Under the pieces are notes generated by a model. It was not told where the DNA came from. It searched no databases and saw only the letters and a program-made list of their open reading frames with translations. Positions 1 through 64,000 of a stretch of DNA of 64,000 bases are shown here, piece by piece. The stretch is taken from NCBI GenBank assembly GCA_038870975.1, contig JAVZJD010000002.1, forward strand, positions 96,001 to 160,000, in the 5' to 3' direction. The stretch is from Candidatus Bathyarchaeia archaeon (lineage in GTDB: Archaea; Thermoproteota; CALKCG01; B24). Both the position numbers and the translations under genes were made by a program. Numbering within the stretch: the stretch's first letter is position 1; the number at the start of each line of letters is the position of its first letter.

Positions 1-83
1 ATGGGTCGTTCGAACTTTTAAAGTTGAAACTCCAAGTATCAGAGAATACTGAACATTTTGAAACATGGAAAAATTAAGGGCTA

Positions 84-845
84 TTATAGCCCCATCTTCC
101 TCAGATTCTCTAAGCATCGTCTTACACATTCTAAGGGCTTATATGCGTAGCTTTCCTGTTCCACTATGTACCACTGTGTTCCGCCGACTTTTTCACATAA
201 TTGGAAGAACTCCCTCCACTTCATATCGCCTTCACCTATTAGAGCTAGTGGATTTCTCGAAGAATACTCTTTAATGTGCACCGTGAGGGCGCGTTTAGGA
301 TAACGTTTAATTATCTCAAGTATGCCATCCGCGCTAACTCCGCCATGCATAGCATTACCAGTGTCCAATTGCATTACAACTTCAGGTACTGTAGAACTGA
401 AGAATATATCCCATGGGATTTCACCATTCATAGGTTCGAACTCGATATGGTGGTTATGGTAGCCTATATACATCCCCTCAGGCTTCAGTTTCCCGGCTAT
501 CTCGTTGAAAAGCTTAGCCGTTTTAAGCCAAGCCTCCTTAGAACTTCTCATGTCGTCAGGTATCCAAGGCACTATGAGGAATCGGTTTCCAAGCGTCTTA
601 TTGAATTCGATAGTCTGCTTCAACTTCTCGCCGAGTAGAGTATCTATACCTATGTGGGTTCCTGCAACCTTCAAACCTAAATCTTTAAGCATATCTCTCA
701 GTTCTCCAGCGCTCCTACCATAGTAGCCCGCAAATTCTACACCTTCATAGCCCATACTCGCTACTTCTTCCAACGTTTTACGTAAATCACGAGCACAATC
801 ATCACGGACAGAATATAATTGTAAAGCTATCGGTATCTTCCCCAT
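84..845 (-). CDS. Sugar phosphate isomerase/epimerase (xylose isomerase-like TIM barrel)
   Basis: LQLYSVR N-terminus, GVEFAG, YHNH, LDTGN, HIKE and final VEQE metal-binding motifs. Confidence 0.9.
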   Translation of the reverse strand: MGKIPIALQLYSVRDDCARDLRKTLEEVASMGYEGVEFAGYYGRSAGELRDMLKDLGLKVAGTHIGIDTLLGEKLKQTIEFNKTLGNRFLIVPWIPDDMRSSKEAWLKTAKLFNEIAGKLKPEGMYIGYHNHHIEFEPMNGEIPWDIFFSSTVPEVVMQLDTGNAMHGGVSADGILEIIKRYPKRALTVHIKEYSSRNPLALIGEGDMKWREFFQLCEKVGGTQWYIVEQESYAYKPLECVRRCLENLRKMGL

Positions 846-970
846 ATGGATACACCACTCCTATATCTCCTCAGTAGCCTTTAAACTTTTCCAAGTAAAC
901 CTATTCAGTATAGTGTGAAAGGTCGAATTCTATAAAAGCATTTAAGCGTGTTAAAACAGATATTCTACGG

Positions 971-3232
971 ATGTTTAACTTGAAGATTCCAAACTTTAAA
1001 TGCGAATTCAAAACAGTAGCCGTTACAGCGGCAATAATACTGCTGATAGCCTTCAGTGTAGTAGGATACTTATACTACAGTGGCTTCTTCGCCTTGGAGA
1101 AAAAGAAGAACATGGTCGGAATAATATCTATAAGCGGTGCCATCCTACTATCTGAGCAAGTGGACACTTACGATAAAATCATAGGCCATGCTCTAAAAAA
1201 CAGCAGTATTAAAGCCGTAGTGTTACGAATAGACTCTCCAGGCGGCTACGCTGACCTAATAGAGGAAATATACTTGGATATTCTGGAGTTGAAGAAGGTT
1301 AAACCCGTAGTAGCCTCGGTGACAATGGCTCTTTCGGGAGGCTACTACATAGCAGTCGCCGCAGACTACATATATGCTGCTCCAACATCCTTCGTCGGAA
1401 ACATAGGGGTTATAGGTGTCATGCCTCCAACGTTAATCCCATCAGAAATCGTCATTGAAACGGGTGTATATAAGGCTACGGGCTTCTCTAAGCTTCTCTT
1501 TCCGTTCAACCTAAGCCATGCGTTAGATAACTTCGCCTCAGCTGTTGAAACAGGTAGAGGAAATAGGCTGAAAATCTCTCCAGTGGAGCTTAGAAGAGGA
1601 ACAATATACTTGGGAAGTGAAGCCGTAAAACTCGGATTAATAGATGAAATAGGCGCCCTTCAAAAAGCCATAAGCAAAGCCGCTGAAGAAGCTGGACTTG
1701 TAGAATATGATGTTATTGATTTAAACGAAGCCTTTAAAGAAGTTGCTTATTCCTGGGGCTCGCTAAGCTCTAATTTAACTTTAAACTGGAGAAACCTAAC
1801 GGTTGAAGTGCTCAACAGTCTTCAACCGCCTCCGTCAATATGGTACTTGTACCTACCATCTGAATCAAGCTTCACCGTACTGTCAAATGTGGAGTCTACA
1901 ACTGTAGGAACTAGTGTTTTTAACGAGCATGGAAAAGGGCTCGTATTAATAGATAAATCGCACGGAAATAAAGTATCAACTTGGGATTTAGACATACTGA
2001 TAGCTGAACTGACAAGTAGAAATATAACTGTACAGTTTTCCTCCAATTGGAGCAATCTAGCATCCATGTTAGGTAATGCATCATGCCTAATCATAGCATC
2101 TCCAACTATAGTATACTCCCCTGAAGAATGCAACATCGTTGAAGATTTCGTAGGTAGAGGTGGTATTCTATTACTCTTCTTCGACCCCGCGTACGAATAC
2201 TTAAGCATGTTTGAACTGTTCGACCCTATAAACTCCATAGCGACTAGATTCGGCTTCTTCTTCGCCAAGGGATACTTGTACAACGAGATTAATTACTACG
2301 GTTTCTACCGCAACATATATGTAAACCGTTTCAAGGATAGTAATGTGACGAGAGACTTAAAATCTCTAGTGTTCTTTACAGCTACACACATATATCCGTC
2401 GAATAGAGGGGTTGCCTGGTCTTCAGAAAACACCTATTCTTCAACGGCAGAGAAGACAGGTGAATACGCGGTTATAGCGATTGTTAAGATGAACGGCACC
2501 GTGTTAGCATTTAGCGATCAAACGTTTCTTACAGAGCCATACTGTTATGTTGAAGATAACTACAAGCTCATCCTAAATATAGTCGACCTTATACTGAAGG
2601 CTGAAGTGAAGCCTACCGTTAAAGAAGTTGTTGAAAAGGCTGTTGAAGAAATAGCTGAGCCCGAGTTGCCAGTTGGAACCGTCAAAGAATTCATAGAGCG
2701 GATTGACGGTGAAGAACATGTAGTTAAATGGGTGAAGTTGAGTGAAGTCGAGGTTTTAGTTGAAAAACCAGGTGAAACAACACACTACTACTATGATGAG
2801 AAAGGGTCGTTAATCAGAGTGGAATCTGATGGAATTGAGATAGTCTATGATACACCTATAGCAGCTCCACCATATCCACTTACCAGAGGAAAAACTTGGA
2901 TTCGTGAAAGTAACTACACTATGTATCTTAACGGTGGTAAAGCATATGGGAAAATTAACGCAAGCTATAAAGTCGAAGATTTCCAATACGTAGAGGCGAA
3001 GAATGGGGAGACGTACTTCTGCGCAAAAATCCATTATACCGTTGTAGATGAGTTTAAAATCGGGGAGAGCTACATATCAATGGTATCCGAGGGATTTTTA
3101 TGGGTTTCACGGGAAGCTGGAGAAGTCAAGGAAGAGTATACAGTCACTTACTTCGTTAATAGTTCCCCTCTAAGCAGAACAAATGTAACACTAATACTTA
3201 AGAGTATTCAGAAAGGCGGTAAAAGTTTCTAG
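971..3232 (+). CDS. Membrane-anchored S49 (SppA-like) peptidase fused to a DUF4350/GATase-like domain and a beta-rich C-terminal domain
   Basis: N-terminal TM helix; IDSPGG, ALSGGYYIA (Ser), GNIGV and GVYK (Lys) S49 motifs; then an LIDKSHGN...GGILLL domain; then a beta-strand-rich tail. Confidence 0.8.
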   Translation: MFNLKIPNFKCEFKTVAVTAAIILLIAFSVVGYLYYSGFFALEKKKNMVGIISISGAILLSEQVDTYDKIIGHALKNSSIKAVVLRIDSPGGYADLIEEIYLDILELKKVKPVVASVTMALSGGYYIAVAADYIYAAPTSFVGNIGVIGVMPPTLIPSEIVIETGVYKATGFSKLLFPFNLSHALDNFASAVETGRGNRLKISPVELRRGTIYLGSEAVKLGLIDEIGALQKAISKAAEEAGLVEYDVIDLNEAFKEVAYSWGSLSSNLTLNWRNLTVEVLNSLQPPPSIWYLYLPSESSFTVLSNVESTTVGTSVFNEHGKGLVLIDKSHGNKVSTWDLDILIAELTSRNITVQFSSNWSNLASMLGNASCLIIASPTIVYSPEECNIVEDFVGRGGILLLFFDPAYEYLSMFELFDPINSIATRFGFFFAKGYLYNEINYYGFYRNIYVNRFKDSNVTRDLKSLVFFTATHIYPSNRGVAWSSENTYSSTAEKTGEYAVIAIVKMNGTVLAFSDQTFLTEPYCYVEDNYKLILNIVDLILKAEVKPTVKEVVEKAVEEIAEPELPVGTVKEFIERIDGEEHVVKWVKLSEVEVLVEKPGETTHYYYDEKGSLIRVESDGIEIVYDTPIAAPPYPLTRGKTWIRESNYTMYLNGGKAYGKINASYKVEDFQYVEAKNGETYFCAKIHYTVVDEFKIGESYISMVSEGFLWVSREAGEVKEEYTVTYFVNSSPLSRTNVTLILKSIQKGGKSF

Positions 3233-3253
3233 TAATCCTGGGGTCTGGCTTCC

Positions 3254-4099
3254 ATGATCGTGGATTTCCACACCCATATTGGAGGTGTTAAATCATACCA
3301 TAGAAACCTGAAGGGTTTGATCTTCATAACGGAGAACGACCTTTTAAGCTATATGGCTGAGTTTAACATACAACGAGCCGTATTACTGCCTGCATTAGGA
3401 TTCGACGTTGAACTGGGCGAGTACATTCAGTCTCCTGAGAATGTGCTTAGAATCTGCAGATTCCATCAAGAGTTAATACCATTCTGCTGTGTAGATTTAG
3501 CGGAGCCTAGGAAGTCAAACGTCATAGAAGAGTATGTTTCTAGAGGGGCTAGAGGATATGGTGAGCATAAGGTAAAACTCCCGATAGATCACAAGTCTTC
3601 CCTGGAGATTTATGAAATCTGTGGAAAACTCAAAATACCAGTTTTAATACATGTTGACGATTCTCACAATTACATGTTCGAAGAGGCATTTCAGAGGATA
3701 GCTTACGAATACAATGAGACGGTTTTCATAATGCACGGACCTGGATGGTGGCGTCATATATCGGCGGAACCGTCGAGAGAAACATATCCAACAGGTCCTG
3801 TGAAACCTGGCGGACTGGTGGATAGAATTCTAAGCGAATTTGAAAACGTATACGCAGATATTTCAGCTACATCTGGATTTAACGCTTTACAGAGGGATAG
3901 AAACTATGCTAGAGAGTTTCTTGAAAAACATAGGTCAAAGGTCATTTTCGGAACGGATTTCCCATGTATCGACCCACATGGGTGGCAATTTGGAGCTGAT
4001 GGGCTTCACCTAAACCTACTTAAATCGCTAGGGTTAAACGATAAGACTTTCGAAGCCATAGTGTTTAAGAATGCTGAAAGACTGTTAAATATACCCTGA
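3254..4099 (+). CDS. Amidohydrolase family protein (Amidohydro_2)
   Basis: DFHTH, GEHK, VLIH, MHG, FGTDFP motifs. Confidence 0.88.
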   Translation: MIVDFHTHIGGVKSYHRNLKGLIFITENDLLSYMAEFNIQRAVLLPALGFDVELGEYIQSPENVLRICRFHQELIPFCCVDLAEPRKSNVIEEYVSRGARGYGEHKVKLPIDHKSSLEIYEICGKLKIPVLIHVDDSHNYMFEEAFQRIAYEYNETVFIMHGPGWWRHISAEPSRETYPTGPVKPGGLVDRILSEFENVYADISATSGFNALQRDRNYAREFLEKHRSKVIFGTDFPCIDPHGWQFGADGLHLNLLKSLGLNDKTFEAIVFKNAERLLNIP

Positions 4100-4148
4100 C
4101 AACGGCTAAGGGTAAATGTTTATATTAATTCTACGTTAAACGATTCTG

Positions 4149-6380
4149 ATGAATTTTAAGATTGAAAAACAAACTGATAGACGGAGTCGAACCACCATTT
4201 TCCCATTTAGTACTCACTTCTACCGTGAACCTTCAAGACCCTTGGATGAGCTTCTACGCGATATGCGTATTATCAAACGCCTAGGGTTTAACACGGTTAA
4301 GCTTCAAGAGTCTTGGTGTATAGATGAGAAGAGAGAAGGTGAAGTAGATTTAAGCAGAGTGGAAGCTTTAATTGAAGAGGCTGAGAAGCTTGGGCTTTAC
4401 ATATACTTCGGCGTAACTATGGAGCAGGCTCCAGCTTGGCTTTGGCGTAAATACTCAGACTGTAGAATGGTATATAGCACTGGGGAGAAGCATGAAGACC
4501 CTACGCAGTACCTACTACCCGGTGACGGCAAACCCGGCTTCTGCTGGGACCACCCTGGCGCTAGAGAATCAGCCTTAAAATTTATAGCTGAAGTAGCCAG
4601 ACGGCTTGGAAAGTATGACAATATACTGGTCTGGAACGTTTGGCAGGAGGTGGGATTCTGGCCTATGCGTAACATACCCGGTAGTCTAGGCTTCTGCTAC
4701 TGTCCGTATACGCTGGCTGAATTTAGGAAGTGGCTTATGGAGAAGTACGGAGATTTAAACGAACTAAATAAAGCTTGGCGTACAGGCTACGGCGAGTGGG
4801 AGGAGGTGGAACCTCCGCGTATATTCGCCGCAGTACCGTCTTGGATAGATTGGAGATACTTCATGGACGACGTTTACTTATCGAAAGTCATAAGGTGGAA
4901 GGCTGAAGCATTTAGAAGAAACGACCCCAAGCATAGACCAGTTATGTGCCACGTAGCTTCTCCAACTATAGGGAGTGGAAGCACTTGGCGCTATGCAGCT
5001 GAGGTTGAAGAGTTTGGGAGCTCGTGTTATCCGGCTTGGTCTCCATTCCACGCTTGGGATTATGGCTGTCCGCAGCGTGGGGAATCCGTACCATATGAGC
5101 TAGCGGTTGTTCAAGAGGTTGAAAACATAGCAATGGTTTACGACTACGTGAGAAGCAGTTTAAAGCCTAGTGGAGTACTATGGGCCGCCGAGTTTCAGGG
5201 AGGGCCAATAGCAACATACTTACACCTCGGTAGAACACCATCGCCAGAGGATATTCGGAGATGGGTTTTAACAGCACTGTCCTCAGGTGTTCAGGCTCTA
5301 TCCTTCTGGAATCATAGGGCTGAAATGTTCTGGCTTGAAGCCTACGGCTTTGGACTGCTAGACTCTCAAGGGGAATCTACACCTAGGGCTGAAGAAGCAG
5401 GTCAACTAGCTAAAGCCTTGAATAAACATCCAGAATTATTCCGTCTGAGCAGGGTGGAGCAATCGCAGGTCGCTATAATTGTAGATGAAGACCTGTGGCA
5501 TTTTACGCAGGCTACTGGAGACGCCTCAATGCATCTCTCATTTACAATACGTGGAATATATAAAATGCTGTGGGAATCAGCTGTATGGGTGGATTTTGTA
5601 GAGGCGAGTTTAGCTTCTTTTGAAGAGCTTGAAAAGTATAAGGCTATAATATTCCCATTTCCATTATCCATGAGCGAAGAAGTCTTCCGAAAACTTGAAA
5701 AATACGTATCCTCAGGCGGTATATTAATCTCAGAACCCTGTCCAGGACGATATGACAGATTTGGGTTCGCAAGAGCGGATGAATTAATCGAAGGTGCTGA
5801 GGAGCTTTTCGGCGTTGAGCATGAGTCGCTTCAACTGTGCCATGAACCCGTTAAACCACCCAGGTGGACACCAGTAGAGAGAAGCTATGGTGAAATAAGG
5901 TCATCTACTAGATTTGAAGGTACTGGACTCTTTAAAGGCTGTAGTGTACTCGCTAATCTTTATGTAGAGACTTTCAAGTGTAAAACGGCTAAGCCTATTC
6001 TGACATGTGATGATAAGATTGCAGGTACTGTTAATTGTTATGGTGATGGTAGGGCTTACTTAATTGGAACATTAATAGGACATGGATATGCAGCATTCAA
6101 AGACCAGTCTACTAGAGACTTCCTAGTCCACCTATTGAAGTTGGAGAATATTCTACCTGAGATGTGCAATGGACTAGCTATACGTAGACGCACTTACAAA
6201 GATGACGAAATACGCTTTCTCATAAATATGACCTCCAAACCTCACATAGGCATTTTGGAAGAAGAGACAGAATTCTCTAAGGTTGAAGATCTACTTGGGG
6301 ATCCTGTGGAAAGAGGGTCTGGAAAGATAAAAGTTGAAGTAAAACCATTCTCTGTAAGGTGTGTAATATTCGAACGTTGA
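4149..6380 (+). CDS. Beta-galactosidase-like glycoside hydrolase, GH42
   Basis: GFNTVKLQESW, WNVWQE acid/base, CYCP Zn site, AEFQGG nucleophile, trimerisation-like domain. Confidence 0.85.
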   Translation: MNFKIEKQTDRRSRTTIFPFSTHFYREPSRPLDELLRDMRIIKRLGFNTVKLQESWCIDEKREGEVDLSRVEALIEEAEKLGLYIYFGVTMEQAPAWLWRKYSDCRMVYSTGEKHEDPTQYLLPGDGKPGFCWDHPGARESALKFIAEVARRLGKYDNILVWNVWQEVGFWPMRNIPGSLGFCYCPYTLAEFRKWLMEKYGDLNELNKAWRTGYGEWEEVEPPRIFAAVPSWIDWRYFMDDVYLSKVIRWKAEAFRRNDPKHRPVMCHVASPTIGSGSTWRYAAEVEEFGSSCYPAWSPFHAWDYGCPQRGESVPYELAVVQEVENIAMVYDYVRSSLKPSGVLWAAEFQGGPIATYLHLGRTPSPEDIRRWVLTALSSGVQALSFWNHRAEMFWLEAYGFGLLDSQGESTPRAEEAGQLAKALNKHPELFRLSRVEQSQVAIIVDEDLWHFTQATGDASMHLSFTIRGIYKMLWESAVWVDFVEASLASFEELEKYKAIIFPFPLSMSEEVFRKLEKYVSSGGILISEPCPGRYDRFGFARADELIEGAEELFGVEHESLQLCHEPVKPPRWTPVERSYGEIRSSTRFEGTGLFKGCSVLANLYVETFKCKTAKPILTCDDKIAGTVNCYGDGRAYLIGTLIGHGYAAFKDQSTRDFLVHLLKLENILPEMCNGLAIRRRTYKDDEIRFLINMTSKPHIGILEEETEFSKVEDLLGDPVERGSGKIKVEVKPFSVRCVIFER

Positions 6381-6471
6381 TACGAAATTACAGCTCTCTA
6401 TTTAAACAATGTTTTAGTGTTATTCCTCCGTGTACTTTTATTTAAATGACTCCTCTAGGACACACCAGCCA

Positions 6472-7101
6472 TTATGCTAAAGCATTTACCTTGCGTTTGC
6501 GTCTTCCTCGTTTACGCTTGGGCAGTCCAAGCCTATTTCTAAGCGAGATCACTGTATTCAGAGGTATTTGGAGTTTATTGGAAATCTCCTTGTATGTGAG
6601 GTTTTCAAAGTATAGTTTTTTGAATTCTTCAACGTCTACGTTCACAGGGTCTGGACGTTTAAGACCTATCTTCCTACAGTGATATTTTACGGATTCAAAC
6701 GATATTTTAAGTTTCTCAGCTATCTCTCTGTATGTAAGACCCTCAAGTCTAAGCTTCTTAATGGTCTCTGGGTCAGCTGAACTAGGTCTGCCTCTACTCT
6801 TCATATTAAGACCGAGTTTTCTAGCCCAGCTTGAAACCGTGTGCCTATGTATGCCTAGCGATTTAGCTATTTCAACTGTTGAATGGTCTACCCACATGGC
6901 TTTTATAAGTGCAATCTGTTCACTGCTGAGCTTCTTATACCTACAGTACTGTGTATGCGGTGGGAGTCCAAGCTGAACCCTCCTACGTCTAACAGTAGAC
7001 TGGTAAACGTTCAGAATTCTAGCAATAGCATGGTCGCTTAAGCCTTCATTGTAAAGTCTTATTAGCTCTTCGTCTGTAAACTTCCTAGGAAACACGTTCA
7101 A
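6472..7101 (-). CDS. Protein with four tandem helix-turn-helix repeats
   Basis: Four repeats resembling LY.EGL(S/T)..EIA..L.(I/V)...TV...(R)..LGL; basic C-terminal tail. Confidence 0.75.
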   Translation of the reverse strand: MNVFPRKFTDEELIRLYNEGLSDHAIARILNVYQSTVRRRRVQLGLPPHTQYCRYKKLSSEQIALIKAMWVDHSTVEIAKSLGIHRHTVSSWARKLGLNMKSRGRPSSADPETIKKLRLEGLTYREIAEKLKISFESVKYHCRKIGLKRPDPVNVDVEEFKKLYFENLTYKEISNKLQIPLNTVISLRNRLGLPKRKRGRRKRKVNALA

Positions 7102-7251
7102 ATTGAAAATACGACTGTAGATTTAAATGTTTCTCATATGAGATGAGTACGTTAAGGATAGGACTCGTACATAGATATTGAAGAAACCGTTGGAGACCCC
7201 TCCTAATGCTAGAGCGACCTAGATTCCTTCATAGGCTGAGAAATAATCCTG

Positions 7252-8406
7252 CTAATTTAACAACCTATTCACTCTATATTTTCTACTCATCTTCAAGAAT
7301 TCCCTAAAGTTTTCTATGCTCATTTCATACGGTATATCTCCTTCAGAGCTCAGTATGAATCCTCCGCCTGGACTACCTGTTCTAAGTCTGTCGAGTATGT
7401 GTTCTTTAAGTTCCTCTAGACTCATAAGCCCTATGTGTTTGCTTAAGCCTCCCTGAAGGCATAGCTTATCTCCATAATTCTCCTTCAACCTCTTCAGATC
7501 CATGTTGTCAGAGGGGCCGATTGGGTTTAAAACATCCAAGTGGGCGTTTACTAGTAGTGGTACTATAGCGTTTATGTTTCCATGGCTGTGCATATTTACG
7601 AAGGCTCCATACTTGTGTGCCAATTCTATGGCTTTCCTATGCCATGGATATATCAGTTCTTCGTAGAGCTTAGGCTGTATGAACATACCTTTATTGTATC
7701 CTAAATCTTCAACCCAGCCTATCATTAAAGCTCCCCGCTCTAAGAGGTTCTTTTCAGCTTTAAGGTTGAATTCCCCTATTTTAGCCAAGAGCCTCCTGTA
7801 GAATTCACGTCTAATGTAGATGTCTTTGAGCGTCACTTCTAAGGGGCCTCTAAGGAAATACCAAACACCTGAGAAGAAGCCGTTTATACTGCACATTGGG
7901 AAGAAGCCTCTATCTACAACGTATCTTATTTTCTTCTCAAGACCCTCATACCTCTCAGAGTCGTCTGGGTCTGGGAGCTCAAGCTCCTCTAGATCATCCT
8001 CACATTCAACGGGATACTTTACATACTCTCTAGCCCAAATCCTCCTAGCAGTACCCATACGCCATAAAGCCCCAGTCTCCCACTCTACAGTATAGGTTTC
8101 ATCACTGGATTCAACAACCCTTTTAACTCTAAAACCTCCACCGCCAACGCCTACGATGAAATTATCCATAAAATCAGCCTCTCTAAGTACTCTATCTAAG
8201 CTTGAGTATTCCACAGCTACTAATCCATAGGCAGTTTTCTCAGCTTCTCCCGCCATTCTAACGCCTTCTTCAATAATTGGTGAGAATTTAGCCCTAGCTA
8301 TTTCATTCGTAAAATCAATGATCTGAGGTGTTACAGGCGGCTCTTCATGCAACACCGTAGCAAGTACGCATTCAAACCTATTGACCAAACTCAAGCCCCC
8401 GTTCAT
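7252..8406 (-). CDS. Uroporphyrinogen decarboxylase / MtaA-CmuA superfamily protein
   Basis: EDLG, HSHGN, LNPI...DLKRLK..YG.KLCLQGGL, GGFILSSE motifs. Confidence 0.85.
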   Translation of the reverse strand: MNGGLSLVNRFECVLATVLHEEPPVTPQIIDFTNEIARAKFSPIIEEGVRMAGEAEKTAYGLVAVEYSSLDRVLREADFMDNFIVGVGGGGFRVKRVVESSDETYTVEWETGALWRMGTARRIWAREYVKYPVECEDDLEELELPDPDDSERYEGLEKKIRYVVDRGFFPMCSINGFFSGVWYFLRGPLEVTLKDIYIRREFYRRLLAKIGEFNLKAEKNLLERGALMIGWVEDLGYNKGMFIQPKLYEELIYPWHRKAIELAHKYGAFVNMHSHGNINAIVPLLVNAHLDVLNPIGPSDNMDLKRLKENYGDKLCLQGGLSKHIGLMSLEELKEHILDRLRTGSPGGGFILSSEGDIPYEMSIENFREFLKMSRKYRVNRLLN

Positions 8407-8453
8407 ATACGTCTATTAAAGCTTGATTAAAAGTTCTACTGGAGATTTTAAAT

Positions 8454-8851
8454 TCACGGTTCTACTCTTCTTATTTCGCTAACTGAATCGAAGCCTCTAT
8501 TGAAACTTACCAAAGTGCTTATCTTATTTTCTAAAGCTACTGACACATGAATAGCATCCCTAGGTCGAAGTTTATACTTCTCCATTATTTCTTGTGCTTT
8601 AAAAATCGTCGTCTTTTTATTCTGAGAAACTTTAAGTTTGGAAAACTGAGAAGTCTCCCTCTAATATTGAAAACTCTACTCAGAAAATTCTTCTAACGAC
8701 CTAGGTAACTTCATCCCATGTAAGTGTGGAAGTATAGGCGTCAATCTTTCCAAATGCTACTTTTAAGAGGAAATCCCTATCTTAGCCTCAGCCACGAAGA
8801 TTCATCGTAAATAACCGGATATAGGAAGATGTTTGAATCAGTGTAGAACAA
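8454..8851 (-). pseudogene. VapC/PIN toxin pseudogene
   Basis: Manual translation: MFYTDSNIFLYP... and ...KYKLRPRDAIHVSVALENKISTLVSFNRGFDSVSEIRRVEP*, interrupted by frameshifts/stops. Confidence 0.8.
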
Positions 8852-9080
8852 ACCGTTCCTCAACCTCTTCTTCGATTAACTTCTTCAGGTCTATTTCCTT
8901 TTTCAATTTCCCGCTAGTAGTCTTCAACAAATTTAGATGGATTTTCCCTGGGTCTAATCAATACACCTTCTCTTATAAACTCCATTACAACTTCACCTCT
9001 TGGCCAATACCTAAGAAGTCTCTAACGACCTTTGGAATTACTACCTGTCCCTTGCTTCCAAGCTTCCGCTTAATCGACAT
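8838..9080 (-). pseudogene. AbrB/MazE antitoxin pseudogene
   Basis: MSIKRKLGSKGQVVIPKVVRDFLGIG, then frameshifted GEVVMEFIREGVLIRP; overlaps the PIN start. Confidence 0.8.
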
Positions 9081-9154
9081 TCTAACCACTAAATATGTTC
9101 AACTTTTAATTTAAACCCTATCCCATAGTTTATGCTATGGACGGAAAAATTGGT

Positions 9155-12100
9155 CTATCGAGTGGAGTGGCTGACGTAGACTACTAATTCTACTGGTCTC
9201 TCTACCGTGCCAATATTTACTAAACCTTCTTCCCTACTGTAGTCAGTCCACTCTCTGCCGTCTAACTCCACTTTTTCGATAGGATGTCTAAAGTATACCT
9301 GTATTGATTTCGGCGTTTTCCTCGTAGGTGGGTTTAGCTTCATCCTTATGAAGCCATCTGAGGGTTTTGATTCAACTTCGAAAGATAGTGGTCCGAAGTA
9401 GGTAGCGGCGTCTCTTACAGATATTTGCTTACCGTCTTCAAGCCACTTACGTGGGACAGCCGGCATTAAGATGAGAGTATCCCCCTTCTCGTAGATCAAC
9501 ATAAGCCTTAAACATTGGCAAGCTATGGATTCATCTGAAGTCTTAAAGTGGTCTCCAGCCCAATCAGCCATCGTCGGTAGTGGATGTTCAGTCAGCATTA
9601 GCACATCCGGGTAGAATGCTACGGCGAAGGAGTTGAAGAAAGCCCTCAAAAACCTCTTCACATCCATCCTCAAGAGGTATGGGATTTGAAAGCCGTAGAG
9701 ATTAGGCTGCATTGAGAAGCCGCCTCTGCTGAACCAGTGTCGGTCGAGGTCTGGAACAGTATAGCCATATTTATCTGAAATATACCGGTTGTCTTCATAG
9801 TCTTTCAATATCCACTCCGCCGTCTTAGAGTTTGGATCCACTAGACTACATATTATCAGATGCATAGCTCCCTCCAACGTTTCACGTATCCACCCGGAGT
9901 CTCGACCACGTCTTTCAGGTCTTGAAGGTATGTGTGGAATCCAAGTTCCATCTCTGAGTTTAACCACGGGGCTTCTGATCATAGCCTCCATTACCCCGTT
10001 CAGTATGTCTCTTCCGTATGCTTCAGCTTCACGTTTAAGCCTAGATGCTTCAGGATGGTCTATCTCACTTAAGACTTCCGCTGCGGATTTTAAACCCCTA
10101 TATGCATGAGCATTTGTTGCAATCCAACACCAGAACTCAGTCACATCTTCAAGAGAGCCTGGAGGTAGAAATCCGTACTCGATAACTCGCTTTCCATTGG
10201 CATCAGTCTTCATCGTAGCTTTGCGTTCTTCTATTATCCAGTTGCAGGCTTCAACCAGGTTGGAAGCTACTCTTTTAAGCCACTCCTTATCTCCAGTGTA
10301 TCTGTAGTGTTCTGCAAAAGCCCATAAAACCCAACCGTGATGCTGACCATACTCTCCACATTCATATCCCCCGGCGCCGTAGAAGACGCCTTTGGAAGTA
10401 GAGTATCTACCAGCCATGACGGCAGTACCCTGGTAATGCGTAAAGACTTCAAGCCTCCGCTCGGCTTCGTCATGTAAACCTCTTCTATCCAATTCACTTA
10501 TTACCATAGCGCTTTCATTTGCAAAAACCCCGTAGTTGAAAGAGCTTACCCTGCACATGTATCTTTGAGAATTGGGCTCCTTATCATCCGTTATGTAGAC
10601 GTGGCTTAAATAAGCCTTGTAGAAGTCGTTCAACCACCTATCTGGAACGTGGATCTGCATACCTCTACCGAGCAAACTCCTCCAGTATTTGACAATCTTC
10701 GCTTTCTCCGCTTCATAGTCTAAGCTTTTCAACTTCTCAAATTCGAAGCTTTCAAGTAGCGTAATAGATGGAATCTTCACGTAAATATTGTGAGATTCAC
10801 CCGGGTTTATGTCAACTGTGTATAGAAGACTACCATCTAGACTTTTAACGTCTCCACGCCCCCTCAAATCAAGCATGTATCTAAGTCTCCGACTCGGAGC
10901 CTTCTCTGGATACAGAGCGTAGATAAACCCATCTTCGTAAATCAGTTGCTCTTCTACCCCTTTAACATCACGCCAGTAACTTTTACACGTCGATGTAAAC
11001 TTCAAGCTTAAGCTTTTACGTGATAAGGCTTGAGATGTAAACGTCAGCCTCACCATGCATACGATTGGGTCGTCTCCATCTATAAACTCCTCCCCCTTAA
11101 GGTCGTCGAGAGCGTCCTTAAATAGGAGAGTAGCGAAAACCTCCTGTTCATAAACTATGCCGTCTTCAACCCATTTTGCACGTACAATCGGTAGAAAACC
11201 CTCCTCCAAAGTCCTCTCTTCAGGCTCGGAGTCTGGAAGTCCAAAGCCATACGCTACGGTATCGCCTTCCCATAGAAACCTATCGGAGTATCTACCTTTC
11301 ACTCTAACGTTCCAAAGCTTTGGAATGAACACTACGCCTTTAGTATCTACTCCAAACTTCTGCCTACGCCCCTTACATCCGACTATGAAGTGTATACTCT
11401 TCTTCTTTTTAGGCATCTCCCTCCAAGCTCTCTCAAGCGTCTGCTCAGGCATCTTCCCGATTAAATCGTATATCGATGCTAAACCCTTCTCGGAAAGCTC
11501 ACGCTTATAGGCTTCAAGTTTAAGCTTCTTAGACGTCTTTGAGATAAGGACGTCATAGTCTCCTATGAATATCGCCTCCTCTCTTTCCAAGTCTCTCATT
11601 GAGAAGGAGAAGCTGAACGCTTTAGACCTAACTGTAACAATCGTCTCGTCGAAGCTATCCGCTTTATTACTATGCGTATACCAGATTCTAGCTTCAACCC
11701 CACCTGTCTCATCGCGTTCAACCTTCGACCTCCAAGAATTCTCTGATACAACCTCAACCCTACTATTGGACAGGGGCTTCAGACCCGCTAACTCGCCATT
11801 AAATACTTCAATAAAGCCATCCCAAGTCCTTTCACAATCGCCTCCACAACCCCACTCAATAGAGACATCCATAATCTTCCAAGTGGAATCCGTGTATACT
11901 TCAAAACTTTCAACTTCAGGTAAGTCCTTAGAAGATACTAGTCTAATTTTCAAAGTCCTACGGTATTCGACATCGTAATCTTTAACCTCTGGAAACTCTA
12001 CGCTGACGGGTTTAAATTTAAACGTCCAAACAAGCCCATTGGCATCTAGGTAAAATTCAGCATCCCTCCATTGGCCATTATAGAAGTCGTCTATAGGACT

Positions 12101-12337
12101 CCAGCCTGAGAATCCAGCACCAACAGCCTCCCTAAACCTAGGCCAATGACACTGCCAATACTGAAGTCTAACATCTTCCCCTTTTAAATCACTAGGTGGA
12201 GATTTAAAACGTACAACTACAGCATAAACGTCCCTAGGGTCACTCCATAAAACACCAAGCTCCCTAGGTTTAACCCAAGACTCACCGTACCTCGCAACAT
12301 TCACATAAGCATTCTTCCTAGGAATGGAGTAAGACAT
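9155..12337 (-). CDS. Large putative glycoside hydrolase with C-terminal (alpha/alpha)6 barrel
   Basis: EHYRYTGDKEWL, GSLED...W.ATNA, LMPAVPRKWL...TYFG pattern typical of six-hairpin glycosidases; glycan-gene neighbourhood. Confidence 0.6.
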   Translation of the reverse strand: MSYSIPRKNAYVNVARYGESWVKPRELGVLWSDPRDVYAVVVRFKSPPSDLKGEDVRLQYWQCHWPRFREAVGAGFSGWSPIDDFYNGQWRDAEFYLDANGLVWTFKFKPVSVEFPEVKDYDVEYRRTLKIRLVSSKDLPEVESFEVYTDSTWKIMDVSIEWGCGGDCERTWDGFIEVFNGELAGLKPLSNSRVEVVSENSWRSKVERDETGGVEARIWYTHSNKADSFDETIVTVRSKAFSFSFSMRDLEREEAIFIGDYDVLISKTSKKLKLEAYKRELSEKGLASIYDLIGKMPEQTLERAWREMPKKKKSIHFIVGCKGRRQKFGVDTKGVVFIPKLWNVRVKGRYSDRFLWEGDTVAYGFGLPDSEPEERTLEEGFLPIVRAKWVEDGIVYEQEVFATLLFKDALDDLKGEEFIDGDDPIVCMVRLTFTSQALSRKSLSLKFTSTCKSYWRDVKGVEEQLIYEDGFIYALYPEKAPSRRLRYMLDLRGRGDVKSLDGSLLYTVDINPGESHNIYVKIPSITLLESFEFEKLKSLDYEAEKAKIVKYWRSLLGRGMQIHVPDRWLNDFYKAYLSHVYITDDKEPNSQRYMCRVSSFNYGVFANESAMVISELDRRGLHDEAERRLEVFTHYQGTAVMAGRYSTSKGVFYGAGGYECGEYGQHHGWVLWAFAEHYRYTGDKEWLKRVASNLVEACNWIIEERKATMKTDANGKRVIEYGFLPPGSLEDVTEFWCWIATNAHAYRGLKSAAEVLSEIDHPEASRLKREAEAYGRDILNGVMEAMIRSPVVKLRDGTWIPHIPSRPERRGRDSGWIRETLEGAMHLIICSLVDPNSKTAEWILKDYEDNRYISDKYGYTVPDLDRHWFSRGGFSMQPNLYGFQIPYLLRMDVKRFLRAFFNSFAVAFYPDVLMLTEHPLPTMADWAGDHFKTSDESIACQCLRLMLIYEKGDTLILMPAVPRKWLEDGKQISVRDAATYFGPLSFEVESKPSDGFIRMKLNPPTRKTPKSIQVYFRHPIEKVELDGREWTDYSREEGLVNIGTVERPVELVVYVSHSTR

Positions 12338-12517
12338 GTCAAACTACAATCTTACTTACTATTTCAATAGATAAAAGCCTTGTAGGAGCGTCTAACATTG
12401 AACTCTATCTTCACTTCACCGTGAATTAAGCCAATTTTGATAATGGAAAGAGAAAATACTATGATAAACCTCAAAATGCGATTCGATTCCTTCTTAACGA
12501 CGTGTTTTTTATGGTAT

Positions 12518-15058
12518 CTAAAGTTTGAGTTTCAACGTTTTTATTTCGTTATGTGAAACTAGTATTTTAGATAAGCTTTCAATTTTACGTATTTCCCTTT
12601 CAAGTATATCCGTCTCATATATTTCTCTCGGCTTATAAGGAATTGATACTTCAGCATCGACGTTATTCCCATGTGTCTCGTAAAACCTGATTACTATTGC
12701 ATTTCCACAGTCTTCCGCTTTTTTAAGAGCTGTTACCACTATGTTTTCCGGTTTAGCTTCGAGGAATGAGAAGCTTCTAGGTAGGTTTCCAACGTGTCTG
12801 TCTTCAAATCTGCTAATCAGCGGATAGTTGAACTCGTATGCTTTCCTCACTGTTTGAGACTCCCTCCAGTCTCCTCTATGTGGATATAGTGCGAAGCTGA
12901 ACCTATGCATACCCTGATCGGCTATATTCTCCTCACGTAGGAATGCTTCTTCAGATCCACCCCATCTAGGAGGATACCTTGGACTTCTGAGTAGAGACAT
13001 TCTAACTGCGTCGCCAGCCTGATCATAGCCATATTTAGAGTCGTTCAGTATGGATAAGCCAAATTTCCCATCTTCAGAAGTATAATCCACCCATTTTTGA
13101 CATGGGGCTTCATACTTAGCTCTCTCGTAGAGTGTTGCATCTGGAGATAGAGGGCTTCTACGCTTGATGTAGCCATACGGTATTTCACAAGTCGTATAAT
13201 CGCTGTGGAAGTTGAATGGCACAGTTAACTTAGCCATTCTATGAGCCGCATGCCAGTCGACTTCAAAGTCCATGCGTATCGTCGGTAGGCCGGAGTACAA
13301 TCTAATGTACACGTTGAATGTTGAGTCCTTTCTACCGTCCTGTTTAAACCTATACTTAACCAGTACAGTAGCTCTTACAGGGCCTCTCTCTAAGACTTTG
13401 ACTTCTTCAGCCTCCCTAAGATCGACGTACTTTACACCGCCTGGTTGAGTGTATATGTAGACTTCCCAAGCGTCGAAAATAGCGGCGTCGAAATCGTAGA
13501 AGAGTGTTCTTCTACCTGGATATGGATAGTCTTCGAAAACCTGAATCCTAACACCTCCACCGCCTATGAGGTTTAACCCGAGCTCTTTATCGTAGAGCTC
13601 CTCTATTACGCCGGTCTTCTCTCCGATGGATAATTTAACCTTGGAGTTTTCAAGGATTATCTTCCCATCCAGCCTGAATACTCTAACGTCTGTTTGATAG
13701 TTCCTCCAGGCGTCTACGGGTTTAAGCCTATACACTGTGTATCCTAGCGACGGGGCTTCAGCTATGATGAGCATCTTCTTCCCATCATCTACCAGTTGTA
13801 GTGGAATACTTACACCAGCTGGGTCTAATACTTCAAAAGGCTTTTCAACGTCGGCTAATTCGACTTCTACTACGTCTCTCCTACCCCAGGACAGTGGGTT
13901 GAATATGAGCAACGGTTGCCCCTCTAATTGCGTATCCACTTTAGAGGTTATGGTTTTTAAAGCCTTATCGAGAGCTTTCGATGAGAATTCTAGAAGCTCT
14001 TTAAAATCTCTCTCACAATCTCCATATATCTCCCGTATACCGGAGCCGGATATAGTATCGTGGAATTGATGCAACATTATCTTCTTCCAAAACTCTCGCA
14101 ACTCATCTTTCGGATATTCTCCACCCACGATGCTTGCGATTAGTGAAAACCTTTCAACTTCATCGATTAAAACCTCAGACCTTCTATTGATCTGTTTAAA
14201 CCTAGATTGTGTAGTGTAAACTCCCCTGTGGTATTGAAGGTACAATTCATCGGAGACGACTGGAATATTAGCCTTACCCGAATACTGTTCAAGCGTTCTA
14301 AAGTAGTCGATAGCCCTAGTACTACATACTTTAGCCGGTAGATTCGTACTTTCAACCCACTTAGACAATGTTTCCAAGTCGCTCTTCCTAGGCCCTCCAC
14401 CGTGATCTCCAACACCGTACAGTATCAGCAGGTCTTCAATACCGTGAAGGTACTTAAGCATCATAATTTGACGGTTGAACCGTCCAATGTTCTCATCCCT
14501 AATCTCTTCACTATAGCTTCCCAAGGTTTGATGTGAAAGTATCCTCGTTCCATCCGGCGACTCCCAGAAGAATACGTTAAATGGATAGTAGACCATATCG
14601 TTCCAAGACAACTTCTGAGTTAAAAAGTACTTTATACCAGATTTAGCCATTATCTGAGGTAGAGTCCAAGCAAACCCGAAGCTATCGGGTAACCAGCCGA
14701 CTTCAACATAAGATCCAAACCTCTCCTTAAAATACCTCTGCCCATAGAGGAACTGCCTTGCTAGAGACTCGCCTGAAGGCATGTTAGCGTCAAATTCAAC
14801 CCATGAGCCGCCTACAACCTCCCAACGGCCTTCTTCAATCCTCCTCTTGATTTCTCCGAAGATTTCGGGGTAGAGCTTCTCCATAATCTCATAATAACAT
14901 GCACTGCTCTGGCAGAATGTAAACATCGGATATTCTCTCATAAAGTTTAACACAGAATTAAATGTCTCCCTACAGACTTCCAACGTCTCTTTAAATGTCC
15001 AAAGCCATTCAGCGTCTATATGAGCATGTCCAATTAAATGCCACCTAGCCATAATCAT
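12518..15058 (-). CDS. Alpha-mannosidase, GH38
   Basis: GHAHIDAEWLW, WLPDSFG, GDHGGG, HQFHDTI motifs. Confidence 0.93.
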   Translation of the reverse strand: MIMARWHLIGHAHIDAEWLWTFKETLEVCRETFNSVLNFMREYPMFTFCQSSACYYEIMEKLYPEIFGEIKRRIEEGRWEVVGGSWVEFDANMPSGESLARQFLYGQRYFKERFGSYVEVGWLPDSFGFAWTLPQIMAKSGIKYFLTQKLSWNDMVYYPFNVFFWESPDGTRILSHQTLGSYSEEIRDENIGRFNRQIMMLKYLHGIEDLLILYGVGDHGGGPRKSDLETLSKWVESTNLPAKVCSTRAIDYFRTLEQYSGKANIPVVSDELYLQYHRGVYTTQSRFKQINRRSEVLIDEVERFSLIASIVGGEYPKDELREFWKKIMLHQFHDTISGSGIREIYGDCERDFKELLEFSSKALDKALKTITSKVDTQLEGQPLLIFNPLSWGRRDVVEVELADVEKPFEVLDPAGVSIPLQLVDDGKKMLIIAEAPSLGYTVYRLKPVDAWRNYQTDVRVFRLDGKIILENSKVKLSIGEKTGVIEELYDKELGLNLIGGGGVRIQVFEDYPYPGRRTLFYDFDAAIFDAWEVYIYTQPGGVKYVDLREAEEVKVLERGPVRATVLVKYRFKQDGRKDSTFNVYIRLYSGLPTIRMDFEVDWHAAHRMAKLTVPFNFHSDYTTCEIPYGYIKRRSPLSPDATLYERAKYEAPCQKWVDYTSEDGKFGLSILNDSKYGYDQAGDAVRMSLLRSPRYPPRWGGSEEAFLREENIADQGMHRFSFALYPHRGDWRESQTVRKAYEFNYPLISRFEDRHVGNLPRSFSFLEAKPENIVVTALKKAEDCGNAIVIRFYETHGNNVDAEVSIPYKPREIYETDILEREIRKIESLSKILVSHNEIKTLKLKL

Positions 15059-15295
15059 TCACCGAAATACATCAATTATGTCTACACTATCCATATAAAA
15101 GCTTATTTTTCAGAGAAGCCGCACTGTATTCTCCAAGAGTTTTAACCACCTATTCAGAATCTTTTATTTTCTTACTGTAGATACACATTAAATTTGTGGG
15201 GCAATTAGTGTGATAATCGAAATGGGAGAAAACTTACCATTGTATGTTTTTAGGACTCAATGTTAACTTAACCCTACATGGGCTATTTACAATGT

Positions 15296-15721
15296 CTAAC
15301 CTTTAACGCTGGTCCTAATCTTGTGTTCTCCTCTAAACCTCCAGAGACCGATTCTAGGTGATAGTATCTCTATTTCAAGCTCCTCTATAACAGCATCCGA
15401 TAAAAGTATCTCCTGCTCATACGTTGAGATTATAGCATTGCAACGGATAGTCTTTGACAACCTATCTACTTCAACGACGTTTAAATCCAAAGCACTGGGG
15501 ATAAAATAGCTTAAAACTTCTCCACCAGGAGTATCTAGAGTCTCTAAAACGGCGTCGACTGGTGGTGGCCATAACTCTAAAGTCTCAGCTACTTTACATG
15601 GCAGATGTATATCTAAGCTTTCTGTAGTAAAGCCTGTGTTAAGTAGAGCTGGAGCTGTTAGTACGACATCCTTCACCACGTTTTTTATCCTCACATTCAC
15701 TCTCACTGGCAACGGCTCCAC
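15296..15721 (-). CDS. Retropepsin-like (clan AA) protein with NTG instead of DTG
   Basis: ALLNTGF and E.LLSD.....L.I pattern; 141 aa. Confidence 0.65.
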   Translation of the reverse strand: MEPLPVRVNVRIKNVVKDVVLTAPALLNTGFTTESLDIHLPCKVAETLELWPPPVDAVLETLDTPGGEVLSYFIPSALDLNVVEVDRLSKTIRCNAIISTYEQEILLSDAVIEELEIEILSPRIGLWRFRGEHKIRTSVKG

Positions 15722-15939
15722 CCTTCATAGGAACTATTCGCCCTAACTTAATACCTCTCTTCATTCTACCGAGCCTCTTCTTAGGCTTAAGCACAACGGG
15801 GCTCGTCATAAAACCGTCATATAACCTATTGAGTGATTCAACTAATTAAGTTTTGACCTTAAAACTCTCTAATATTTAGAGAAACTCAGATGTATGGATT
15901 ACTGCAGGTAGATATGTTTAAACCGCTTTAGGCAATACT

Positions 15940-17013
15940 GTGGTGGTGGGGTTTTTGAACGTTGAAGGGAGGCTTTATTCAAAGACTACGGGTTTTATGA
16001 AATCCTTCCATGGTGTTAGAAGAAACAGGGTGGACGATATATTCGATAGAAGGCTTTACATAGTATCAGAGCAAGGTATTCTCGTGGAAAACTATCTGAG
16101 GAAGCACCCTAAAATGGCGTTTAACCCTGGAGTACTACTGGAGGATAAAACATTGACTGTCTTTCCGAGGCTTATCTTTGACTACTACACGTATACATCT
16201 AGTATCGGGCTTTTCAAGCTAAACGTAGACGATTTAATAAATGGGGAGGTAGACCTCCCTGTTCACGCGAACATCATACTATGGCCTAAAATGTTATGGG
16301 AGTTTAGAGGCTGTGAAGATGCACGTACATTTAAAAGGGAAGATGGCTGTTTGATACTGCTGTATACTGGCTATGGGTATTTACATGAAAACGGTAGACT
16401 TAATACGACGATAGTTCAAGCATACGGCAGATTTGATGACTATTACAATTGCACTATGAGAAACTTCTTTAAAATCGGAACACTTGAAGGTGATGTCTTC
16501 CTGCCCAAGGCGAATAAAGACTCGGCATTCATAGACATGGAGGCAGATGAAGCAGTTATGTTGACTAGACCGCTTGTGGGAGACGTTGAAATCTGCTGGA
16601 GGTGTAGAGCAAACATACGGGAGGCAGTAATCTACGAGGAAACTATGGAGCCTGTACTACCCTTCGAAGATTGGGAGTGGAAGGTAGGCTGGTCGACGAA
16701 CGTTGTTAAAATATCTTCAAACGAGTATTTAATTGGATGGCATGGCATCCATAAGGAAGACTACTCGTATAGGAGTGGGTTGGCGTTGGTTGATCGAGAG
16801 GGGGAGTTGCTGGCTGTAAGCGACTACATACTGGCTCCAAAGGGTTTAAATGAAGAGTATGGCGATAGACCACTGGTAATATTTGGAAACGGTTTAGCGA
16901 TTTACGGGGAAATCCTCATATGGGTTGGAGGTGTAAGCGATTACGCAATAGGTTTCTTCACAACTGAGCTCGATAGAGCATTAGAATCGTTAAAATGGAT
17001 AAAGAGGAGTTAG
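15940..17013 (+). CDS. GH130-like / DUF377 glycosidase or phosphorylase
   Basis: AFNPG, GCEDAR, NKD, VIFGNG beta-propeller motifs; true start may lie downstream. Confidence 0.8.
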   Translation: MVVGFLNVEGRLYSKTTGFMKSFHGVRRNRVDDIFDRRLYIVSEQGILVENYLRKHPKMAFNPGVLLEDKTLTVFPRLIFDYYTYTSSIGLFKLNVDDLINGEVDLPVHANIILWPKMLWEFRGCEDARTFKREDGCLILLYTGYGYLHENGRLNTTIVQAYGRFDDYYNCTMRNFFKIGTLEGDVFLPKANKDSAFIDMEADEAVMLTRPLVGDVEICWRCRANIREAVIYEETMEPVLPFEDWEWKVGWSTNVVKISSNEYLIGWHGIHKEDYSYRSGLALVDREGELLAVSDYILAPKGLNEEYGDRPLVIFGNGLAIYGEILIWVGGVSDYAIGFFTTELDRALESLKWIKRS

Positions 17014-17065
17014 CATCTACTATCTACCTATTTAAAAGTTGCATAGTGTTTGGCGGAGGGGAATT

Positions 17066-18715
17066 TTAGCCTACGGATTCAAGCTCGTTTATAAGCTTTA
17101 ATCTTATGGAGAGGAGCTCCCTAGAAGTTCTAACGTATTCTGTGATGCTTCTAACCGCTAGGTTGCATAGTCCAACGGCTTCATTTAATCCCCTCTTCTC
17201 TGCGAGTAGTTTTAGCATTTCGTAGTCTTCAACACCGTCTCTTAAAGCTTCAAACCTTATCGAGTCTAGAGGACCTGACTTACCCGGGTAAACTATGAAA
17301 GCGTCTCCTGGGGGCAGTGGAAACGGATGGTGGGGTTCATTTTCAACGTCTTCAAAGGGCTTCTCAGTCCAATAGTTGTAGCCCCAGTGTAGATATCCTT
17401 CAAGCCCATACTTGAAGTTTATCCAGTGAAGTATTCTAACTTTTACGAGGGAGTAATCTATAAGTCTATTGGGGTATCTTCCAGTTGGAGCTAAGCATGT
17501 GTAAAACCAAACTTCATTACCCTTCTTTTTACGCTCTTCGTAGAAGCTCATGTTTCTATCGTAGTCGTCTAGTAGTGGGACGACTACGTTGATGTAATCT
17601 ACAAGCTGTTTACAGGTTGAGGCTTCTATCGTCCTTATCCTGGGGGCGTATTTTCTAACTAGGCTTACAATAAGCTTATAGCTTTCAGCATTACGGTCTA
17701 TAGGCTCATCTGCTATGTGTTGAAGGTAGTTATCCAATAGCCCTATGTCCTCTAGGTGGTTTTGAAGAGCTGGCATAAACTGAGATATGAATTTCTCAAA
17801 AATTGGGTTCGATACTTTAACAGGCTCCTGCACGTATGCAAGACTACCATCCCTATTCAATACGCGGTAGGATGCTGAGAGGAATTCTGGAACAGTCCAC
17901 CATCCTTCAACCGTTCTAGGGGGTCTACCCGCTAAATAGCCGCCTTCTACGATTCCTATAACGCCCGCCTCTTTGAATAGGTTAATCCAGCGGTCTAGAA
18001 GTTGGAAGTCAAATTCTAGTCCGTCATCACCTTTATAGATTCGAGTCAACTCTAGAATCGGAGTTATTATACTGCTCTGTCTGTGTTCAGCCATATTCTT
18101 TGCGTATGCTTTCAGTAGGCTCCAGTGCTCTTCACTCCAAAGCCTCACGTTGTAGAACTTACTTATATTGTATGGGCTTAGAAAGTTTGAGAGCTTTAGC
18201 GTCCTCCTATCTGGAAGGGTAATATCATGTACTTTTAAATCGATCTTCACAACCTCTTCGTGGAATCCCTTAAGCAACATTTCGCCGTGGTAGTTTCCAG
18301 GGGGAACATCCTTAGGTACGTGTACCGTCAGCCAAATCGGTTGATTTTCACCCATCCTGAGTTTAACGGCCTCTTCTTCGAGTAGTGGGTCTGGAAACAG
18401 GTCTGGGGCTTTACGGACGAGTTCTTCAGGAGGCGTATTAGGAGTATTACGCTTCACAGGTACATATCCTACAAACCTTGAATAGACTTTCGTTATCACG
18501 TACTCGTTAGACTCATGTCTAAGACTAGTAACATATACTCTGAACGTATCAACATCTTCAAATGGTCTTACTACGATTTGAGCCGCCTCATACTCGTTGC
18601 GAACAGCATCTATAGAGACCACTCTAGCGGCATCTTCAGGTTTAGCAGAGTCTTTGAAGACCTTGGTGAGAGAATCTTGAACCCACACGTCGAAGGAATC
18701 CATAACTCTACACAA
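17066..18715 (-). CDS. DUF4091-domain glycoside hydrolase (GH123-like)
   Basis: RNEYEAAQ, ADEP, W.Y.C, GYLHWGYN, PGD...YP, SIRFEALRDGVEDYE. Confidence 0.8.
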   Translation of the reverse strand: MCRVMDSFDVWVQDSLTKVFKDSAKPEDAARVVSIDAVRNEYEAAQIVVRPFEDVDTFRVYVTSLRHESNEYVITKVYSRFVGYVPVKRNTPNTPPEELVRKAPDLFPDPLLEEEAVKLRMGENQPIWLTVHVPKDVPPGNYHGEMLLKGFHEEVVKIDLKVHDITLPDRRTLKLSNFLSPYNISKFYNVRLWSEEHWSLLKAYAKNMAEHRQSSIITPILELTRIYKGDDGLEFDFQLLDRWINLFKEAGVIGIVEGGYLAGRPPRTVEGWWTVPEFLSASYRVLNRDGSLAYVQEPVKVSNPIFEKFISQFMPALQNHLEDIGLLDNYLQHIADEPIDRNAESYKLIVSLVRKYAPRIRTIEASTCKQLVDYINVVVPLLDDYDRNMSFYEERKKKGNEVWFYTCLAPTGRYPNRLIDYSLVKVRILHWINFKYGLEGYLHWGYNYWTEKPFEDVENEPHHPFPLPPGDAFIVYPGKSGPLDSIRFEALRDGVEDYEMLKLLAEKRGLNEAVGLCNLAVRSITEYVRTSRELLSIRLKLINELESVG

Positions 18716-18779
18716 TATCTATTAGATAGTGGATTAGCTTAAATACGTAATCCTGCCTCTTTAGGTTTAGCCGACGGCG

Positions 18780-19943
18780 CTACCTGTTTCCTCTAATCGT
18801 TTCAATCATCGCGGTTATATTCTCCCTAGGCGTACCGGGGACTATGTAGTTTGAAACACCTACTATTATCCCCCTACTCCTCTTCGCCTCTCTTAGACAT
18901 GAGAGTGTTTCAAAGACTACTTCTTCCACCGTTCCAAAGTGTAGAGTATATGAGCTTATATTTCCAATAAGCACGAGCTGTGGAAAACGCTCCCTAAGCC
19001 TACGTAGATCCATTCCAGCCCTCCGATCTATCTCATAGTAGCCGTCAACCCCCGACCTACTGAAGAGGTCGTCAGCCACAGGCCACAGATTTCCATCACT
19101 GCCGAAAAGGTAGTAAATACCATGTTTATGGCACTCTTCAGTAACCATCTGTAGCCTAGGTAGTACGAGCTCGCGGAAAAGCCTAGGGGAGTAGCAGACA
19201 CCCCTATTTGAGGCAAAATCTCCTCCGCCGAAGAGCAATTTTACCCCGGCTTTAGCAAAACACCTTATCTGTCTTATGGCAACTTTTACTTGCATGTCCA
19301 AATATTGAGCAGCTAGGTTTGGTCTCGACACCATAGCCATAAGCCACACCGGGTCCTCAGTAAGACCTATACCTATGTTTCCTCCGTTTACTCGAATAGC
19401 ATATTCCCTACCGTATTTTTCCATCAAATAGCTTATTTCATTGAAGTCCTCCAGCTTAGGATTGTAATTCTCAAGCCACTCCTCCATTTCAGACAAGTAC
19501 TTTTCGATTTGCTTAAAACGGATGCTTATGGGAAGCCTATGCTTGGGAGGATATTCTTCGACTATATTGAATAGTTCAGAGCTTGGTGTGAAACGTCTAA
19601 TATGCCACTCCCCCTCAGGATTGCCGTATAGGAAAGTATATTCGTCTATCTTTCTCGTAGGCTTCAATGGTAGCCTCCAGTAGTGGAAACGTATTATGTC
19701 TTGGTCTGTTGCTTTGGCTACTTCAAAAGCGTCTTCAATCGACCTTTTTAAGAATTCTCGATGCGCCTCTTCACCATCCCATAATGCTTTAGACTCTCTC
19801 CACTGCTGTATTCCACCTCCAACGTAGGCTTCACGCCCTAGGATTTTTGAAGCAGCATCCCCAGAGAAACCTATGTGATGTATTGGTACCTTATCGGTAG
19901 GCTCATGTTCAAACGTTGCTAGGATTCTCTCCCTAGGCGTCAT
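18780..19943 (-). CDS. Uroporphyrinogen decarboxylase superfamily protein
   Basis: MTPRERI..TF.HEP.DKVP start; GGDFAS, SDGN, MDL..LR, GNIS motifs. Confidence 0.85.
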   Translation of the reverse strand: MTPRERILATFEHEPTDKVPIHHIGFSGDAASKILGREAYVGGGIQQWRESKALWDGEEAHREFLKRSIEDAFEVAKATDQDIIRFHYWRLPLKPTRKIDEYTFLYGNPEGEWHIRRFTPSSELFNIVEEYPPKHRLPISIRFKQIEKYLSEMEEWLENYNPKLEDFNEISYLMEKYGREYAIRVNGGNIGIGLTEDPVWLMAMVSRPNLAAQYLDMQVKVAIRQIRCFAKAGVKLLFGGGDFASNRGVCYSPRLFRELVLPRLQMVTEECHKHGIYYLFGSDGNLWPVADDLFSRSGVDGYYEIDRRAGMDLRRLRERFPQLVLIGNISSYTLHFGTVEEVVFETLSCLREAKRSRGIIVGVSNYIVPGTPRENITAMIETIRGNR

Positions 19944-19995
19944 ATGCTTCCCCGCGCTACTGTAGGCAGCTGATACTTTAACTTCGCTATTCAGT

Positions 19996-21033
19996 TTAAG
20001 CTAGGAACCGTAGTTTTTCATATTCCACTACGTTTAACGGCTTTTCACCTGAGAAGAACCTCTTAAAATCTTCTACTATCGTACCGAAGAGCATACTCTT
20101 CCTCTCATCGGAAGGACCTGCTATATGCGGCGTGAGGAAGACGCTGTCAAGCTCGTACAGAGGGCTACTCGACGGTAAGGGTTCCTCCTCAAACCTATCT
20201 AAGGCTGCTCCAGCTATCCACTTCTCCTTTAAAGCTTTAGCTAAAGCGTTTTCATCGATTAGAGGACCAGCGGTGTTTATTAGGAAGGCCGTTGGCTTCA
20301 TAATTCTAAGCTGCTTCTCACCCAGCATACGATGTGTTTCAGGTGTTGAAGCGGCATGTAGACTCACTATGTCTGAAGACGATAGTAGCCCTTCTAGGCT
20401 GGATCTTTCAACCCCATACTTCTCTAAATCTTCATCTGAAACATAGGGGTCGTATACGAGTATTCTCACGTTGAAGGGTTTAAGAAGTTTAACGAGTTCA
20501 CGGGCTACAGCTCCAAAACCTATTAAACCCACCGTTCTACCTCTAAGGTCGTAGGTTTTACGCTTAGCCTCCAGCCTCCAGTTTTTCGTACGCATGGCAT
20601 CAATGTAGTATGGTATGGCTCTAAGGCAATTAAGCATCATTGCAAGTGTAAACTCAGCCACGGATAATGCTATCGTGGAAGCCGCGTTTACGACAACAAT
20701 CCCCCTTCTGAAAACCTCCTCAGTTACATACGGTTTTACACTTCCAGCGGCATGTCCTATTATCTTAAGCCTATCAGCGTTCGCTAAAACCCTCTCCGTG
20801 AACCTTGGAGAACCCCAACAGGTTATACATCCATCCACACTTTTCACGAGCTCGACAAGCTCATCTTCGGTCAAATTCCTATCATAAGGGTTGAATAAGA
20901 CGTCGGCAAAGCCCTTAAGCTTCAGCTCATCTTCAACTCTGGAAACCTGTTTGTACAAGCTCCGCGGTATTGTGACGAGTACTTTAACACTTTTATCGGA
21001 TGAGCTTGACATACTCATATGAAATATGTCCAT
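19996..21033 (-). CDS. D-isomer-specific 2-hydroxyacid dehydrogenase
   Basis: GLIGFGAVA Rossmann motif, INTA, EEP, TPHIAG. Confidence 0.9.
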   Translation of the reverse strand: MDIFHMSMSSSSDKSVKVLVTIPRSLYKQVSRVEDELKLKGFADVLFNPYDRNLTEDELVELVKSVDGCITCWGSPRFTERVLANADRLKIIGHAAGSVKPYVTEEVFRRGIVVVNAASTIALSVAEFTLAMMLNCLRAIPYYIDAMRTKNWRLEAKRKTYDLRGRTVGLIGFGAVARELVKLLKPFNVRILVYDPYVSDEDLEKYGVERSSLEGLLSSSDIVSLHAASTPETHRMLGEKQLRIMKPTAFLINTAGPLIDENALAKALKEKWIAGAALDRFEEEPLPSSSPLYELDSVFLTPHIAGPSDERKSMLFGTIVEDFKRFFSGEKPLNVVEYEKLRFLA

Positions 21034-21132
21034 TAATCATCCTCTTAAAACTATTCAACGTAAGCTCTACCAGTAGACGATGTTGATCATGGTTTTCTAA
21101 ATACAGTGGAACAGTCTATTCCAATATTATTG

Positions 21133-21474
21133 CTAAACGGATAGTCCTCTTGTAGGCGGTGGTTTTGCCTCATCCGGTGTGATGATTCTTCCGAAAACTT
21201 TCTCATATTCTGATACGTGTTGAGTCAGCCACTTGGCAAGGCTTTTAGCTTGAACAGGGTCTATAATCAATCTACATTGAAGTACCCGACGTACACGGAT
21301 CTTAGAGGGCTCTGGTCTAAGCGTTGCTAATGCATCTTCTGAAATCATTTCTTCACTGTATATGATAGCTTCGAAGAACCCGGGTCTATGTCCACCAATC
21401 ACTCCATTTACAATGATAGTGCGGTAGTTCGGGTCCTTCACAATTTCAACCTTTTGCTCCTCCTGCTCAGACAT
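21133..21474 (-). CDS. Hypothetical protein (DUF3467-like)
   Basis: YRTIIVNG..GG ... AK.LA.WL...V.EYEK.FG.I pattern. Confidence 0.6.
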   Translation of the reverse strand: MSEQEEQKVEIVKDPNYRTIIVNGVIGGHRPGFFEAIIYSEEMISEDALATLRPEPSKIRVRRVLQCRLIIDPVQAKSLAKWLTQHVSEYEKVFGRIITPDEAKPPPTRGLSV

Positions 21475-21633
21475 TTAGGGTCGTTAAATCATTGCGCTAT
21501 ATTTGTTTAAATTGTTAACTGTCATCTGATAACCGCGTGAAACTGTTGCTCTATTTTCCATGCTATAAAACTTTGAAATAAACCGCTTTAAAATTAGTCG
21601 AAAAGCTTATTAGCTAGTTTCCTAATTAACTAA

Positions 21634-22299
21634 TTGAAGGTGACTAAAATGTCTAGGAATAAGATCAGAGAATATGCTGGTTTAAGTAGGTATGGGATGT
21701 GGGGATCCGGTGAGTTTGGAGATATCCCCGGAAGACCTAATCCTTATACGGTGTTATCTGATGAAACGAGGCTTGCTATAACTGTGCTACTTTGTTTAAA
21801 GGGACCGTTGACGGCTAAGCAGATAGCCGATGAATTAGAGCTGGCTCAGAGTACTGTTTTAGACCATATCAATAAGTTAAAGGAAGCAATGGTAATTAAA
21901 GAAGTTGAAGTTTCAGAGAAGAAGTATAAACGTGAAAAATACTATGATATAGACATAGTGCCATATTTTACAGACGAAAGAGAAGAGATCTATAAGAGGA
22001 TAAGTAAGTATGCTGATATACTTAAGCAAACAACGTTAATAGTTTTCGAGAAGTGTCTAAATGAAATATCTGAGTTTCTTGATACTACTCTAATGGCAAA
22101 GCATGGAATGACGATTGAGAAAGACGAAGTGAAGTTTCTTATCTTCTCTGAACTTATGAGAATCGTGCAAGATTACTTCTCTGAGAAAGGTGTCTTCAAG
22201 GATTCGCTTCAAACCGTCAAAAGATACTACCTTTACATACCACTTCAAAGAGTAAATATTCGAAGAGATGAGAAAGCTCTAAGAGATAAGCCGCAGTAA
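21634..22299 (+). CDS. ArsR-family winged-helix transcriptional regulator
   Basis: LSDETRLAI...TAKQIADELELAQSTVLDHINKL. Confidence 0.85.
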   Translation: MKVTKMSRNKIREYAGLSRYGMWGSGEFGDIPGRPNPYTVLSDETRLAITVLLCLKGPLTAKQIADELELAQSTVLDHINKLKEAMVIKEVEVSEKKYKREKYYDIDIVPYFTDEREEIYKRISKYADILKQTTLIVFEKCLNEISEFLDTTLMAKHGMTIEKDEVKFLIFSELMRIVQDYFSEKGVFKDSLQTVKRYYLYIPLQRVNIRRDEKALRDKPQ

Positions 22300-22544
22300 T
22301 CTTCAATAGAGCTAGTATGCTGGATAGAAACGGTCTTCACAAGTCAAAAGTATCGGGGTAAGGGTTTTGCCACGTCTGTAGTTTCAAAAACCGTGGAGAA
22401 CGCCTTTAAACGTTACAACGTAGAATATGTAGGGTTAGGAGTACGTAGCGACAATACTTCTGCAAAACGTGTCTATGAAAAGATAGGTTTAAGAAGCATA
22501 GGGATAGATGCTGGCTGAACATGAACTTAGAATTTATCCCATGA
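22300..22544 (+). pseudogene. GNAT acetyltransferase C-terminal fragment
   Basis: WIETVFTSQKYRGKGFATSVV...LGVRSDNTSAKRVYEKIG (motifs A and B); in frame after the ArsR TAA stop; frameshifted near its end. Confidence 0.75.
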
Positions 22545-22657
22545 CCTGAATTTCTTCTACGGAGGGTTTTCAACCGTAGCTACTCTTCAATGTTTGCCGA
22601 TAGATTTACACACCTTTAATAATTAGATATAAATACGTGGTAAATTCATAAAGACAG

Positions 22658-23962
22658 ATGAATATGTCAATGACATATGTTGGCGATGATGTTACTAAAG
22701 TACGCGTAAGTAAATGGATGGCTAAGTTGGGGTGGCTTCAAATCCCTAAGGAGATTAGACGTGAGTCTGGTCTTGTAAAGGTGAGAATTGGTGGGGATGT
22801 TTACGAGGGTAGGCTTGACAACCGTGGGAGGCTTTTCTGTAAACGGTTTAAGGGTTTTCTAAGAGAGGGCTTAATCGTCGAAGTAAAACTCCATGAAGAG
22901 GGTTATGATGTTTCCCCAGCTTCAGAGCAGGCTGTTCAAGAAACTCAAGCATCCAAGGAATCGGCAGTCGTTGAACAGATTAAAGTTGAGGAGAAACACT
23001 ATTTGAAATGTCCGTCCTGTTACAAGGTTTTATATTTGACAGACTCTGAGTTCAATAAGCATCTTGACGAGTGTAAGAGAGAGAAATACGAAAATGCTAA
23101 GGAGTTGTTGGAGAAGCTTAAGACTGAGAAGGGCTTTAGAGAAGGTTCTAAGATTTTCTTAAGAGAGCATGGAGAGCTTGTAGAGGTTTCAGAGCAGGAA
23201 GCCATTGAGTACATTATACGTGAGAATAACATACATCGTTTGGTTATTGAAAATCCGCCGTTTCCAGTGCTTAAGATGGAAATCGACGCCAAACTCTTCA
23301 TGGATTTTCTAAAGCTTGTAAATGAGTTTGGCGATGAAGTTGCCTTCAAAGCAACGTATAGTGGTTTAAGCGTTAGAATGATGAATCCATCTCACGTAAT
23401 GCTCATCGATGCAACGATACCTATACAGATTATGGATAAGTATGAGTTGACGGATGAGTTTAACATCGCCTTAAATATTGAAGAGGTGTTGAAAAGCTTT
23501 AAACCTAGGAAGGGGGACAAGTTGACGCTTACCGCTGGTAGATTGGAACGCGTCAAAATATCATGTGGTAACGTAGCCAGGAAGTTTGAGCAACCTGACA
23601 TCCAATTGGATGAATTGCCTCCGTTAAAAGTGGATTTTGCAGCGTCCTTCACGGCGCCTGCAAATGAAATCTACAGGATAATGTCGAGTCTTGCCGATGA
23701 ATACACCATAAAGATATCCGTCGACGATTCCGTGTGGTTTAAGGGGAGAAACGGTGAAGGAGTATTAGATTCCCGGGGGTTGCTGGATAAAAGTGGTCGT
23801 GCTGAAGGTAGTTATAGTATAAGCTACCTCCTAGACGTATTCAAGCATATTAGAAACGTAGCTAGAATAGTTAAAGTAGAGTTTGCGGAGAATAAACCTA
23901 TGCGTATAACCGCTATGGAACCCGTTAATGTAACAGTTTACATAGCTCCATACGTTGAATGA
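22658..23962 (+). CDS. PCNA (sliding clamp) paralogue with ~200-aa N-terminal extension (AbrB-like domain + C2HC zinc finger)
   Basis: aa ~204-434: DEVAFK...GLSVRMMNPSHVMLID, YSISYL, EFAENKPM, YIAP = PCNA; aa 118-139 CPSC-x13-HLDEC. Confidence 0.85.
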   Translation: MNMSMTYVGDDVTKVRVSKWMAKLGWLQIPKEIRRESGLVKVRIGGDVYEGRLDNRGRLFCKRFKGFLREGLIVEVKLHEEGYDVSPASEQAVQETQASKESAVVEQIKVEEKHYLKCPSCYKVLYLTDSEFNKHLDECKREKYENAKELLEKLKTEKGFREGSKIFLREHGELVEVSEQEAIEYIIRENNIHRLVIENPPFPVLKMEIDAKLFMDFLKLVNEFGDEVAFKATYSGLSVRMMNPSHVMLIDATIPIQIMDKYELTDEFNIALNIEEVLKSFKPRKGDKLTLTAGRLERVKISCGNVARKFEQPDIQLDELPPLKVDFAASFTAPANEIYRIMSSLADEYTIKISVDDSVWFKGRNGEGVLDSRGLLDKSGRAEGSYSISYLLDVFKHIRNVARIVKVEFAENKPMRITAMEPVNVTVYIAPYVE

Positions 23963-23966
23963 CTTT

Positions 23967-26591
23967 CTACTCTACGATTTTAGATACCCCATTTATCTTA
24001 TCCACTTGATAAAGTGTGTCTGCTACTTCCTCCAGCTCTCTATCGTGTGTAATTATCACCATTTGAGGCACTACCGCCCCCTCTCTGAAGAAGCTTTTAA
24101 CAACTTCCACAAGCTCCCTCCTCCTCTCCTCATCTAAATGTATCGTAGGCTCATCCATTATGATCGTTGAAAGCATTCCTGCAAGAGCTTTAGCTATAGC
24201 CAATCTTAAAGCTATTGCGATGGCAACCTTCTCACCGCCGCTGAGTAATGAGAGAGGCGTAGTTTCACCACCTCTCATAACGGTAACCTCTAAATCCTCA
24301 TCGACTGCTATCCCTGTTACGTCGAGGTTGAAACGTTCAACGTATCTAGTTGCGAGTTCAGATATGTAGGGGGTAAGCCTCTGCCTCAGCATCCTCTGAA
24401 CACCGTCTTTTGAAAATGCTCCTCTAATCTTCTCTAGTTTGGATTTAAAGTCTTCGATTTTATCGCATTTAGCTTTAAGATAAGATATTTCACTCTCAAG
24501 CCGTTTAATCTCAACCTCAAAACTAGCCCGTTTTCTCTCCTCATCATTGAGTTGTGTCTCTAAGTTTTCAAGCTTCGCTCTGCATTTTACCAGCTCCTTC
24601 TGGAGAGAATCGAATACTCTCTTAACTTCTTCATGCCTCTTAGAATCATAACCCAAGTTGTTAATAGACTCTTCAAGCCTCTTCCCCTCCTCTTCAAGCT
24701 TGAGCTTCCTACTGACGTTTTCCTCGAAGATCTTGGCTTTCTCCTCGTATTTATCGGCTATCGGTTTAAGCCTATCAAACCTCTCCTTCTTGCTTCGAAG
24801 AGCCTTTAGCTCCCCCTCAGGGTCCCTCGGTTTATAGCCGAGGCCTCTAATAAGCTCATCAGCTTCTCTTTGAATTTGAACTAAAGCCTCCTCCACCTTG
24901 GAAAGCCTTTCTCCAATTTCTCCACGCAGTTTATCAATCTTCCTAAGGATAATGTTTACTTCACGGGTCTTCTCCGCTAAGCTCCTTCTACCTGTTTCCA
25001 ATTCTCTAGATAGCTTCTCAATGTTATCTACGTCTGCAGACAGTTTGAGTAGGGCATCTATACTTCTCCTAATATCTTCTCTTAAGATTTCCAGTTTCCT
25101 CCTCTCCTCTACAGCGTAAGTACGTCTACTCTTTAAAGAATCCAATTCTTCGAGTATTTCCCGTTTAGCCTGCTCCCTATGCTGAGGGGTCAATCTAGTC
25201 CTACAGAGGGGGCATATGTCAAACTTATCTAGACTATTGAAGTCTTGAGTTAACTTATTGATTCTACCATCGATCCAACCGATTTCACCATCTTTCTCTT
25301 TAATAGACTCTTCAATCTTCCTATTTTTCTCCTCAAATTCCGCCAGCTTTTCATTTAATACCTGCTTAGACGGCTTAGGTAGAAGTCTTTCAGCTTTCTT
25401 CAATAGATTAGATAACTCATCCTCTTTCGCTTTCAATTCTGTAGCTAAATTTTCAACATCTGAAACGGCTTTAGCCGCTCTACTATTTAGAGCTATAGGG
25501 TCATCTGGCAGATCAACACTCGCTAAATCTGTTCCAGTTTTAGATGCGTAGTTGAATTCCGTGATTTTTCTAAGGCTTTCTTTTATCCAGCCTTCAGCTT
25601 CATCCATCAGTATCAATTTATCCCTTAGGTCGCCTTCTTCTCTACCATACTCCTGGAGGTCTCTAACGACTTTTACATAGCCCTCTAAAAGGTTAATATT
25701 TCCAATTTCAGGTTCTAGTTTTTCAACCTCCTCTCTAGCTTTCTTACATTCTTCGAGTTCTTTTACGATTTCTACAAGTCTTTCCTCTACATTACTTAAA
25801 TCTCGGTGAACAATATCGTACTCCTTCTTCAGGTTGTTGTAGATCTGCTCTTTCTCATCTAAGGATTGTTTTTCCCCGCTGATTAATTCGTATTCTTTCT
25901 CGAGTTTTTCAACTCCCTCCTTTAAAACACCTATCTCTCTCTTCAACTCTTCCACGGTTTTAACGCACTCGTCGTAGTTACGCTTCTTCTCCTCCAACCG
26001 CGCGCTCCTATCACGAACCTCTTTCTCAATGTCGCTCTTCAACTTCTCCACATGGTTGATTATTTCACGCATATTTTCCCATGCTCTTTCAAAAGCATCG
26101 ATACCGATCATCCTACCTATTAGTTTCTTCCTTTCAGCCGGCATGGCTTCAACAAGGCTTGTAATTTCACCCTGACGGATGAATATCGAGTTTAACAGCG
26201 TCTTACTATCCAGTTCAAGCAACTTTAAAACCTCCTGTCTTACTTGTTTTGCTGAACGGGCGATATAGCCTAAATCGCTTCTTCTAAGCGAGGCATCTAC
26301 GCGTCCACCCCTCGTCCTAGTCCACTGCACTAAGTACTCTCTATTGTCGGCTTCAAAGACAAGGGCGATCTCAGCTTCATTCGCTCCTCTTCTTATCAAG
26401 TCGTCAACGTTCTCCCCCCTGGTTTTTACGTCTTTTTCAAATCCGAGAAATGCGTGTATCACAGCATCCATGATTGCCGTTTTTCCAGCTCCATTAGGTC
26501 CCACTATGGCAGTTACACCTAGGGGAAAGTCTAACTCAGTGTTTTCATGGGATAGGAAATTTTTCAGTTTGAGCCTTTTTAATACGATCAT
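23967..26591 (-). CDS. rad50: DNA double-strand break repair ATPase Rad50
   Basis: GPNGAGKT Walker A, CPLC zinc hook within coiled coil, LSGGE signature, MDEPT, ITHD. Confidence 0.95.
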   Translation of the reverse strand: MIVLKRLKLKNFLSHENTELDFPLGVTAIVGPNGAGKTAIMDAVIHAFLGFEKDVKTRGENVDDLIRRGANEAEIALVFEADNREYLVQWTRTRGGRVDASLRRSDLGYIARSAKQVRQEVLKLLELDSKTLLNSIFIRQGEITSLVEAMPAERKKLIGRMIGIDAFERAWENMREIINHVEKLKSDIEKEVRDRSARLEEKKRNYDECVKTVEELKREIGVLKEGVEKLEKEYELISGEKQSLDEKEQIYNNLKKEYDIVHRDLSNVEERLVEIVKELEECKKAREEVEKLEPEIGNINLLEGYVKVVRDLQEYGREEGDLRDKLILMDEAEGWIKESLRKITEFNYASKTGTDLASVDLPDDPIALNSRAAKAVSDVENLATELKAKEDELSNLLKKAERLLPKPSKQVLNEKLAEFEEKNRKIEESIKEKDGEIGWIDGRINKLTQDFNSLDKFDICPLCRTRLTPQHREQAKREILEELDSLKSRRTYAVEERRKLEILREDIRRSIDALLKLSADVDNIEKLSRELETGRRSLAEKTREVNIILRKIDKLRGEIGERLSKVEEALVQIQREADELIRGLGYKPRDPEGELKALRSKKERFDRLKPIADKYEEKAKIFEENVSRKLKLEEEGKRLEESINNLGYDSKRHEEVKRVFDSLQKELVKCRAKLENLETQLNDEERKRASFEVEIKRLESEISYLKAKCDKIEDFKSKLEKIRGAFSKDGVQRMLRQRLTPYISELATRYVERFNLDVTGIAVDEDLEVTVMRGGETTPLSLLSGGEKVAIAIALRLAIAKALAGMLSTIIMDEPTIHLDEERRRELVEVVKSFFREGAVVPQMVIITHDRELEEVADTLYQVDKINGVSKIVE

Positions 26592-27742
26592 GCTTCCACA
26601 CCCTCTATGGATTCTTCAACTATTTTCTTAGCTTGGTCTACTTCATCTTTCGATAAATACTCGTAGAGTTTCCACGCCAGATCCACGTACTTACCATCGT
26701 CTAACTTCTGAGCGTGTAAATATTCGCCTATAAGCCTCCTCCTTAAATCTGTGGTGTCTTCTTCGTGAAGTCTTACCATTTGTACTTGCTGAACGGTTGT
26801 TAAGTCTTTAAAGAATACATTGTACTTCAACGTTCTATTTTTAAGTAGAGCATTGAGGCTGTTTAGAATCTGCCTAGTGTTTATATTTCTACCGCTCACG
26901 TATATGTGAAGTATGGGCATCTTCCCCCGAGCCAGATTTAAGTACTTAAACAGGGATTCTTGAAGGCTCTCCCTGGCTAAATCCAACTCGACTTCATACT
27001 GAGGTCTAACATCGAGGTCTATCTTATGTACCCTCGGGTCTTCTCCATCAAAATCTACTATGTAGAATCCTCTTCCGTCTTTAACCCACGATTTTACCTC
27101 ATCCCTCCTCATAATCTCTATCGCACCTGCGTATGCAAAGTATCCCTTCTCAAACTTCGCCAAAGCCCTTGAATGTATGTGTCCGAAGGCATAGTAGGAT
27201 GCTTTCTTAGGTAGATCGGCCTCTTTAAGCTCATATGCTCCTTCGAAGGGTAGGTATTTATCCACTCCCTGATGTGCTACGAGTATCCTCTTAGAGTAGC
27301 TGTCAGCCACTTGGTCGAATTTCTGGAGCTCCGTTTTAAGCAGTTCTACGCTTCTCCCACGGAGATTAGAAATCCCTGCGATTAATACTCCATCTACTTC
27401 TAACCACTCTAATTCCCCTACTCCTAAAACTTTAACTTCTTCAAATAGACTGTGCGGAGGTAGTCCACGCCTCTTTGGGAAATCATGGTCTCCGAGAACC
27501 GTTATGAGCTTCACTCTACCCTGGAGCTTCCTTAAATTCTCCTTGAAGTTTTTTAAAGCTTTTATCGGAGGAGTGGGGGAGTCGAAGAGGTCTCCAGAGT
27601 GTATGAGAACGTCAACACGCTCCTCAAGAATTCTCTCAACTACCTCGTTAAACACGTCGTATATGTCGTTTTCCCTTTCATCTAAGTTGTACTGTCTTCT
27701 TCCAAGATGTGTATCTGATACATGTGCAATCCTCAAAATCAA
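26588..27742 (-). CDS. mre11: DNA double-strand break repair nuclease Mre11
   Basis: SDTHLG, GDLFD, GDHD, FGHIH phosphoesterase motifs; overlaps rad50. Confidence 0.93.
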   Translation of the reverse strand: MILRIAHVSDTHLGRRQYNLDERENDIYDVFNEVVERILEERVDVLIHSGDLFDSPTPPIKALKNFKENLRKLQGRVKLITVLGDHDFPKRRGLPPHSLFEEVKVLGVGELEWLEVDGVLIAGISNLRGRSVELLKTELQKFDQVADSYSKRILVAHQGVDKYLPFEGAYELKEADLPKKASYYAFGHIHSRALAKFEKGYFAYAGAIEIMRRDEVKSWVKDGRGFYIVDFDGEDPRVHKIDLDVRPQYEVELDLARESLQESLFKYLNLARGKMPILHIYVSGRNINTRQILNSLNALLKNRTLKYNVFFKDLTTVQQVQMVRLHEEDTTDLRRRLIGEYLHAQKLDDGKYVDLAWKLYEYLSKDEVDQAKKIVEESIEGVEA

Positions 27743-29331
27743 ACACCCTCAACGATACTTTTTATCAGCCTCCTCTCCCTATTCACTTTTTCAACTAGGG
27801 AGGTACTTTCATTTTCAGCCTCCTTAACAGCCATCTTAAGCCTACCGATTATATCGATGTCGGCACCACCTTCCACTGTTTCTCTAGTTCTAACCCTCAC
27901 CATGACAGGTGCCTTAGTGACTTCACCCACTACGATGGCCTCTCCTACGTTGAGCCCTGGGAGGTCTTTCAAAAGGTCTTCACTCATCCTTTCGGAGCTT
28001 TTTCTAACTGCGTCTTGATCTTCCGGATTTGTCATCCTGAGAATTATCTGACTGTTGCATTGGCTTAAAACGTCGGGGTCTATCTTATGCGGTCTTTGAG
28101 TGATCACCGTTAGAAAGAGGCCAAACTTCCTACCTTCAGCTGCGACCTTCTTTATGACGTTCTTCGATAAGGTCTTCTCTCTGTTGGGTATGAATCTATG
28201 TGCTTCCTCGATGAAGAGGAAAACTGGGTAGCTGTACTTTTGAGCTCTTACCACTTCGAAAGCATCGTTGAGGATTCTAAACGCCATGTAATCTGCGACT
28301 TCATCATCAAGGCCTGAAAGGTCAACCACCGATATATGTTGAGGCTTAAGCAGTCTATAGATGTCAGTAGTAACATCTCCGAAAACTCTTATCCTCTGTA
28401 GTCTTCTCACGTACTTTAAAGCGGCTAGAGAATGTTGATCTCCAGCCTTCTCAAGCCTATTTATGAGGTCGTCTAGTCTATAGTCTCCCTCTTCCTTGAG
28501 TTTGCCGAGCACTTTCCCGATGGCGTTAACTATATTGGTCCACGACTCGCTTATTCCGCAAACCGTTGTAATTTCATCTATTGATAGGTCTGAAAACTTT
28601 ACCTCATAAGTCTCTACTCTACCTATCTGCTCCTCACCATACCTTCCTATGCTTTCACGCGTTCTAAACACTGTGATTCTACTGGAGAATATTCCCCCTG
28701 CTCTCTTACGGGATATGAATACGTAATCTGCATGTGGATCTAAGACTATAATCGTCGCACCTTTTTTAAGCAGCTCTTCAAGTAAAACACCAGCTGCGTA
28801 GCTTTTACCAGCTCCAGTCTGTGCAAGTATGGCTAAATGTCTTCTAAAGCCCCTTATTGAGATGCTTACAGGGACATCGGACCTAGTTATCAAGTAGCCT
28901 ATATGTAGTCCTTCCTCAGGCGGGTAAGAGTAGAATTCGCTTAAAAGGTTTGAAGGGGCTCTATATACTACATTACCTGGGTGAATCGCCCTCCTAGGCT
29001 GTAAAACCTCTCCTTTCAATGCAAACCCGAGGACTCTCGCTTTAGCTATAAGCCTCCTATCTACGAGTTGAGCTTTTATCAGCCTCTCAGCAGCCTCAAG
29101 ATTGGGTTTGTTTTCAAGGTCTAAGGCTAAGCTTAACGACGTTATCTCGTATATTTGCGCTATTATCGGAACTTCGAATTCAAACCCATCGACAACCTCC
29201 CTAGATTTTACAACTACGTACTCCCATCTAGGTGGATGTTTATCCTCATCCGCTATGAAGTAGAATTGGGATGGACTTGCCTCTCCAATCACATAGCCTA
29301 AACGCTCCAACTGCTCATGGGAATCTGACAC
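27739..29331 (-). CDS. herA: HerA helicase/ATPase
   Basis: HAS barrel, HLAILAQTGAGKS, DPHADY, IEEAH, EGRKFG, TQRP. Confidence 0.93.
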   Translation of the reverse strand: MSDSHEQLERLGYVIGEASPSQFYFIADEDKHPPRWEYVVVKSREVVDGFEFEVPIIAQIYEITSLSLALDLENKPNLEAAERLIKAQLVDRRLIAKARVLGFALKGEVLQPRRAIHPGNVVYRAPSNLLSEFYSYPPEEGLHIGYLITRSDVPVSISIRGFRRHLAILAQTGAGKSYAAGVLLEELLKKGATIIVLDPHADYVFISRKRAGGIFSSRITVFRTRESIGRYGEEQIGRVETYEVKFSDLSIDEITTVCGISESWTNIVNAIGKVLGKLKEEGDYRLDDLINRLEKAGDQHSLAALKYVRRLQRIRVFGDVTTDIYRLLKPQHISVVDLSGLDDEVADYMAFRILNDAFEVVRAQKYSYPVFLFIEEAHRFIPNREKTLSKNVIKKVAAEGRKFGLFLTVITQRPHKIDPDVLSQCNSQIILRMTNPEDQDAVRKSSERMSEDLLKDLPGLNVGEAIVVGEVTKAPVMVRVRTRETVEGGADIDIIGRLKMAVKEAENESTSLVEKVNRERRLIKSIVEGV

Positions 29332-30598
29332 GTCTATACCCCCTTGGAGTAGCAGTTCTACCGACTATTTCTTCAAACTTGGGGAGGTATATACGTTCGA
29401 AAGTCTTTCTTCCGAGCTTTACTCTTCTGTGGACGGCTGTCAACCATATGTTGTAGTCTTCTAAGCCACCGTAACCTGCTGATATTAACCTCAAAACGTC
29501 GTCTATATCTACGTCAACAGCTTCGCTAAAATCGACTTCAGAGGTATTCTTCTCTATTCCAAAAACCCATGCTGGAGCATCCACCCTCATGGGCGTGTCA
29601 AAAATTGACGGAAGAACGTAGAATGAAACAACCGCTGGTAGTTTCGGTAGTTGTTCAATAACGTGCGACGCCCATTTGATGAAATCAGCATCCTCCGAAG
29701 ATATTGGATGGGTCAACTGTAGGTATTTCACAGGGTCTGTATCGATTAATCTATAGGCTTTTCTAGCCCCAGAGGGAGGGCTTAAAATTAAAGGCATACT
29801 GTGTCCAGGTTTTCTAGCATAGCTCATTATAATTAGGAAATCCGGCTTGAGAGTGGCATACTCTATTATAAACTCTCTAATGGGCATAGGAATTCTACCC
29901 AATATGCTACTAAGCCTCTTCCTATCTAAAGCCATGCTTAGATATTTTTCAACTTCCAATACGTTTAAATTAAACTCCTCAGCCAGTCTAAAGATTATAC
30001 TCCTCATTAAAAACTCTCTGAGGAATGAAGATCTACTCTCCTTACTCAACCCAATTATAGGGGCTCTTCTTTCTTTCGCAGTTTGGAAAAGTTTGATCAG
30101 TGTTTCAAAGTACTTTACCATGAAATCCCTACTGTACGCTGAGTCTACTTCGAGAGGGATGTGTGCTAAACGCCCATAGATGGAGCCATCTATGAGAATA
30201 TAGCCTTCAAAACCCTCTTTAAGCGCTTCTAAAACGACTCTATGCTCCAACCACTCCATCATTTTACCAACAACCGCTCTGTAATTTTCATCGGAGCTGT
30301 AGTCGAAACCCGTATGTACACTTCTGAATTTGACATTGGTATTCGACAGAGCGAGAGCTCTTACGACGTAGAAAATGCCGCCGTTAGACATAACGGTGTA
30401 CTGTAGGCTACCGTCTACTGCAAGAACTCTAAATTCATCGGATGAAGATTTTGGGAGTTCTTTAAACCTCCAATATTTTTCAAACTCCCCTCTAAGGTGA
30501 ATTGCGAGAGTGGATGAAGTTGGTTTAGAATAAGCTTCATCTATCCACACTTTCTTAACCGCAAGGTCCTGCATGTATAAGTCGAGGAATTCAGGCAC
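29315..30598 (-). CDS. nurA: NurA nuclease
   Basis: AVDGS, LIDGSI, LSKES, Y.IWL..VH motifs; first gene of the operon. Confidence 0.9.
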   Translation of the reverse strand: MPEFLDLYMQDLAVKKVWIDEAYSKPTSSTLAIHLRGEFEKYWRFKELPKSSSDEFRVLAVDGSLQYTVMSNGGIFYVVRALALSNTNVKFRSVHTGFDYSSDENYRAVVGKMMEWLEHRVVLEALKEGFEGYILIDGSIYGRLAHIPLEVDSAYSRDFMVKYFETLIKLFQTAKERRAPIIGLSKESRSSFLREFLMRSIIFRLAEEFNLNVLEVEKYLSMALDRKRLSSILGRIPMPIREFIIEYATLKPDFLIIMSYARKPGHSMPLILSPPSGARKAYRLIDTDPVKYLQLTHPISSEDADFIKWASHVIEQLPKLPAVVSFYVLPSIFDTPMRVDAPAWVFGIEKNTSEVDFSEAVDVDIDDVLRLISAGYGGLEDYNIWLTAVHRRVKLGRKTFERIYLPKFEEIVGRTATPRGYRRVRFP

Positions 30599-30770
30599 AC
30601 CAGTTCACTGAGACTATTGTATTTTCAGGAGGCTATAAACTGTTATAACTGCTGAGAAGCTACTGTGTACACTTGTTAATAGCGGAATAATCATGGTATG
30701 TGTAAACTTACCCCATTCTAAGTGTTTCATTTAAAGTTTAGAGGTTTTACTTCAGCATTTAAGCATACGA

Positions 30771-31058
30771 CTACTTATGGATTCTTCCAATAATTCTCTC
30801 CACCTGCTCCGTTAACGAATTGAGTAAACGTATAGCTTCATCTACTCTTTTGATTTCTTCGGGTTTAGGTGGCTTTTCTATACCGCAGAAATACCTCCAG
30901 TATAAGTATTGAGCCAACGTTATTCTCCTCCTGAAAAGTCTATGAAGCATTATGTCGACGGTTCCCATGTACTTCCTACCTATGAAGCTTCCGGCAAACG
31001 CCATTCCAAGGAGATACCCGATTATAACAAACCCTATATTCTGCAATAACTCGATCAT
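30771..31058 (-). CDS. Small hypothetical membrane protein
   Basis: N-terminal hydrophobic helix, 95 aa ORF with plausible start. Confidence 0.55.
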   Translation of the reverse strand: MIELLQNIGFVIIGYLLGMAFAGSFIGRKYMGTVDIMLHRLFRRRITLAQYLYWRYFCGIEKPPKPEEIKRVDEAIRLLNSLTEQVERIIGRIHK

Positions 31059-31198
31059 ATCGCCTCAAATTTCAATCTAACACTGTCTCTTAGTTAAACG
31101 TTTACTGAGACATTGAAAATATGAAGAGGAACTAGGACCTATTCTTTAGATGGAATGTCATATTCTGTTTGGAAGCACTTATGATTGGATTGAGAGCT

Positions 31199-31418
31199 TC
31201 AGCTTTTAGGTAGAGCTTCTAGGCTTAAATATCCGCTAAATCTAACCTTGTAAAGATGATGAATTACATCCTTCCAGTCAATATTATCTAATCCAGGGGG
31301 AAGTCTATTGTTTTCAGCTATGTGTACGTGTCCTATACTGCGACCTGCTCTAAGTATGGCGTTGCATATACTTCTCTATTCTATGTTTATGTGGAATGTA
31401 TCCAGTAGGAGTTTGACG
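31199..31418 (-). pseudogene. Sugar epimerase (D-tagatose/psicose 3-epimerase-like) C-terminal remnant
   Basis: Manual translation VKLLLDTFHINIE*RSICNAILRAGRSIGHVHIAENNRLPPG..IDW...GYLSLE; N-terminal half absent. Confidence 0.75.
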
Positions 31419-31447
31419 GTTAAATTAGGTATCGAGGGTCGTCAAGA

Positions 31448-31668
31448 ATGCTGAACTATGGGGAGCGCTTTAGGAGGTACATGTCTTTCAAAGACGTGGA
31501 TAGACCTCCGTTTTATGAGTTTTTGGGTTTCTGGACGGAGACCATGAATAGATGAAGGGCGAAGGGCTTCCATCTGGGGTTGACGTTTACGATTACTTTG
31601 ACTTCGATAAACGTGAGACGGTCCCTATAGATTATAGGCCGATACCGAGGTTTGTACCCAAGACTTTA
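31448..31668 (+). pseudogene. UroD-superfamily N-terminal remnant
   Basis: MLNYGERFRRYMSFKDVDRPPFYEFLGFWTETMNR, then frameshifted KGEGLP...YFDFD...PIPRF; truncated. Confidence 0.65.
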
Positions 31669-32014
31669 AATGGGGTAAACTCTGTCTATCGGGCGTCGAT
31701 AAGACGGCATCCAGTTTTAGTAAAACCACTTCTCTATGCTCAAGCAGACTTATTAGCCACTTTCATCCAGGGATTCCATCGGAGACGGAAAGCTTCATTG
31801 GAAAAAGGATCAGTCATCATCTAATTTTACGTTATCTCTACCTATGCATCGCTCCTCTTAAATTAGACGCTTTTGCCGCATACACATTTAAGATATTCTT
31901 TAAGAGGCCATCATCAGTAATCCTTGCTTGAACTCAGCCATAAAGAATACCCGTAGACTTCAGACAACTAGCATTTAAAAATATTTAAAAAGTTAGAATC
32001 CTTTAACTTTTACG

Positions 32015-32317
32015 GTGAGTTTTGTGAAAGTTGAGATTTTGGAAATGATTGTGAGGTCTTTAGCTGAACGTCCGAAGTCTATTAAGGAGCTTTCAGAAGA
32101 GCTTGGTGTAGGATGGAAGACCTGCCAGAGGTATCTTAAAAGCCTACAGCGTATAGGCGTACTAGTCGAAATAAAGACTAGGGGGGAGAGTCTATTCATG
32201 AGCCGTCAACCCTATAGACCGAAGCTTCTAACGGTACCTAAGATTAGAGTGGGGGAGAGCTTTAAGATAGTTGATGTAACACCTCCGAACGACGATGAGG
32301 TGGAGGTTCTCATGTGA
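32015..32317 (+). CDS. Small winged-helix DNA-binding protein
   Basis: SIKELSEELGVGWKTCQRYLKSL; 4-nt overlap with the downstream protease. Confidence 0.75.
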   Translation: MSFVKVEILEMIVRSLAERPKSIKELSEELGVGWKTCQRYLKSLQRIGVLVEIKTRGESLFMSRQPYRPKLLTVPKIRVGESFKIVDVTPPNDDEVEVLM

Positions 32318-32751
32318 AATGTACGCTTAGACTTGCAGATGGATATAACTATCTTAAAGAAGGCGGTTTAGAGCCATATCCAGTGATTCCAATATATCTG
32401 TATAGACGTGAATTGGAGAAGGTTATATCAGTCGATGCTCTAGTAGATACTGGATTTGATGGAGCTTTAATTCTTTCCCGCCCTCTTGGATATTACATTT
32501 CCAAACATGTTGAACCTGAGGGGTTTGAAGAGCTTGATGCCGCTGGAATAGGCATACCGTGCGATGTGTACGTCTTAAATGTACAAATCGGTAAAAGGTG
32601 GTTTAAAGTTAAAAGTCACCTGCCAAGAGCTGGAGATTTAGGGACAATAGTAGGTCGAATTTTGCTGAACAGGATTCATCTATGTTTGAGAGGACCTGAA
32701 TCTATGCTTTACCTTGCAAAGCCCAATCTTCATCCTAAGACGGGTCTCTAA
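32314..32751 (+). CDS. Clan AA aspartic protease-like protein
   Basis: ALVDTGFDG and IVGR motifs. Confidence 0.8.
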   Translation: MKCTLRLADGYNYLKEGGLEPYPVIPIYLYRRELEKVISVDALVDTGFDGALILSRPLGYYISKHVEPEGFEELDAAGIGIPCDVYVLNVQIGKRWFKVKSHLPRAGDLGTIVGRILLNRIHLCLRGPESMLYLAKPNLHPKTGL

Positions 32752-33012
32752 AAGAGGCTGTTAGAAGTTTAATAAAGCTGTTATGAAAATTTTCAATGAT
32801 TTGGAGGGTATAGGCATGGAAATTCTTCATGAAAATATGATGGAAAATCCAGAGGGGATGAGTTTACGATAAACATCTTATATGACGTCAAAATGTAAAC
32901 CTTCAAATCCACTAGGAAAAACATGGAGGAATAGGCTAGAAACGTGAAGTATAGATGGATTAGAAATCGTAGCGGTCGACGTCCTATGAGTAATCACTTC
33001 CAGCCATGGATG

Positions 33013-34413
33013 TTAAAGTGGGCTCCAAGAGAAGTCTTTGTCCAGAGGATAGAGAGGTCTTCTCACTCTTTCGTATCTGAGCTTCTCTATGATTAAGTTT
33101 GTACATCCTGGGGATAGTGCCATTAAGGCTAACTTGGCTATTCTTCTAAAATCCGGCGTTAAATATCCAAGCTTTACAACGACAATCTTCTTCTCAGCAG
33201 GGTTTACTTTAAACTCTTTAAAATCATCTATGGAAGTCCAGCCCCGTCTTCGACCAGTCAGTAGAATATCGACTCCATCTACTCTAAGGACAGCCCCATC
33301 ATCTGTCAAATTTACAACCCTACCTTTAACTTCAACTGGGTATCCATTGATTTTATCGATTTTACCGCCTATGGAAGTTTTCACATCGCCTCCTAAACCG
33401 GCTTCTCTGCATGAGCGTACAGCATCAGGGTCGTATATTCCAGCAACAACAGCATCTTCAACTTTCAAGTCTAATAGATGTTCTATGAAGATTGGCACAT
33501 CCCCAGGGGCTCCTGCTGTAACGTTATCCCCAGAATCGGATATAAACACTGGTTTCTTAGTTGAGGCTTTAGCGATCCCTATTACCTCATCTATTTCGCC
33601 AGCTTCAACTTCAAGTCTAAACTCTCTCCTCTTATCCCAGTAGGCTTTTGCAAGTCTGCAAGCCGCTTCATAAGCTTCGCTTTCGCGTTTTCCATTTGAG
33701 ACGACTATGGCACTAGCGCTTGCCTGAGGCGTATCAGCCCAAGCCATACCGACAAGCATAGATGAATCTACTACACCTGTTTTCCGGTCTATTTCCTCAA
33801 GGCTCCGGTATATGCTGGCGGCGGGTTCAATCGACGTAACAACGTACTCCCCTGGTAGTAGAACTGGAGGTTTAACGATAATGGTGGTCGGTTTAATACT
33901 GGTTTTTATAGAGCGTAGGAGAAGCTTGGCGGCTTTCAACGCAGTTTCGTAGGCATCTACATGTGGAGCTGTCCTATAGGCTGTCAATATGTCTGCGTAT
34001 TCGACGATTTCAGGGTTTAAATTGCCATGAAGGTCTAAAGCAATAGATACTACAGTCTTCCAGCTTACGATTTCTCTAACGCATTTAAGAAGATGTGTCT
34101 CTCCGCTTCCAACTTCCTCAACCTCCATAGCACCATGGAGGAGGAGACATACACCATCGATTTTACCAGCATCTTCAAGAGCTTTAAGCATTTCACCCTC
34201 CAAATGTAGGAAAGTACTTCTAGAAACGACACCGGAGGGAAGAGCCCAAGCATGGATGGTTGGAGTAACTTTAACCCCCTTATCTATGAGAAATCTAGCG
34301 ACACCATCTTTAAGAAGTTCATCACCTTTGATGACGTTAAAATCCTCTATACTGGTAGGTAGGGGACTAAACGTATTAGACTCATGACCTATACCACCTA
34401 AAGCAATACGCAT
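33013..34413 (-). CDS. M81 family metallopeptidase (MlrC-like)
   Basis: HESNTFS, LHGAM, DLHGN, YRTAPHVD, DSGDN..AG motifs. Confidence 0.92.
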   Translation of the reverse strand: MRIALGGIGHESNTFSPLPTSIEDFNVIKGDELLKDGVARFLIDKGVKVTPTIHAWALPSGVVSRSTFLHLEGEMLKALEDAGKIDGVCLLLHGAMEVEEVGSGETHLLKCVREIVSWKTVVSIALDLHGNLNPEIVEYADILTAYRTAPHVDAYETALKAAKLLLRSIKTSIKPTTIIVKPPVLLPGEYVVTSIEPAASIYRSLEEIDRKTGVVDSSMLVGMAWADTPQASASAIVVSNGKRESEAYEAACRLAKAYWDKRREFRLEVEAGEIDEVIGIAKASTKKPVFISDSGDNVTAGAPGDVPIFIEHLLDLKVEDAVVAGIYDPDAVRSCREAGLGGDVKTSIGGKIDKINGYPVEVKGRVVNLTDDGAVLRVDGVDILLTGRRRGWTSIDDFKEFKVNPAEKKIVVVKLGYLTPDFRRIAKLALMALSPGCTNLIIEKLRYERVRRPLYPLDKDFSWSPL

Positions 34414-34624
34414 TAAAACACCCTCAATTGAAATGTATCACATAAAAGTGATATTTTATCTTATACGTCTAAGAATCTCTCCACCCAACACTAGTCCGAT
34501 CGTTCTAATAACATCACGTAGTACATGAGAAGTAACTTTAAATGCGTAGAGAACATTTAAGGGTTGAATTTATCCATTTTACACCGTAATTGGCGTCTAA
34601 TGTAATAGCTCTAGAGAAGGGTTT

Positions 34625-37081
34625 TCAGATGAGTGATTTCTCGATAAGGTCACATTCTACAATGGGTTTCTCTCTATTTAGAGGTATTCTAAGAGTTTTT
34701 ATTTCGAAGGGTTTTAGATGGACGTTTAAATCTCTGCCGAGGACTGTAGATTTAACTCTAGCCGTACGGCTTCTCCCAGTATACTCCACAATTCTAACGA
34801 CGACGTCATCAGAGTCTTCAGCCAGCTTAACGACAGAGAGTGCAACATCGGAAGGGTCTACCTCAACTAGGGAGAGTTCTCCTGGCATAGGTCCACTATG
34901 CTGTTCTTCAAAGACGTAGAAGAAGCCACTGTTCAATATTTCTGAGAGTTCAAATATTCTATGGAAGTTTTCCATCCAACTGTTTAAATGGGGTAGTAGA
35001 ATGTATCTGAAGTTCTGCTCCCCTTGGTCTATGTACGGGTAGTCTTCAAACCTAGGGTCGACTTTATGCGGGTCGTGTTGAGCATATGGTGGGCTTCTGA
35101 GTACGCTCATACGGATTTCTGAGCCGTACACGTCGAATCCGTATTTGGAGTCGTTTATAACTGTTAGCCCGTACTCCAATTCACGGTTTAACGTATGATA
35201 CTTACCCGATACATCAACCCATCTTTGACCCGGCTCCTCCTCCCCATTGGCTGGTCTAACGATAACACCGTAAGGTATCTCATAAGTCGCGGTGGATTCT
35301 TCGAGGTTTACTGGGAACGATAGTTTAAGCATTCTATGCTTCTCCCTCCAATCAACTCTAACTCTAACATCTAGAAAATCTAGCCCCCTGTAGAGTGAAA
35401 AGTACTGCCATATGGTTGAATTGCGATAGTTCGTTTTAACTCTAACAGTAGCTCTAACAGGGCCAGATTCAACCAGGGAGACTTCAGCACCTCCAAATCT
35501 TCCCTCTTCAAACCTGAATTTGGAGATGCCATGGCCCCAAGTATCACCCTCATCCTTCAGTACTACGGGTGAAGCACCGTAGCCGTTGAAGACGTTGATG
35601 TCAAGCCGTTTATCGTAGAGCATTTTAATAGCCCCATTCTCCTGGTCTAATTCAACTATGAGGTAGTCGTTTTCAATCCTCCCATGGGAAGCCCTTAAAA
35701 CACCTTCAAATTCCTGCGGAGGTTTATCGCTTCCAACCAATCTATAGGTTTTATACCCTAAACTTGGCACGTCGGCTATGAATAGTCCTCTCTTAAGACC
35801 CGCGGTTGAAGAAGGGTGAACTGTTTGAACTGGAATAGGCTTCCCACCTCCATCTACAAGGGAATAATCCGTAGGCCAAGGCTCAACTTCCACTGGGAAG
35901 ACCGCTCGAACGCCAGTCGGGTTGAAGACAACCAAAGATCTACCGCTACTAGTATCGATTTGAGAGGAAACCCGTTGAACGGCTAAATTTAAGACTTCGT
36001 ATGCTATGTTTAGAGATTCACCGTAGATGTTTCTAACGTCCCAGTATGCCTCAGGTATACAAGTTCCAGCTAGAATATCGTGAAATTGGCATAAGAGGAT
36101 GAGTTTCCAGCCGCGTCTAAGCCTCTCCCTTGGATACTCCAACCCGCTGGTCACATATGCGAGTACAGATATTCTTTCAGCAGCCATAACCATGTTTTCG
36201 GCTCTCCTGTTCAGAGCTTTAACTTCAGATAGGACTGAGTAGCATCCGCTTGCATGGTGTTGAAGTTCATCTCTAACTACTGGGATATTCTGGTAGAGTT
36301 CTAAAATACGTTTGAAGAATTCCTCCGGGTTTGCAAACGCAACCCTGCCATCTCCCACTTCTTCAGAGGCTTTACGTACTGCTTCGATATCGTTCTCAGT
36401 AGGTCCCCCTCCATGGTCTCCAGCGCCGAATAATATTAGCAGGGCGGGTATAGGCGGGTTTGCTACACTATTCTTTACCACTCTGTAGAGTTCTCCGTTG
36501 GATACTGTGTAGCTGACTGGATGTCTATATGTTAGTATCCTACTGCCGTCTGGAGACTCCCACCAGAAGATCGGCGATGGAAGATTCTTCTCATGGCCAC
36601 CGGGTCTCATGAATATGTAGTACTTGTATCCGGTTTTCCTGAGTATTTGAGGTAGTGATGCATTATGTCCAAAGCTATCTATGTTATATCCGATCGTAAC
36701 ATCGAAGCCCAGCTTCTCTTTAAAGTAGGATTTACCGTAGATTGCATGGCGAACATAGGATTCACCGCATGGAATATTGCAGTCTGGTTCAACAATCCAT
36801 CCCCCGACTGGAATCCACCTACTCTCTCCAACAAGTCTCTTAACTTCTTCGAAAAGTTGAGGTTCACACTCCTCAAGCCACTCGTACATTATAGCCGATG
36901 AAAATACGAAGGTTAGCGACGGATTCTTCTTCATAAGCTCGACAACACGTCTAACGGTATACCTCACAGTCCAAAAGCCTTCAAACCACCTCCAAAGCCA
37001 CACTGGGTCTATGTGGGCATTACCAGCTAGAAATAGCTCGACCAAATTCAACACCGCTAGAAACCCTACGACATACGCCAA
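34625..37081 (-). CDS. Alpha-mannosidase, GH38
   Basis: GNAHIDPVWLW, IDSFGH, GDHGGG, QFHDIL; real start may be TTG at ~37045. Confidence 0.93.
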   Translation of the reverse strand: MAYVVGFLAVLNLVELFLAGNAHIDPVWLWRWFEGFWTVRYTVRRVVELMKKNPSLTFVFSSAIMYEWLEECEPQLFEEVKRLVGESRWIPVGGWIVEPDCNIPCGESYVRHAIYGKSYFKEKLGFDVTIGYNIDSFGHNASLPQILRKTGYKYYIFMRPGGHEKNLPSPIFWWESPDGSRILTYRHPVSYTVSNGELYRVVKNSVANPPIPALLILFGAGDHGGGPTENDIEAVRKASEEVGDGRVAFANPEEFFKRILELYQNIPVVRDELQHHASGCYSVLSEVKALNRRAENMVMAAERISVLAYVTSGLEYPRERLRRGWKLILLCQFHDILAGTCIPEAYWDVRNIYGESLNIAYEVLNLAVQRVSSQIDTSSGRSLVVFNPTGVRAVFPVEVEPWPTDYSLVDGGGKPIPVQTVHPSSTAGLKRGLFIADVPSLGYKTYRLVGSDKPPQEFEGVLRASHGRIENDYLIVELDQENGAIKMLYDKRLDINVFNGYGASPVVLKDEGDTWGHGISKFRFEEGRFGGAEVSLVESGPVRATVRVKTNYRNSTIWQYFSLYRGLDFLDVRVRVDWREKHRMLKLSFPVNLEESTATYEIPYGVIVRPANGEEEPGQRWVDVSGKYHTLNRELEYGLTVINDSKYGFDVYGSEIRMSVLRSPPYAQHDPHKVDPRFEDYPYIDQGEQNFRYILLPHLNSWMENFHRIFELSEILNSGFFYVFEEQHSGPMPGELSLVEVDPSDVALSVVKLAEDSDDVVVRIVEYTGRSRTARVKSTVLGRDLNVHLKPFEIKTLRIPLNREKPIVECDLIEKSLI

Positions 37082-37309
37082 CTAAAATAGAAGACGTTTC
37101 CTAATATGTCTTTTTCACTCCGAAGTTTACTAGATAGACTTCATACGATTTACTCTTCAATAGAAGAGCGTATTCTATGCGGGTTAACTCTCTAAAATCT
37201 GTAGACCCTCCACACGGTTGGAAAATAATGTATAAGCTGAGAATTCAAATGTATGGGGCCTCAAAATAAAATGTACATTTTAGAATCTGCCTATAATGAG
37301 GAGGCATTG

Positions 37310-37930
37310 TCACTCTACTTTTATCGGCTCACCTTTAAATTCTCTGCCCTTCTTCTTTGGAAGTCTAACCTCTAATACACCATTCTTGTAGGTAGATTTA
37401 GCCTCTTTTGGATCCACCTTCTCAGGCAGTTCAACTTCCTTATAGTACTTGCGTTGCTTCGATTCAGCGCTTATTACCAACGTTGTTTCCGTTGCCTGAA
37501 GTTTTATATCTTCTTTTTCAACACCTGGCAATTCGGCTATAACGTTTATTTCACCATCCGTGCTGATAACTTCAACCAGCGGCTCCCTCTCCTCGCTGAC
37601 AGATATTGACGGTCTACCGAAGCCACGGACACTAGGCTTTATATTACCGAACTCTCTAATCCTAGGCTTATTATCTGGCCCTATTGTTATACTATACCCG
37701 TATACGAACGGCCCCCACTCACGTACCCTCGTACCGTCCGGTAGAACCCTTTCACGCGTCAAATCCTTAGGAATACTCTTGGATAATTCTTCGAATTCTC
37801 TCTCGAAGGCGCGCTCCATCTCCCTGAGCATTTCATCCATTTCTCTAAAGAAGCTTGAAAAGGGCCACATACGTCTCCTAAACCATCTATCCCAAAACTC
37901 ATCCCAAAACTCAGACATGACGGGCACCAA
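37310..37930 (-). CDS. hsp20: Archaeal small heat-shock protein Hsp20
   Basis: GPFVYGYSITIGPD.KP.IREFGN, EPLVEV, AELPGVEKEDI, YKNGVLEV. Confidence 0.93.
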   Translation of the reverse strand: MVPVMSEFWDEFWDRWFRRRMWPFSSFFREMDEMLREMERAFEREFEELSKSIPKDLTRERVLPDGTRVREWGPFVYGYSITIGPDNKPRIREFGNIKPSVRGFGRPSISVSEEREPLVEVISTDGEINVIAELPGVEKEDIKLQATETTLVISAESKQRKYYKEVELPEKVDPKEAKSTYKNGVLEVRLPKKKGREFKGEPIKVE

Positions 37931-38332
37931 GATATATTAAACTCTTCCTCCAATTAACCTTTTCTCATCCATTTAAAGCATTGCCGCATGAAGTATAGAG
38001 TAAGCTTTTTGCAACCTCTTGTGGTGAAGACCTCGCAAACTCCTTTTTCTCTCTCAATCTTTTCTTGGAAGAAGTAAGCCTATCTATAACAGAAGTTCAT
38101 CGTTTTTAATGTTGAACCGTTTTTTCTACAAGTGGATTGCTTGCATATGAATGTTTACGATGGGCTTAAATGTGAGTTTAAAGGAAGGGAAATCCATGGT
38201 CAGACCTGCTGGTTGAAACCTGAAGCCCTCCTAAACATAGCGATGCATAATTGCACTTATGCTGAGATTACTTTAAATATTTACTGAGGGCTTTTTCTTG
38301 GAAGAGGTAGAACAAAAATAATTAAATACTAC

Positions 38333-38361
38333 TTTAACCTCTAGTAGTACTAGAGGTTAAA
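38333..38361 (+). promoter_or_regulatory. Perfect 14-bp inverted repeat, probable AbrB antitoxin operator
   Basis: TTTAACCTCTAGTA-G-TACTAGAGGTTAAA ending on the A of the ATG. Confidence 0.7.
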
Positions 38362-38588
38362 TGAAGGAGATATTAGTGACAAGGAAGGGTCAAGTGACTA
38401 TCCCAGTAGAATACAGGAGGAAGTATAGGATTAGGGAGGGGGTTAAGGTGTTGATAGAAGATATTGGTAATGGCCTCTTGCTTAAACCAGTTCCTAGCTT
38501 AGAGGAGCAGGCTGGGATTGACGCTGGGAAGTATGATGTTAAAGAGCTGAAGAAATTGCTTGACCGGATGCGTGAAGAGTGGCGTTGA
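38361..38588 (+). CDS. AbrB/MazE-family antitoxin
   Basis: VTRKGQVTIPVEYRRKY.I.EG motif. Confidence 0.9.
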   Translation: MKEILVTRKGQVTIPVEYRRKYRIREGVKVLIEDIGNGLLLKPVPSLEEQAGIDAGKYDVKELKKLLDRMREEWR

Positions 38589-38998
38589 GAGCGGTCTTGG
38601 ATACAAGGTTCTACTTCTCATATTACAATCCAGAGAATGGAGAAGTTGCTAGTTGGACCAGAAGTATTGTTCAGGGTATATTGAAGGGAGAACTTAAGGT
38701 AGCTTCATCTGTGATTACGATTGCTGAGCTTTATGGTACTATGGGAAGGTTGGTTGGAATGGATGCTGTGAAGTTGAGGATCGCTTCTAGTAAAGCTTCG
38801 AATATACTATTCATCCCTATAACCGAGGATATAGCCCATATTGCCGGGGAAATCACCTTAAGAACTCCGAAAATTCCATTAGCTGACGCTATAATTGCTG
38901 CAACAGCCTTAATTCACGCCCATGGAGTTGTAGTTACAGATGATGAACACTTTAAACTCGTAAAAGGCATCGAGACAGTATGGTTAAAGAGTATTTAA
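38579..38998 (+). CDS. VapC/PIN toxin
   Basis: VLDT, TIAE, LADAIIAATA, VTDDEHF. Confidence 0.9.
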   Translation: MALRAVLDTRFYFSYYNPENGEVASWTRSIVQGILKGELKVASSVITIAELYGTMGRLVGMDAVKLRIASSKASNILFIPITEDIAHIAGEITLRTPKIPLADAIIAATALIHAHGVVVTDDEHFKLVKGIETVWLKSI

Positions 38999-39113
38999 AA
39001 GTGTTTAAAAGCTTCTTTGACCTCTGGTTTTGTCAAAGCAAAAATAGAGGCCATGTGTTTAGTTAGCCACCTCCTCTAGAAATAGTATCTAATATTGATA
39101 CAGGCGAGGGGTG

Positions 39114-39339
39114 GAGTACGCTAGAACCAAAGGCATCATATACGTAAAGAAGGCTACTTAAACATAGAAACATTCGGAACGCTCTAATCTACATCTAGCT
39201 GGTAAGCTTCGAAAGCGAAGAATGCATCTGCAAGACTGCTAAAACAGTTGAGGAAGCTAGAGGAATGATCGAAGCGAGCTTTCGAACACTATGCGAAATC
39301 GACGGGATCAAATTCTTCAGGAAGTGTAAGTGGCCATAG
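39114..39339 (+). pseudogene. Tyrosine integrase C-terminal remnant
   Basis: EYARTKGIIYV..LLKHRNIRNALIYI*LVSFESEECICKTAKTVEEA..MIEA...CEIDGIKFFRK; degenerate LGH..Y region; homologous to the remnant at 51418. Confidence 0.75.
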
Positions 39340-39352
39340 CCATAATTTGAAA

Positions 39353-39376
39353 TGGGGCCGCTGAGATTTGAACCCA
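39353..39376 (-). repeat. att-like copy of the tRNA-Pro 3' end
   Basis: TGGGGCCGCTGAGATTTGAACCCA matches 51603-51626 at 23/24 nt. Confidence 0.85.
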
Positions 39377-39879
39377 TAACATCAACGCATGGAGAAATCC
39401 CCCGCAAAACCCCCTATTTTTTCTTCTACGAGTCTGCCGTTAGGCTACCTCCCGTAGGATGGATTCTTCAGCCGGATTGTTTAGTAGTATTCAGGTTTAA
39501 TATATGTGGGGTGGAAGTTAGGGGGAGGATAAATATAGCCGCCTTCTGGCACGGCTATATTTTAACGTCATCAAACTCCATACATAGAGGCGTTAAACTC
39601 TCCAACGCAATAGCCATGTATAAAGCTGGCAGAAAATTCGGAGTATATGTAAAACGATAGTAGGTTTGTGGAAGGAATATGCCGTCGACAAGTTTTTTCT
39701 ATCCATTCTAAATGTTCCTTTTTTAATTTTTACCTGGGAATTTGCATTGGGAGTGCTGTCTGTTTCAATAATTATTCAGCCTAATACAAGTGTTTGTGAA
39801 GGCTTTGTAAACGGTATTATGAGCTTAAGTATGGGTCTATAGTTTTAGCCCTTGTCAAGGTTAGGGTTGAAGGTGGAGG

Positions 39880-39945
39880 CTTCACGCTGAGCTGGACCTG
39901 CAACCTGGCTGAACAATGCCATAACGAAGAGTGCTTCTACGCTAA
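39880..39945 (+). repeat. 66-bp homologous segment, inverted copy at 45769-45834
   Basis: 53/66 identity by manual alignment; both read FTLSWTCN.....EECFYAK. Confidence 0.8.
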
Positions 39946-40129
39946 GTCTAGATCCATAGTTTAGAGTATGATTGTCAGGTTGGTTAAGCTTAAATGGTGA
40001 ATACTTGAGATTATTTATTGAAGGCTATGGTTAAGTGTCCAGCTGCGGTATGGATGTTAGTCCTCATTCTCATATTTTGAGGGGATTAGTTTTAAATATG
40101 GTTAAAGGGTAACTATTACTTGACCTATA

Positions 40130-40330
40130 TTGGCTAAGTGTCCTGGTTGTGGCTTTGAAGTAGAGTCTTCGAAAGAGTGGACTTATGGTCCTAAGGGTCG
40201 TAAAGGTCCAACGTTTCAAGTGCAGGCCTTTAAATGCCCCAGCTGCGGCTTACAATTCCGAAACTACCTTCAAGAAGGCCGGGTTAAATTCACCCTGGCT
40301 TTAAGAGAGGGCAACTTTAGAAAAGTATAG
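40130..40330 (+). CDS. Cren7-like small chromatin protein with zinc-ribbon cysteines
   Basis: KEWTYGPKGRKG...FKCPSCG..FR resembles Cren7 W.LAPKGRKG..LF.DP..G.YFR; two CxxC; TATA-like TTTTAAATA upstream. Confidence 0.65.
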   Translation: MAKCPGCGFEVESSKEWTYGPKGRKGPTFQVQAFKCPSCGLQFRNYLQEGRVKFTLALREGNFRKV

Positions 40331-40442
40331 CTTCCTCCCTTTGACGTATAACTGAGCAATTCATTCAGTAATCTAGAAGCCTATTGGAAATGTGTACGCA
40401 AGAATACTACTTAACTACCCCTAACTGCTACTTTTCATTTGA

Positions 40443-40479
40443 AATTGATCGATCTGTTTTTAAGCGGCTACGATCAATT
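40443..40479 (+). promoter_or_regulatory. TATA box flanked by a 9-bp inverted repeat (putative operator)
   Basis: AATTGATCG (40443-51) ... TTTTTAAG ... CGATCAATT (40471-79), ending 15 nt before ATG at 40495. Confidence 0.65.
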
Positions 40480-40494
40480 CTATTTTTGAGGTTT

Positions 40495-40698
40495 ATGTCC
40501 CGACGTCGTTATTCTAAGCCTGCCCGTGAGATCGTACTGGATTTTCTGAGGAGCGCCAGTAGACCTGTTGGATTAGGCGAGATCGTCAAGAGCACGGGCA
40601 TAGCGTACAATACTGTTAGAGGTCGTCTCTACGAGCTTAAGAAGAAGGGGCTTGTGAAGAGAACATCTGATGGATGGGTTGAAGTGAATGCGCCATGA
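40495..40698 (+). CDS. Small winged-helix regulator (controller-like) upstream of the DNA MTase
   Basis: MSRRRYSKPAREIVLDFL...LGEIVKSTGIAYNTVRGRLYELKKKGLV; ATG 40495 preferred over the ORF-track start; ATGA overlap with the MTase. Confidence 0.8.
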   Translation: MSRRRYSKPAREIVLDFLRSASRPVGLGEIVKSTGIAYNTVRGRLYELKKKGLVKRTSDGWVEVNAP

Positions 40699-41696
40699 GT
40701 TTTGCAATCACCAACGAGAGGAAGAGTAAGTACATCCCGATGAGACTCGTCACGCTGGAGGAGTATTTAGAGTACGTTAAAAGCCATAGCGTCGTACGCA
40801 TAGAGGATGAAGAAATAGCCATAGGAAGGCCGTATAGGATTGAGAAGTATCAGCCCGATGAATTCACCCTTGAAAAGACGACTGTATGGTCTTTCCCAGA
40901 TAGGGGCGACTGGGCTACGCATAGAGGCGACTACAGGGGTAATTGGGCTCCTCAGATAGCTAGAAACCTCATCCTACGCTATAGTAAGCCTGGCGAACTA
41001 GTCTTAGACCAGATGTGTGGAGGAGGAACAACACTGGTGGAGTGTAAGCTTCTAAGCCGTAATGCCATAGGCGTAGATATAAACTATGAAGCCGTCATAC
41101 TAAGCCTCGACAGGCTGAACTTCACGTACAGACCCCTAGACCAGGACTATAGAGAGCCCGACGTAAAGGTATACCATGGGGATGCTAGAAACCTAAATCT
41201 GATCGAAGACGAATCTGTAGACTTGATAGCTACCCATCCACCATATGCAAACATAATCCCATACAGTAAGAGCAGGAGGGTGGAGGGCGACCTATCACAG
41301 GTCTACAGCCTAGAGGAGTACCTGGAGGGTATGCGTGAAATAGCCATGGAAAGCTTCAGAGTTTTAAAGCCTGGAAGATTCTGCGCCATACTGATAGGCG
41401 ACACCAGGAAGCATAGACACTACGTTCCAATAGCCTTCAGAGTCATGCAGCAGTTTCTAGACGTAGGATTCATACTGAGGGAGGACATAATCAAAGTCCA
41501 ATGGCATACTAAGACGACTGGTAGGAAGTGGGCTGGCCTAGCTAAGACGGCTGAAGAATGCTGGGTTGAAAAGCCGCAGGACAAACGCTACTGGACGGAC
41601 TTCTACCTGATCAGCCACGAACACCTATTCGTATTTAGAAAGCCGAGTAGCGGCGAAGAAAACGAAGAGTATAGGGATAGTATGAAGTGGTGGTAA
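40695..41696 (+). CDS. Amino (N4-C/N6-A) DNA methyltransferase
   Basis: DQMCGGGTT SAM motif, GDAR, ATHPPY catalytic motif, LKPG..CAILIGD, HEHLFVFRK. Confidence 0.85.
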   Translation: MSFAITNERKSKYIPMRLVTLEEYLEYVKSHSVVRIEDEEIAIGRPYRIEKYQPDEFTLEKTTVWSFPDRGDWATHRGDYRGNWAPQIARNLILRYSKPGELVLDQMCGGGTTLVECKLLSRNAIGVDINYEAVILSLDRLNFTYRPLDQDYREPDVKVYHGDARNLNLIEDESVDLIATHPPYANIIPYSKSRRVEGDLSQVYSLEEYLEGMREIAMESFRVLKPGRFCAILIGDTRKHRHYVPIAFRVMQQFLDVGFILREDIIKVQWHTKTTGRKWAGLAKTAEECWVEKPQDKRYWTDFYLISHEHLFVFRKPSSGEENEEYRDSMKWW

Positions 41697-42340
41697 ATAT
41701 CGTGAGAATGCGTAGGGAGCCCAGCTGGCTTAAGTATAAAGTTCTCGTGGATAAGGCCATAGTTGAAGAGAACTACATCGATGGAACCGAGGCTGTTGTC
41801 GACCCCCTACCGCATCCAGACGACGTAAGGACTATTCTAGAACAGCATTTCAAAGTTCACAGCAATAGGAGCTTCAGAGTGATACTGGTCGAAGACTATG
41901 CGGATTACAAAGTGTTCATTCAGATACCTGATGGAAAGTCTGAGTACGACTTCTACGTTTGGCGTGCCATATTTGAACGTGGGAAACCTGTAGATGTGAA
42001 GGTTCCGACGCACGACGACTTAGCCGTCTTCTTCATAGAGCTTAAATCCAAACACGAAGACTTAGAGGAGTACCTGATAAATGCCGTTGTAAAACTGATC
42101 CACCACAACTACAGATGGGGAGTCCCTAGGATAGTCTCAAAGTACTTTAACAACCTCAACGATGAGCTGAAGGGTGAAGTTGGAAAATTCCTATCGACGC
42201 TTAAATGGATAGCGCTCCAAGAAGATATAAACTACCCGCCTAAAGAGAGGAAGATAGGCTCCAAGTATACTCTAGCGGTCTACGCTCTACTAGAGGCAGG
42301 ATTCACAATGAGCGAGATAAGAAGAGTCATCAGATTCTAA
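41687..42340 (+). CDS. Hypothetical protein (candidate endonuclease subunit), paralogue of 42396-42950
   Basis: Overlaps the MTase; KSEYDFYV, PTH, LKWIALQEDINY motifs. Confidence 0.7.
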   Translation: MVVNIVRMRREPSWLKYKVLVDKAIVEENYIDGTEAVVDPLPHPDDVRTILEQHFKVHSNRSFRVILVEDYADYKVFIQIPDGKSEYDFYVWRAIFERGKPVDVKVPTHDDLAVFFIELKSKHEDLEEYLINAVVKLIHHNYRWGVPRIVSKYFNNLNDELKGEVGKFLSTLKWIALQEDINYPPKERKIGSKYTLAVYALLEAGFTMSEIRRVIRF

Positions 42341-42395
42341 ACCCGTCAGATAGAGCTGAAGCAACATATGAACAGTTGAAGGAGGATGTAAACAT

Positions 42396-42950
42396 ATGGT
42401 TAGAAGCGTTGCAATCGGACAGATGGTAGGAGGTAAAAAAGTTCTAGCTGCTGTAAATTTATCGAACGGTTGGCAAGTGGTTAAGACAGAAGACAAAAAA
42501 TCCCCACGAGATTTCAAAGTTAAGGTAATAAACCCTCAGCATCCAAAAGGACTGACGGTTAAACATGCTCACTTCGCCATCGACTTTTACGGAAAACTCT
42601 GTCAAGATGAGGAAAAGGCTATTAAAGTGCTCGAAGCAATCGGCGAAGTATGGCGTGGAAGAAGCGTAAAAGATGTAGTAGAGGAATATGAGCCGCAAAT
42701 CCAGGAGCTATCTGGCTATCCCTTAGAATACATACTACATGCTCTAAATTGGATATTAGAACAAGAGGATATCAATTTCAAAGGGCGCTCTGAAGAAAAG
42801 CAGAAAGAGATTGATGAAAAAATAAAGAAGTTAGGCATTGAGCCTCCGAAGGATAGAAAGGGAAGCCAGCTTGAAATAGCCCTCCTCTGCGATATAGCCA
42901 GCGGTACACATCCTGTTGAAGCTTTCTATAGGGCGGGATTAAAAATCTAA
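42396..42950 (+). CDS. Hypothetical protein (candidate endonuclease subunit), paralogue of 41687-42340
   Basis: KSPRDFKV, VKH, LNWILEQEDINF motifs; GGAGG RBS upstream. Confidence 0.7.
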   Translation: MVRSVAIGQMVGGKKVLAAVNLSNGWQVVKTEDKKSPRDFKVKVINPQHPKGLTVKHAHFAIDFYGKLCQDEEKAIKVLEAIGEVWRGRSVKDVVEEYEPQIQELSGYPLEYILHALNWILEQEDINFKGRSEEKQKEIDEKIKKLGIEPPKDRKGSQLEIALLCDIASGTHPVEAFYRAGLKI

Positions 42951-43087
42951 CTGCAATTTCAGCGTCAGCATGTGCTACACGTCTAGATACTGCGAGTAGC
43001 CCACCATGCACTTAGAGTTAGCAGATTCTTTAGACGGCCAAACACAACATAGTGGATGTAGAAAATGAGGAAAGGTATATATGACTT

Positions 43088-45133
43088 TTGCGAGGAATGA
43101 AATATCTGGTTAATATGGGTAAAGAAGTTACTGAAGAAAAGATCACAGTTAAAACATTGGTTTGGGTGGCTGTTTTAAGCGTTGCCGTGGCGTTTTTCTG
43201 GAATTTTTTCGAAGCTCTTTTACCGCCTTTGGCTCGGTGTACTCAGAGGGTTAATGCTTTACTTACACCGGTAGACTTTGTAGGCGGTCCGTTCGTCGCC
43301 TTCTTGATTGTTATGGTTCTTCAGTATTTCCAGCCTCTGCGGAAATATCTTAGTAGAACGAACCTAGCGTATCTCAGCATCGCTATGATAACTGTGTCGT
43401 TCTATACGCATTTTGCAACAATAGAGACTAGGAATACGTGTTTCCTCTTGGCTAGACCTTTGATTCCGGAATCTGTTGGTAGATACGTACCATGGTTTGT
43501 ATCGCTTCCATCAGAAGTTGCTGAACTGCTCATCAGAGGTACGGGTAATCTAGGGGTTCTACCATGGGATGTTTTGCTTCCGGCGATTCTATGGAGGTTC
43601 CTACTAATCGCTCTTTTTGCTGGTGTTGGTATAAGCGTAGTCAACATCTTCCGCCGTAGTTGGATAGATGTCGAAAAACTCCCATTCCCATACGTCGACG
43701 TAGTCCAGACTTGTCTAATAAACGTCGAAGGCATGATGAAGAAAGAATGGCCATCTAAGACGCGTTTCCTTATTGGGATGCTTGTCGGGTTTTTACTCGG
43801 CATACCTTTAAGTGGTGCAACACTTTTCCCATGGTTTCCAGACCTCTACATGTGGCGTACGGATACATGCCCTCCAGGGTCTCACTGGGTAACTCCCGCA
43901 GATGTGCCGTGGCACTTAGGTATTGGTAAGCATCCACTCATGTATCCGATAATGCTTCTAACGCCTATCCACGCTCTATTTAGCATACTGTTCTACACAC
44001 TTGTCATGGAAATAGCGCTTTTCATAGCCTACTATGGCTTCGGCTATTACACGGGTATGCTTGGATCAGGCTTCTGTGGAAGAAACTGGTGTACAGGTCC
44101 AACCGTTGCACCACCGCTTTACCTTTTCACGGTATGCTCTGGTGCTGCACTCGGCTTCTTCATAATAACTGTACTATTAGAGCGACGCTATATCGTGGAA
44201 ACTTTGAGGCTTGCCTTTAGAAGAACTGATGTTAAGGTCGAAGCTGGTGAACCCATGAGCTACAGATATTCTTGGATAATGCTTATGGCGTTCTCTGTAT
44301 TGGTTATAGTGTTCTTTATGTATACTGGGTTGAGCCCATGGCTTTCCTTTGTAGTATTGGTTTCAACCATCATAATATGGTTCACTTTGACGCCTATATG
44401 GGGTCGAACGTTTATCACATTACAACCGTGCTACTGGCTTTCCCCAGCTATGATAAGGCTCATGGCATATCCAACATGGTACTTACCAGAGATAACATCG
44501 ACCGATTTAATACTTGTACCTCTTTTAAGTGCGGAATGGATCGGGCATACTGCAGGTGGAGGCTATGAAGGCGGAGGAGGCTTCGGCACGCCGTTCTTCG
44601 TATCTGCCTCGACTTATAGGATTGCCAGCCTCAACAGTATACATCCGAGGAACGCGTTGAAAATCATGGTTGTTTCAATGCTTATAGCATCGTTCATCAC
44701 GTGCTTCAACCAAGTGGCTATTCCAGGCCTATTCGGACATGCAACATTAGGCTACAATCTGTGGGACTATTCACAGGAGCCTGAATGGCATTTCTGGACA
44801 ATACCGTACAATGGGCCGATGGTCGAGGGATGGCTTCATCTAAGCGTCGGCTTCATCCTAATGGTTGTAGGAAGATACTTATACACGAGGTTCCTATGGA
44901 TGCCAGATCCATTGCTAGCGTTAGTTGCATGGAGCTGGGAAATATCCATTGACGGATTTTGGCTTGCATGTCTAGTAGCATGGATAGTGAAGTCCGCAAT
45001 ACTAAGGATAGGCGGAAGCAAACTCTACGAAGAATGGGTTGTACCATTCGTTGGAGGCTTCACACTAGGATATGCTTTAGAAGTCCTAATAACAGCATCA
45101 ACAAGCTTCATACTATTCCCACGTATACTTTAA
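43088..45133 (+). CDS. Multi-pass membrane protein, OPT/DUF6785-like putative peptide transporter
   Basis: Many TM helices; RRSWIDVEKLPFP, EPMSYR, W.VK..ILRIGG.KLY...PF.GGF.LG. Confidence 0.75.
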   Translation: MRGMKYLVNMGKEVTEEKITVKTLVWVAVLSVAVAFFWNFFEALLPPLARCTQRVNALLTPVDFVGGPFVAFLIVMVLQYFQPLRKYLSRTNLAYLSIAMITVSFYTHFATIETRNTCFLLARPLIPESVGRYVPWFVSLPSEVAELLIRGTGNLGVLPWDVLLPAILWRFLLIALFAGVGISVVNIFRRSWIDVEKLPFPYVDVVQTCLINVEGMMKKEWPSKTRFLIGMLVGFLLGIPLSGATLFPWFPDLYMWRTDTCPPGSHWVTPADVPWHLGIGKHPLMYPIMLLTPIHALFSILFYTLVMEIALFIAYYGFGYYTGMLGSGFCGRNWCTGPTVAPPLYLFTVCSGAALGFFIITVLLERRYIVETLRLAFRRTDVKVEAGEPMSYRYSWIMLMAFSVLVIVFFMYTGLSPWLSFVVLVSTIIIWFTLTPIWGRTFITLQPCYWLSPAMIRLMAYPTWYLPEITSTDLILVPLLSAEWIGHTAGGGYEGGGGFGTPFFVSASTYRIASLNSIHPRNALKIMVVSMLIASFITCFNQVAIPGLFGHATLGYNLWDYSQEPEWHFWTIPYNGPMVEGWLHLSVGFILMVVGRYLYTRFLWMPDPLLALVAWSWEISIDGFWLACLVAWIVKSAILRIGGSKLYEEWVVPFVGGFTLGYALEVLITASTSFILFPRIL

Positions 45134-45222
45134 GCATCCCTTGTTTTTTATGGAAGATTTTTGATGTGTTTAAATGTGACCTCTATTTTCTTTTTCCTTT
45201 TTATTAGTTAAGGAGGAGGAAC

Positions 45223-45495
45223 TTAGTAGGGAACGAAGAATCCAAGATTTAACTCTGCCCCTCCGAAAAGCCCTATTGTAACGAGCCCTGCTATAAATCC
45301 TGTTGCTATTGGTACGTCAACATTCTTATAGAGTTTGGCTCCTCCTATTTTGAGAGCCAAGTGCTTTGACACCCATGCTACGAAGAACATTATCCATATA
45401 CCTGTCAATATATCCCACCCCTCCGTTGCTATAAACAGGCTGAGAGGTTCTAATGGGAACCATAGGAACTTAGCATGTAAGTAACTTAACATCAA
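45223..45495 (-). pseudogene. C-terminal fragment of a paralogous OPT/DUF6784-like membrane protein
   Basis: KFLWFPLEP...AWVSKHLALKIGGAKLY...PIATGF aligns with the C-terminus of 43088-45133. Confidence 0.7.
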
Positions 45496-45768
45496 AGCTG
45501 CTATGAAAACAGTTGCGGCTGAATTATCTAAGGCTCTGGTGCAGGGTCTAGTCTAGCATCTTCCATATTTGCCCATTCATTTATATAAGATGCATTTATC
45601 CATGAAGCTGTTCCAAGCAACCTAGAGTGCATAAACGCATAAGATAAACATTATTTACTATAAAAGGGCTATGGTTGAGACAGCTGAAATAGTTACTCTA
45701 TGCTCTCAGAGCTCATACCTAAATTGAGCTTCACGGAAAGAGGGCATAACTGCCTTACGGATTTAAAT

Positions 45769-45834
45769 TTAGCGTAGAAGCACTCTTCACTGTAGTAGTG
45801 CTCGACTGGATTGCAAGTCCAGCTCAGCGTGAAG
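45769..45834 (-). repeat. Inverted copy of the 39880-39945 segment
   Basis: See 39880-39945. Confidence 0.8.
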
Positions 45835-46585
45835 TCTACGTCTACGCTCACCACTTCCATCAGTAAAGCCTTCACGTACACCAGTATTGGGCTGAATCGC
45901 TATCAAAATGGGCGACACCCAACATACATTGGAAAACCTTAATCTTTTAAAATTTGAACTCTTCCAAATTTGCTTTATTCCGAGTGTTTTGAATATACGC
46001 TCTATGGGGGAGCCCTATTTAGCAATATCCATGTTTGAAAGGGGTCCTATTAGGTAGTGTATGAGTCATGGGAAGTCTACTCCGTATAATGAGTAGGCTA
46101 AGACTTGACTTAAACCTTCAAAGTACTGAAACTTCTTCACAACCATTATCTTAAGCTTTGTGATTTCTTCCATCACAGAAACCACATACAGATCACCTGT
46201 CCAGCGGATTCTTGGGTAAAAGTTTGGCGATGTTTTAAAATTTTGTTAAAGCTACTATTATGTTGCAACCTTTATATTCATTACTATGTCTTTAAAGAAT
46301 TTTTCACAGTCTTCAATATATGGTTCTCATCTTAGTGCATTAAGCTACAGTTGACGCATCTCTATTCGCTCTTAATTATCTTGTAGTTCCCTCCTAGGGG
46401 AAACGGCAGGAGCTTATATGTTTTAACGTTTCCATCCTTTTAGCGTAGCTTGAGTATGACTACATTGCTGTATTTGGCCATAAGTGTGCGAAGACCTCTT
46501 CAAGCTTCTCGGTCTCATCTCTACCGGAAACGGTCACACGAACCATTACACTACTATTTAAGGCTTCTATCTAAAGCTGGACGTT

Positions 46586-47001
46586 TTACAGTTCTCGCGG
46601 GTCGATTCTTTTTATCCCCGGTATGGTGTCGAACACTGTGTCTGTTGAGATTATTGTGTGGTCTGGGACTTGGTTGAGGGCTGTGGCAGCGTAGTATGCG
46701 TCGAATATCGAGCTTATTCCATACTGTCTTACTAGTGCTAGCGCTAGAAGGTCTATTTCACATGTGGTTTCTAGGAAGACTAGGTTCTCTATCGCGGTTA
46801 AAGCGGCGAATCTAGCGATCAGTTCATCGACAGAGACTCCCTCTTCTCTTGAAACGTAGTATATTTCGTGGAGGCTTTCTCTTGAAGCGTAAACGGTGCC
46901 AAGCCTCCCCTCGCGGTCTGCAATATAACTTTATCTGCGGTCGGCTTTAGCCAATCCTCTCTTTTGATGTAAGCGTATAGAATGTCTGTTTCAACAATCA
47001 A
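46586..47001 (-). pseudogene. VapC/PIN toxin with a single frameshift
   Basis: MIVETDILYAY... shifts at ~46905 into RLGTVYASRESLHEIYY...SIFDAYYAATAL...IISTDTVFD.IPGIKRIDPREL*. Confidence 0.8.
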
Positions 47002-47249
47002 AGTTGCTTTCTCCTCTTTGCTCGTTTAACAGCATCTTCTCTAGCGCCTCTCTCAGCTAAAGCTTTCAATTCTCTCCTATCTTTTTCCGTGTCCAACCAG
47101 TCCCCCGCCTTCTCATGAGGTGTTTTCGGAAGTGGAACTGCGATGAAAAAAGAACCTGCTGGTATAATAATGGCTCTGGTTTTCCTGACCCCCAGCTCCT
47201 TAGGGATAGTCATCCTCCCCCTTTCATCGACTTTGACTACAACCATCAA
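46998..47249 (-). CDS. AbrB/MazE-family antitoxin
   Basis: VKVDERGRMTIPKEL; overlaps the PIN start. Confidence 0.85.
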   Translation of the reverse strand: MMVVVKVDERGRMTIPKELGVRKTRAIIIPAGSFFIAVPLPKTPHEKAGDWLDTEKDRRELKALAERGAREDAVKRAKRRKQL

Positions 47250-47386
47250 ATATTCCCCCTAATCGCAATTTAACCCACAAATATAAATTTTCCCCAAAGC
47301 CTTCAAAGGGATAGAGCCACCAACAGCCACAGGATCTACAGCAAAGTCTTAAGAGGGGTAGCTTTAAACTCTCTACTACGTGAGGT

Positions 47387-47665
47387 TTGAACAACAACCT
47401 AATGGAAAGAAAACAGGGGACGATAAGAGACAGGGAAAAAGTAATGAAGGGGCTAAAAACCACTGAAACACCAATCATTCCAATGAAAAACATTTACTAC
47501 GACTTCATAAGACCTCATATAGCTTTAAACGGCAAAACACCAGCAGAAAAGGCAGGGGTGAAGGATTGGGTCAAAACAAATGGTTAAGTCTGATAGAAAG
47601 AAGTTTGAGAATCACCAAACAAAATTTGACACACCATTCTTGACAAACCTAAATTTGACAGAACC
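47387..47665 (+). mobile_element. IS6-like DDE transposase C-terminal remnant with candidate right end
   Basis: NNNLMER.QGTIRDREKVMKGLK...YYDFIRPH.ALNGKTPAEKAG; ends in TTTGACAGAACC (reverse complement GGTTCTGTCAAA). Confidence 0.7.
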
Positions 47666-48184
47666 TTTTCCTTATGACGTCTTAGGAAGATCGTCTCCAT
47701 TTGACGTCAGATTTATTTTCAGAACAATCAACACAGTGTGGGATCGTTTGGAGTCTTTTCCCTCATGAGCGCCCAACGGTTCAATTTCTGCAATAATCTT
47801 CGTTCTATCGGGAGCGTCTAGACATCTGTCACAGTCCACACGTCAGTAAACCCGCCTTTAAGAATCTTGAAGTCATAGCTTACGGAGTTGAATCGCACAT
47901 GGAAGGTGAGCATTCGAACTCATAAAATTGACTTTTACTCGTCTCTCACCGGGATTGGCCATATTATTGGGAACCACCAGAAGAAGGGCCAGATGATCAA
48001 TCTCACTGATGATATTGAATCATTGGAAACATGATAAGATTAAATGTTTACTTATCCAATAAACACTTGTTAAGTCTTATTGTTGAAAGACGTCCTCTCT
48101 CCATCTTAGATCGCGATTCAACTATTTTCCATTAAGAGTTATAGGTTTACGTGCTGGAAATATTTTTAAAGGAGGCGAGTAGGT

Positions 48185-48925
48185 TTGCAGTGGTATTCTA
48201 GGGGGAGATCCCTCATAAATCCTAAACACTTTGCGTTAAAGGAACTGGGTTTTCTAAAGCTTGGAGTAATCGTTTTCATTAAACGAGTTTATGAGTGGAT
48301 GAGAACGACCGCTGGAGATGTTACTATTGAGAAGCATGATTTTCTCGGTGCACGGAGTTTTTTCGCTATTAGGGATGGGCTTGGCGTCTTCCATTCATAT
48401 TTTGGCGCTCCCGCTAGTGTTCTACTTGCCGAAGCATTGATAATCAGCGGAGTTAAAAGGCTTGTCGTATTCGGCGAGGCTGGAGCTATACATCCAAAGA
48501 TGAGAATTGGAGATATACTTATCCCAACGTTTGCAGTAAGAGAGGAGGGGACCAGTTATCATTATCTACCTTATGGTATATCAGCTGGTCCGTCGCAGAA
48601 ACTCCTAAGAAAGTTGAAGCATCTACTTGATAAAACGGGTTTTACGTATGAGGAGGGTGGTATTTGGACTACTGACGCACCATTAAGAGAGACGCGTCAA
48701 AAAGTCTTAACGTATGGGGGTCTTGGAGTACTTGCTGTTGACATGGAGTGTTCGGCATTATTTGCCGTTTCAAAGTATAGGCGGGTGGAGTGTGTAGCTA
48801 TGCTTACAATAAGTGATGAATTGTATGGGCGGGTGTGGAAACAGGGCTTCGATAGCGAAAAGCTTATAGATGTGGAGAAGAAATTGGTGGATGTTTTAAT
48901 GGGAAATTGGCATGGGCTACTTTAA
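48185..48925 (+). CDS. Nucleoside phosphorylase (PNP/UDP family)
   Basis: GAP, G.AG, AVREEGTSYHY, WTTDA..RET, VDMECSA, ISD. Confidence 0.88.
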   Translation: MQWYSRGRSLINPKHFALKELGFLKLGVIVFIKRVYEWMRTTAGDVTIEKHDFLGARSFFAIRDGLGVFHSYFGAPASVLLAEALIISGVKRLVVFGEAGAIHPKMRIGDILIPTFAVREEGTSYHYLPYGISAGPSQKLLRKLKHLLDKTGFTYEEGGIWTTDAPLRETRQKVLTYGGLGVLAVDMECSALFAVSKYRRVECVAMLTISDELYGRVWKQGFDSEKLIDVEKKLVDVLMGNWHGLL

Positions 48926-48959
48926 AATATGCTTCAACCGTTATTAGAGTTATGTGAGA

Positions 48960-49743
48960 ATGAAGGTTTACGACAACCCTCTTTATTATGAAGTGGCCTT
49001 CAGCTTCTTCAACCCGAAGAAGCAGGTTGATCATTTTGAGGATATCATCAGAAGATTTAGTAGGATGAAGTTGAAAGATTTCTGGATATTGCCTGCGGAC
49101 CTAGTTTACAGTTGATGGAGCTCGCTCGGAGAGGTTATGAAGCTGTAGGTCTTGATAAACGCAGGAGGATGCTTCAATACCTTCAGAGTAAGGCTAGAGA
49201 AGAGGGTTTAAGGATTGAAACTGTTCAAGCCGACATGACCAGATTCAGGTTGAGGAGGAAAGCCGACTTCGCCTTTATAATGATGGGTTCTTTCAGCTTC
49301 AAATCCAACGAAGACTTGTTGAAGCATTTGAATTCTGTTGCAAATTCGTTGAATAGTGGAGGCTTATACTTCATACAGAATTTTGGGGTAAACTGGAAGG
49401 TGGATTGGACAAAGGTTCAAAGGCAGACTTGGGAGATGGAGAAAAATGGTGTAAAAGTCGAAGCAACATATGAAATAGTTGTAAAAACGTAGTCAACCAG
49501 ACAATTATGGAGAAGATAATACTCGAAGTCGATGATAGAGGCAAGAAGAGAACATTAATGCAAGAAGAAGAGCTTAAACTAGTCTTTCCTCAGGAGTTTA
49601 AGCTACTCGTTAAGATGAATGGTAGGTTTGAATTCCTCGGATGGTGGAAAGGCGACGTAGATGAGTGGTATTTAGATCAGCCGCTGGAGACGGTTTGCGA
49701 CGAAAACATCAATATAAACATGGTGCTATTAAGGAGAAAGTGA
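48960..49743 (+). pseudogene. Class I SAM-dependent methyltransferase, two frameshifts
   Basis: MKVYDNPLYYEVAF... / FLDIACGP...LARRGY..VGLD...ADM..F / ...FPQEF; frameshifts near 49070 and 49490. Confidence 0.8.
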
Positions 49744-50199
49744 AGTATGGCTTAACTGTGGAAGTATACGAGGTTGGAAACGGTGAGACCTGAAATATCA
49801 TTCTCTGAAATGCAAATAGAAAAAGGAGTTGACATCTGTCGTTGATAGTAGAGTTTTGAAGAAATTACTTTAGGCTAAAGTATTAGCGTGGCGTACAATC
49901 TATTCCTTATCAAGCGTATTTCTAACAACGTCTAGGTTAAGTGTTTCTCATCTGTGGGTAAAATATGGAAAATGGAATAAAGGCCATAATAAGCAACCCT
50001 AAATAGGACAGCAATGAATATTGTTGCAATTTTAGCTATGTATGTGCTGTTGGGAGCTCTGCAATCAAACAGCTGATAAGCAAGAAATCGAATCGTCTAG
50101 TCTTAAGATTTTCAGTCTATGATGTCTTACTGATAAATCCTTGTTTTCTCAGATAAGCTTAAATATCTGAGCTATAATCGAATATCTGGGTTTTGAGAG

Positions 50200-50457
50200 A
50201 TGTCTGAGGTTGAAGTTAGAGTTAGTAAGAAGAATACGCTCTATATTCCCAAGTCTATAGCTGAGGCTTTAAGCATTCGTGAGGGAGCGCGTCTTAAGAT
50301 GAGAGTTGAAGGAAATAAACTTGTAGCTGAAGTTATTCCTGATCCATTTTGGCTAGCGCTTAAAGGGTCAAAATTCAGCTCAACTACGTTTGAAGAGTTT
50401 GAGGAAGAATCAGAAAAAATGCAGGAGGAGATTTTTGGTGGAGAAGATACTTCTTGA
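50200..50457 (+). CDS. AbrB/MazE-family antitoxin
   Basis: VRVSKKNTLYIPKSIAEALSIREG. Confidence 0.88.
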   Translation: MSEVEVRVSKKNTLYIPKSIAEALSIREGARLKMRVEGNKLVAEVIPDPFWLALKGSKFSSTTFEEFEEESEKMQEEIFGGEDTS

Positions 50458-50884
50458 TTCAACGTATCTTCTTCCAATTGTCGGTATAGCCGTTAAAGAT
50501 GTTGAAGAGATTTTAAAAGTCCTAGAGAGACTTTATAGGGCTGACGCCATTGAACTATACTATACGCATTTCAATATTCTCGAGATAATGGGTAAGTTGA
50601 GCAGGACATGGTATGAAGTTGAAACAGTAAAAATGGGGCTTCGATCTATAATGGAGAATTTTCGGCAAGCGAGTCCAACGTATCAATCGTATGTAAAAGC
50701 TTTACAGCTTAAATCCATAGGGTTTAGAGACCTGATAGACCTTTTACTATACACAACATCGGTGGATAATGGTCTTCAATTGCTTACAAGAGATAGGAAG
50801 CTATGGGAATTCGTAAAGAAAACTGGGGAAGGCGAATCAAAGGCAATAATACTTGAGGAAGAGTTCTTGAAAGCACATCGATAA
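50438..50884 (+). CDS. VapC/PIN toxin
   Basis: ILLDSTYLLP, NILE, DLID, LLTRD; GTG start ~50438 preferred. Confidence 0.85.
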   Translation: MEKILLDSTYLLPIVGIAVKDVEEILKVLERLYRADAIELYYTHFNILEIMGKLSRTWYEVETVKMGLRSIMENFRQASPTYQSYVKALQLKSIGFRDLIDLLLYTTSVDNGLQLLTRDRKLWEFVKKTGEGESKAIILEEEFLKAHR

Positions 50885-50933
50885 CGTAAAACACATATAG
50901 AGGAACTTGAGGGTCAAGTAGTGAAGCATCCTC

Positions 50934-51417
50934 TTGAAAATTGGAGCGTTCTTGCCAGTTATAAACCAACCACCGGGTCCTACAATAAGCGTGAATTGGG
51001 ATAATGTTCGGAGGGCGGCTGAAAGGGATCGGCTTGAAGGACAGCTACCTCTAAGCTGGGGATATCATGGTGGTGCCCCGTTTTTTAAGAGACTTCACTA
51101 TATTAGAGGGTTTAAAAACCCCTTGATCGACTTTATGACGGACCCGCCGGAGCTACATAAGCCCATTGATATGGTTTTAGAATATAATTATGAAACTAAT
51201 AAATGGTTAGAAATTAATTTAGATGTTATGGGTTTTGGGGATGACTTTGGAACGCAAAATCTTTAATGATAAGCCCAAAGGTCTTCAAGAGATATCTGAA
51301 GTCCGGATATTCTCAGATGTTTAGTCCTTGCAGACAGGCTAATGAGCATATTCGCTTTCACTCTGATGACCATATTCTTGAAATCATTGATGACCTTGTT
51401 GAGATTGGAGTTGATAT
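50934..51417 (+). pseudogene. UroD-superfamily internal remnant
   Basis: FKRLHYIRGF...GDDFGTQ...ISP...FHSD..I.EIIDDLVEIGVDI, frameshifted and fused to the integrase tail. Confidence 0.75.
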
Positions 51418-51561
51418 TATACGCAATTGATTAACGTTGAAGAAGACGAATACATCTGTAAAGCGGCGAAAACCGTCGAGCAGGCGTCAAGCCTCATAGA
51501 GGCCGGGTTCGAGTATGTATGTGATATCGAAGGTGTCAAGCTATTCAGAAAGAGGAAGTAG
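51418..51561 (+). pseudogene. Tyrosine integrase C-terminal remnant
   Basis: YTQLINVEEDEYICKAAKTVEQASSLIEAGFEYVCDIEGVKLFRKRK*; ~40 bp from the tRNA 3' end. Confidence 0.8.
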
Positions 51562-51599
51562 ACGTAAGGTGGATAAGCGCTGGTGTTTTATCCAAACGA

Positions 51600-51677
51600 T
51601 GGTGGGGCCGCTGGGATTTGAACCCAGGACCGCCAGCGCCCCAGGCTGGTATCCTAGCCATGCTAGACGACGGCCCC
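51600..51677 (-). tRNA. tRNA-Pro(GGG), intronless, CCA encoded
   Basis: GGGGCCG acceptor stem, CCAGC-CTGGGGC-GCTGG anticodon arm, GGTTCAAATCC T arm, ends ACCA. Confidence 0.97.
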
Positions 51678-51756
51678 TTTCTTCAATCTGTTAAGCTGGA
51701 TGTGGGGGTTTATAAGAGTTGTCTTCATATTTTGAGCGTTTGTTGATACTAGCTTT

Positions 51757-52515
51757 TTATAGTCCAAGCCTCCCTATTAGATTGTATAATGCTTCTTTAG
51801 ACGGCCTACTCTTGTAGTTTCTAAGCCCATCTAGTATTTCCTCTCTGCTACTGTATTGGCAAAACTTCTGGATGTTTTTTGGTAAAGTCCCTCTTATGAA
51901 TAGATAGCTTACCAGTGATGAGACGTTTGAAGGTCTCCTGTTGGTGCTTGAAGAGCCGAAGTCTAAGATTATTGGCTCGTTGTTGGATTTAACGAGTATG
52001 TGTTTTGAAGCTCTACTCAGCTCCCCATGGTCAAGTCCAACCGCATCAAGCCTATATGCATCTAGTATTAATTTAAACAGCGCCCTCCTAACAACGTCAC
52101 TATCCGTCTGTGTATTCATCCATTCTAGTATCGGCTTACCATCCACAAGCTCCATAAGTATCATATCGCTGTTGTAGGATACTAGCTTCGGACCTACGGA
52201 TACGCTATTAGCTATCTTCATATTCTCAGCCTCACTTTTAAGGCTGGGTATTGATGAATCTAGCCGTCTAATCTTAAGAGCATATGTATAGCCTGAAACC
52301 CAGGCTTTAATGATTACACTTCTCGTACCTTTGCCGAGTAGATTCACATTGGAAACTTCCTTGGAGCCTGTAAATTCGATCAAGTTTACTCCAAGCCTTT
52401 TAACCGCTTCGATTCTACGCTTTAAAACTTCAACGTCTCTACGAGGATACGTTAATATGAAGCCCTCCTCAAGAGTTAGTAAACTATCGGGCTTTAACAT
52501 CACGGGCTTCATCAA
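51757..52515 (-). CDS. Archaeal Ser/Thr protein kinase (RIO/Bud32-like)
   Basis: LGKG, ALKIRR, DHGELS, ILDFG; overlaps cca. Confidence 0.85.
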   Translation of the reverse strand: MMKPVMLKPDSLLTLEEGFILTYPRRDVEVLKRRIEAVKRLGVNLIEFTGSKEVSNVNLLGKGTRSVIIKAWVSGYTYALKIRRLDSSIPSLKSEAENMKIANSVSVGPKLVSYNSDMILMELVDGKPILEWMNTQTDSDVVRRALFKLILDAYRLDAVGLDHGELSRASKHILVKSNNEPIILDFGSSSTNRRPSNVSSLVSYLFIRGTLPKNIQKFCQYSSREEILDGLRNYKSRPSKEALYNLIGRLGL

Positions 52516-53959
52516 AATTAGCTTCAGCCTCCTCCAGCCACACTTTTAACCAGATGGGTAATCCGTCTAAGAATTCGGAGATAAATAGATTGAAGTCGGC
52601 GTTTACACTCATCGTATTCCAAAGCTCTGTATTCTTCAACACTTTAAACCCCCTTCCGATGGCTTCAGCGACCTTCCCTCTGACGCCTACTGAAATCCCC
52701 CCATCCACTTTGAGAAAGTATTCAAGTAGGTCTTTCACGTCTCTAAACCTCCTCTCAACTTCAACAAATAGTCTATCGCCTTCGATCCAAGGACCGGTTG
52801 AAGTCGCACGTTTTCCAAGATGCTTGCTTAAGAAGTTCCAAAACTCCTCTGAGAAGACGGGTGGACCCATGTGTAGCTTTAAACGGCTTAATGTGGAGCT
52901 TTCAAGCTCAAATAGGAGGACGGTTAATCCATGCTCATCAGTCCACGCTTTAGCTCTGTAGACTTTGAAACCCCAGTTTTCAAGTAAAGCCCTCAAAGAA
53001 TCTAAAGTTCTATACAACTGCCCCCATAGAACATCTGGAACCGCTTCAACAGCTCCAAAACTGACAGCTACAAGGTCTAAACCTCTACTTTCAAGCCTCC
53101 TCTTAAGAGACTCCTCTGTAAGCTTCACAGGCTTCGGAGGGTCGAAGAATACTCTCAAGGGTTTTCTGAGGAAGCATTTTGAAGCCACTATGAAGCTACA
53201 TAGGGTTTCCAGTCTAACGGCGGCTGCAACGTTCCTATTTGAATCCACCGGGTCTACTAGTACTAGGGGGTGTTGAAACTTCTTCTTAGCTTCTCCCAAT
53301 CTACCGCGGTAATATCCACCGATGTCTATTATCGTCCGCCTACCCCATTTTGAAGCCGCCTCTAAAGTTTTAATGAAATCGCCGTAATTGACTATTAAGA
53401 GCTCGCACAGATATCCGCTGAAGCCTCCAGTTTTAATATCAGCTCCATAGACACCAATACCCTTGGTAAACTTCTTTAAAAGCCTAACCTGGTCTAAGGC
53501 TTCACCGCTCAATCTGCTTTTAATATACTCTGTGTGGTAGGGGGTTCTATCTACAGCCGTCAACCACTTACCGGGCTCAGCTCTATAGCATGGAACAACA
53601 TCCACCCTAATTCCGTCGATCCACCCCTCCACGTATGGGTGGTCTGCGTACCTCTCAATCCATCTGCCTCCGAGGTCTTCAAATACCCTCTTAGCAGCTT
53701 TCAACCCTCCAGATATTAACTCTTCCCTAGGTATGCTCTTATCGGCCATGAGGAAAATGTCCAGGTCTACATCTCCTTTAAGCCACGTCCCTTTAGCCAC
53801 GGAGCCGTATATTTCAACCTCTACATTCAGCCCCAAAGCCTTCGTCTCAGACTTGAGAGCATTCGTAATCTTCTCAGAGACTTCTCTAACCTTCTGCTCA
53901 TCCTCAGGACTTGGTTTAACCTCCCTGAGGATGCTGTTTAAAAGCTCTTCAACCGTCAC
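52484..53959 (-). CDS. cca: CCA-adding tRNA nucleotidyltransferase (archaeal class I)
   Basis: GSVAKGTWL..D.D.DIF, YA.HPY, AVDRTPYH, GFSGYLCELL, DPVD..RNVAAA. Confidence 0.95.
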   Translation of the reverse strand: MTVEELLNSILREVKPSPEDEQKVREVSEKITNALKSETKALGLNVEVEIYGSVAKGTWLKGDVDLDIFLMADKSIPREELISGGLKAAKRVFEDLGGRWIERYADHPYVEGWIDGIRVDVVPCYRAEPGKWLTAVDRTPYHTEYIKSRLSGEALDQVRLLKKFTKGIGVYGADIKTGGFSGYLCELLIVNYGDFIKTLEAASKWGRRTIIDIGGYYRGRLGEAKKKFQHPLVLVDPVDSNRNVAAAVRLETLCSFIVASKCFLRKPLRVFFDPPKPVKLTEESLKRRLESRGLDLVAVSFGAVEAVPDVLWGQLYRTLDSLRALLENWGFKVYRAKAWTDEHGLTVLLFELESSTLSRLKLHMGPPVFSEEFWNFLSKHLGKRATSTGPWIEGDRLFVEVERRFRDVKDLLEYFLKVDGGISVGVRGKVAEAIGRGFKVLKNTELWNTMSVNADFNLFISEFLDGLPIWLKVWLEEAEANFDEARDVKAR

Positions 53960-54519
53960 GTGCCCGCCTTTACCTCCATAATAGTTGTGTAAATAGGGCC
54001 TTTAGAAGTTAAAGTACTCCTTTTAAGTCTGACAGACTTTACATCAGTATAGCCGAAGGAAGTATCACGGTATTCATCTAAAAGCTTAGCTAAGCCTGGT
54101 TTATTCCTGACGGCTTTAACCCTAGCTATGGTTAAATGGGGTGAGAATTCCTCCACTCCGAAACCAAGCCTTTTAAGAATCCCATTGACTTGATTATGCA
54201 GGTCTTCAAGTTTTTCTACACCTTCTCCAACACCAACCCATACAACTCTCACGTAGCTGAGGCTTGGAAAGACACCTAAACCTTTAAACTCTATCTTAAA
54301 CGGTTTAAAACTCAAACTCTTCAACCCATCCATTACCCGTTTAACCGCCTGCTGCGGCAGCTCACCTAGAAACCTCAACGTAAGATGCATATTCTCCACT
54401 TCAACCGTTTTAACGATATTCTCTGTCTCCTCAACCTTCTTCTGAAGGTTTTGAACGACCTGTAGTATACTGCTATCTTCAACGTCGACCGATATGAAAC
54501 ATCTAATAACCTCTGTCAA
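53956..54519 (-). CDS. thpR: RNA 2',3'-cyclic phosphodiesterase / 2'-5' RNA ligase
   Basis: Two HxT motifs (HLTLRFLG, PHLTIAR), GPIY. Confidence 0.92.
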   Translation of the reverse strand: MTEVIRCFISVDVEDSSILQVVQNLQKKVEETENIVKTVEVENMHLTLRFLGELPQQAVKRVMDGLKSLSFKPFKIEFKGLGVFPSLSYVRVVWVGVGEGVEKLEDLHNQVNGILKRLGFGVEEFSPHLTIARVKAVRNKPGLAKLLDEYRDTSFGYTDVKSVRLKRSTLTSKGPIYTTIMEVKAGT

Positions 54520-54986
54520 GCTTCCAATCCCCAGGGACCACTATGCTTAATTCTATATTGAAGGGTTAAGATGCTTATTAGTATTTGCAGTTGAAACGTT
54601 ATCAATGGCCTTCTGATGTTTGGATTATAAAGTGAGAATAAACGCTTTTAGAAAGTCACCAATTTAATCATCGACAACGGAAATCGAGATTTACGAGCTA
54701 TAAGGAATCGTCACGTAAAAGCTAAAGACTTACGACTTTCCCATAGGTTGAATCTCTATTCAAACAAAGCTCTATTTACACTAGCGAAACGAGAAATGAT
54801 TAAACCCATGGCGAAGCAAGCACCCCCTCTCTATTATGGCAATCGAATAACAACCTCCCATCCCCATGAATCGTATTAATATTGAAACCCCCTACTCCTC
54901 AGCTGAGCAATCCTTAAATATGAAAGCCCAAGGCTACCTACTGCAAGCAATCGTAAACCCAGGAGGTTGCTTACAGACTTAACCAG

Positions 54987-55052
54987 CCCCCCATCCATCT
55001 ATACCTTCTCCCCCAACTCTTCTAGAAACGGGGGAATAAGGTATGGGGGGGG
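54987..55052. repeat. Long imperfect dyad in intergenic DNA
   Basis: CCCCCC...ATACCTTCTCCCCC-AACTC-TTCTAGAA-AC-GGGGGAATAAGGTAT-GGGGGGGG. Confidence 0.7.
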
Positions 55053-55061
55053 TCTAAACCT

Positions 55062-55105
55062 CCATAAAAAACAACCATAAAATCCTCCATAAAATATCCA
55101 TAAAA
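55062..55105 (+). repeat. Four CCATAAAA direct repeats
   Basis: Copies start at 55062, 55075, 55087, 55098. Confidence 0.75.
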
Positions 55106-55263
55106 ACGCATATTGGAGAAGAATGCAACTTCACCACGAAATAGAAACGTTGAATATTCTTCAGATGAATGACTGAAGGATACCTTAAACAGGTCTAGAA
55201 CAATCTACACTTGAGGATGAGAAAGTATTTTTAAGGCCTTCATCATAAGTTCAATGTTCGCAG

Positions 55264-55827
55264 TTGAAAATCGATAAAGTATGTATAGGACTCGCTGGCT
55301 ACCCAGGCTCAGGTAAAACCCTCTTAGCCTCTGAAGCCGTGAAAAGAGGTATACCAGTTTTAAACATGGGAGACGTCGTTAGAGAAGAAGCTTTAAGAAG
55401 AGGACTTCAACCGACGAGGGAGAATATGACTCTACTCATGTGGAGGCTTAGAAGTGAAGAAGGACCTCTAGCAGTAGCTAAGAGAATCTTAGAGAAGAGT
55501 AGATGTTTCAGGGAGCACATGATAGTAGTCGACGGTCTTAGAACAATCGATGAAATGTCATTCTTCAGGGAAAACTTTAAAAAATTCATACTAGTGGTTG
55601 TCGATGCCTCGAAGGAGGAGAGGTTTAAACGGCTATCCAAACGGGGCAGAAGCGACGACCCTAAGGACATTCAAGACCTTGAAGATAGAGATAGAGCCGA
55701 GGATGCTCTAGGATTATCTGAGCTTCTGAAGAAGGGAGATAAGATAATACTTAACGAAGGACCACCTGAGAAAGCCTTAGAAGAATTCAAACGAATACTC
55801 GAAGATGTAGCCAGGTTAAACAGTTAA
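55264..55827 (+). CDS. UPF0200 P-loop kinase (dephospho-CoA kinase-like)
   Basis: GYPGSGKT, MGDVVREE, VDGLR, RGRSDD. Confidence 0.85.
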   Translation: MKIDKVCIGLAGYPGSGKTLLASEAVKRGIPVLNMGDVVREEALRRGLQPTRENMTLLMWRLRSEEGPLAVAKRILEKSRCFREHMIVVDGLRTIDEMSFFRENFKKFILVVVDASKEERFKRLSKRGRSDDPKDIQDLEDRDRAEDALGLSELLKKGDKIILNEGPPEKALEEFKRILEDVARLNS

Positions 55828-55830
55828 GCC

Positions 55831-56286
55831 TTGGGAAAACGTTTTTCTATAGGGATCACAATAAAGAATCCGTTAAAAATGTACAAGAACGTCAAAATCA
55901 AGATTAGAGCCGAGCTCAACCCAACGGAAGACCCTGCTAAAGTTGAGAAAGCCATACGTAACATAGTTCCCTCCGCCCAGACAAGGCTCATTGAGGAAAC
56001 AGGCTTTAAATATGTAGTTGGAGAAGCTGAAGGCTTAGAGGCTTTAGAACATATGAAAGCTATGCTTAAAGCGAGACGTATAAGAGATGCCGCTAGAGTA
56101 GTTATGTTGAAGTGGATGGAGCCCAATAGAGCGGTAATATTTCTCAATAAACAAGTTGCATTCGCCGGGAATATATCGTTCTCAGAACCCTATGGAGAAT
56201 CTCCTCTAGGACCGATAAGACTGGAAATTGAAGCAGACGACCCTAAGAGTATAATAAACTGGCTGACGTCGAAAGAATCTACTTAG
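55831..56286 (+). CDS. UPF0201 RNA-binding protein
   Basis: PTED..KVEKAI.N, IRDAAR, LNKQVA..G.I, PLGPI; start may be downstream. Confidence 0.85.
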   Translation: MGKRFSIGITIKNPLKMYKNVKIKIRAELNPTEDPAKVEKAIRNIVPSAQTRLIEETGFKYVVGEAEGLEALEHMKAMLKARRIRDAARVVMLKWMEPNRAVIFLNKQVAFAGNISFSEPYGESPLGPIRLEIEADDPKSIINWLTSKEST

Positions 56287-57202
56287 GCCTTTGAACAACT
56301 ATCTCCATAAGGTCTTCAGCTATAACCGTATTACTGAAGACCTTCCTAGCCTGTTCTAGTAGAAGCGTTGTTTCACTGTATCTAGCAGATATATGCGTTA
56401 AAGCGAGTTTAGATACATTAGCCAATCTAGCTACTTCAGCAGCCTCGACTACAGTACTATGCCCTTCAAGTCTAGCCTTATCTTTAAGTTCTCCATCAAA
56501 AGTAGCCTCATGTATAAGTAGATCTGCATTAGCCGCGAGCTTTACAAGCTTCATAGATGGACGTGTATCACCACTATAAACTATTTTCAAACCTCTTCTA
56601 GGAGGTCCTAGTACGCTTTCAGGAGTTATAACCCTCCCATCGTCGAGTGTTACAGAAAGACCCCTCTGAAGCTTTTTCCATAGAGGGCCTTCGGGAATAC
56701 CTAAGGCTAAAGCCTTCTCCCTGTAGAATCTACCCGGTCTAGGGTCTTCCACTATACTGTATGAGAAGTTTTGAACACTATGATCCGTCTCAACGGCTTG
56801 AACACTGTAATCTAGGCCTCTACAAACATCCCCTTCTGAGACGCTGTACACTTCTAATGGATAATTGAGTCCAACGACAACCGTTTCAATTACATGCTCT
56901 AGGAATTCTTTAAGCTTTTGAGGACCGTAGATTTGAAGAGGCTTAACCCTACCCATTATAGACATCGTTTGTAGAAGCCCCGGTAGCCCTAGAATGTGGT
57001 CGCTATGCATATGCGATATGAATACCTTCATCGGCCTTCCAAACCCCAACCCAGCTTTAATCATCTGCCTCTGTGTTCCCTCACCGCAGTCGAACATCAG
57101 AAGCTCCCCCTCTCTTTGAACGACTAGAGAAGGCATACCCCTCTTAACGGTAGGTACGCTTCCAGATGTTCCAAGGAAGATTACTTTAACGCTCAACCTC
57201 AA
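56279..57202 (-). CDS. rnz: Ribonuclease Z
   Basis: FLGT, DCGEGTQ, SHMHSDH, YSGDT, HEATF, HST, THISARY. Confidence 0.95.
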   Translation of the reverse strand: MRLSVKVIFLGTSGSVPTVKRGMPSLVVQREGELLMFDCGEGTQRQMIKAGLGFGRPMKVFISHMHSDHILGLPGLLQTMSIMGRVKPLQIYGPQKLKEFLEHVIETVVVGLNYPLEVYSVSEGDVCRGLDYSVQAVETDHSVQNFSYSIVEDPRPGRFYREKALALGIPEGPLWKKLQRGLSVTLDDGRVITPESVLGPPRRGLKIVYSGDTRPSMKLVKLAANADLLIHEATFDGELKDKARLEGHSTVVEAAEVARLANVSKLALTHISARYSETTLLLEQARKVFSNTVIAEDLMEIVVQRPK

Positions 57203-57378
57203 CCCCTCGTTAGTTTTAACTGTCCTCCCATATTGGATGCATAAGCTTTAAATAATACCATTTTCAATACTCTTAAATCTATAGTTAAGCTATTTCAAAC
57301 CCCGCTCGTTTAAATCAGATTCGAAACCAATAATAGTAGGTCCTTACTCTACTTACACATAGGAGGGTTTACCTACCC

Positions 57379-58425
57379 TTGAAGGAAGCTTACCTATACA
57401 ATTCCTTAAATGGTCAAGTCCAATGCAATCTATGCGCTAGAAGATGCACTATTCCAAACGGTGGAGTAGGCTTCTGCGGCGTCCGTAAAAACATAGATGG
57501 AAAGCTCTACAGTTTAGTCTACGGTAAAGCTGTAGCGGCGGCTGCAGACCCGATTATGAAGAAGCCCCTATATCATTTCCACCCCGGCTCTTCAGTCATG
57601 AGCATAGCTACGGTAGGTTGCAACTTCAGATGCCGCTACTGCGATAACTGGGTCATAAGCCAAGATAGAGAGGCTAAGGGTATGGACCTGCCTCCTAGTA
57701 AAGTCGTTCAACTGGCCTTAGAATACGATTGTCAGGGTATAAGCTATACTTACACAGAGCCTACGATATTCATGGAGTATGCTTACGATACTGCTAAACT
57801 CGCTAGAGAGAAGGGACTGTTCAACACGTTTGTAACAAATGGATATATGACTCCTGAAGCCGTGGAATTCATATCCCCCCTCCTAGACGCAGCCACCGTA
57901 GATTTCAAAGGTTCAGCCAACCCAGAGTTTTACAAAACCTTAGCCGCTGTACTGGATGTAGAGCCTATATACGACTGTTTAAAGGCTTTGAAGAGAAGAG
58001 ATGTACATATTGAAATAACCGACCTCATAGTTACAAAGTATGGAGACTCCACAGACGACCTTAAAGCATTGGCTAGCTGGATCAAAGATAACCTCGGACC
58101 AGATACGCCATTCCACATATTGAGGTTTCACCCAGATTATAAGCTCACCGATGTTCCATCAACTCCCTTAAATACGCTTGAGAAGGCCTATGAAACCGCT
58201 AGAGATGTAGGGCTACACTACGTCTACCTTGGAAACGTACCGGGGCACAAGTACGAACATACCTACTGTCCAAACTGTGGCGAACGAGTCATCGAAAGAT
58301 TCGGCTTCTACGTCTCTAGGTGGCTTCTAACGAAGGATAAAAAGTGTCCAAATTGCGGATGGAGTATACCTATAAAAGGAGTTTATCATCCCGGTGGTTT
58401 GGAATACCACATGCCAGTCATATAG
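57379..58425 (+). CDS. amrS: AmmeMemoRadiSam system radical SAM enzyme
   Basis: CNLCARRC, DPI.KKPLYHFHPG, GCNFRCRYCDN, YTYTEP. Confidence 0.92.
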   Translation: MKEAYLYNSLNGQVQCNLCARRCTIPNGGVGFCGVRKNIDGKLYSLVYGKAVAAAADPIMKKPLYHFHPGSSVMSIATVGCNFRCRYCDNWVISQDREAKGMDLPPSKVVQLALEYDCQGISYTYTEPTIFMEYAYDTAKLAREKGLFNTFVTNGYMTPEAVEFISPLLDAATVDFKGSANPEFYKTLAAVLDVEPIYDCLKALKRRDVHIEITDLIVTKYGDSTDDLKALASWIKDNLGPDTPFHILRFHPDYKLTDVPSTPLNTLEKAYETARDVGLHYVYLGNVPGHKYEHTYCPNCGERVIERFGFYVSRWLLTKDKKCPNCGWSIPIKGVYHPGGLEYHMPVI

Positions 58426-59467
58426 CTTCTCTAGGTCTTCTAAGCTCTGGCGGTGGGAGTCTAGTAAACTCATAGTGCGGCTCATTTTGATACCAATACG
58501 CTATACTAGACCAGTCATCGCTTCTATCATTGGCATGTCCATGCTCAATGGTTACTTTAATCGACCTCCTGAAGAATATAGGGTCTTCTATGTGAAACCT
58601 ATACATTGACGATGGCCCAGTCCAATCTGGGTTGCCCATGAGTGGAAAACCGTGGAAGGGGCCATAGAATTCTCTGTTGAAACCCCAAGCTGACCCAATG
58701 TAGTCTTCAGTCCCCGTTCCATGTATAGAGGGCGGCCATTTCTCTCCGTCTACGAATATCATGTCGTCTCCTTCACCCCACCATCCAGGTTTAAGCCCAT
58801 AGACACTCAAGATGCATCCAACATATCTTCCACGCCCGTAAGCTTCAAGTACTAGGTAGTTGCCTTCTCCACTGGTATTCTTCCCCTCTTCACCTGGAGG
58901 ATAATACTCCGCCTCCGTCGGATTTTCCCTTCTCCATTTAGCGTGAAATCTAAGCATATTCCCATCTAAGACTGGCAGTTCTTCATAGTCTATATGGTAG
59001 TAGAAAGCGTTAACTGGTTTATCGCTTTGATTTTCAATTTCTATCCTCGCATTCTTGGAGAAGGGCATGGGGAAGTAGCAGTTGAAGCCTTTATCGCAGG
59101 TCATGGTAACTGGTAAAGATATGAAATGTTTAGCAACTCCATGACCGATTCCAAAGAAGTCTCCTATTGGTGTTTCAACACTCGGATTTGGCTCCCCATC
59201 CCAGTACATTCTTAGGACTATACTCCTCAGGTAGTACTTGTCCTCAGCGGCTATAGTACACCATACATGTCTAATTATACCAGTGCCATCTATATCTGCT
59301 AAGACTTTAGTCTCCCACGGTTTAACAACTATAAAGTCTTTATTACCCCCAGTCCTATCGAAACTTGAAACCCTCTTAGGGTAAGACTCACGGTAGTATG
59401 GTAATGCAGCTAAACCGCCTAGGATATACGGAGGTATGCCCATGAACGATAAATAGAGTATCTCCAC
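58418..59467 (-). CDS. DUF2961 / GH172 family glycoside hydrolase
   Basis: SSFDRTGGNKD, PIGDFFG, WWGEGD, HGTGTEDY, YRFHIEDPI, IEHGHAN. Confidence 0.9.
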   Translation of the reverse strand: MEILYLSFMGIPPYILGGLAALPYYRESYPKRVSSFDRTGGNKDFIVVKPWETKVLADIDGTGIIRHVWCTIAAEDKYYLRSIVLRMYWDGEPNPSVETPIGDFFGIGHGVAKHFISLPVTMTCDKGFNCYFPMPFSKNARIEIENQSDKPVNAFYYHIDYEELPVLDGNMLRFHAKWRRENPTEAEYYPPGEEGKNTSGEGNYLVLEAYGRGRYVGCILSVYGLKPGWWGEGDDMIFVDGEKWPPSIHGTGTEDYIGSAWGFNREFYGPFHGFPLMGNPDWTGPSSMYRFHIEDPIFFRRSIKVTIEHGHANDRSDDWSSIAYWYQNEPHYEFTRLPPPELRRPREAI

Positions 59468-59484
59468 TCTTTAAATTTTTACCT

Positions 59485-60720
59485 CTATACGGATTGAGAG
59501 CGTAGCTCTTCTTTTACAAAGCTTTCAACTTGACTGAGTAAGCACTCTTCATCTACCATCTTCTTTCCCATTGAGTAGGCCTCATCTACCGCTTCAAGCA
59601 CTATGTTTTTAACGTCCCTAGGCGTTATACAGTATTCATCTCTAACTTTTATATTTCTCCTAGGGATAGAGGCTTCATATACGAGCCTTCTACGCTTTAT
59701 GATGGACCATATCTTTTCAAACACCTCCTCTTTCAACACCTTGCCATCTTTAAGGCTTGCATCTAAAACTATTTTAGAGGTGTAGAAATCGAACAGCCGT
59801 TTAACAGTCTCCCTCGTCTTAGGAGGTGGAACGTAAAGGATCTTCTTTACTCTATCTAATAGGGCTGGGTCTATAACCGATGGAAAGTTCGTCGCGAATA
59901 TGACAGCAATATTCCTATTCGTTTCGAAGCCTTCACCTAGCTCTATAAGAAGTTGGTTTAACATACCCTGGACGTCTCTACCAGCATCTGTAGTTACATC
60001 AACTCTAGACCTTCCTATGGCATCTACCTCATCTATAAACAATATACTTGGAGCCACATCCCTGGCAAGTCTGAAGATTTCTTTAATGTTCCTGGCAGAT
60101 TCTCCAAGCCACTTCGACACGACTTCATACCCGTCAACTTTTATGAAACTAGTCTTACAGCCGTATAGTGTACATGTGCCAGCTATAGCCTTAGCCATGT
60201 AGGTTTTCCCAGTACCCGGCGGACCATAGAGTAGTACTGATCCACCTTCTTCTAGAAGTCTTTTGTCGAGGAGGAGGTTTTCTCTCCGCTCTCTACTAAG
60301 AGGGTTTAAAATCCACTCTACTACTTTTCTAAGCTCGTTAAGCTCATATTCAAGACCTACTACATCATCGTAGTATACCCGGACTTCCTTCTCAATTTTA
60401 TAGCTCCAGGCGGTTCCATCTCTAAGATTCTCAATAAAACCTATGATCGTTCCCCTATTTGGAGAAAGTATCACATCCATATTGGGTGTAATCTTACCTA
60501 GGTATTCAGGTGGAATAGATACTTCGTATAATTGGCCACTGAATTTGACATAAGCCCTATTATCCCTAACGTCAACTACAGTGCCGACAGGCTTCATACC
60601 TTGCTTAAGCTCTTCAATAGTCTGATAGCACTTCCTCAACTCCATCTGCAAATACTCTATTTGGCGCTCTTTACGCATAAGCTCCCGTTCAAGCTCGTAG
60701 ATTTCACTATACCTATCCAT
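59485..60720 (-). CDS. PAN-like AAA+ ATPase (coiled coil + OB + AAA)
   Basis: N-terminal coiled coil, P.GTVVD OB domain, GPPGTGKT, SKWLGE, FIDEVD, ATN.P..IDPALL.R. Confidence 0.8.
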   Translation of the reverse strand: MDRYSEIYELERELMRKERQIEYLQMELRKCYQTIEELKQGMKPVGTVVDVRDNRAYVKFSGQLYEVSIPPEYLGKITPNMDVILSPNRGTIIGFIENLRDGTAWSYKIEKEVRVYYDDVVGLEYELNELRKVVEWILNPLSRERRENLLLDKRLLEEGGSVLLYGPPGTGKTYMAKAIAGTCTLYGCKTSFIKVDGYEVVSKWLGESARNIKEIFRLARDVAPSILFIDEVDAIGRSRVDVTTDAGRDVQGMLNQLLIELGEGFETNRNIAVIFATNFPSVIDPALLDRVKKILYVPPPKTRETVKRLFDFYTSKIVLDASLKDGKVLKEEVFEKIWSIIKRRRLVYEASIPRRNIKVRDEYCITPRDVKNIVLEAVDEAYSMGKKMVDEECLLSQVESFVKEELRSQSV

Positions 60721-60796
60721 TAGCCTCCTCCCTTAATACTAAATAGTTGGAGCTTATATTTTAAGATATAGTCGGGTAAAAGTCAAGAAATACAAG

Positions 60797-62017
60797 TTAT
60801 GCACCGTACTTCTCAGCTAGATTCACAATATCCAATAGAATAGGCATTAAGTCAAGACCTCTTATCCGGTTTAAACCGCCTCTAGCAGCTTTAAATTCAT
60901 CAAACCCCTCAACATCATCTCTCCTTACTTCTTCACCGCATATCATTATCGGCACTGGATCGGCTGAGTGAGTCTTTATAGAGCATGGTGTTGAATGGTC
61001 TGCAGTGACAACTATCAAAGTATCATCTAAAAATGTCAGCGGTTTTAAAGCTTCATCTATCTGCTGTATCACCTTGATTTTCCGCCTATAATCACCGTCT
61101 TCACCCGCTAAGTCGGCTTGTTTAAAGTGGAGAAAAACGAAATCGAAGCATCTAAGTGCTTTTAGAGAGGCTTCAACCTTAGCCTTATAGTTTGTTTCAT
61201 AAGTGCCCGTTGCTCCAGGAACGTTTAAAACTTCCATCCCGACGAATTTAGCCAAGCCCTTGTAGAGGGTTCCACCAGCTATGCATGATGCTTTAAGCTT
61301 GTACCGCTCTTTAAATCCTTCGACTTTAGTGAGTATGCTTGCTCCTCTTGGAAGTACTACGTTAGCCGGAGGCAATCCCTGTTTAACTCTATCTCTATTA
61401 ACCCAGTGATCCTTAAGAACCCTATAAGACTCTTCAACAATCTTATTGACTAAGTTGGCTGTTTTAAGTGCCTCTGGAGATGGGTCCAGTTGTTCACACT
61501 TTTTAACCCTTAAGCCTGTTTTACCTGGATCTGTATCTGAAACTTTCCAAGAAAGACCCTCCCCTCTCATAACGATTACTCCTCTGTGTTCAACGGCTTC
61601 CTTAAATACCAACTCCACCCCTGGAATTGAAATATCATTTAAAGCTTTTGCCAACTCACCTGTATGTTCACTTATCCTTCCAGCTCTCCTATCAATAACA
61701 ACCATCCTATCGTCTACTGTAGCGAAATTAAACCTGAAAACTACATCTCCTTCTTTCAGCTCCAACCCTAAACCCAAGGCTTCAAAAACCCCTCTACCAG
61801 TATAGTACTTCCCAGGGTCATATCCGAATATTGCTAAATGCGCTGGTGCACTTCCCGGTCTAACGCCGGGGGCTACAGTATCCATAATGCCTTTAACACC
61901 AACAGACGACAACTTCTCAAGATTCGGCTTTTCAGCGGCCGCTAATGGAGTTTTATAGTTTAATTCCTTAATAGGCCTATCACCTAAGCCATCGCATACT
62001 ATCAGCAGTATCCTCAT
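60797..62017 (-). CDS. apgM: 2,3-bisphosphoglycerate-independent phosphoglycerate mutase (archaeal)
   Basis: DGLGDRP, PGS, YTGRG.FEA, DRRAGRI, TADHSTP, HSADPVP. Confidence 0.93.
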   Translation of the reverse strand: MRILLIVCDGLGDRPIKELNYKTPLAAAEKPNLEKLSSVGVKGIMDTVAPGVRPGSAPAHLAIFGYDPGKYYTGRGVFEALGLGLELKEGDVVFRFNFATVDDRMVVIDRRAGRISEHTGELAKALNDISIPGVELVFKEAVEHRGVIVMRGEGLSWKVSDTDPGKTGLRVKKCEQLDPSPEALKTANLVNKIVEESYRVLKDHWVNRDRVKQGLPPANVVLPRGASILTKVEGFKERYKLKASCIAGGTLYKGLAKFVGMEVLNVPGATGTYETNYKAKVEASLKALRCFDFVFLHFKQADLAGEDGDYRRKIKVIQQIDEALKPLTFLDDTLIVVTADHSTPCSIKTHSADPVPIMICGEEVRRDDVEGFDEFKAARGGLNRIRGLDLMPILLDIVNLAEKYGA

Positions 62018-62056
62018 GCTCCCAACACCTCTCCAATAATCGGGAATATGCGTACT

Positions 62057-62458
62057 TCAACTCGGCAGTCTTCGTCCACAGCGTACACAGAATTTTGCAT
62101 CAGGTGGATTTTTAAATTCACAATATGGACATATCTTCTCCAATCCGGTACCTACAGGTGGAGGGGTTGGAACGGTCGGGGGTGTTACTAGAGTTGGAGG
62201 AGGACTTGGTTTCTCATACTGAGACTTTAAAAGTACGACATCACCGATGGCTTGAATATCAGCCCAAGGTATATTCAGTTCTCTACCGGCGCTGTCTACA
62301 GATATGGCTAATTCTACGCCCTCGGGAGTTAGGCTAAAAGAAAGATCTTTAACTGTGCCTATCACATAACCTCTCTTCTCAACTACCTGCTTACCGACGA
62401 CTTCGCTCCGCTTAATGAAGACTTTACCTTCAGATTTCTCACCCAATTTACACACCAC
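62057..62458 (-). CDS. PRC-barrel protein with Pro-rich linker and C-terminal zinc ribbon
   Basis: VGKQV...GYVIGTVKD...IPW..I.AIGDVVL; CPYC...FCVRCG. Confidence 0.8.
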   Translation of the reverse strand: MVCKLGEKSEGKVFIKRSEVVGKQVVEKRGYVIGTVKDLSFSLTPEGVELAISVDSAGRELNIPWADIQAIGDVVLLKSQYEKPSPPPTLVTPPTVPTPPPVGTGLEKICPYCEFKNPPDAKFCVRCGRRLPS

Positions 62459-62588
62459 TTAACCATTCAGGGAACTTAACTAAAAACATTATGTAGTCTA
62501 CTGAGATGAAGCATTGGAAAGTTGATAAATTTTCAAAGTGAAAAAGTTTAAAACCTAGAAAATACTAGTTTTCTACTGGCTGCGTATT

Positions 62589-62888
62589 TTGGGGTTAGCC
62601 TTGAGGGAGTTCAAGTACTGTTCTCCTGACTGCTCATTCTTTAGATGTGGTAAAAAAGCTTTGAAGACTGGTAAAGGGACTATGTGGTGCACCTACACAA
62701 ACGACTACTGTGTAGGATACAAATGCAACTATGCAAGTTGCATCAGAAACAAACTGTTGAATGACGGTATCTGCGGCTTAACCGTAAAACGGAAATCTGA
62801 AGATTTAGAGATACCTGAAGAGCTGGATGTTCAAGTTAAAGTTAGAAGTAAAATAATGAAGAAGTTAGGCGAGAAAGAGATATTCTAA
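62589..62888 (+). CDS. Cys-rich hypothetical protein
   Basis: Eight Cys in C-x3-C / C-x4-C groups; divergent from the PRC gene. Confidence 0.6.
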   Translation: MGLALREFKYCSPDCSFFRCGKKALKTGKGTMWCTYTNDYCVGYKCNYASCIRNKLLNDGICGLTVKRKSEDLEIPEELDVQVKVRSKIMKKLGEKEIF

Positions 62889-62911
62889 ATTCCATCCCCC
62901 TATTTTTAAAT

Positions 62912-63703
62912 TTAAACGAGTATGGAATTGAAGTTGCTAGGCTTACAGATTATTCTCAAGTCTGGTAGGCCATACATGAGTGTTGTTTTACCTGGTAATT
63001 CTATCTCTCGACCCAGTTTTTCAACGTAGGTTTTAAACGGATAGTCTTCACTTTCAACTTCAACTCTCCCCCCTATGAGGAGTTCTTCTCTTTTCCAAGC
63101 GTTAACTCTTATCCTTGCTTTTAGGTCAACTATGCCTTGAACGGGTTTCCTACGGGATACCAGTGTCTGTATGTCTCCATAAGCTGTCTTCGACGGAGTT
63201 ACATCTATCGTAAACTGCTCTAAGTCTCTTTCGAAGAGAAACTCAGCCCCAGGCTTTTCTGAAGGTATTGGCCCGATTATGGCCGTTGAGACGGTTTCAC
63301 CTCTAAGCTTATATTTAAGCCAGAGGTTCACTAAACCTCTTCCACTCATTTCCTCCGGTTTTAAACACCATTCTATTACGGAGAAATCTTCGTTTGAACC
63401 TTCCACACCGTCAACTTTAAAACAGACGCCCCACAGGAAGTTTGGATTCCCTATAAATTTAGGCTTTACGTAGTGCCATGATAATCTAACTCCACCTACG
63501 GATTCATTTACATACTCTGGTTGGCTCGGATAAAAGTCTTTAAAAGAACAGCCTTTAAACCCACCGATTTCAATGGTTATTTTATCCTCTGGTGAGAAGT
63601 TATGCGTTTCTGGTTGAGACGTGTGGATGGCAAGAGAAATAGATGACGGCTTAATCCCTTCTTGTGAAATATAAAATTCAACTGTTTTGAAGACTTTAAA
63701 CAT
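62912..63703 (-). CDS. Hypothetical protein
   Basis: 263-aa ORF with GGTGG RBS-like sequence upstream; no motif recognised. Confidence 0.6.
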   Translation of the reverse strand: MFKVFKTVEFYISQEGIKPSSISLAIHTSQPETHNFSPEDKITIEIGGFKGCSFKDFYPSQPEYVNESVGGVRLSWHYVKPKFIGNPNFLWGVCFKVDGVEGSNEDFSVIEWCLKPEEMSGRGLVNLWLKYKLRGETVSTAIIGPIPSEKPGAEFLFERDLEQFTIDVTPSKTAYGDIQTLVSRRKPVQGIVDLKARIRVNAWKREELLIGGRVEVESEDYPFKTYVEKLGREIELPGKTTLMYGLPDLRIICKPSNFNSILV

Positions 63704-63824
63704 TTTCCACCTAGAATTTTAAGGTTACATCTGTTTATATAGGTTTGCCTATGATAAATTGCAAGTTATCCACGCTCTTCTTCAACTCGAAGAAGTATAA
63801 GAAAATTCTTTAGGAAGTTGGCAT

Positions 63825-64000
63825 ATGGTTAAAATGAGTAGTTTGTCTGAAGAGGCTATCGGGATAGTAGAGGGCGATATCTCAGTAACAAAGTTCAGGT
63901 TTAAAGCTTTAACTGAAGACGTCGGGATAAACGACTATGTTGAACTCCGGCATGAAGGAGAGAGTTACGTAGCATTGATCACCAACGTCCATAGGACTGT
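63825..64000 (+). CDS. 5' part of a HAS-barrel protein (possible second HerA-like ATPase), truncated by the window edge
   Basis: MVKMSSLSEEAIGIVEGDISVTKFRF...INDYVEL..EGESYVALITNV, similar in pattern to the HerA N-terminus. Confidence 0.55.
   Translation, partial: MVKMSSLSEEAIGIVEGDISVTKFRFKALTEDVGINDYVELRHEGESYVALITNVHRT

Follow-up and report, generated by a model that had tools for sequence, protein, structure and literature searches.

What does a PCNA-type protein do with 203 extra residues in front of its ring fold? The question is raised by one gene in the window, that is, the whole stretch of 64,000 nt that we analysed from an uncultured hot-spring Bathyarchaeia archaeon (Table 1). Sliding clamps are normally bare rings which are loaded and then slide freely, and their specificity comes from partners. 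Compared with the known archaeal PCNAs (PF00705 + PF02747, the PRK01115 models and TIGR00590; structures of A. fulgidus, 1rwz, T. kodakarensis PCNA2, 3lx2, and Sulfolobus, 2nti and 3aix), the protein studied here carries its 203 additional N-terminal residues with three folded modules, and it belongs to a separate long-branch clade that is rare, limited to one genus and often decayed. A previous sequence-only reading of this DNA described it as a PCNA paralogue with added N-terminal recognition-type modules. Present results support this description, and the fusion is retained in relatives. It is a genuine PCNA paralogue, conserved but very rare, with a new domain architecture, and the assignment of its N-terminal extras to recognition-type modules is supported.

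Table 1. Features of the fusion gene and its surroundings (positions in the window)
Feature	Position	Strand	Residues	Remarks
Whole fusion gene	22658..23962	+	434 aa	stop codon included; barrel, linker, C2HC finger, small module, PCNA
A/T-rich TATA-like boxes TTTAATAATT and ATATAAATA	22615..22635	+		~25–40 nt before ATG; sequence reading
Basic single-chain beta-barrel	22685..22921	+	aa 10–88	two GxL-x-(I/C)PK-like half-motifs; probable B3/EcoRII-N-type DNA-binding pseudobarrel fold
Linker, disordered and variable	22922..22987	+	aa 89–110	pLDDT 42–54
C2HC zinc finger continuing into a long helix	22988..23128	+	aa 111–157	C118, C121, H135, C139; beta-beta-alpha
Small beta-beta-alpha-beta module	23138..23266	+	aa 161–203	immediately N-terminal to the PCNA fold
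PCNA fold, complete, two-domain, divergent	23267..23959	+	aa 204–434	connecting loop, basic inner helices, APYVE C-terminus
Convergent operon	23967..30598	-		rad50 23967–26591, mre11 26588–27742, herA 27739–29331, nurA 29315–30598; Pfam
ArsR-type wHTH gene and GNAT acetyltransferase remnant	21634..22518	+	72 codons (GNAT remnant)	ArsR 21634–22299, GNAT 22300–22518; Pfam, stop-to-stop frame, tblastn

The 434-codon ORF of the fusion runs without interruption. Its stop codon ends at 23962 and the minus-strand rad50 ORF (stop included) begins at 23967, which confirms that 4 nt lie between the two stops, and the motifs noticed beforehand in the N-terminus were all found in place (GWLQIPKEIR at aa 25–34, LDNRGRL at aa 53–59 and C118-P-S-C121-x13-H135-x3-C139). 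The two TATA-like boxes upstream may serve as an archaeal promoter from which a leaderless or short-leader mRNA is made. It could be argued that such a gene results from faulty assembly or from a recent fusion by chance and that the true product starts near aa 204–207, since M207 is invariant and sits at the start of the PCNA fold, and since the congener G001 encodes a 221-aa form without aa 15–229. However, full-length homologues of 426–434 aa with 67–98% identity, all without interruption, were found in JGI, ENA, Logan and NCBI data, and the identical uninterrupted frame recurs in MAGs and in five or more independent metagenome contigs, with five metagenome contigs sharing the neighbourhood as well. 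The metagenome scan returned fusion relatives of 67% and 98% identity only, and the 98% relative is a MAG (isolate JZ-2_201705_bins_140). Comparisons with the 67% relatives gave dN/dS of 0.11–0.13 for the N-terminal 203 aa, where indels are in frame, and ~0.10 for the PCNA part (approximate values, as dS is >1), and all parts of the protein appear to be translated, with purifying selection acting on each domain (dN/dS ~0.03–0.25).

Moreover, an exhaustive phmmer search with aa 1–205 against 1.8 billion representatives recovered two distant members of the family and no further families. P0009 (433 aa) consists of barrel, long acidic linker, small module and PCNA without the finger, and P0010 (379 aa) of barrel, acidic linker and PCNA only; N-terminal identity is 34–39%, and both proteins also score as divergent PCNAs. 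Barrel, linker and PCNA therefore make up the core that is conserved across the family, and the finger is an addition in the subclade of the fusion. Because independent assemblies, selection and distant barrel-PCNA members all bear on the point, an assembly artefact is ruled out, and a translation start near aa 204 is unlikely because the N-terminus is selected, homologues are full-length and the distant members share the barrel-PCNA arrangement. What G001 encodes is a deleted form, not a naturally short isoform, because its PCNA fold has also lost the first strand and helix. Thus the artefact explanation has already been largely refuted, and an artefact or short product is scarcely credible. 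The fusion is real and kept in relatives, with the same synteny and architecture down to 67% identity.

The structure of the fusion protein was predicted with AF2 in two runs. The PCNA part came out unfolded in run 1, which used a 6-row alignment, and Foldseek with this shallow model returned poorly superposed PCNAs only; run 2, with a 48-row alignment of 8 family members and 40 canonical PCNAs from related genomes, gave a model with a mean pLDDT of 90.4. The N-terminal 203 residues were confidently folded in both runs. PCNA homology begins at ~aa 204–210 and extends to the C-terminus, so that the PCNA fold expected from aa ~204 onwards was borne out by three kinds of comparison: NCBIfam NF002221 matched aa 209–433 over profile positions 8–247 of 248 (E 9e-29), archaeal PCNAs in the PDB matched the fusion protein in sequence at E 2e-17, and Foldseek against PCNA structures gave TM scores of 0.80–0.85 over ~247 columns. 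In the AF2 model, aa 204–434 comprise the two topologically identical domains of the PCNA protomer fold. Curated PCNA cut-offs were not reached for NF002221 (100.5 bits vs 239) or TIGR00590 (27.9 vs 99.1), and PF00705 was borderline, at 20.1 vs a cut-off of 20.3 by hmmscan and at 22.3 bits, just above, in a six-frame search of the genome.

Several features with which canonical clamps work are recognizable in this divergent part. The interdomain connecting loop FEQPDIQLDELPPLKVDF can be aligned with its counterpart in PCNAs of Thermococcus and Pyrococcus, and the C-terminus reads IAPYVE vs LAPRVE in canonical PCNA. Both elements of a docking site for PIP peptides, the loop and the C-terminal motif, are thus present, and docking is predicted from the sequence. 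The four predicted inner helices carry on average 8.0 K/R with a net charge of +2.8 in the 8 family members, vs 6.6 and +1.4 in 40 canonical PCNAs. Maximum-likelihood phylogeny groups the 8 family members in a single clade (SH-aLRT 99) with a long branch, outside the clade of the host's own PCNA and the PCNAs of its genus, family and order. The fusion PCNA is therefore not a recent copy of host pcn, and an origin as a recent duplicate of that gene was rejected. A search for a canonical pcn elsewhere in the genome, as had been advised, found a 248-aa PCNA on another contig (G000 contig 1), which passes the cut-offs of NF002221 (244 vs 239 bits) and TIGR00590. Hence, because the host possesses a canonical PCNA, the fusion copy is accessory, and its scores far below the curated cut-offs together with its long branch imply that its clamp function may have changed.

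We then considered the N-terminal barrel, which had been called AbrB-like. Among the matches listed from 48,161 PDB representative chains, the only non-clamp structural neighbours of the barrel were DNA-binding pseudobarrels, and this was the case in two independent models. The ~85-residue barrel appears to superpose over 82–95 residues on pseudobarrel domains, namely on plant B3 domains (VRN1 4i1k, FUS3 6j9b, ARF1 4ldx and RAV1 1wid) and on domains of restriction enzymes (EcoRII-N 3hqf, BfiI-C 3zi5 and NgoAVII 4rd5); LlaJI is also among its structural neighbours. The barrel is basic in all 8 family members. AbrB-type domains have a G-R-I/V-x-I-P-K loop, and MraZ has this motif twice in one chain. 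The G-W-L-x-I-P-K-E-I-R and G-R-L-F-x-K-x-F segments of the barrel recall this loop of the AbrB/SpoVT/MazE/MraZ swapped-hairpin barrels (PF04014 clan), twice in one chain as in MraZ, although the resemblance is visual only. No Pfam family, including B3, EcoRII-N and SpoVT_AbrB/MazE-type, was found for aa 1–92 by hmmscan at E up to 10, and hhalign of aa 12–53 against aa 54–90 detected no internal duplication (probability 4%). AbrB-type chains were not among the best structural matches listed for the barrel, and such absence from the list does not exclude the AbrB family. The earlier label was therefore right about the general class, small DNA-binding barrels, but membership of the AbrB family itself was not supported, as there is no HMM match and the neighbours are B3, EcoRII-N and BfiI-C. 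No stand-alone barrel proteins were found by a word-index search with aa 1–75 of P0009 and shorter lengths, and the ESM Atlas returned no usable match for aa 8–92 or aa 1–203. The linker that follows differs among relatives by an in-frame indel of 5–6 aa; in P0009 and P0010 it is long and strongly acidic.

Barrels of the B3 and AbrB types are well known as domains of transcription factors. The fusion might thus be no clamp at all and instead a transcription-type regulator or DNA-bound scaffold, whose PCNA fold would be an oligomerisation platform presenting several barrels. Its barrel is of a class shared with transcription factors (B3, AbrB-type), its PCNA part scores below all curated PCNA thresholds (PF00705 being borderline), and the gene lies just downstream of an ArsR-type regulator gene. 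But the fusion has kept its connecting loop, its C-terminal motif and the basic residues of its inner helices, none of which a mere scaffold would need, and purifying selection is equally strong on the PCNA part and the barrel. We therefore regard a non-clamp function as very unlikely.

The second folded module is the zinc finger, with strands at 114–117 and 124–127 and a helix at 129–157 by DSSP, and with pLDDT of 89–96 in the AF2 model. Its four zinc ligands are invariant in 6 homologues of 67–98% identity, and the finger is missing from both distant members. Like Rad18-type UBZ4 fingers, it has C-x2-C-x13-H-x3-C ligands, an H-L/V-D-x-C end and a predicted beta-beta-alpha fold. The nearest PDB sequence is the C2HC finger of ZNF512 (E 0.037, and 0.0022 with a profile), and the nine nearest PDB sequences include four UBZ4 fingers; these gave E values of 0.13 and 0.29 (RAD18), 0.16 (Pol kappa) and 1.4 (WRNIP1) in a single-sequence search, and 0.37 (WRNIP1) and 1.6–4.1 (RAD18) in a profile search. 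Pfam gave only sub-threshold noise on the finger and the small module (ZNF512_C2HC 0.011, DnaA_N-like 0.1). Thus the term UBZ4-like is apt for the C2HC ligand pattern and the beta-beta-alpha fold, but significant sequence similarity to UBZ4 was not obtained (E 0.13–1.4, and the profile was of no help), and the term remains one of pattern resemblance.

If the finger were a ubiquitin-type reader, the protein could be an archaeal damage-specific clamp: the barrel would anchor the ring at broken or resected DNA, the UBZ4-type finger would read a ubiquitin-like (SAMP/Urm1-type) mark, and the ring would cooperate with the co-inherited Mre11-Rad50-HerA-NurA. One polypeptide would then join what eukaryotes split between 9-1-1/PCNA and Rad18-type readers. 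In the host, a ThiF-type E1 adjoins a weak ubiquitin-like ORF, and no E2 was detected in a search whose control was silent; these E1 and Ubl data neither support nor exclude a finger that reads ubiquitin-like proteins. We consider the complete scheme a long shot.

Between the finger and the PCNA fold lies the small module, with strands at 165–170, 173–177 and 195–198 and a helix at 179–189 by DSSP. It has no significant Pfam match, and no other part of the protein is as well conserved, with 91% aa identity in relatives that are 67% identical overall and dN/dS of 0.03–0.04. It is retained in P0009 and absent from P0010.

The convergent neighbours had been named as nurA, herA, mre11 and rad50, and Pfam confirmed these identities. 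In the five metagenome contigs the order GH123, DUF3467, ArsR and fusion is conserved, with rad50, mre11, herA and nurA on the opposite strand. At the place of the GNAT remnant upstream, G001 has longer GNAT frames. Within the order, orthologues of nurA-herA-mre11-rad50 occur, like the fusion, only in genus g1, and the order as a whole shares another NurA/HerA-like pair, located elsewhere on the contig. The joint restriction of fusion and operon to g1 indicates that the block may have arrived or been kept as one piece.

Accordingly, the fusion might be a dedicated damage clamp for the adjacent Mre11-Rad50-HerA-NurA, with barrel and finger placing it at DNA ends, where it would stimulate or position MR and HerA-NurA in a manner analogous to 9-1-1 or to Pyrococcus PCNA-Mre11. 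The eukaryotic 9-1-1 checkpoint clamp subunits are PCNA-fold proteins with extra appendages, and the fusion is likewise a PCNA fold with appendages. The stop-to-stop arrangement with its 4-nt gap is kept in 67%-identity relatives, and fusion and operon copy are both confined to g1 within the order. Hogrel et al. (2018, PMC6009593) showed that P. furiosus PCNA binds Mre11 via a C-terminal PIP-like peptide and stimulates Mre11-Rad50; in the present case a PCNA-family protein is tied to the end-resection machinery by gene position only. Rad50, Mre11, HerA and NurA contain no Thermococcales-type or terminal PIP-type motif, and the single match to the PIP consensus among these four proteins is internal in Mre11 and is regarded as chance. 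Moreover, fusion and operon are convergent and not co-transcribed, and the nearby genes are all equally syntenic, so that conservation may simply reflect shared ancestry. The fusion is also broken in G001, G002 and G003, whereas the operon is intact. Hence the working link to double-strand-break resection that had been suggested was not borne out: it draws on adjacency and joint restriction to one genus, and the operon survives without the fusion in these three genomes. A link based on adjacency and co-distribution is possible but unproven, and we judge a dedicated resection clamp to be unlikely.

Among 401 sampled phylum genomes and 185,579 species genomes, the family is restricted to the fusion's own genus, with MAGs of that genus as the only matches in the species-representative set, and it comprises ~10 clusters among 5.8 billion proteins; P0009 was not found among contigs of species-representative genomes. 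Within the genus the gene is being damaged in several ways. In G001 codons 14 and 230 have been brought together at a DDVV microhomology by an in-frame deletion of aa 15–229, with which the PCNA fold loses its first strand and helix, and this 221-aa form is recorded in NCBI and JGI. In G003 the fusion is 5′-truncated, with codons 281–410 left and abutting GH123. G002 has a 3′ remnant with stops directly after rad50 in an otherwise fully syntenic locus, and a further fragment (codons 149–297) elsewhere in the genome. In all three genomes rad50, mre11, herA and nurA are intact at ~72–88% identity. The family is thus easily lost and decaying within its genus, and the repeated loss or breakage in close relatives indicates that the function of the fusion is dispensable.

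Divergent copies of PCNA are common on archaeal viruses and plasmids, and a B3-like barrel is a typical module by which restriction enzymes recognise DNA. The fusion could therefore be left over from, or carried by, a mobile element or defence island, serving replication of the element or defence and not host repair. This would fit its extremely patchy and narrow distribution, the frequent decay of the gene, the long branch of its PCNA part outside the host clade, and the presence of EcoRII, BfiI, NgoAVII and LlaJI among the structural neighbours of the barrel. However, the family profile found no relatives in 2.9 million viral contigs, no family member had a match in PHROG or PADLOC, and around the fusion block there is no integrase, tRNA or bounding direct repeat. 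The GC content of the block is like that of its flanks, and the neighbours are repair and sugar-utilisation genes of housekeeping type, with glycosidases and one peptidase. The suggestion of a mobile-element origin thus gained no support from viral-contig, PHROG and PADLOC searches or from tRNA or bounding repeats, and a mobile or defence role is distinctly unlikely.

We propose instead that the fusion is an accessory, lineage-restricted subunit of a PCNA-type clamp that is tethered to DNA by its own barrel, a reading to which we give an even chance. Its PCNA part would form a PCNA-type ring, as a homomer or together with the canonical PCNA, and this ring would provide docking sites of the PIP type. 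Each ring would bear three tethered barrels, and these, together with the fingers in the fusion's subclade, would keep the ring at, or direct it to, particular sites or structures in the DNA, with no free sliding. The result may be a fixed platform for docking in some non-essential task of DNA repair, recombination or genome maintenance. Cooperation with Mre11-Rad50-HerA-NurA may occur and, if real, would be optional. General importance will be limited unless biochemistry shows a new clamp mechanism, because the family is tiny, is confined to one genus and two metagenomic outliers, and is easily lost. Nevertheless, a probable B3/EcoRII-type pseudobarrel is met here in a new archaeal setting, to which a small and very conserved module has been added, and a clamp with its own DNA-binding barrel, and in part of the family a C2HC finger, would represent a different design from the bare ring, one that serves to park or target it. 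If the fusion also works with Mre11-Rad50-HerA-NurA, it would be an archaeal counterpart of damage-specific clamps.

The gene for the PCNA fusion protein persists in three other members of the host's genus as a deleted or broken copy. In the genome G001, the deletion is in frame, and codon 230 onward is fused to codons 1–14 with the junction at a short DDVV repeat; a protein identical to this variant (P0014) is recorded in NCBI and JGI on three contigs. The genome G002 carries two separate remnants of the gene, and a 71-aa ORF (P0011/P0012) derived from a remnant of the G002 type was found on five contigs. The GNAT frame between the ArsR-type gene and the fusion gene is a gene in decay; its start codon and N-terminal half are both absent, and longer GNAT frames are present at the corresponding site in both G001 and G002.

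Features in and around the repair block, in the host genome and in its congeners
Feature	Location	Strand	Description
Left flank of repair block	window 12518-18715		GH38, GH130, GH123
ArsR-type wHTH protein	window 21634-22299	+	upstream of fusion
GNAT acetyltransferase remnant	window 22300-22518	+	72-codon stop-to-stop frame, C-terminal part
QESLFKYL, canonical PIP-box consensus match	window 26939-26962	-	Mre11 aa 261-268, internal
Right flank of repair block	window 33013-37081		M81 peptidase, second GH38
Second NurA (386 aa) and HerA-like (518 aa) pair	host contig 2, 58249-60596		outside window, ~38 kb upstream
ThiF/MoeB-type E1-like gene and 97-codon ORF	host contig 1, 317611-318613		divergent
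Fusion deletion variant, 221 aa	L005 (G001 contig 20), ORF 1498-2163	-	in-frame deletion
Fusion remnant, last 48 codons	L073 (G002 contig 45), 2628-2761		with stops; directly after rad50
Fusion remnant, codons 149-297	L012 (G002 contig 1), 1451-1840		with TAG stops; unrelated neighbourhood

As shown in the table, the repair block is surrounded by sugar- and peptide-utilisation genes. In the relatives at 67% identity, the M81 gene comes directly after nurA, and the small ORFs and wHTH gene of window 30771-32751 are absent. The ArsR-type protein was matched by Csa3/CasR-type wHTH models in PADLOC (E 1.6e-11) over the winged helix only, and no CRISPR-Cas genes were seen near its gene.

Elsewhere in the host genome, the E1-like gene scores 238 bits as ThiF/MoeB-type and its divergent ORF matches the ubiquitin family weakly (15.7 bits, E 0.02). 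The two could represent a pair of SAMP/Urm1 or sulfur-carrier type. Within the repair operon, 124 residues separate the Mre11 motif from the C-terminus of the protein; the motif probably fits the consensus by chance and belongs to a folded domain. Within the order, orthologues of the nurA-herA-mre11-rad50 operon are restricted to the window's genus, and the second NurA/HerA-like pair is present in all 17 genomes.

Follow-up and report, generated by a model that had tools for sequence, protein, structure and literature searches.

A candidate mobile type II-like restriction-modification module with two paralogous effectors of an unannotated family in a Bathyarchaeia archaeon

Introduction

Restriction endonucleases use very few catalytic folds, namely PD-(D/E)xK, HNH, GIY-YIG, PLD and the PabI half-pipe. 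In type IIP systems with a C protein, such as PvuII, AhdI and Esp1396I, a small DNA-binding protein is autoregulatory and has an inverted-repeat operator at its own promoter, while one amino-methyltransferase and one small partner gene form a compact, partly overlapping operon on mobile DNA. The R.PabI "half-pipe" restriction glycosylases are small partners (about 200-226 aa) of amino-methyltransferases in hyperthermophiles; they lack the classical nuclease motifs and revealed a new fold when discovered. In heterodimeric or multi-subunit type II enzymes (BbvCI, Bpu10I, BslI), two related small genes adjoin a methyltransferase function, and the subunit genes are always found together.

The locus described here resembles each of these groups in the features just listed, except for the constant pairing of subunit genes. 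It lies in a 64,000-nucleotide stretch of a contig from a thermophilic Candidatus Bathyarchaeia archaeon (hereafter the window) and comprises four intact genes, all on the + strand, encoding a winged helix-turn-helix (wHTH) protein, a DNA methyltransferase and two proteins designated ORF3 and ORF4. The initial annotation had proposed a restriction-modification-like cassette with an operator, a controller-like wHTH protein, an amino-methyltransferase and two paralogous proteins that might form a heterodimeric nuclease or glycosylase. The analysis supports the cassette and the paralogy, while an obligate heterodimer is not supported.

Results

Operator, regulator and island

A perfect 9-nt inverted repeat (40443-40479, + strand; arms 40443-40451 and 40471-40479) lies 16 nt ahead of the start codon of the wHTH gene. 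Each arm contains GATC, and the arms bracket the TATA-like TTTTTAAG. In six diverged loci (L001, L003, L004, L006, L048 and the window), a GATCGATC-type (GATC) box and TTTTTAAG are kept 5' of the wHTH gene, which bears out the candidate operator. The wHTH gene (40495-40698, + strand) encodes a controller-like winged-helix DNA-binding protein of 67 aa, with matches to Pfam HTH_IclR (2.4e-6) and to PADLOC Csa3/CARF wHTH-type models. A 104-aa ORF starting at 40384 was judged over-long because the wHTH homologues measure 62 to 68 aa. These homologues are found with over 20 cassettes, which include both partner families, and their position varies. We infer that the wHTH protein would bind the repeat at 40443-40479.

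Membership of the wHTH protein in the Xre-type controller (C) protein family was rejected. All profile-library matches within the E-value limits were to winged-helix families (IclR, Rrf2, MarR, TrmB, Csa3-type); none was to HTH_3/Xre, the five-helix domain by which C proteins are recognised. The protein is thus putatively C-protein-like in role, but not a member of that family.

The wHTH gene shares its last 4 nt with the methyltransferase gene. The overlap between the methyltransferase gene and ORF3, which had also been claimed, depends on the choice of start: if ORF3 begins at M8 (41708), an 11-nt gap is present instead. Upstream, a gene for a 66-aa zinc-ribbon protein (40130-40330, + strand) accompanies the cassette only in its nearest relative, L006, and was regarded as context, not as a core part.

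The cassette is carried on an island of about 12.3 kb integrated at tRNA-Pro. Its left border is a 24-nt copy, with one mismatch, of the tRNA-Pro(GGG) 3' end (39353-39376, + strand); the matching stretch is found at 51603-51626, inside the tRNA-Pro(GGG) gene (51600-51677), and 0 such matches are expected by chance. This confirmed the island itself. Partial support for the accompanying claim of many broken genes came from truncated domain matches and from stretches poor in ORFs, at 39.0-40.1 kb and at 45.2-48.1 kb. The segment in common with relatives runs from the operator to the ORF3 stop only and is set in different flanks. Since homology with the nearest relatives stops exactly at the ORF3 stop, ORF4 lies outside the shared mobile unit.

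Methyltransferase

The second gene (40695-41696, + strand) encodes a DNA amino-methyltransferase of 333 aa, which matches Pfam N6_N4_Mtase (1.3e-25) and, collinearly over its full length, the PADLOC MTase_II model PDLC03376 (3.9e-75). Its SAM-binding motif I (DQMCGGGTT, about residue 105) precedes the catalytic motif IV (THPPY, about residue 180), and these are the two motifs by which the methyltransferase of a type II restriction-modification system is recognised in sequence. THPPY occurs without variation in 45 relatives, and the protein aligns to PDB 2zie in permuted order. The methyltransferase tree groups by partner type (4 label changes versus 11.5 in shuffles), and the window enzyme shares only about 60% identity with methyltransferases of the ORF4 type. 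Among the 29 THPPY methyltransferase loci that match best, 17 are orphans surrounded by housekeeping genes. The methyltransferase can therefore work partnerless, which argues against a cofactor role for ORF3 or ORF4.

Searches with PF01555, PF00145, PF02086 and PF02384 detected no second DNA methyltransferase in this genome, so ORF4 is probably under the same methylation protection as ORF3. The PADLOC methyltransferase model had no match in T. maritima and matched S. acidocaldarius and M. jannaschii only at E 1e-5 to 1e-10; these matches revealed no link of the module to SuaI, the Mja systems or TneDI. Nothing relevant on "HPPY" methyltransferases or new-fold restriction enzymes turned up in a literature search. 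The most avoided 4-mers are GGCC (0.53) and GATC (0.55). Palindrome avoidance has the same profile in congeners with and without the cassette, and the recognition site is therefore not inferable from avoidance.

ORF3 and ORF4

ORF3 (41687-42340, + strand; 217 aa) is the candidate restriction endonuclease. Its start is probably M8, giving 210 aa, because this residue aligns with the first residue of the homologues. At least 140 homologues were found, all of them "hypothetical" and none with a Pfam domain. ORF4 (42396-42950, + strand; 184 aa) is intact and comes from a sister family of 54 representatives within the same superfamily, and GGAGG is located 10 nt upstream of its ATG. The two proteins match by BLASTP (E 2e-4) across the segment W-I-x-x-QEDIN / RK-GS. 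An hhalign comparison of their family profiles gave a probability of 96.7% and an E-value of 4.5e-10; its 135 aligned columns take in KS..DF and the conserved His. By these sequence comparisons they are true distant paralogues, as initially annotated.

In the superfamily alignment, the polar residues D88, H109, E179 and D180 are conserved, in agreement with the D/H/E/D set noted earlier. This core is kept in 106 of 116 members, both window genes included, and is invariant or near-invariant across families only 20-30% identical, which suggests catalysis. Gln replaces Glu179 in the second paralogue of several two-paralogue loci. AlphaFold2 models had pLDDT values of 91.8 (ORF3) and 93.5 (ORF4). 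In the ORF3 model, four strands form a beta-meander, after which comes a helical bundle whose last two helices resemble an HTH; for both models, this resemblance is our own reading of the secondary-structure output for the two C-terminal helices.

No PDB fold match was obtained for either model. Likewise, ORF3, ORF4 and their diverged subfamilies had no match in Pfam, NCBIfam, PADLOC, PHROGs, PDB sequences (single-sequence and profile searches) or the ESM Atlas. HNH, GIY-YIG and PLD were not matched by any model at E <= 0.05-0.1 in Pfam, NCBIfam, PADLOC and PHROGs, nor by fold, so the earlier impression of no recognisable nuclease family stands. Searches recognised neither a motif nor a family nor a fold of nucleases or glycosylases, so that the putative catalytic role is read from genomic context alone. 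An iterated superfamily profile run over all fetched loci added 0 new members.

Linkage and distribution

The initial annotation had asked whether homologues co-occur with this methyltransferase family, and they do. A same-family methyltransferase is adjacent to the ORF3 family in 25 of 28 genome loci, in either gene order. For the ORF4 family, it is adjacent in 11 of 11 genome loci and within 450 nt in 63 of 80 metagenome loci, in all four orientations. The distribution is patchy: among 401 genomes of the phylum, 15 contain ORF3 and 22 contain ORF4, and presence within the genus is variable. Besides Archaea, the bacteria Thermocrinis and Caldipriscus have homologues; none was found in plasmid records, phage records or viral contigs. 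A linked, separate partner gene in variable order, with a mobile and patchy distribution, is what is found in type II restriction-modification systems. Methyltransferase linkage, varied orientation and patchy archaeal-bacterial spread together form the signature of a type II module with an unrecognised endonuclease.

Some loci are decayed. An intact methyltransferase accompanies a broken partner in six loci (L012, L023, L025, L028, L039, L045), and a partner occurs without a methyltransferase in three (L018, L022, L059), so that the asymmetry of decay is modest.

Discussion

Taken together, these features make it likely that the locus is a mobile type II-like restriction-modification module on a decayed tRNA-Pro island, with ORF3 as the restriction component and ORF4 as a second effector served by the same methyltransferase. 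The TATA box between the two GATC-containing half-sites would belong to a promoter driving the wHTH regulator and the THPPY methyltransferase, then ORF3. ORF3 would recognise the site modified by the methyltransferase and damage DNA that lacks this methylation, with Asp88, His109 and Glu179-Asp180 as its likely active site. ORF4, whose family elsewhere makes up its own two-gene module with a methyltransferase, appears to have been added here beside the ORF3 module, probably as a second independent effector shielded by the same enzyme. A remnant of a second methyltransferase that could explain ORF4 was sought and not found, nor was a methyltransferase of its cognate clade; an active ORF4 would therefore require a specificity shared with ORF3.

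The relation between ORF3 and ORF4 admits another reading, in which they are two different subunits of one heterodimeric restriction enzyme acting on one site. The genes are in tandem, separated by 55 nt in which no terminator is evident, both proteins have the conserved core residues, and a single methyltransferase is available for both. Moreover, loci with one methyltransferase and two paralogues recur (10 of 113 plus the window, or 11 of about 114), none of them has two methyltransferases, and a second paralogue with Gln at the Glu179 position could be a partner subunit that lacks catalytic activity. However, about 90% of the 113 loci have a single paralogue, so that each family works without the other, and ORF3 and ORF4 occur together in only this one of the 401 sampled genomes. 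Paired loci combine the families in mixed fashion (ORF3 with ORF4, ORF4 with the third subfamily O5, ORF3 with O5, ORF4 with others), with varied orientations and frequent placement on opposite strands, which is not how a co-evolved subunit operon looks, and the unit in common with relatives ends before ORF4. A heterodimer is thus unlikely, and its obligate form, as suggested in the initial annotation, was rejected on the single-paralogue loci and the one co-occurrence; the grouping of methyltransferases by partner also speaks against it. A looser pairing of two paralogues around one methyltransferase may apply, as the layout recurs in 11 loci.

It is slightly less likely still that ORF3 is the sole active effector and ORF4 the silenced or functionless remains of a second cassette whose methyltransferase has been lost. 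In favour of this reading, ORF4 lies outside the conserved unit, in a decaying island and without a cognate-clade methyltransferase or its remnant, and broken copies of the family exist elsewhere (L039, L043, L045). Nevertheless, ORF4 has a full-length intact frame with all family-conserved residues, retains GGAGG upstream of its ATG and is 68-70% identical to copies within complete modules; the same layout is also found independently in other loci with both genes intact (L128, L178, L010). The least probable reading is that the superfamily is a DNA-binding methyltransferase accessory (regulator, methylation reader or targeting factor) and not a nuclease, which would suit the missing nuclease fold or motif, the HTH-like helices and lone partners that persist with Gln at the conserved Glu position (L050), but many cassettes already have a dedicated wHTH regulator, orphan methyltransferases are common and need no accessory, the near-invariant residues point to catalysis, and selfish restriction-modification modules would account for the four orientations, the patchiness and the transfer between domains.

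Under the preferred reading of ORF3 as restriction component and ORF4 as second effector, the two proteins are probably a new kind of restriction enzyme. The wider proposal, which we advance tentatively and at somewhat short of even chances, is that the superfamily forms a so far unrecognised structural class of restriction effectors, either endonucleases or glycosylases, confined to thermophiles, with a beta-meander, a helical bundle and an Asp-His-Glu-Asp centre, in which one THPPY methyltransferase can serve two paralogous effectors, some with an altered catalytic Glu and possibly acting as heteromeric partners. A further restriction endonuclease fold, if true, would be a real addition to nuclease enzymology, and thermostable enzymes could be of practical use. 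As the family is invisible to PADLOC, Pfam and NCBIfam, the restriction-modification content of thermophilic archaea is under-counted. The recurrent layout also raises the question of how several effectors share one protective mark.

Compared with the described systems, the locus departs from PvuII, AhdI and Esp1396I in that its regulator is winged-helix (with IclR/MarR/Csa3-like matches), not an Xre-type C protein, and its gene precedes the methyltransferase gene instead of the endonuclease gene. In addition, the putative endonuclease falls outside known families and an extra paralogous effector would share the methyltransferase. Whereas the BbvCI, Bpu10I and BslI subunit genes stay together, each family here is usually alone and pairings are mixed. 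The methyltransferase resembles TTHA0409 and the beta-class N4/N6 enzymes (PDB 2zie; PvuII/RsrI-like), with SAM-binding and (S/D/N)PPY-type catalytic regions that align, but its motif order is permuted (motif I before IV) and its motif IV is an invariant THPPY. Finally, in comparison with R.PabI, no PDB chain, the PabI entries among them, matched ORF3 or ORF4 significantly in sequence or fold, and in place of an extended sheet a four-stranded meander with a helical bundle is predicted.

Organization of the cassette

The window region 40130-42950 carries five co-oriented ORFs, which encode a 66-aa zinc-ribbon protein (40130-40330), a 67-aa winged-helix (wHTH) protein, a 333-aa DNA amino-methyltransferase (40695-41696), ORF3 (41687-42340) and ORF4 (42396-42950). 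The wHTH start was placed at the ATG at 40495 because the homologues measure 62-68 aa, and the last 4 nt of the gene are shared with the beginning of the methyltransferase gene. Alignment with relatives indicates that ORF3 probably starts at M8 (41708), while the ORF4 ATG is preceded by GGAGG. A 9-nt perfect inverted repeat (40443-40451/40471-40479) brackets TTTTTAAG and lies 16 nt 5' of the wHTH ATG. Directly 5' of TTTTTAAG, a GATCGATC-like box is retained in six diverged loci, three of which also have a second, GATC-containing box downstream. Since this operator element is kept across diverged loci, it is conserved and a chance repeat is ruled out. Homologues of the wHTH gene accompany more than 20 cassettes, both ORF3- and ORF4-partnered, and are found 5' of either the methyltransferase or the partner gene, or behind the latter in convergent orientation. 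The initial annotation of this cassette as co-oriented genes with an operator, a wHTH regulator, a methyltransferase and two further ORFs was thus borne out.

The methyltransferase and its partners

The methyltransferase matches Pfam N6_N4_Mtase (1.3e-25) and, collinearly, the PADLOC type II model PDLC03376 (3.9e-75); Thermus DNA methylase TTHA0409 (PDB 2zie) aligns with it in permuted order. Motif I is followed about 75 residues on by motif IV, which reads THPPY in all 45 relatives examined. It is the sole PF01555 match in the 92.9%-complete genome, where no PF00145, PF02086 or PF02384 methyltransferase was found. PDLC03376 matches place the family in 91 of the 401 genomes of the phylum sample.

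Homologues of both ORFs co-occur with this family, as the restriction-modification-like reading of the initial annotation implied. An adjacent THPPY methyltransferase is present in 25 of 28 genome loci with an ORF3 relative, in either gene order. ORF4-type genes are paired with the methyltransferase or its remains in 11/11 phylum genome loci in which flanking sequence remains, and have it within 450 nt in 63/80 metagenome loci (the methyltransferase leads a tandem pair in 21 and ORF4 leads one in 6, while the two genes diverge in 18 and converge in 18); the other metagenome loci are mostly on short contigs or have one gene in between. The methyltransferase tree clusters according to partner type. 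In loci L012, L023, L025, L028, L039 and L045 a broken partner lies beside an intact methyltransferase, the usual direction of restriction-modification decay.

Several variant layouts were also seen. A large ORF of 554-682 aa separates ORF4 from the methyltransferase in some ORF4 loci (L134:3287-4966, L149:3526-5190 and L157:3741-5789). L007:3775-6606 shows the converse, one ORF3-type partner accompanied by two THPPY methyltransferases and by a wHTH gene in divergent orientation. Directly 5' of the THPPY gene, a D12-class (Dam-like) adenine methyltransferase is encoded in both genomes that carry the closest simple methyltransferase-ORF4 modules (L186:220-1200 and L188:220-1191).

The ORF3/ORF4 superfamily

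ORF3 and ORF4 are divergent paralogues, as first proposed: BLASTP detects a common C-terminal segment (E 2e-4), and the family profiles align over 135 columns (probability 96.7%, E 4.5e-10). In an alignment that takes in both and two further diverged subfamilies, D88 is invariant and F89, V91, H109, L169, E179, D180 and G191 nearly so. The complete D-H-E-D core (D88, H109, E179, D180) is present in ORF3 and ORF4 of the window. The homologues (at least 140 for ORF3 and 54 cluster representatives for ORF4) are unnamed throughout and contain no Pfam domain, and all source-named ones come from thermophilic taxa. The initial annotation recognised no PD-(D/E)xK, HNH, GIY-YIG or PLD signature in the pair; in agreement with this, no match was obtained from Pfam (queried with each member of the alignment), NCBIfam, PADLOC, PHROGs, PDB sequences (by single sequence and by profile) or the ESM Atlas. 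The AlphaFold2 models of ORF3 (pLDDT 91.8, pTM 0.88) and ORF4 (pLDDT 93.5, pTM 0.89) agree in architecture: four strands form a meander, after which come about seven helices. On these models and searches, the pair appears to have no detectable solved relative, which falls short of proof of a new fold. Gln replaces Glu179 in diverged members, mostly "second" paralogues (L103:1122-1685, L104:3241-3963, L142:3362-3949, L153:3875-4453, L050:1480-2040 and L047:1450-1992), which may lack activity or differ in function.

The role of ORF4

The layout of the window recurs elsewhere: two paralogues share one methyltransferase in 10 of 113 distinct loci, none of which has two methyltransferases. They combine ORF3 with ORF4 (L128, L170/L166, L178), ORF4 with the third subfamily, O5 (L103, L104), ORF3 with O5 (L010), or ORF4 with other diverged members (L126, L142, L153), and gene orientations differ. 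Such mixed partners and varied orientations are a better fit to interchangeable effectors stacked under the protection of a single methyltransferase than to two subunits that evolved together. That the second paralogue is a non-catalytic partner subunit is still to be reckoned with, given the Gln at the Glu179 position in many second paralogues. Should ORF4 be active, it would have to be blocked by the same methylation, as the genome has a single methyltransferase.

An obligate form of the ORF3-ORF4 heterodimer suggested initially is unlikely. The window methyltransferase groups in the ORF3-partner clade and shares 91% identity with its counterpart in L006, a related locus which has no ORF4; the closest relatives of ORF4 (68-76% identical) belong to complete modules with their own methyltransferase; and of the 401 genomes sampled, 8 carry an intact ORF3 and 9 an intact ORF4, the window genome alone having the two together. 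A remnant of a second methyltransferase was sought and none was found. A cofactor role for ORF3/ORF4 is disfavoured because in 17 of the 29 best-matching THPPY loci the methyltransferase stands as an orphan surrounded by housekeeping genes, so that the enzyme needs no partner; these orphans suggest a persistent epigenetic methyltransferase lineage beside the restriction-modification-linked ones.

Mobility and genomic context

Hosts include Thermoproteota, Bathyarchaeia, Nitrososphaeria, Methanomethylicia, Archaeoglobi, Thermococci, Thermoplasmatales and Aenigmatarchaeota among the archaea, and Thermocrinis and Caldipriscus among the bacteria. Within the genus of the window genome, the cassette is present in some genomes and absent from others. 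Homology to relatives is confined to the operator-to-ORF3-stop stretch (40446-42336 for L001, 39687-42341 for L006), and the flanks are unrelated. The cassette lies on an integrated island of about 12.3 kb, whose two borders carry the same 24 nt of the tRNA-Pro(GGG) 3' end in direct repeat (39353-39376 and 51603-51626). The larger ORFs of the island include PNP_UDP_1, a truncated Methyltransf_25 domain and PIN, and no integrase was seen among them.

Two inverted repeats, imperfect at 77-78% complementarity and about 80-200 nt long (39763-39958/45756-45908), enclose the cassette, ORF4 and a membrane-protein gene, and one copy of their sequence lies beside the cassette in L006. This gene, directly 3' of ORF4 (43088-45133), encodes a 681-aa multi-pass protein with DUF6785 and DUF6784, which was not found beside related cassettes. 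Just beyond the island border, a VapBC-like pair (38361-38998) consists of a MazE/AbrB-type antitoxin (75 aa) overlapping a PIN-domain toxin (139 aa).

Comparison with known restriction-modification systems

The most under-represented 4-mer palindromes in the window genome are GGCC (observed/expected 0.53) and GATC (0.55), the latter also being present in the operator boxes. Compared with three sampled relatives (two congeners and G205, a genome of another genus), the values for GATC and CCGG are slightly reduced. As the avoidance profile is the same in congeners with and without the cassette, no recognition site can be assigned. The PADLOC model of the methyltransferase family matches S. acidocaldarius and M. 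jannaschii weakly and has no match in T. maritima; a tie to the TneDI, SuaI or Mja systems was sought and none was established.

Taken together, methyltransferase linkage, mobility, decay pattern and regulator show the cassette behaving across genomes as a type II restriction-modification module that has its own regulator, so that context lends good support to the initial restriction-modification-like reading. ORF3 is predicted to fill the endonuclease slot of this module. Being unannotated and structurally unmatched, the effector family is a credible candidate for a class of restriction enzymes not described before.
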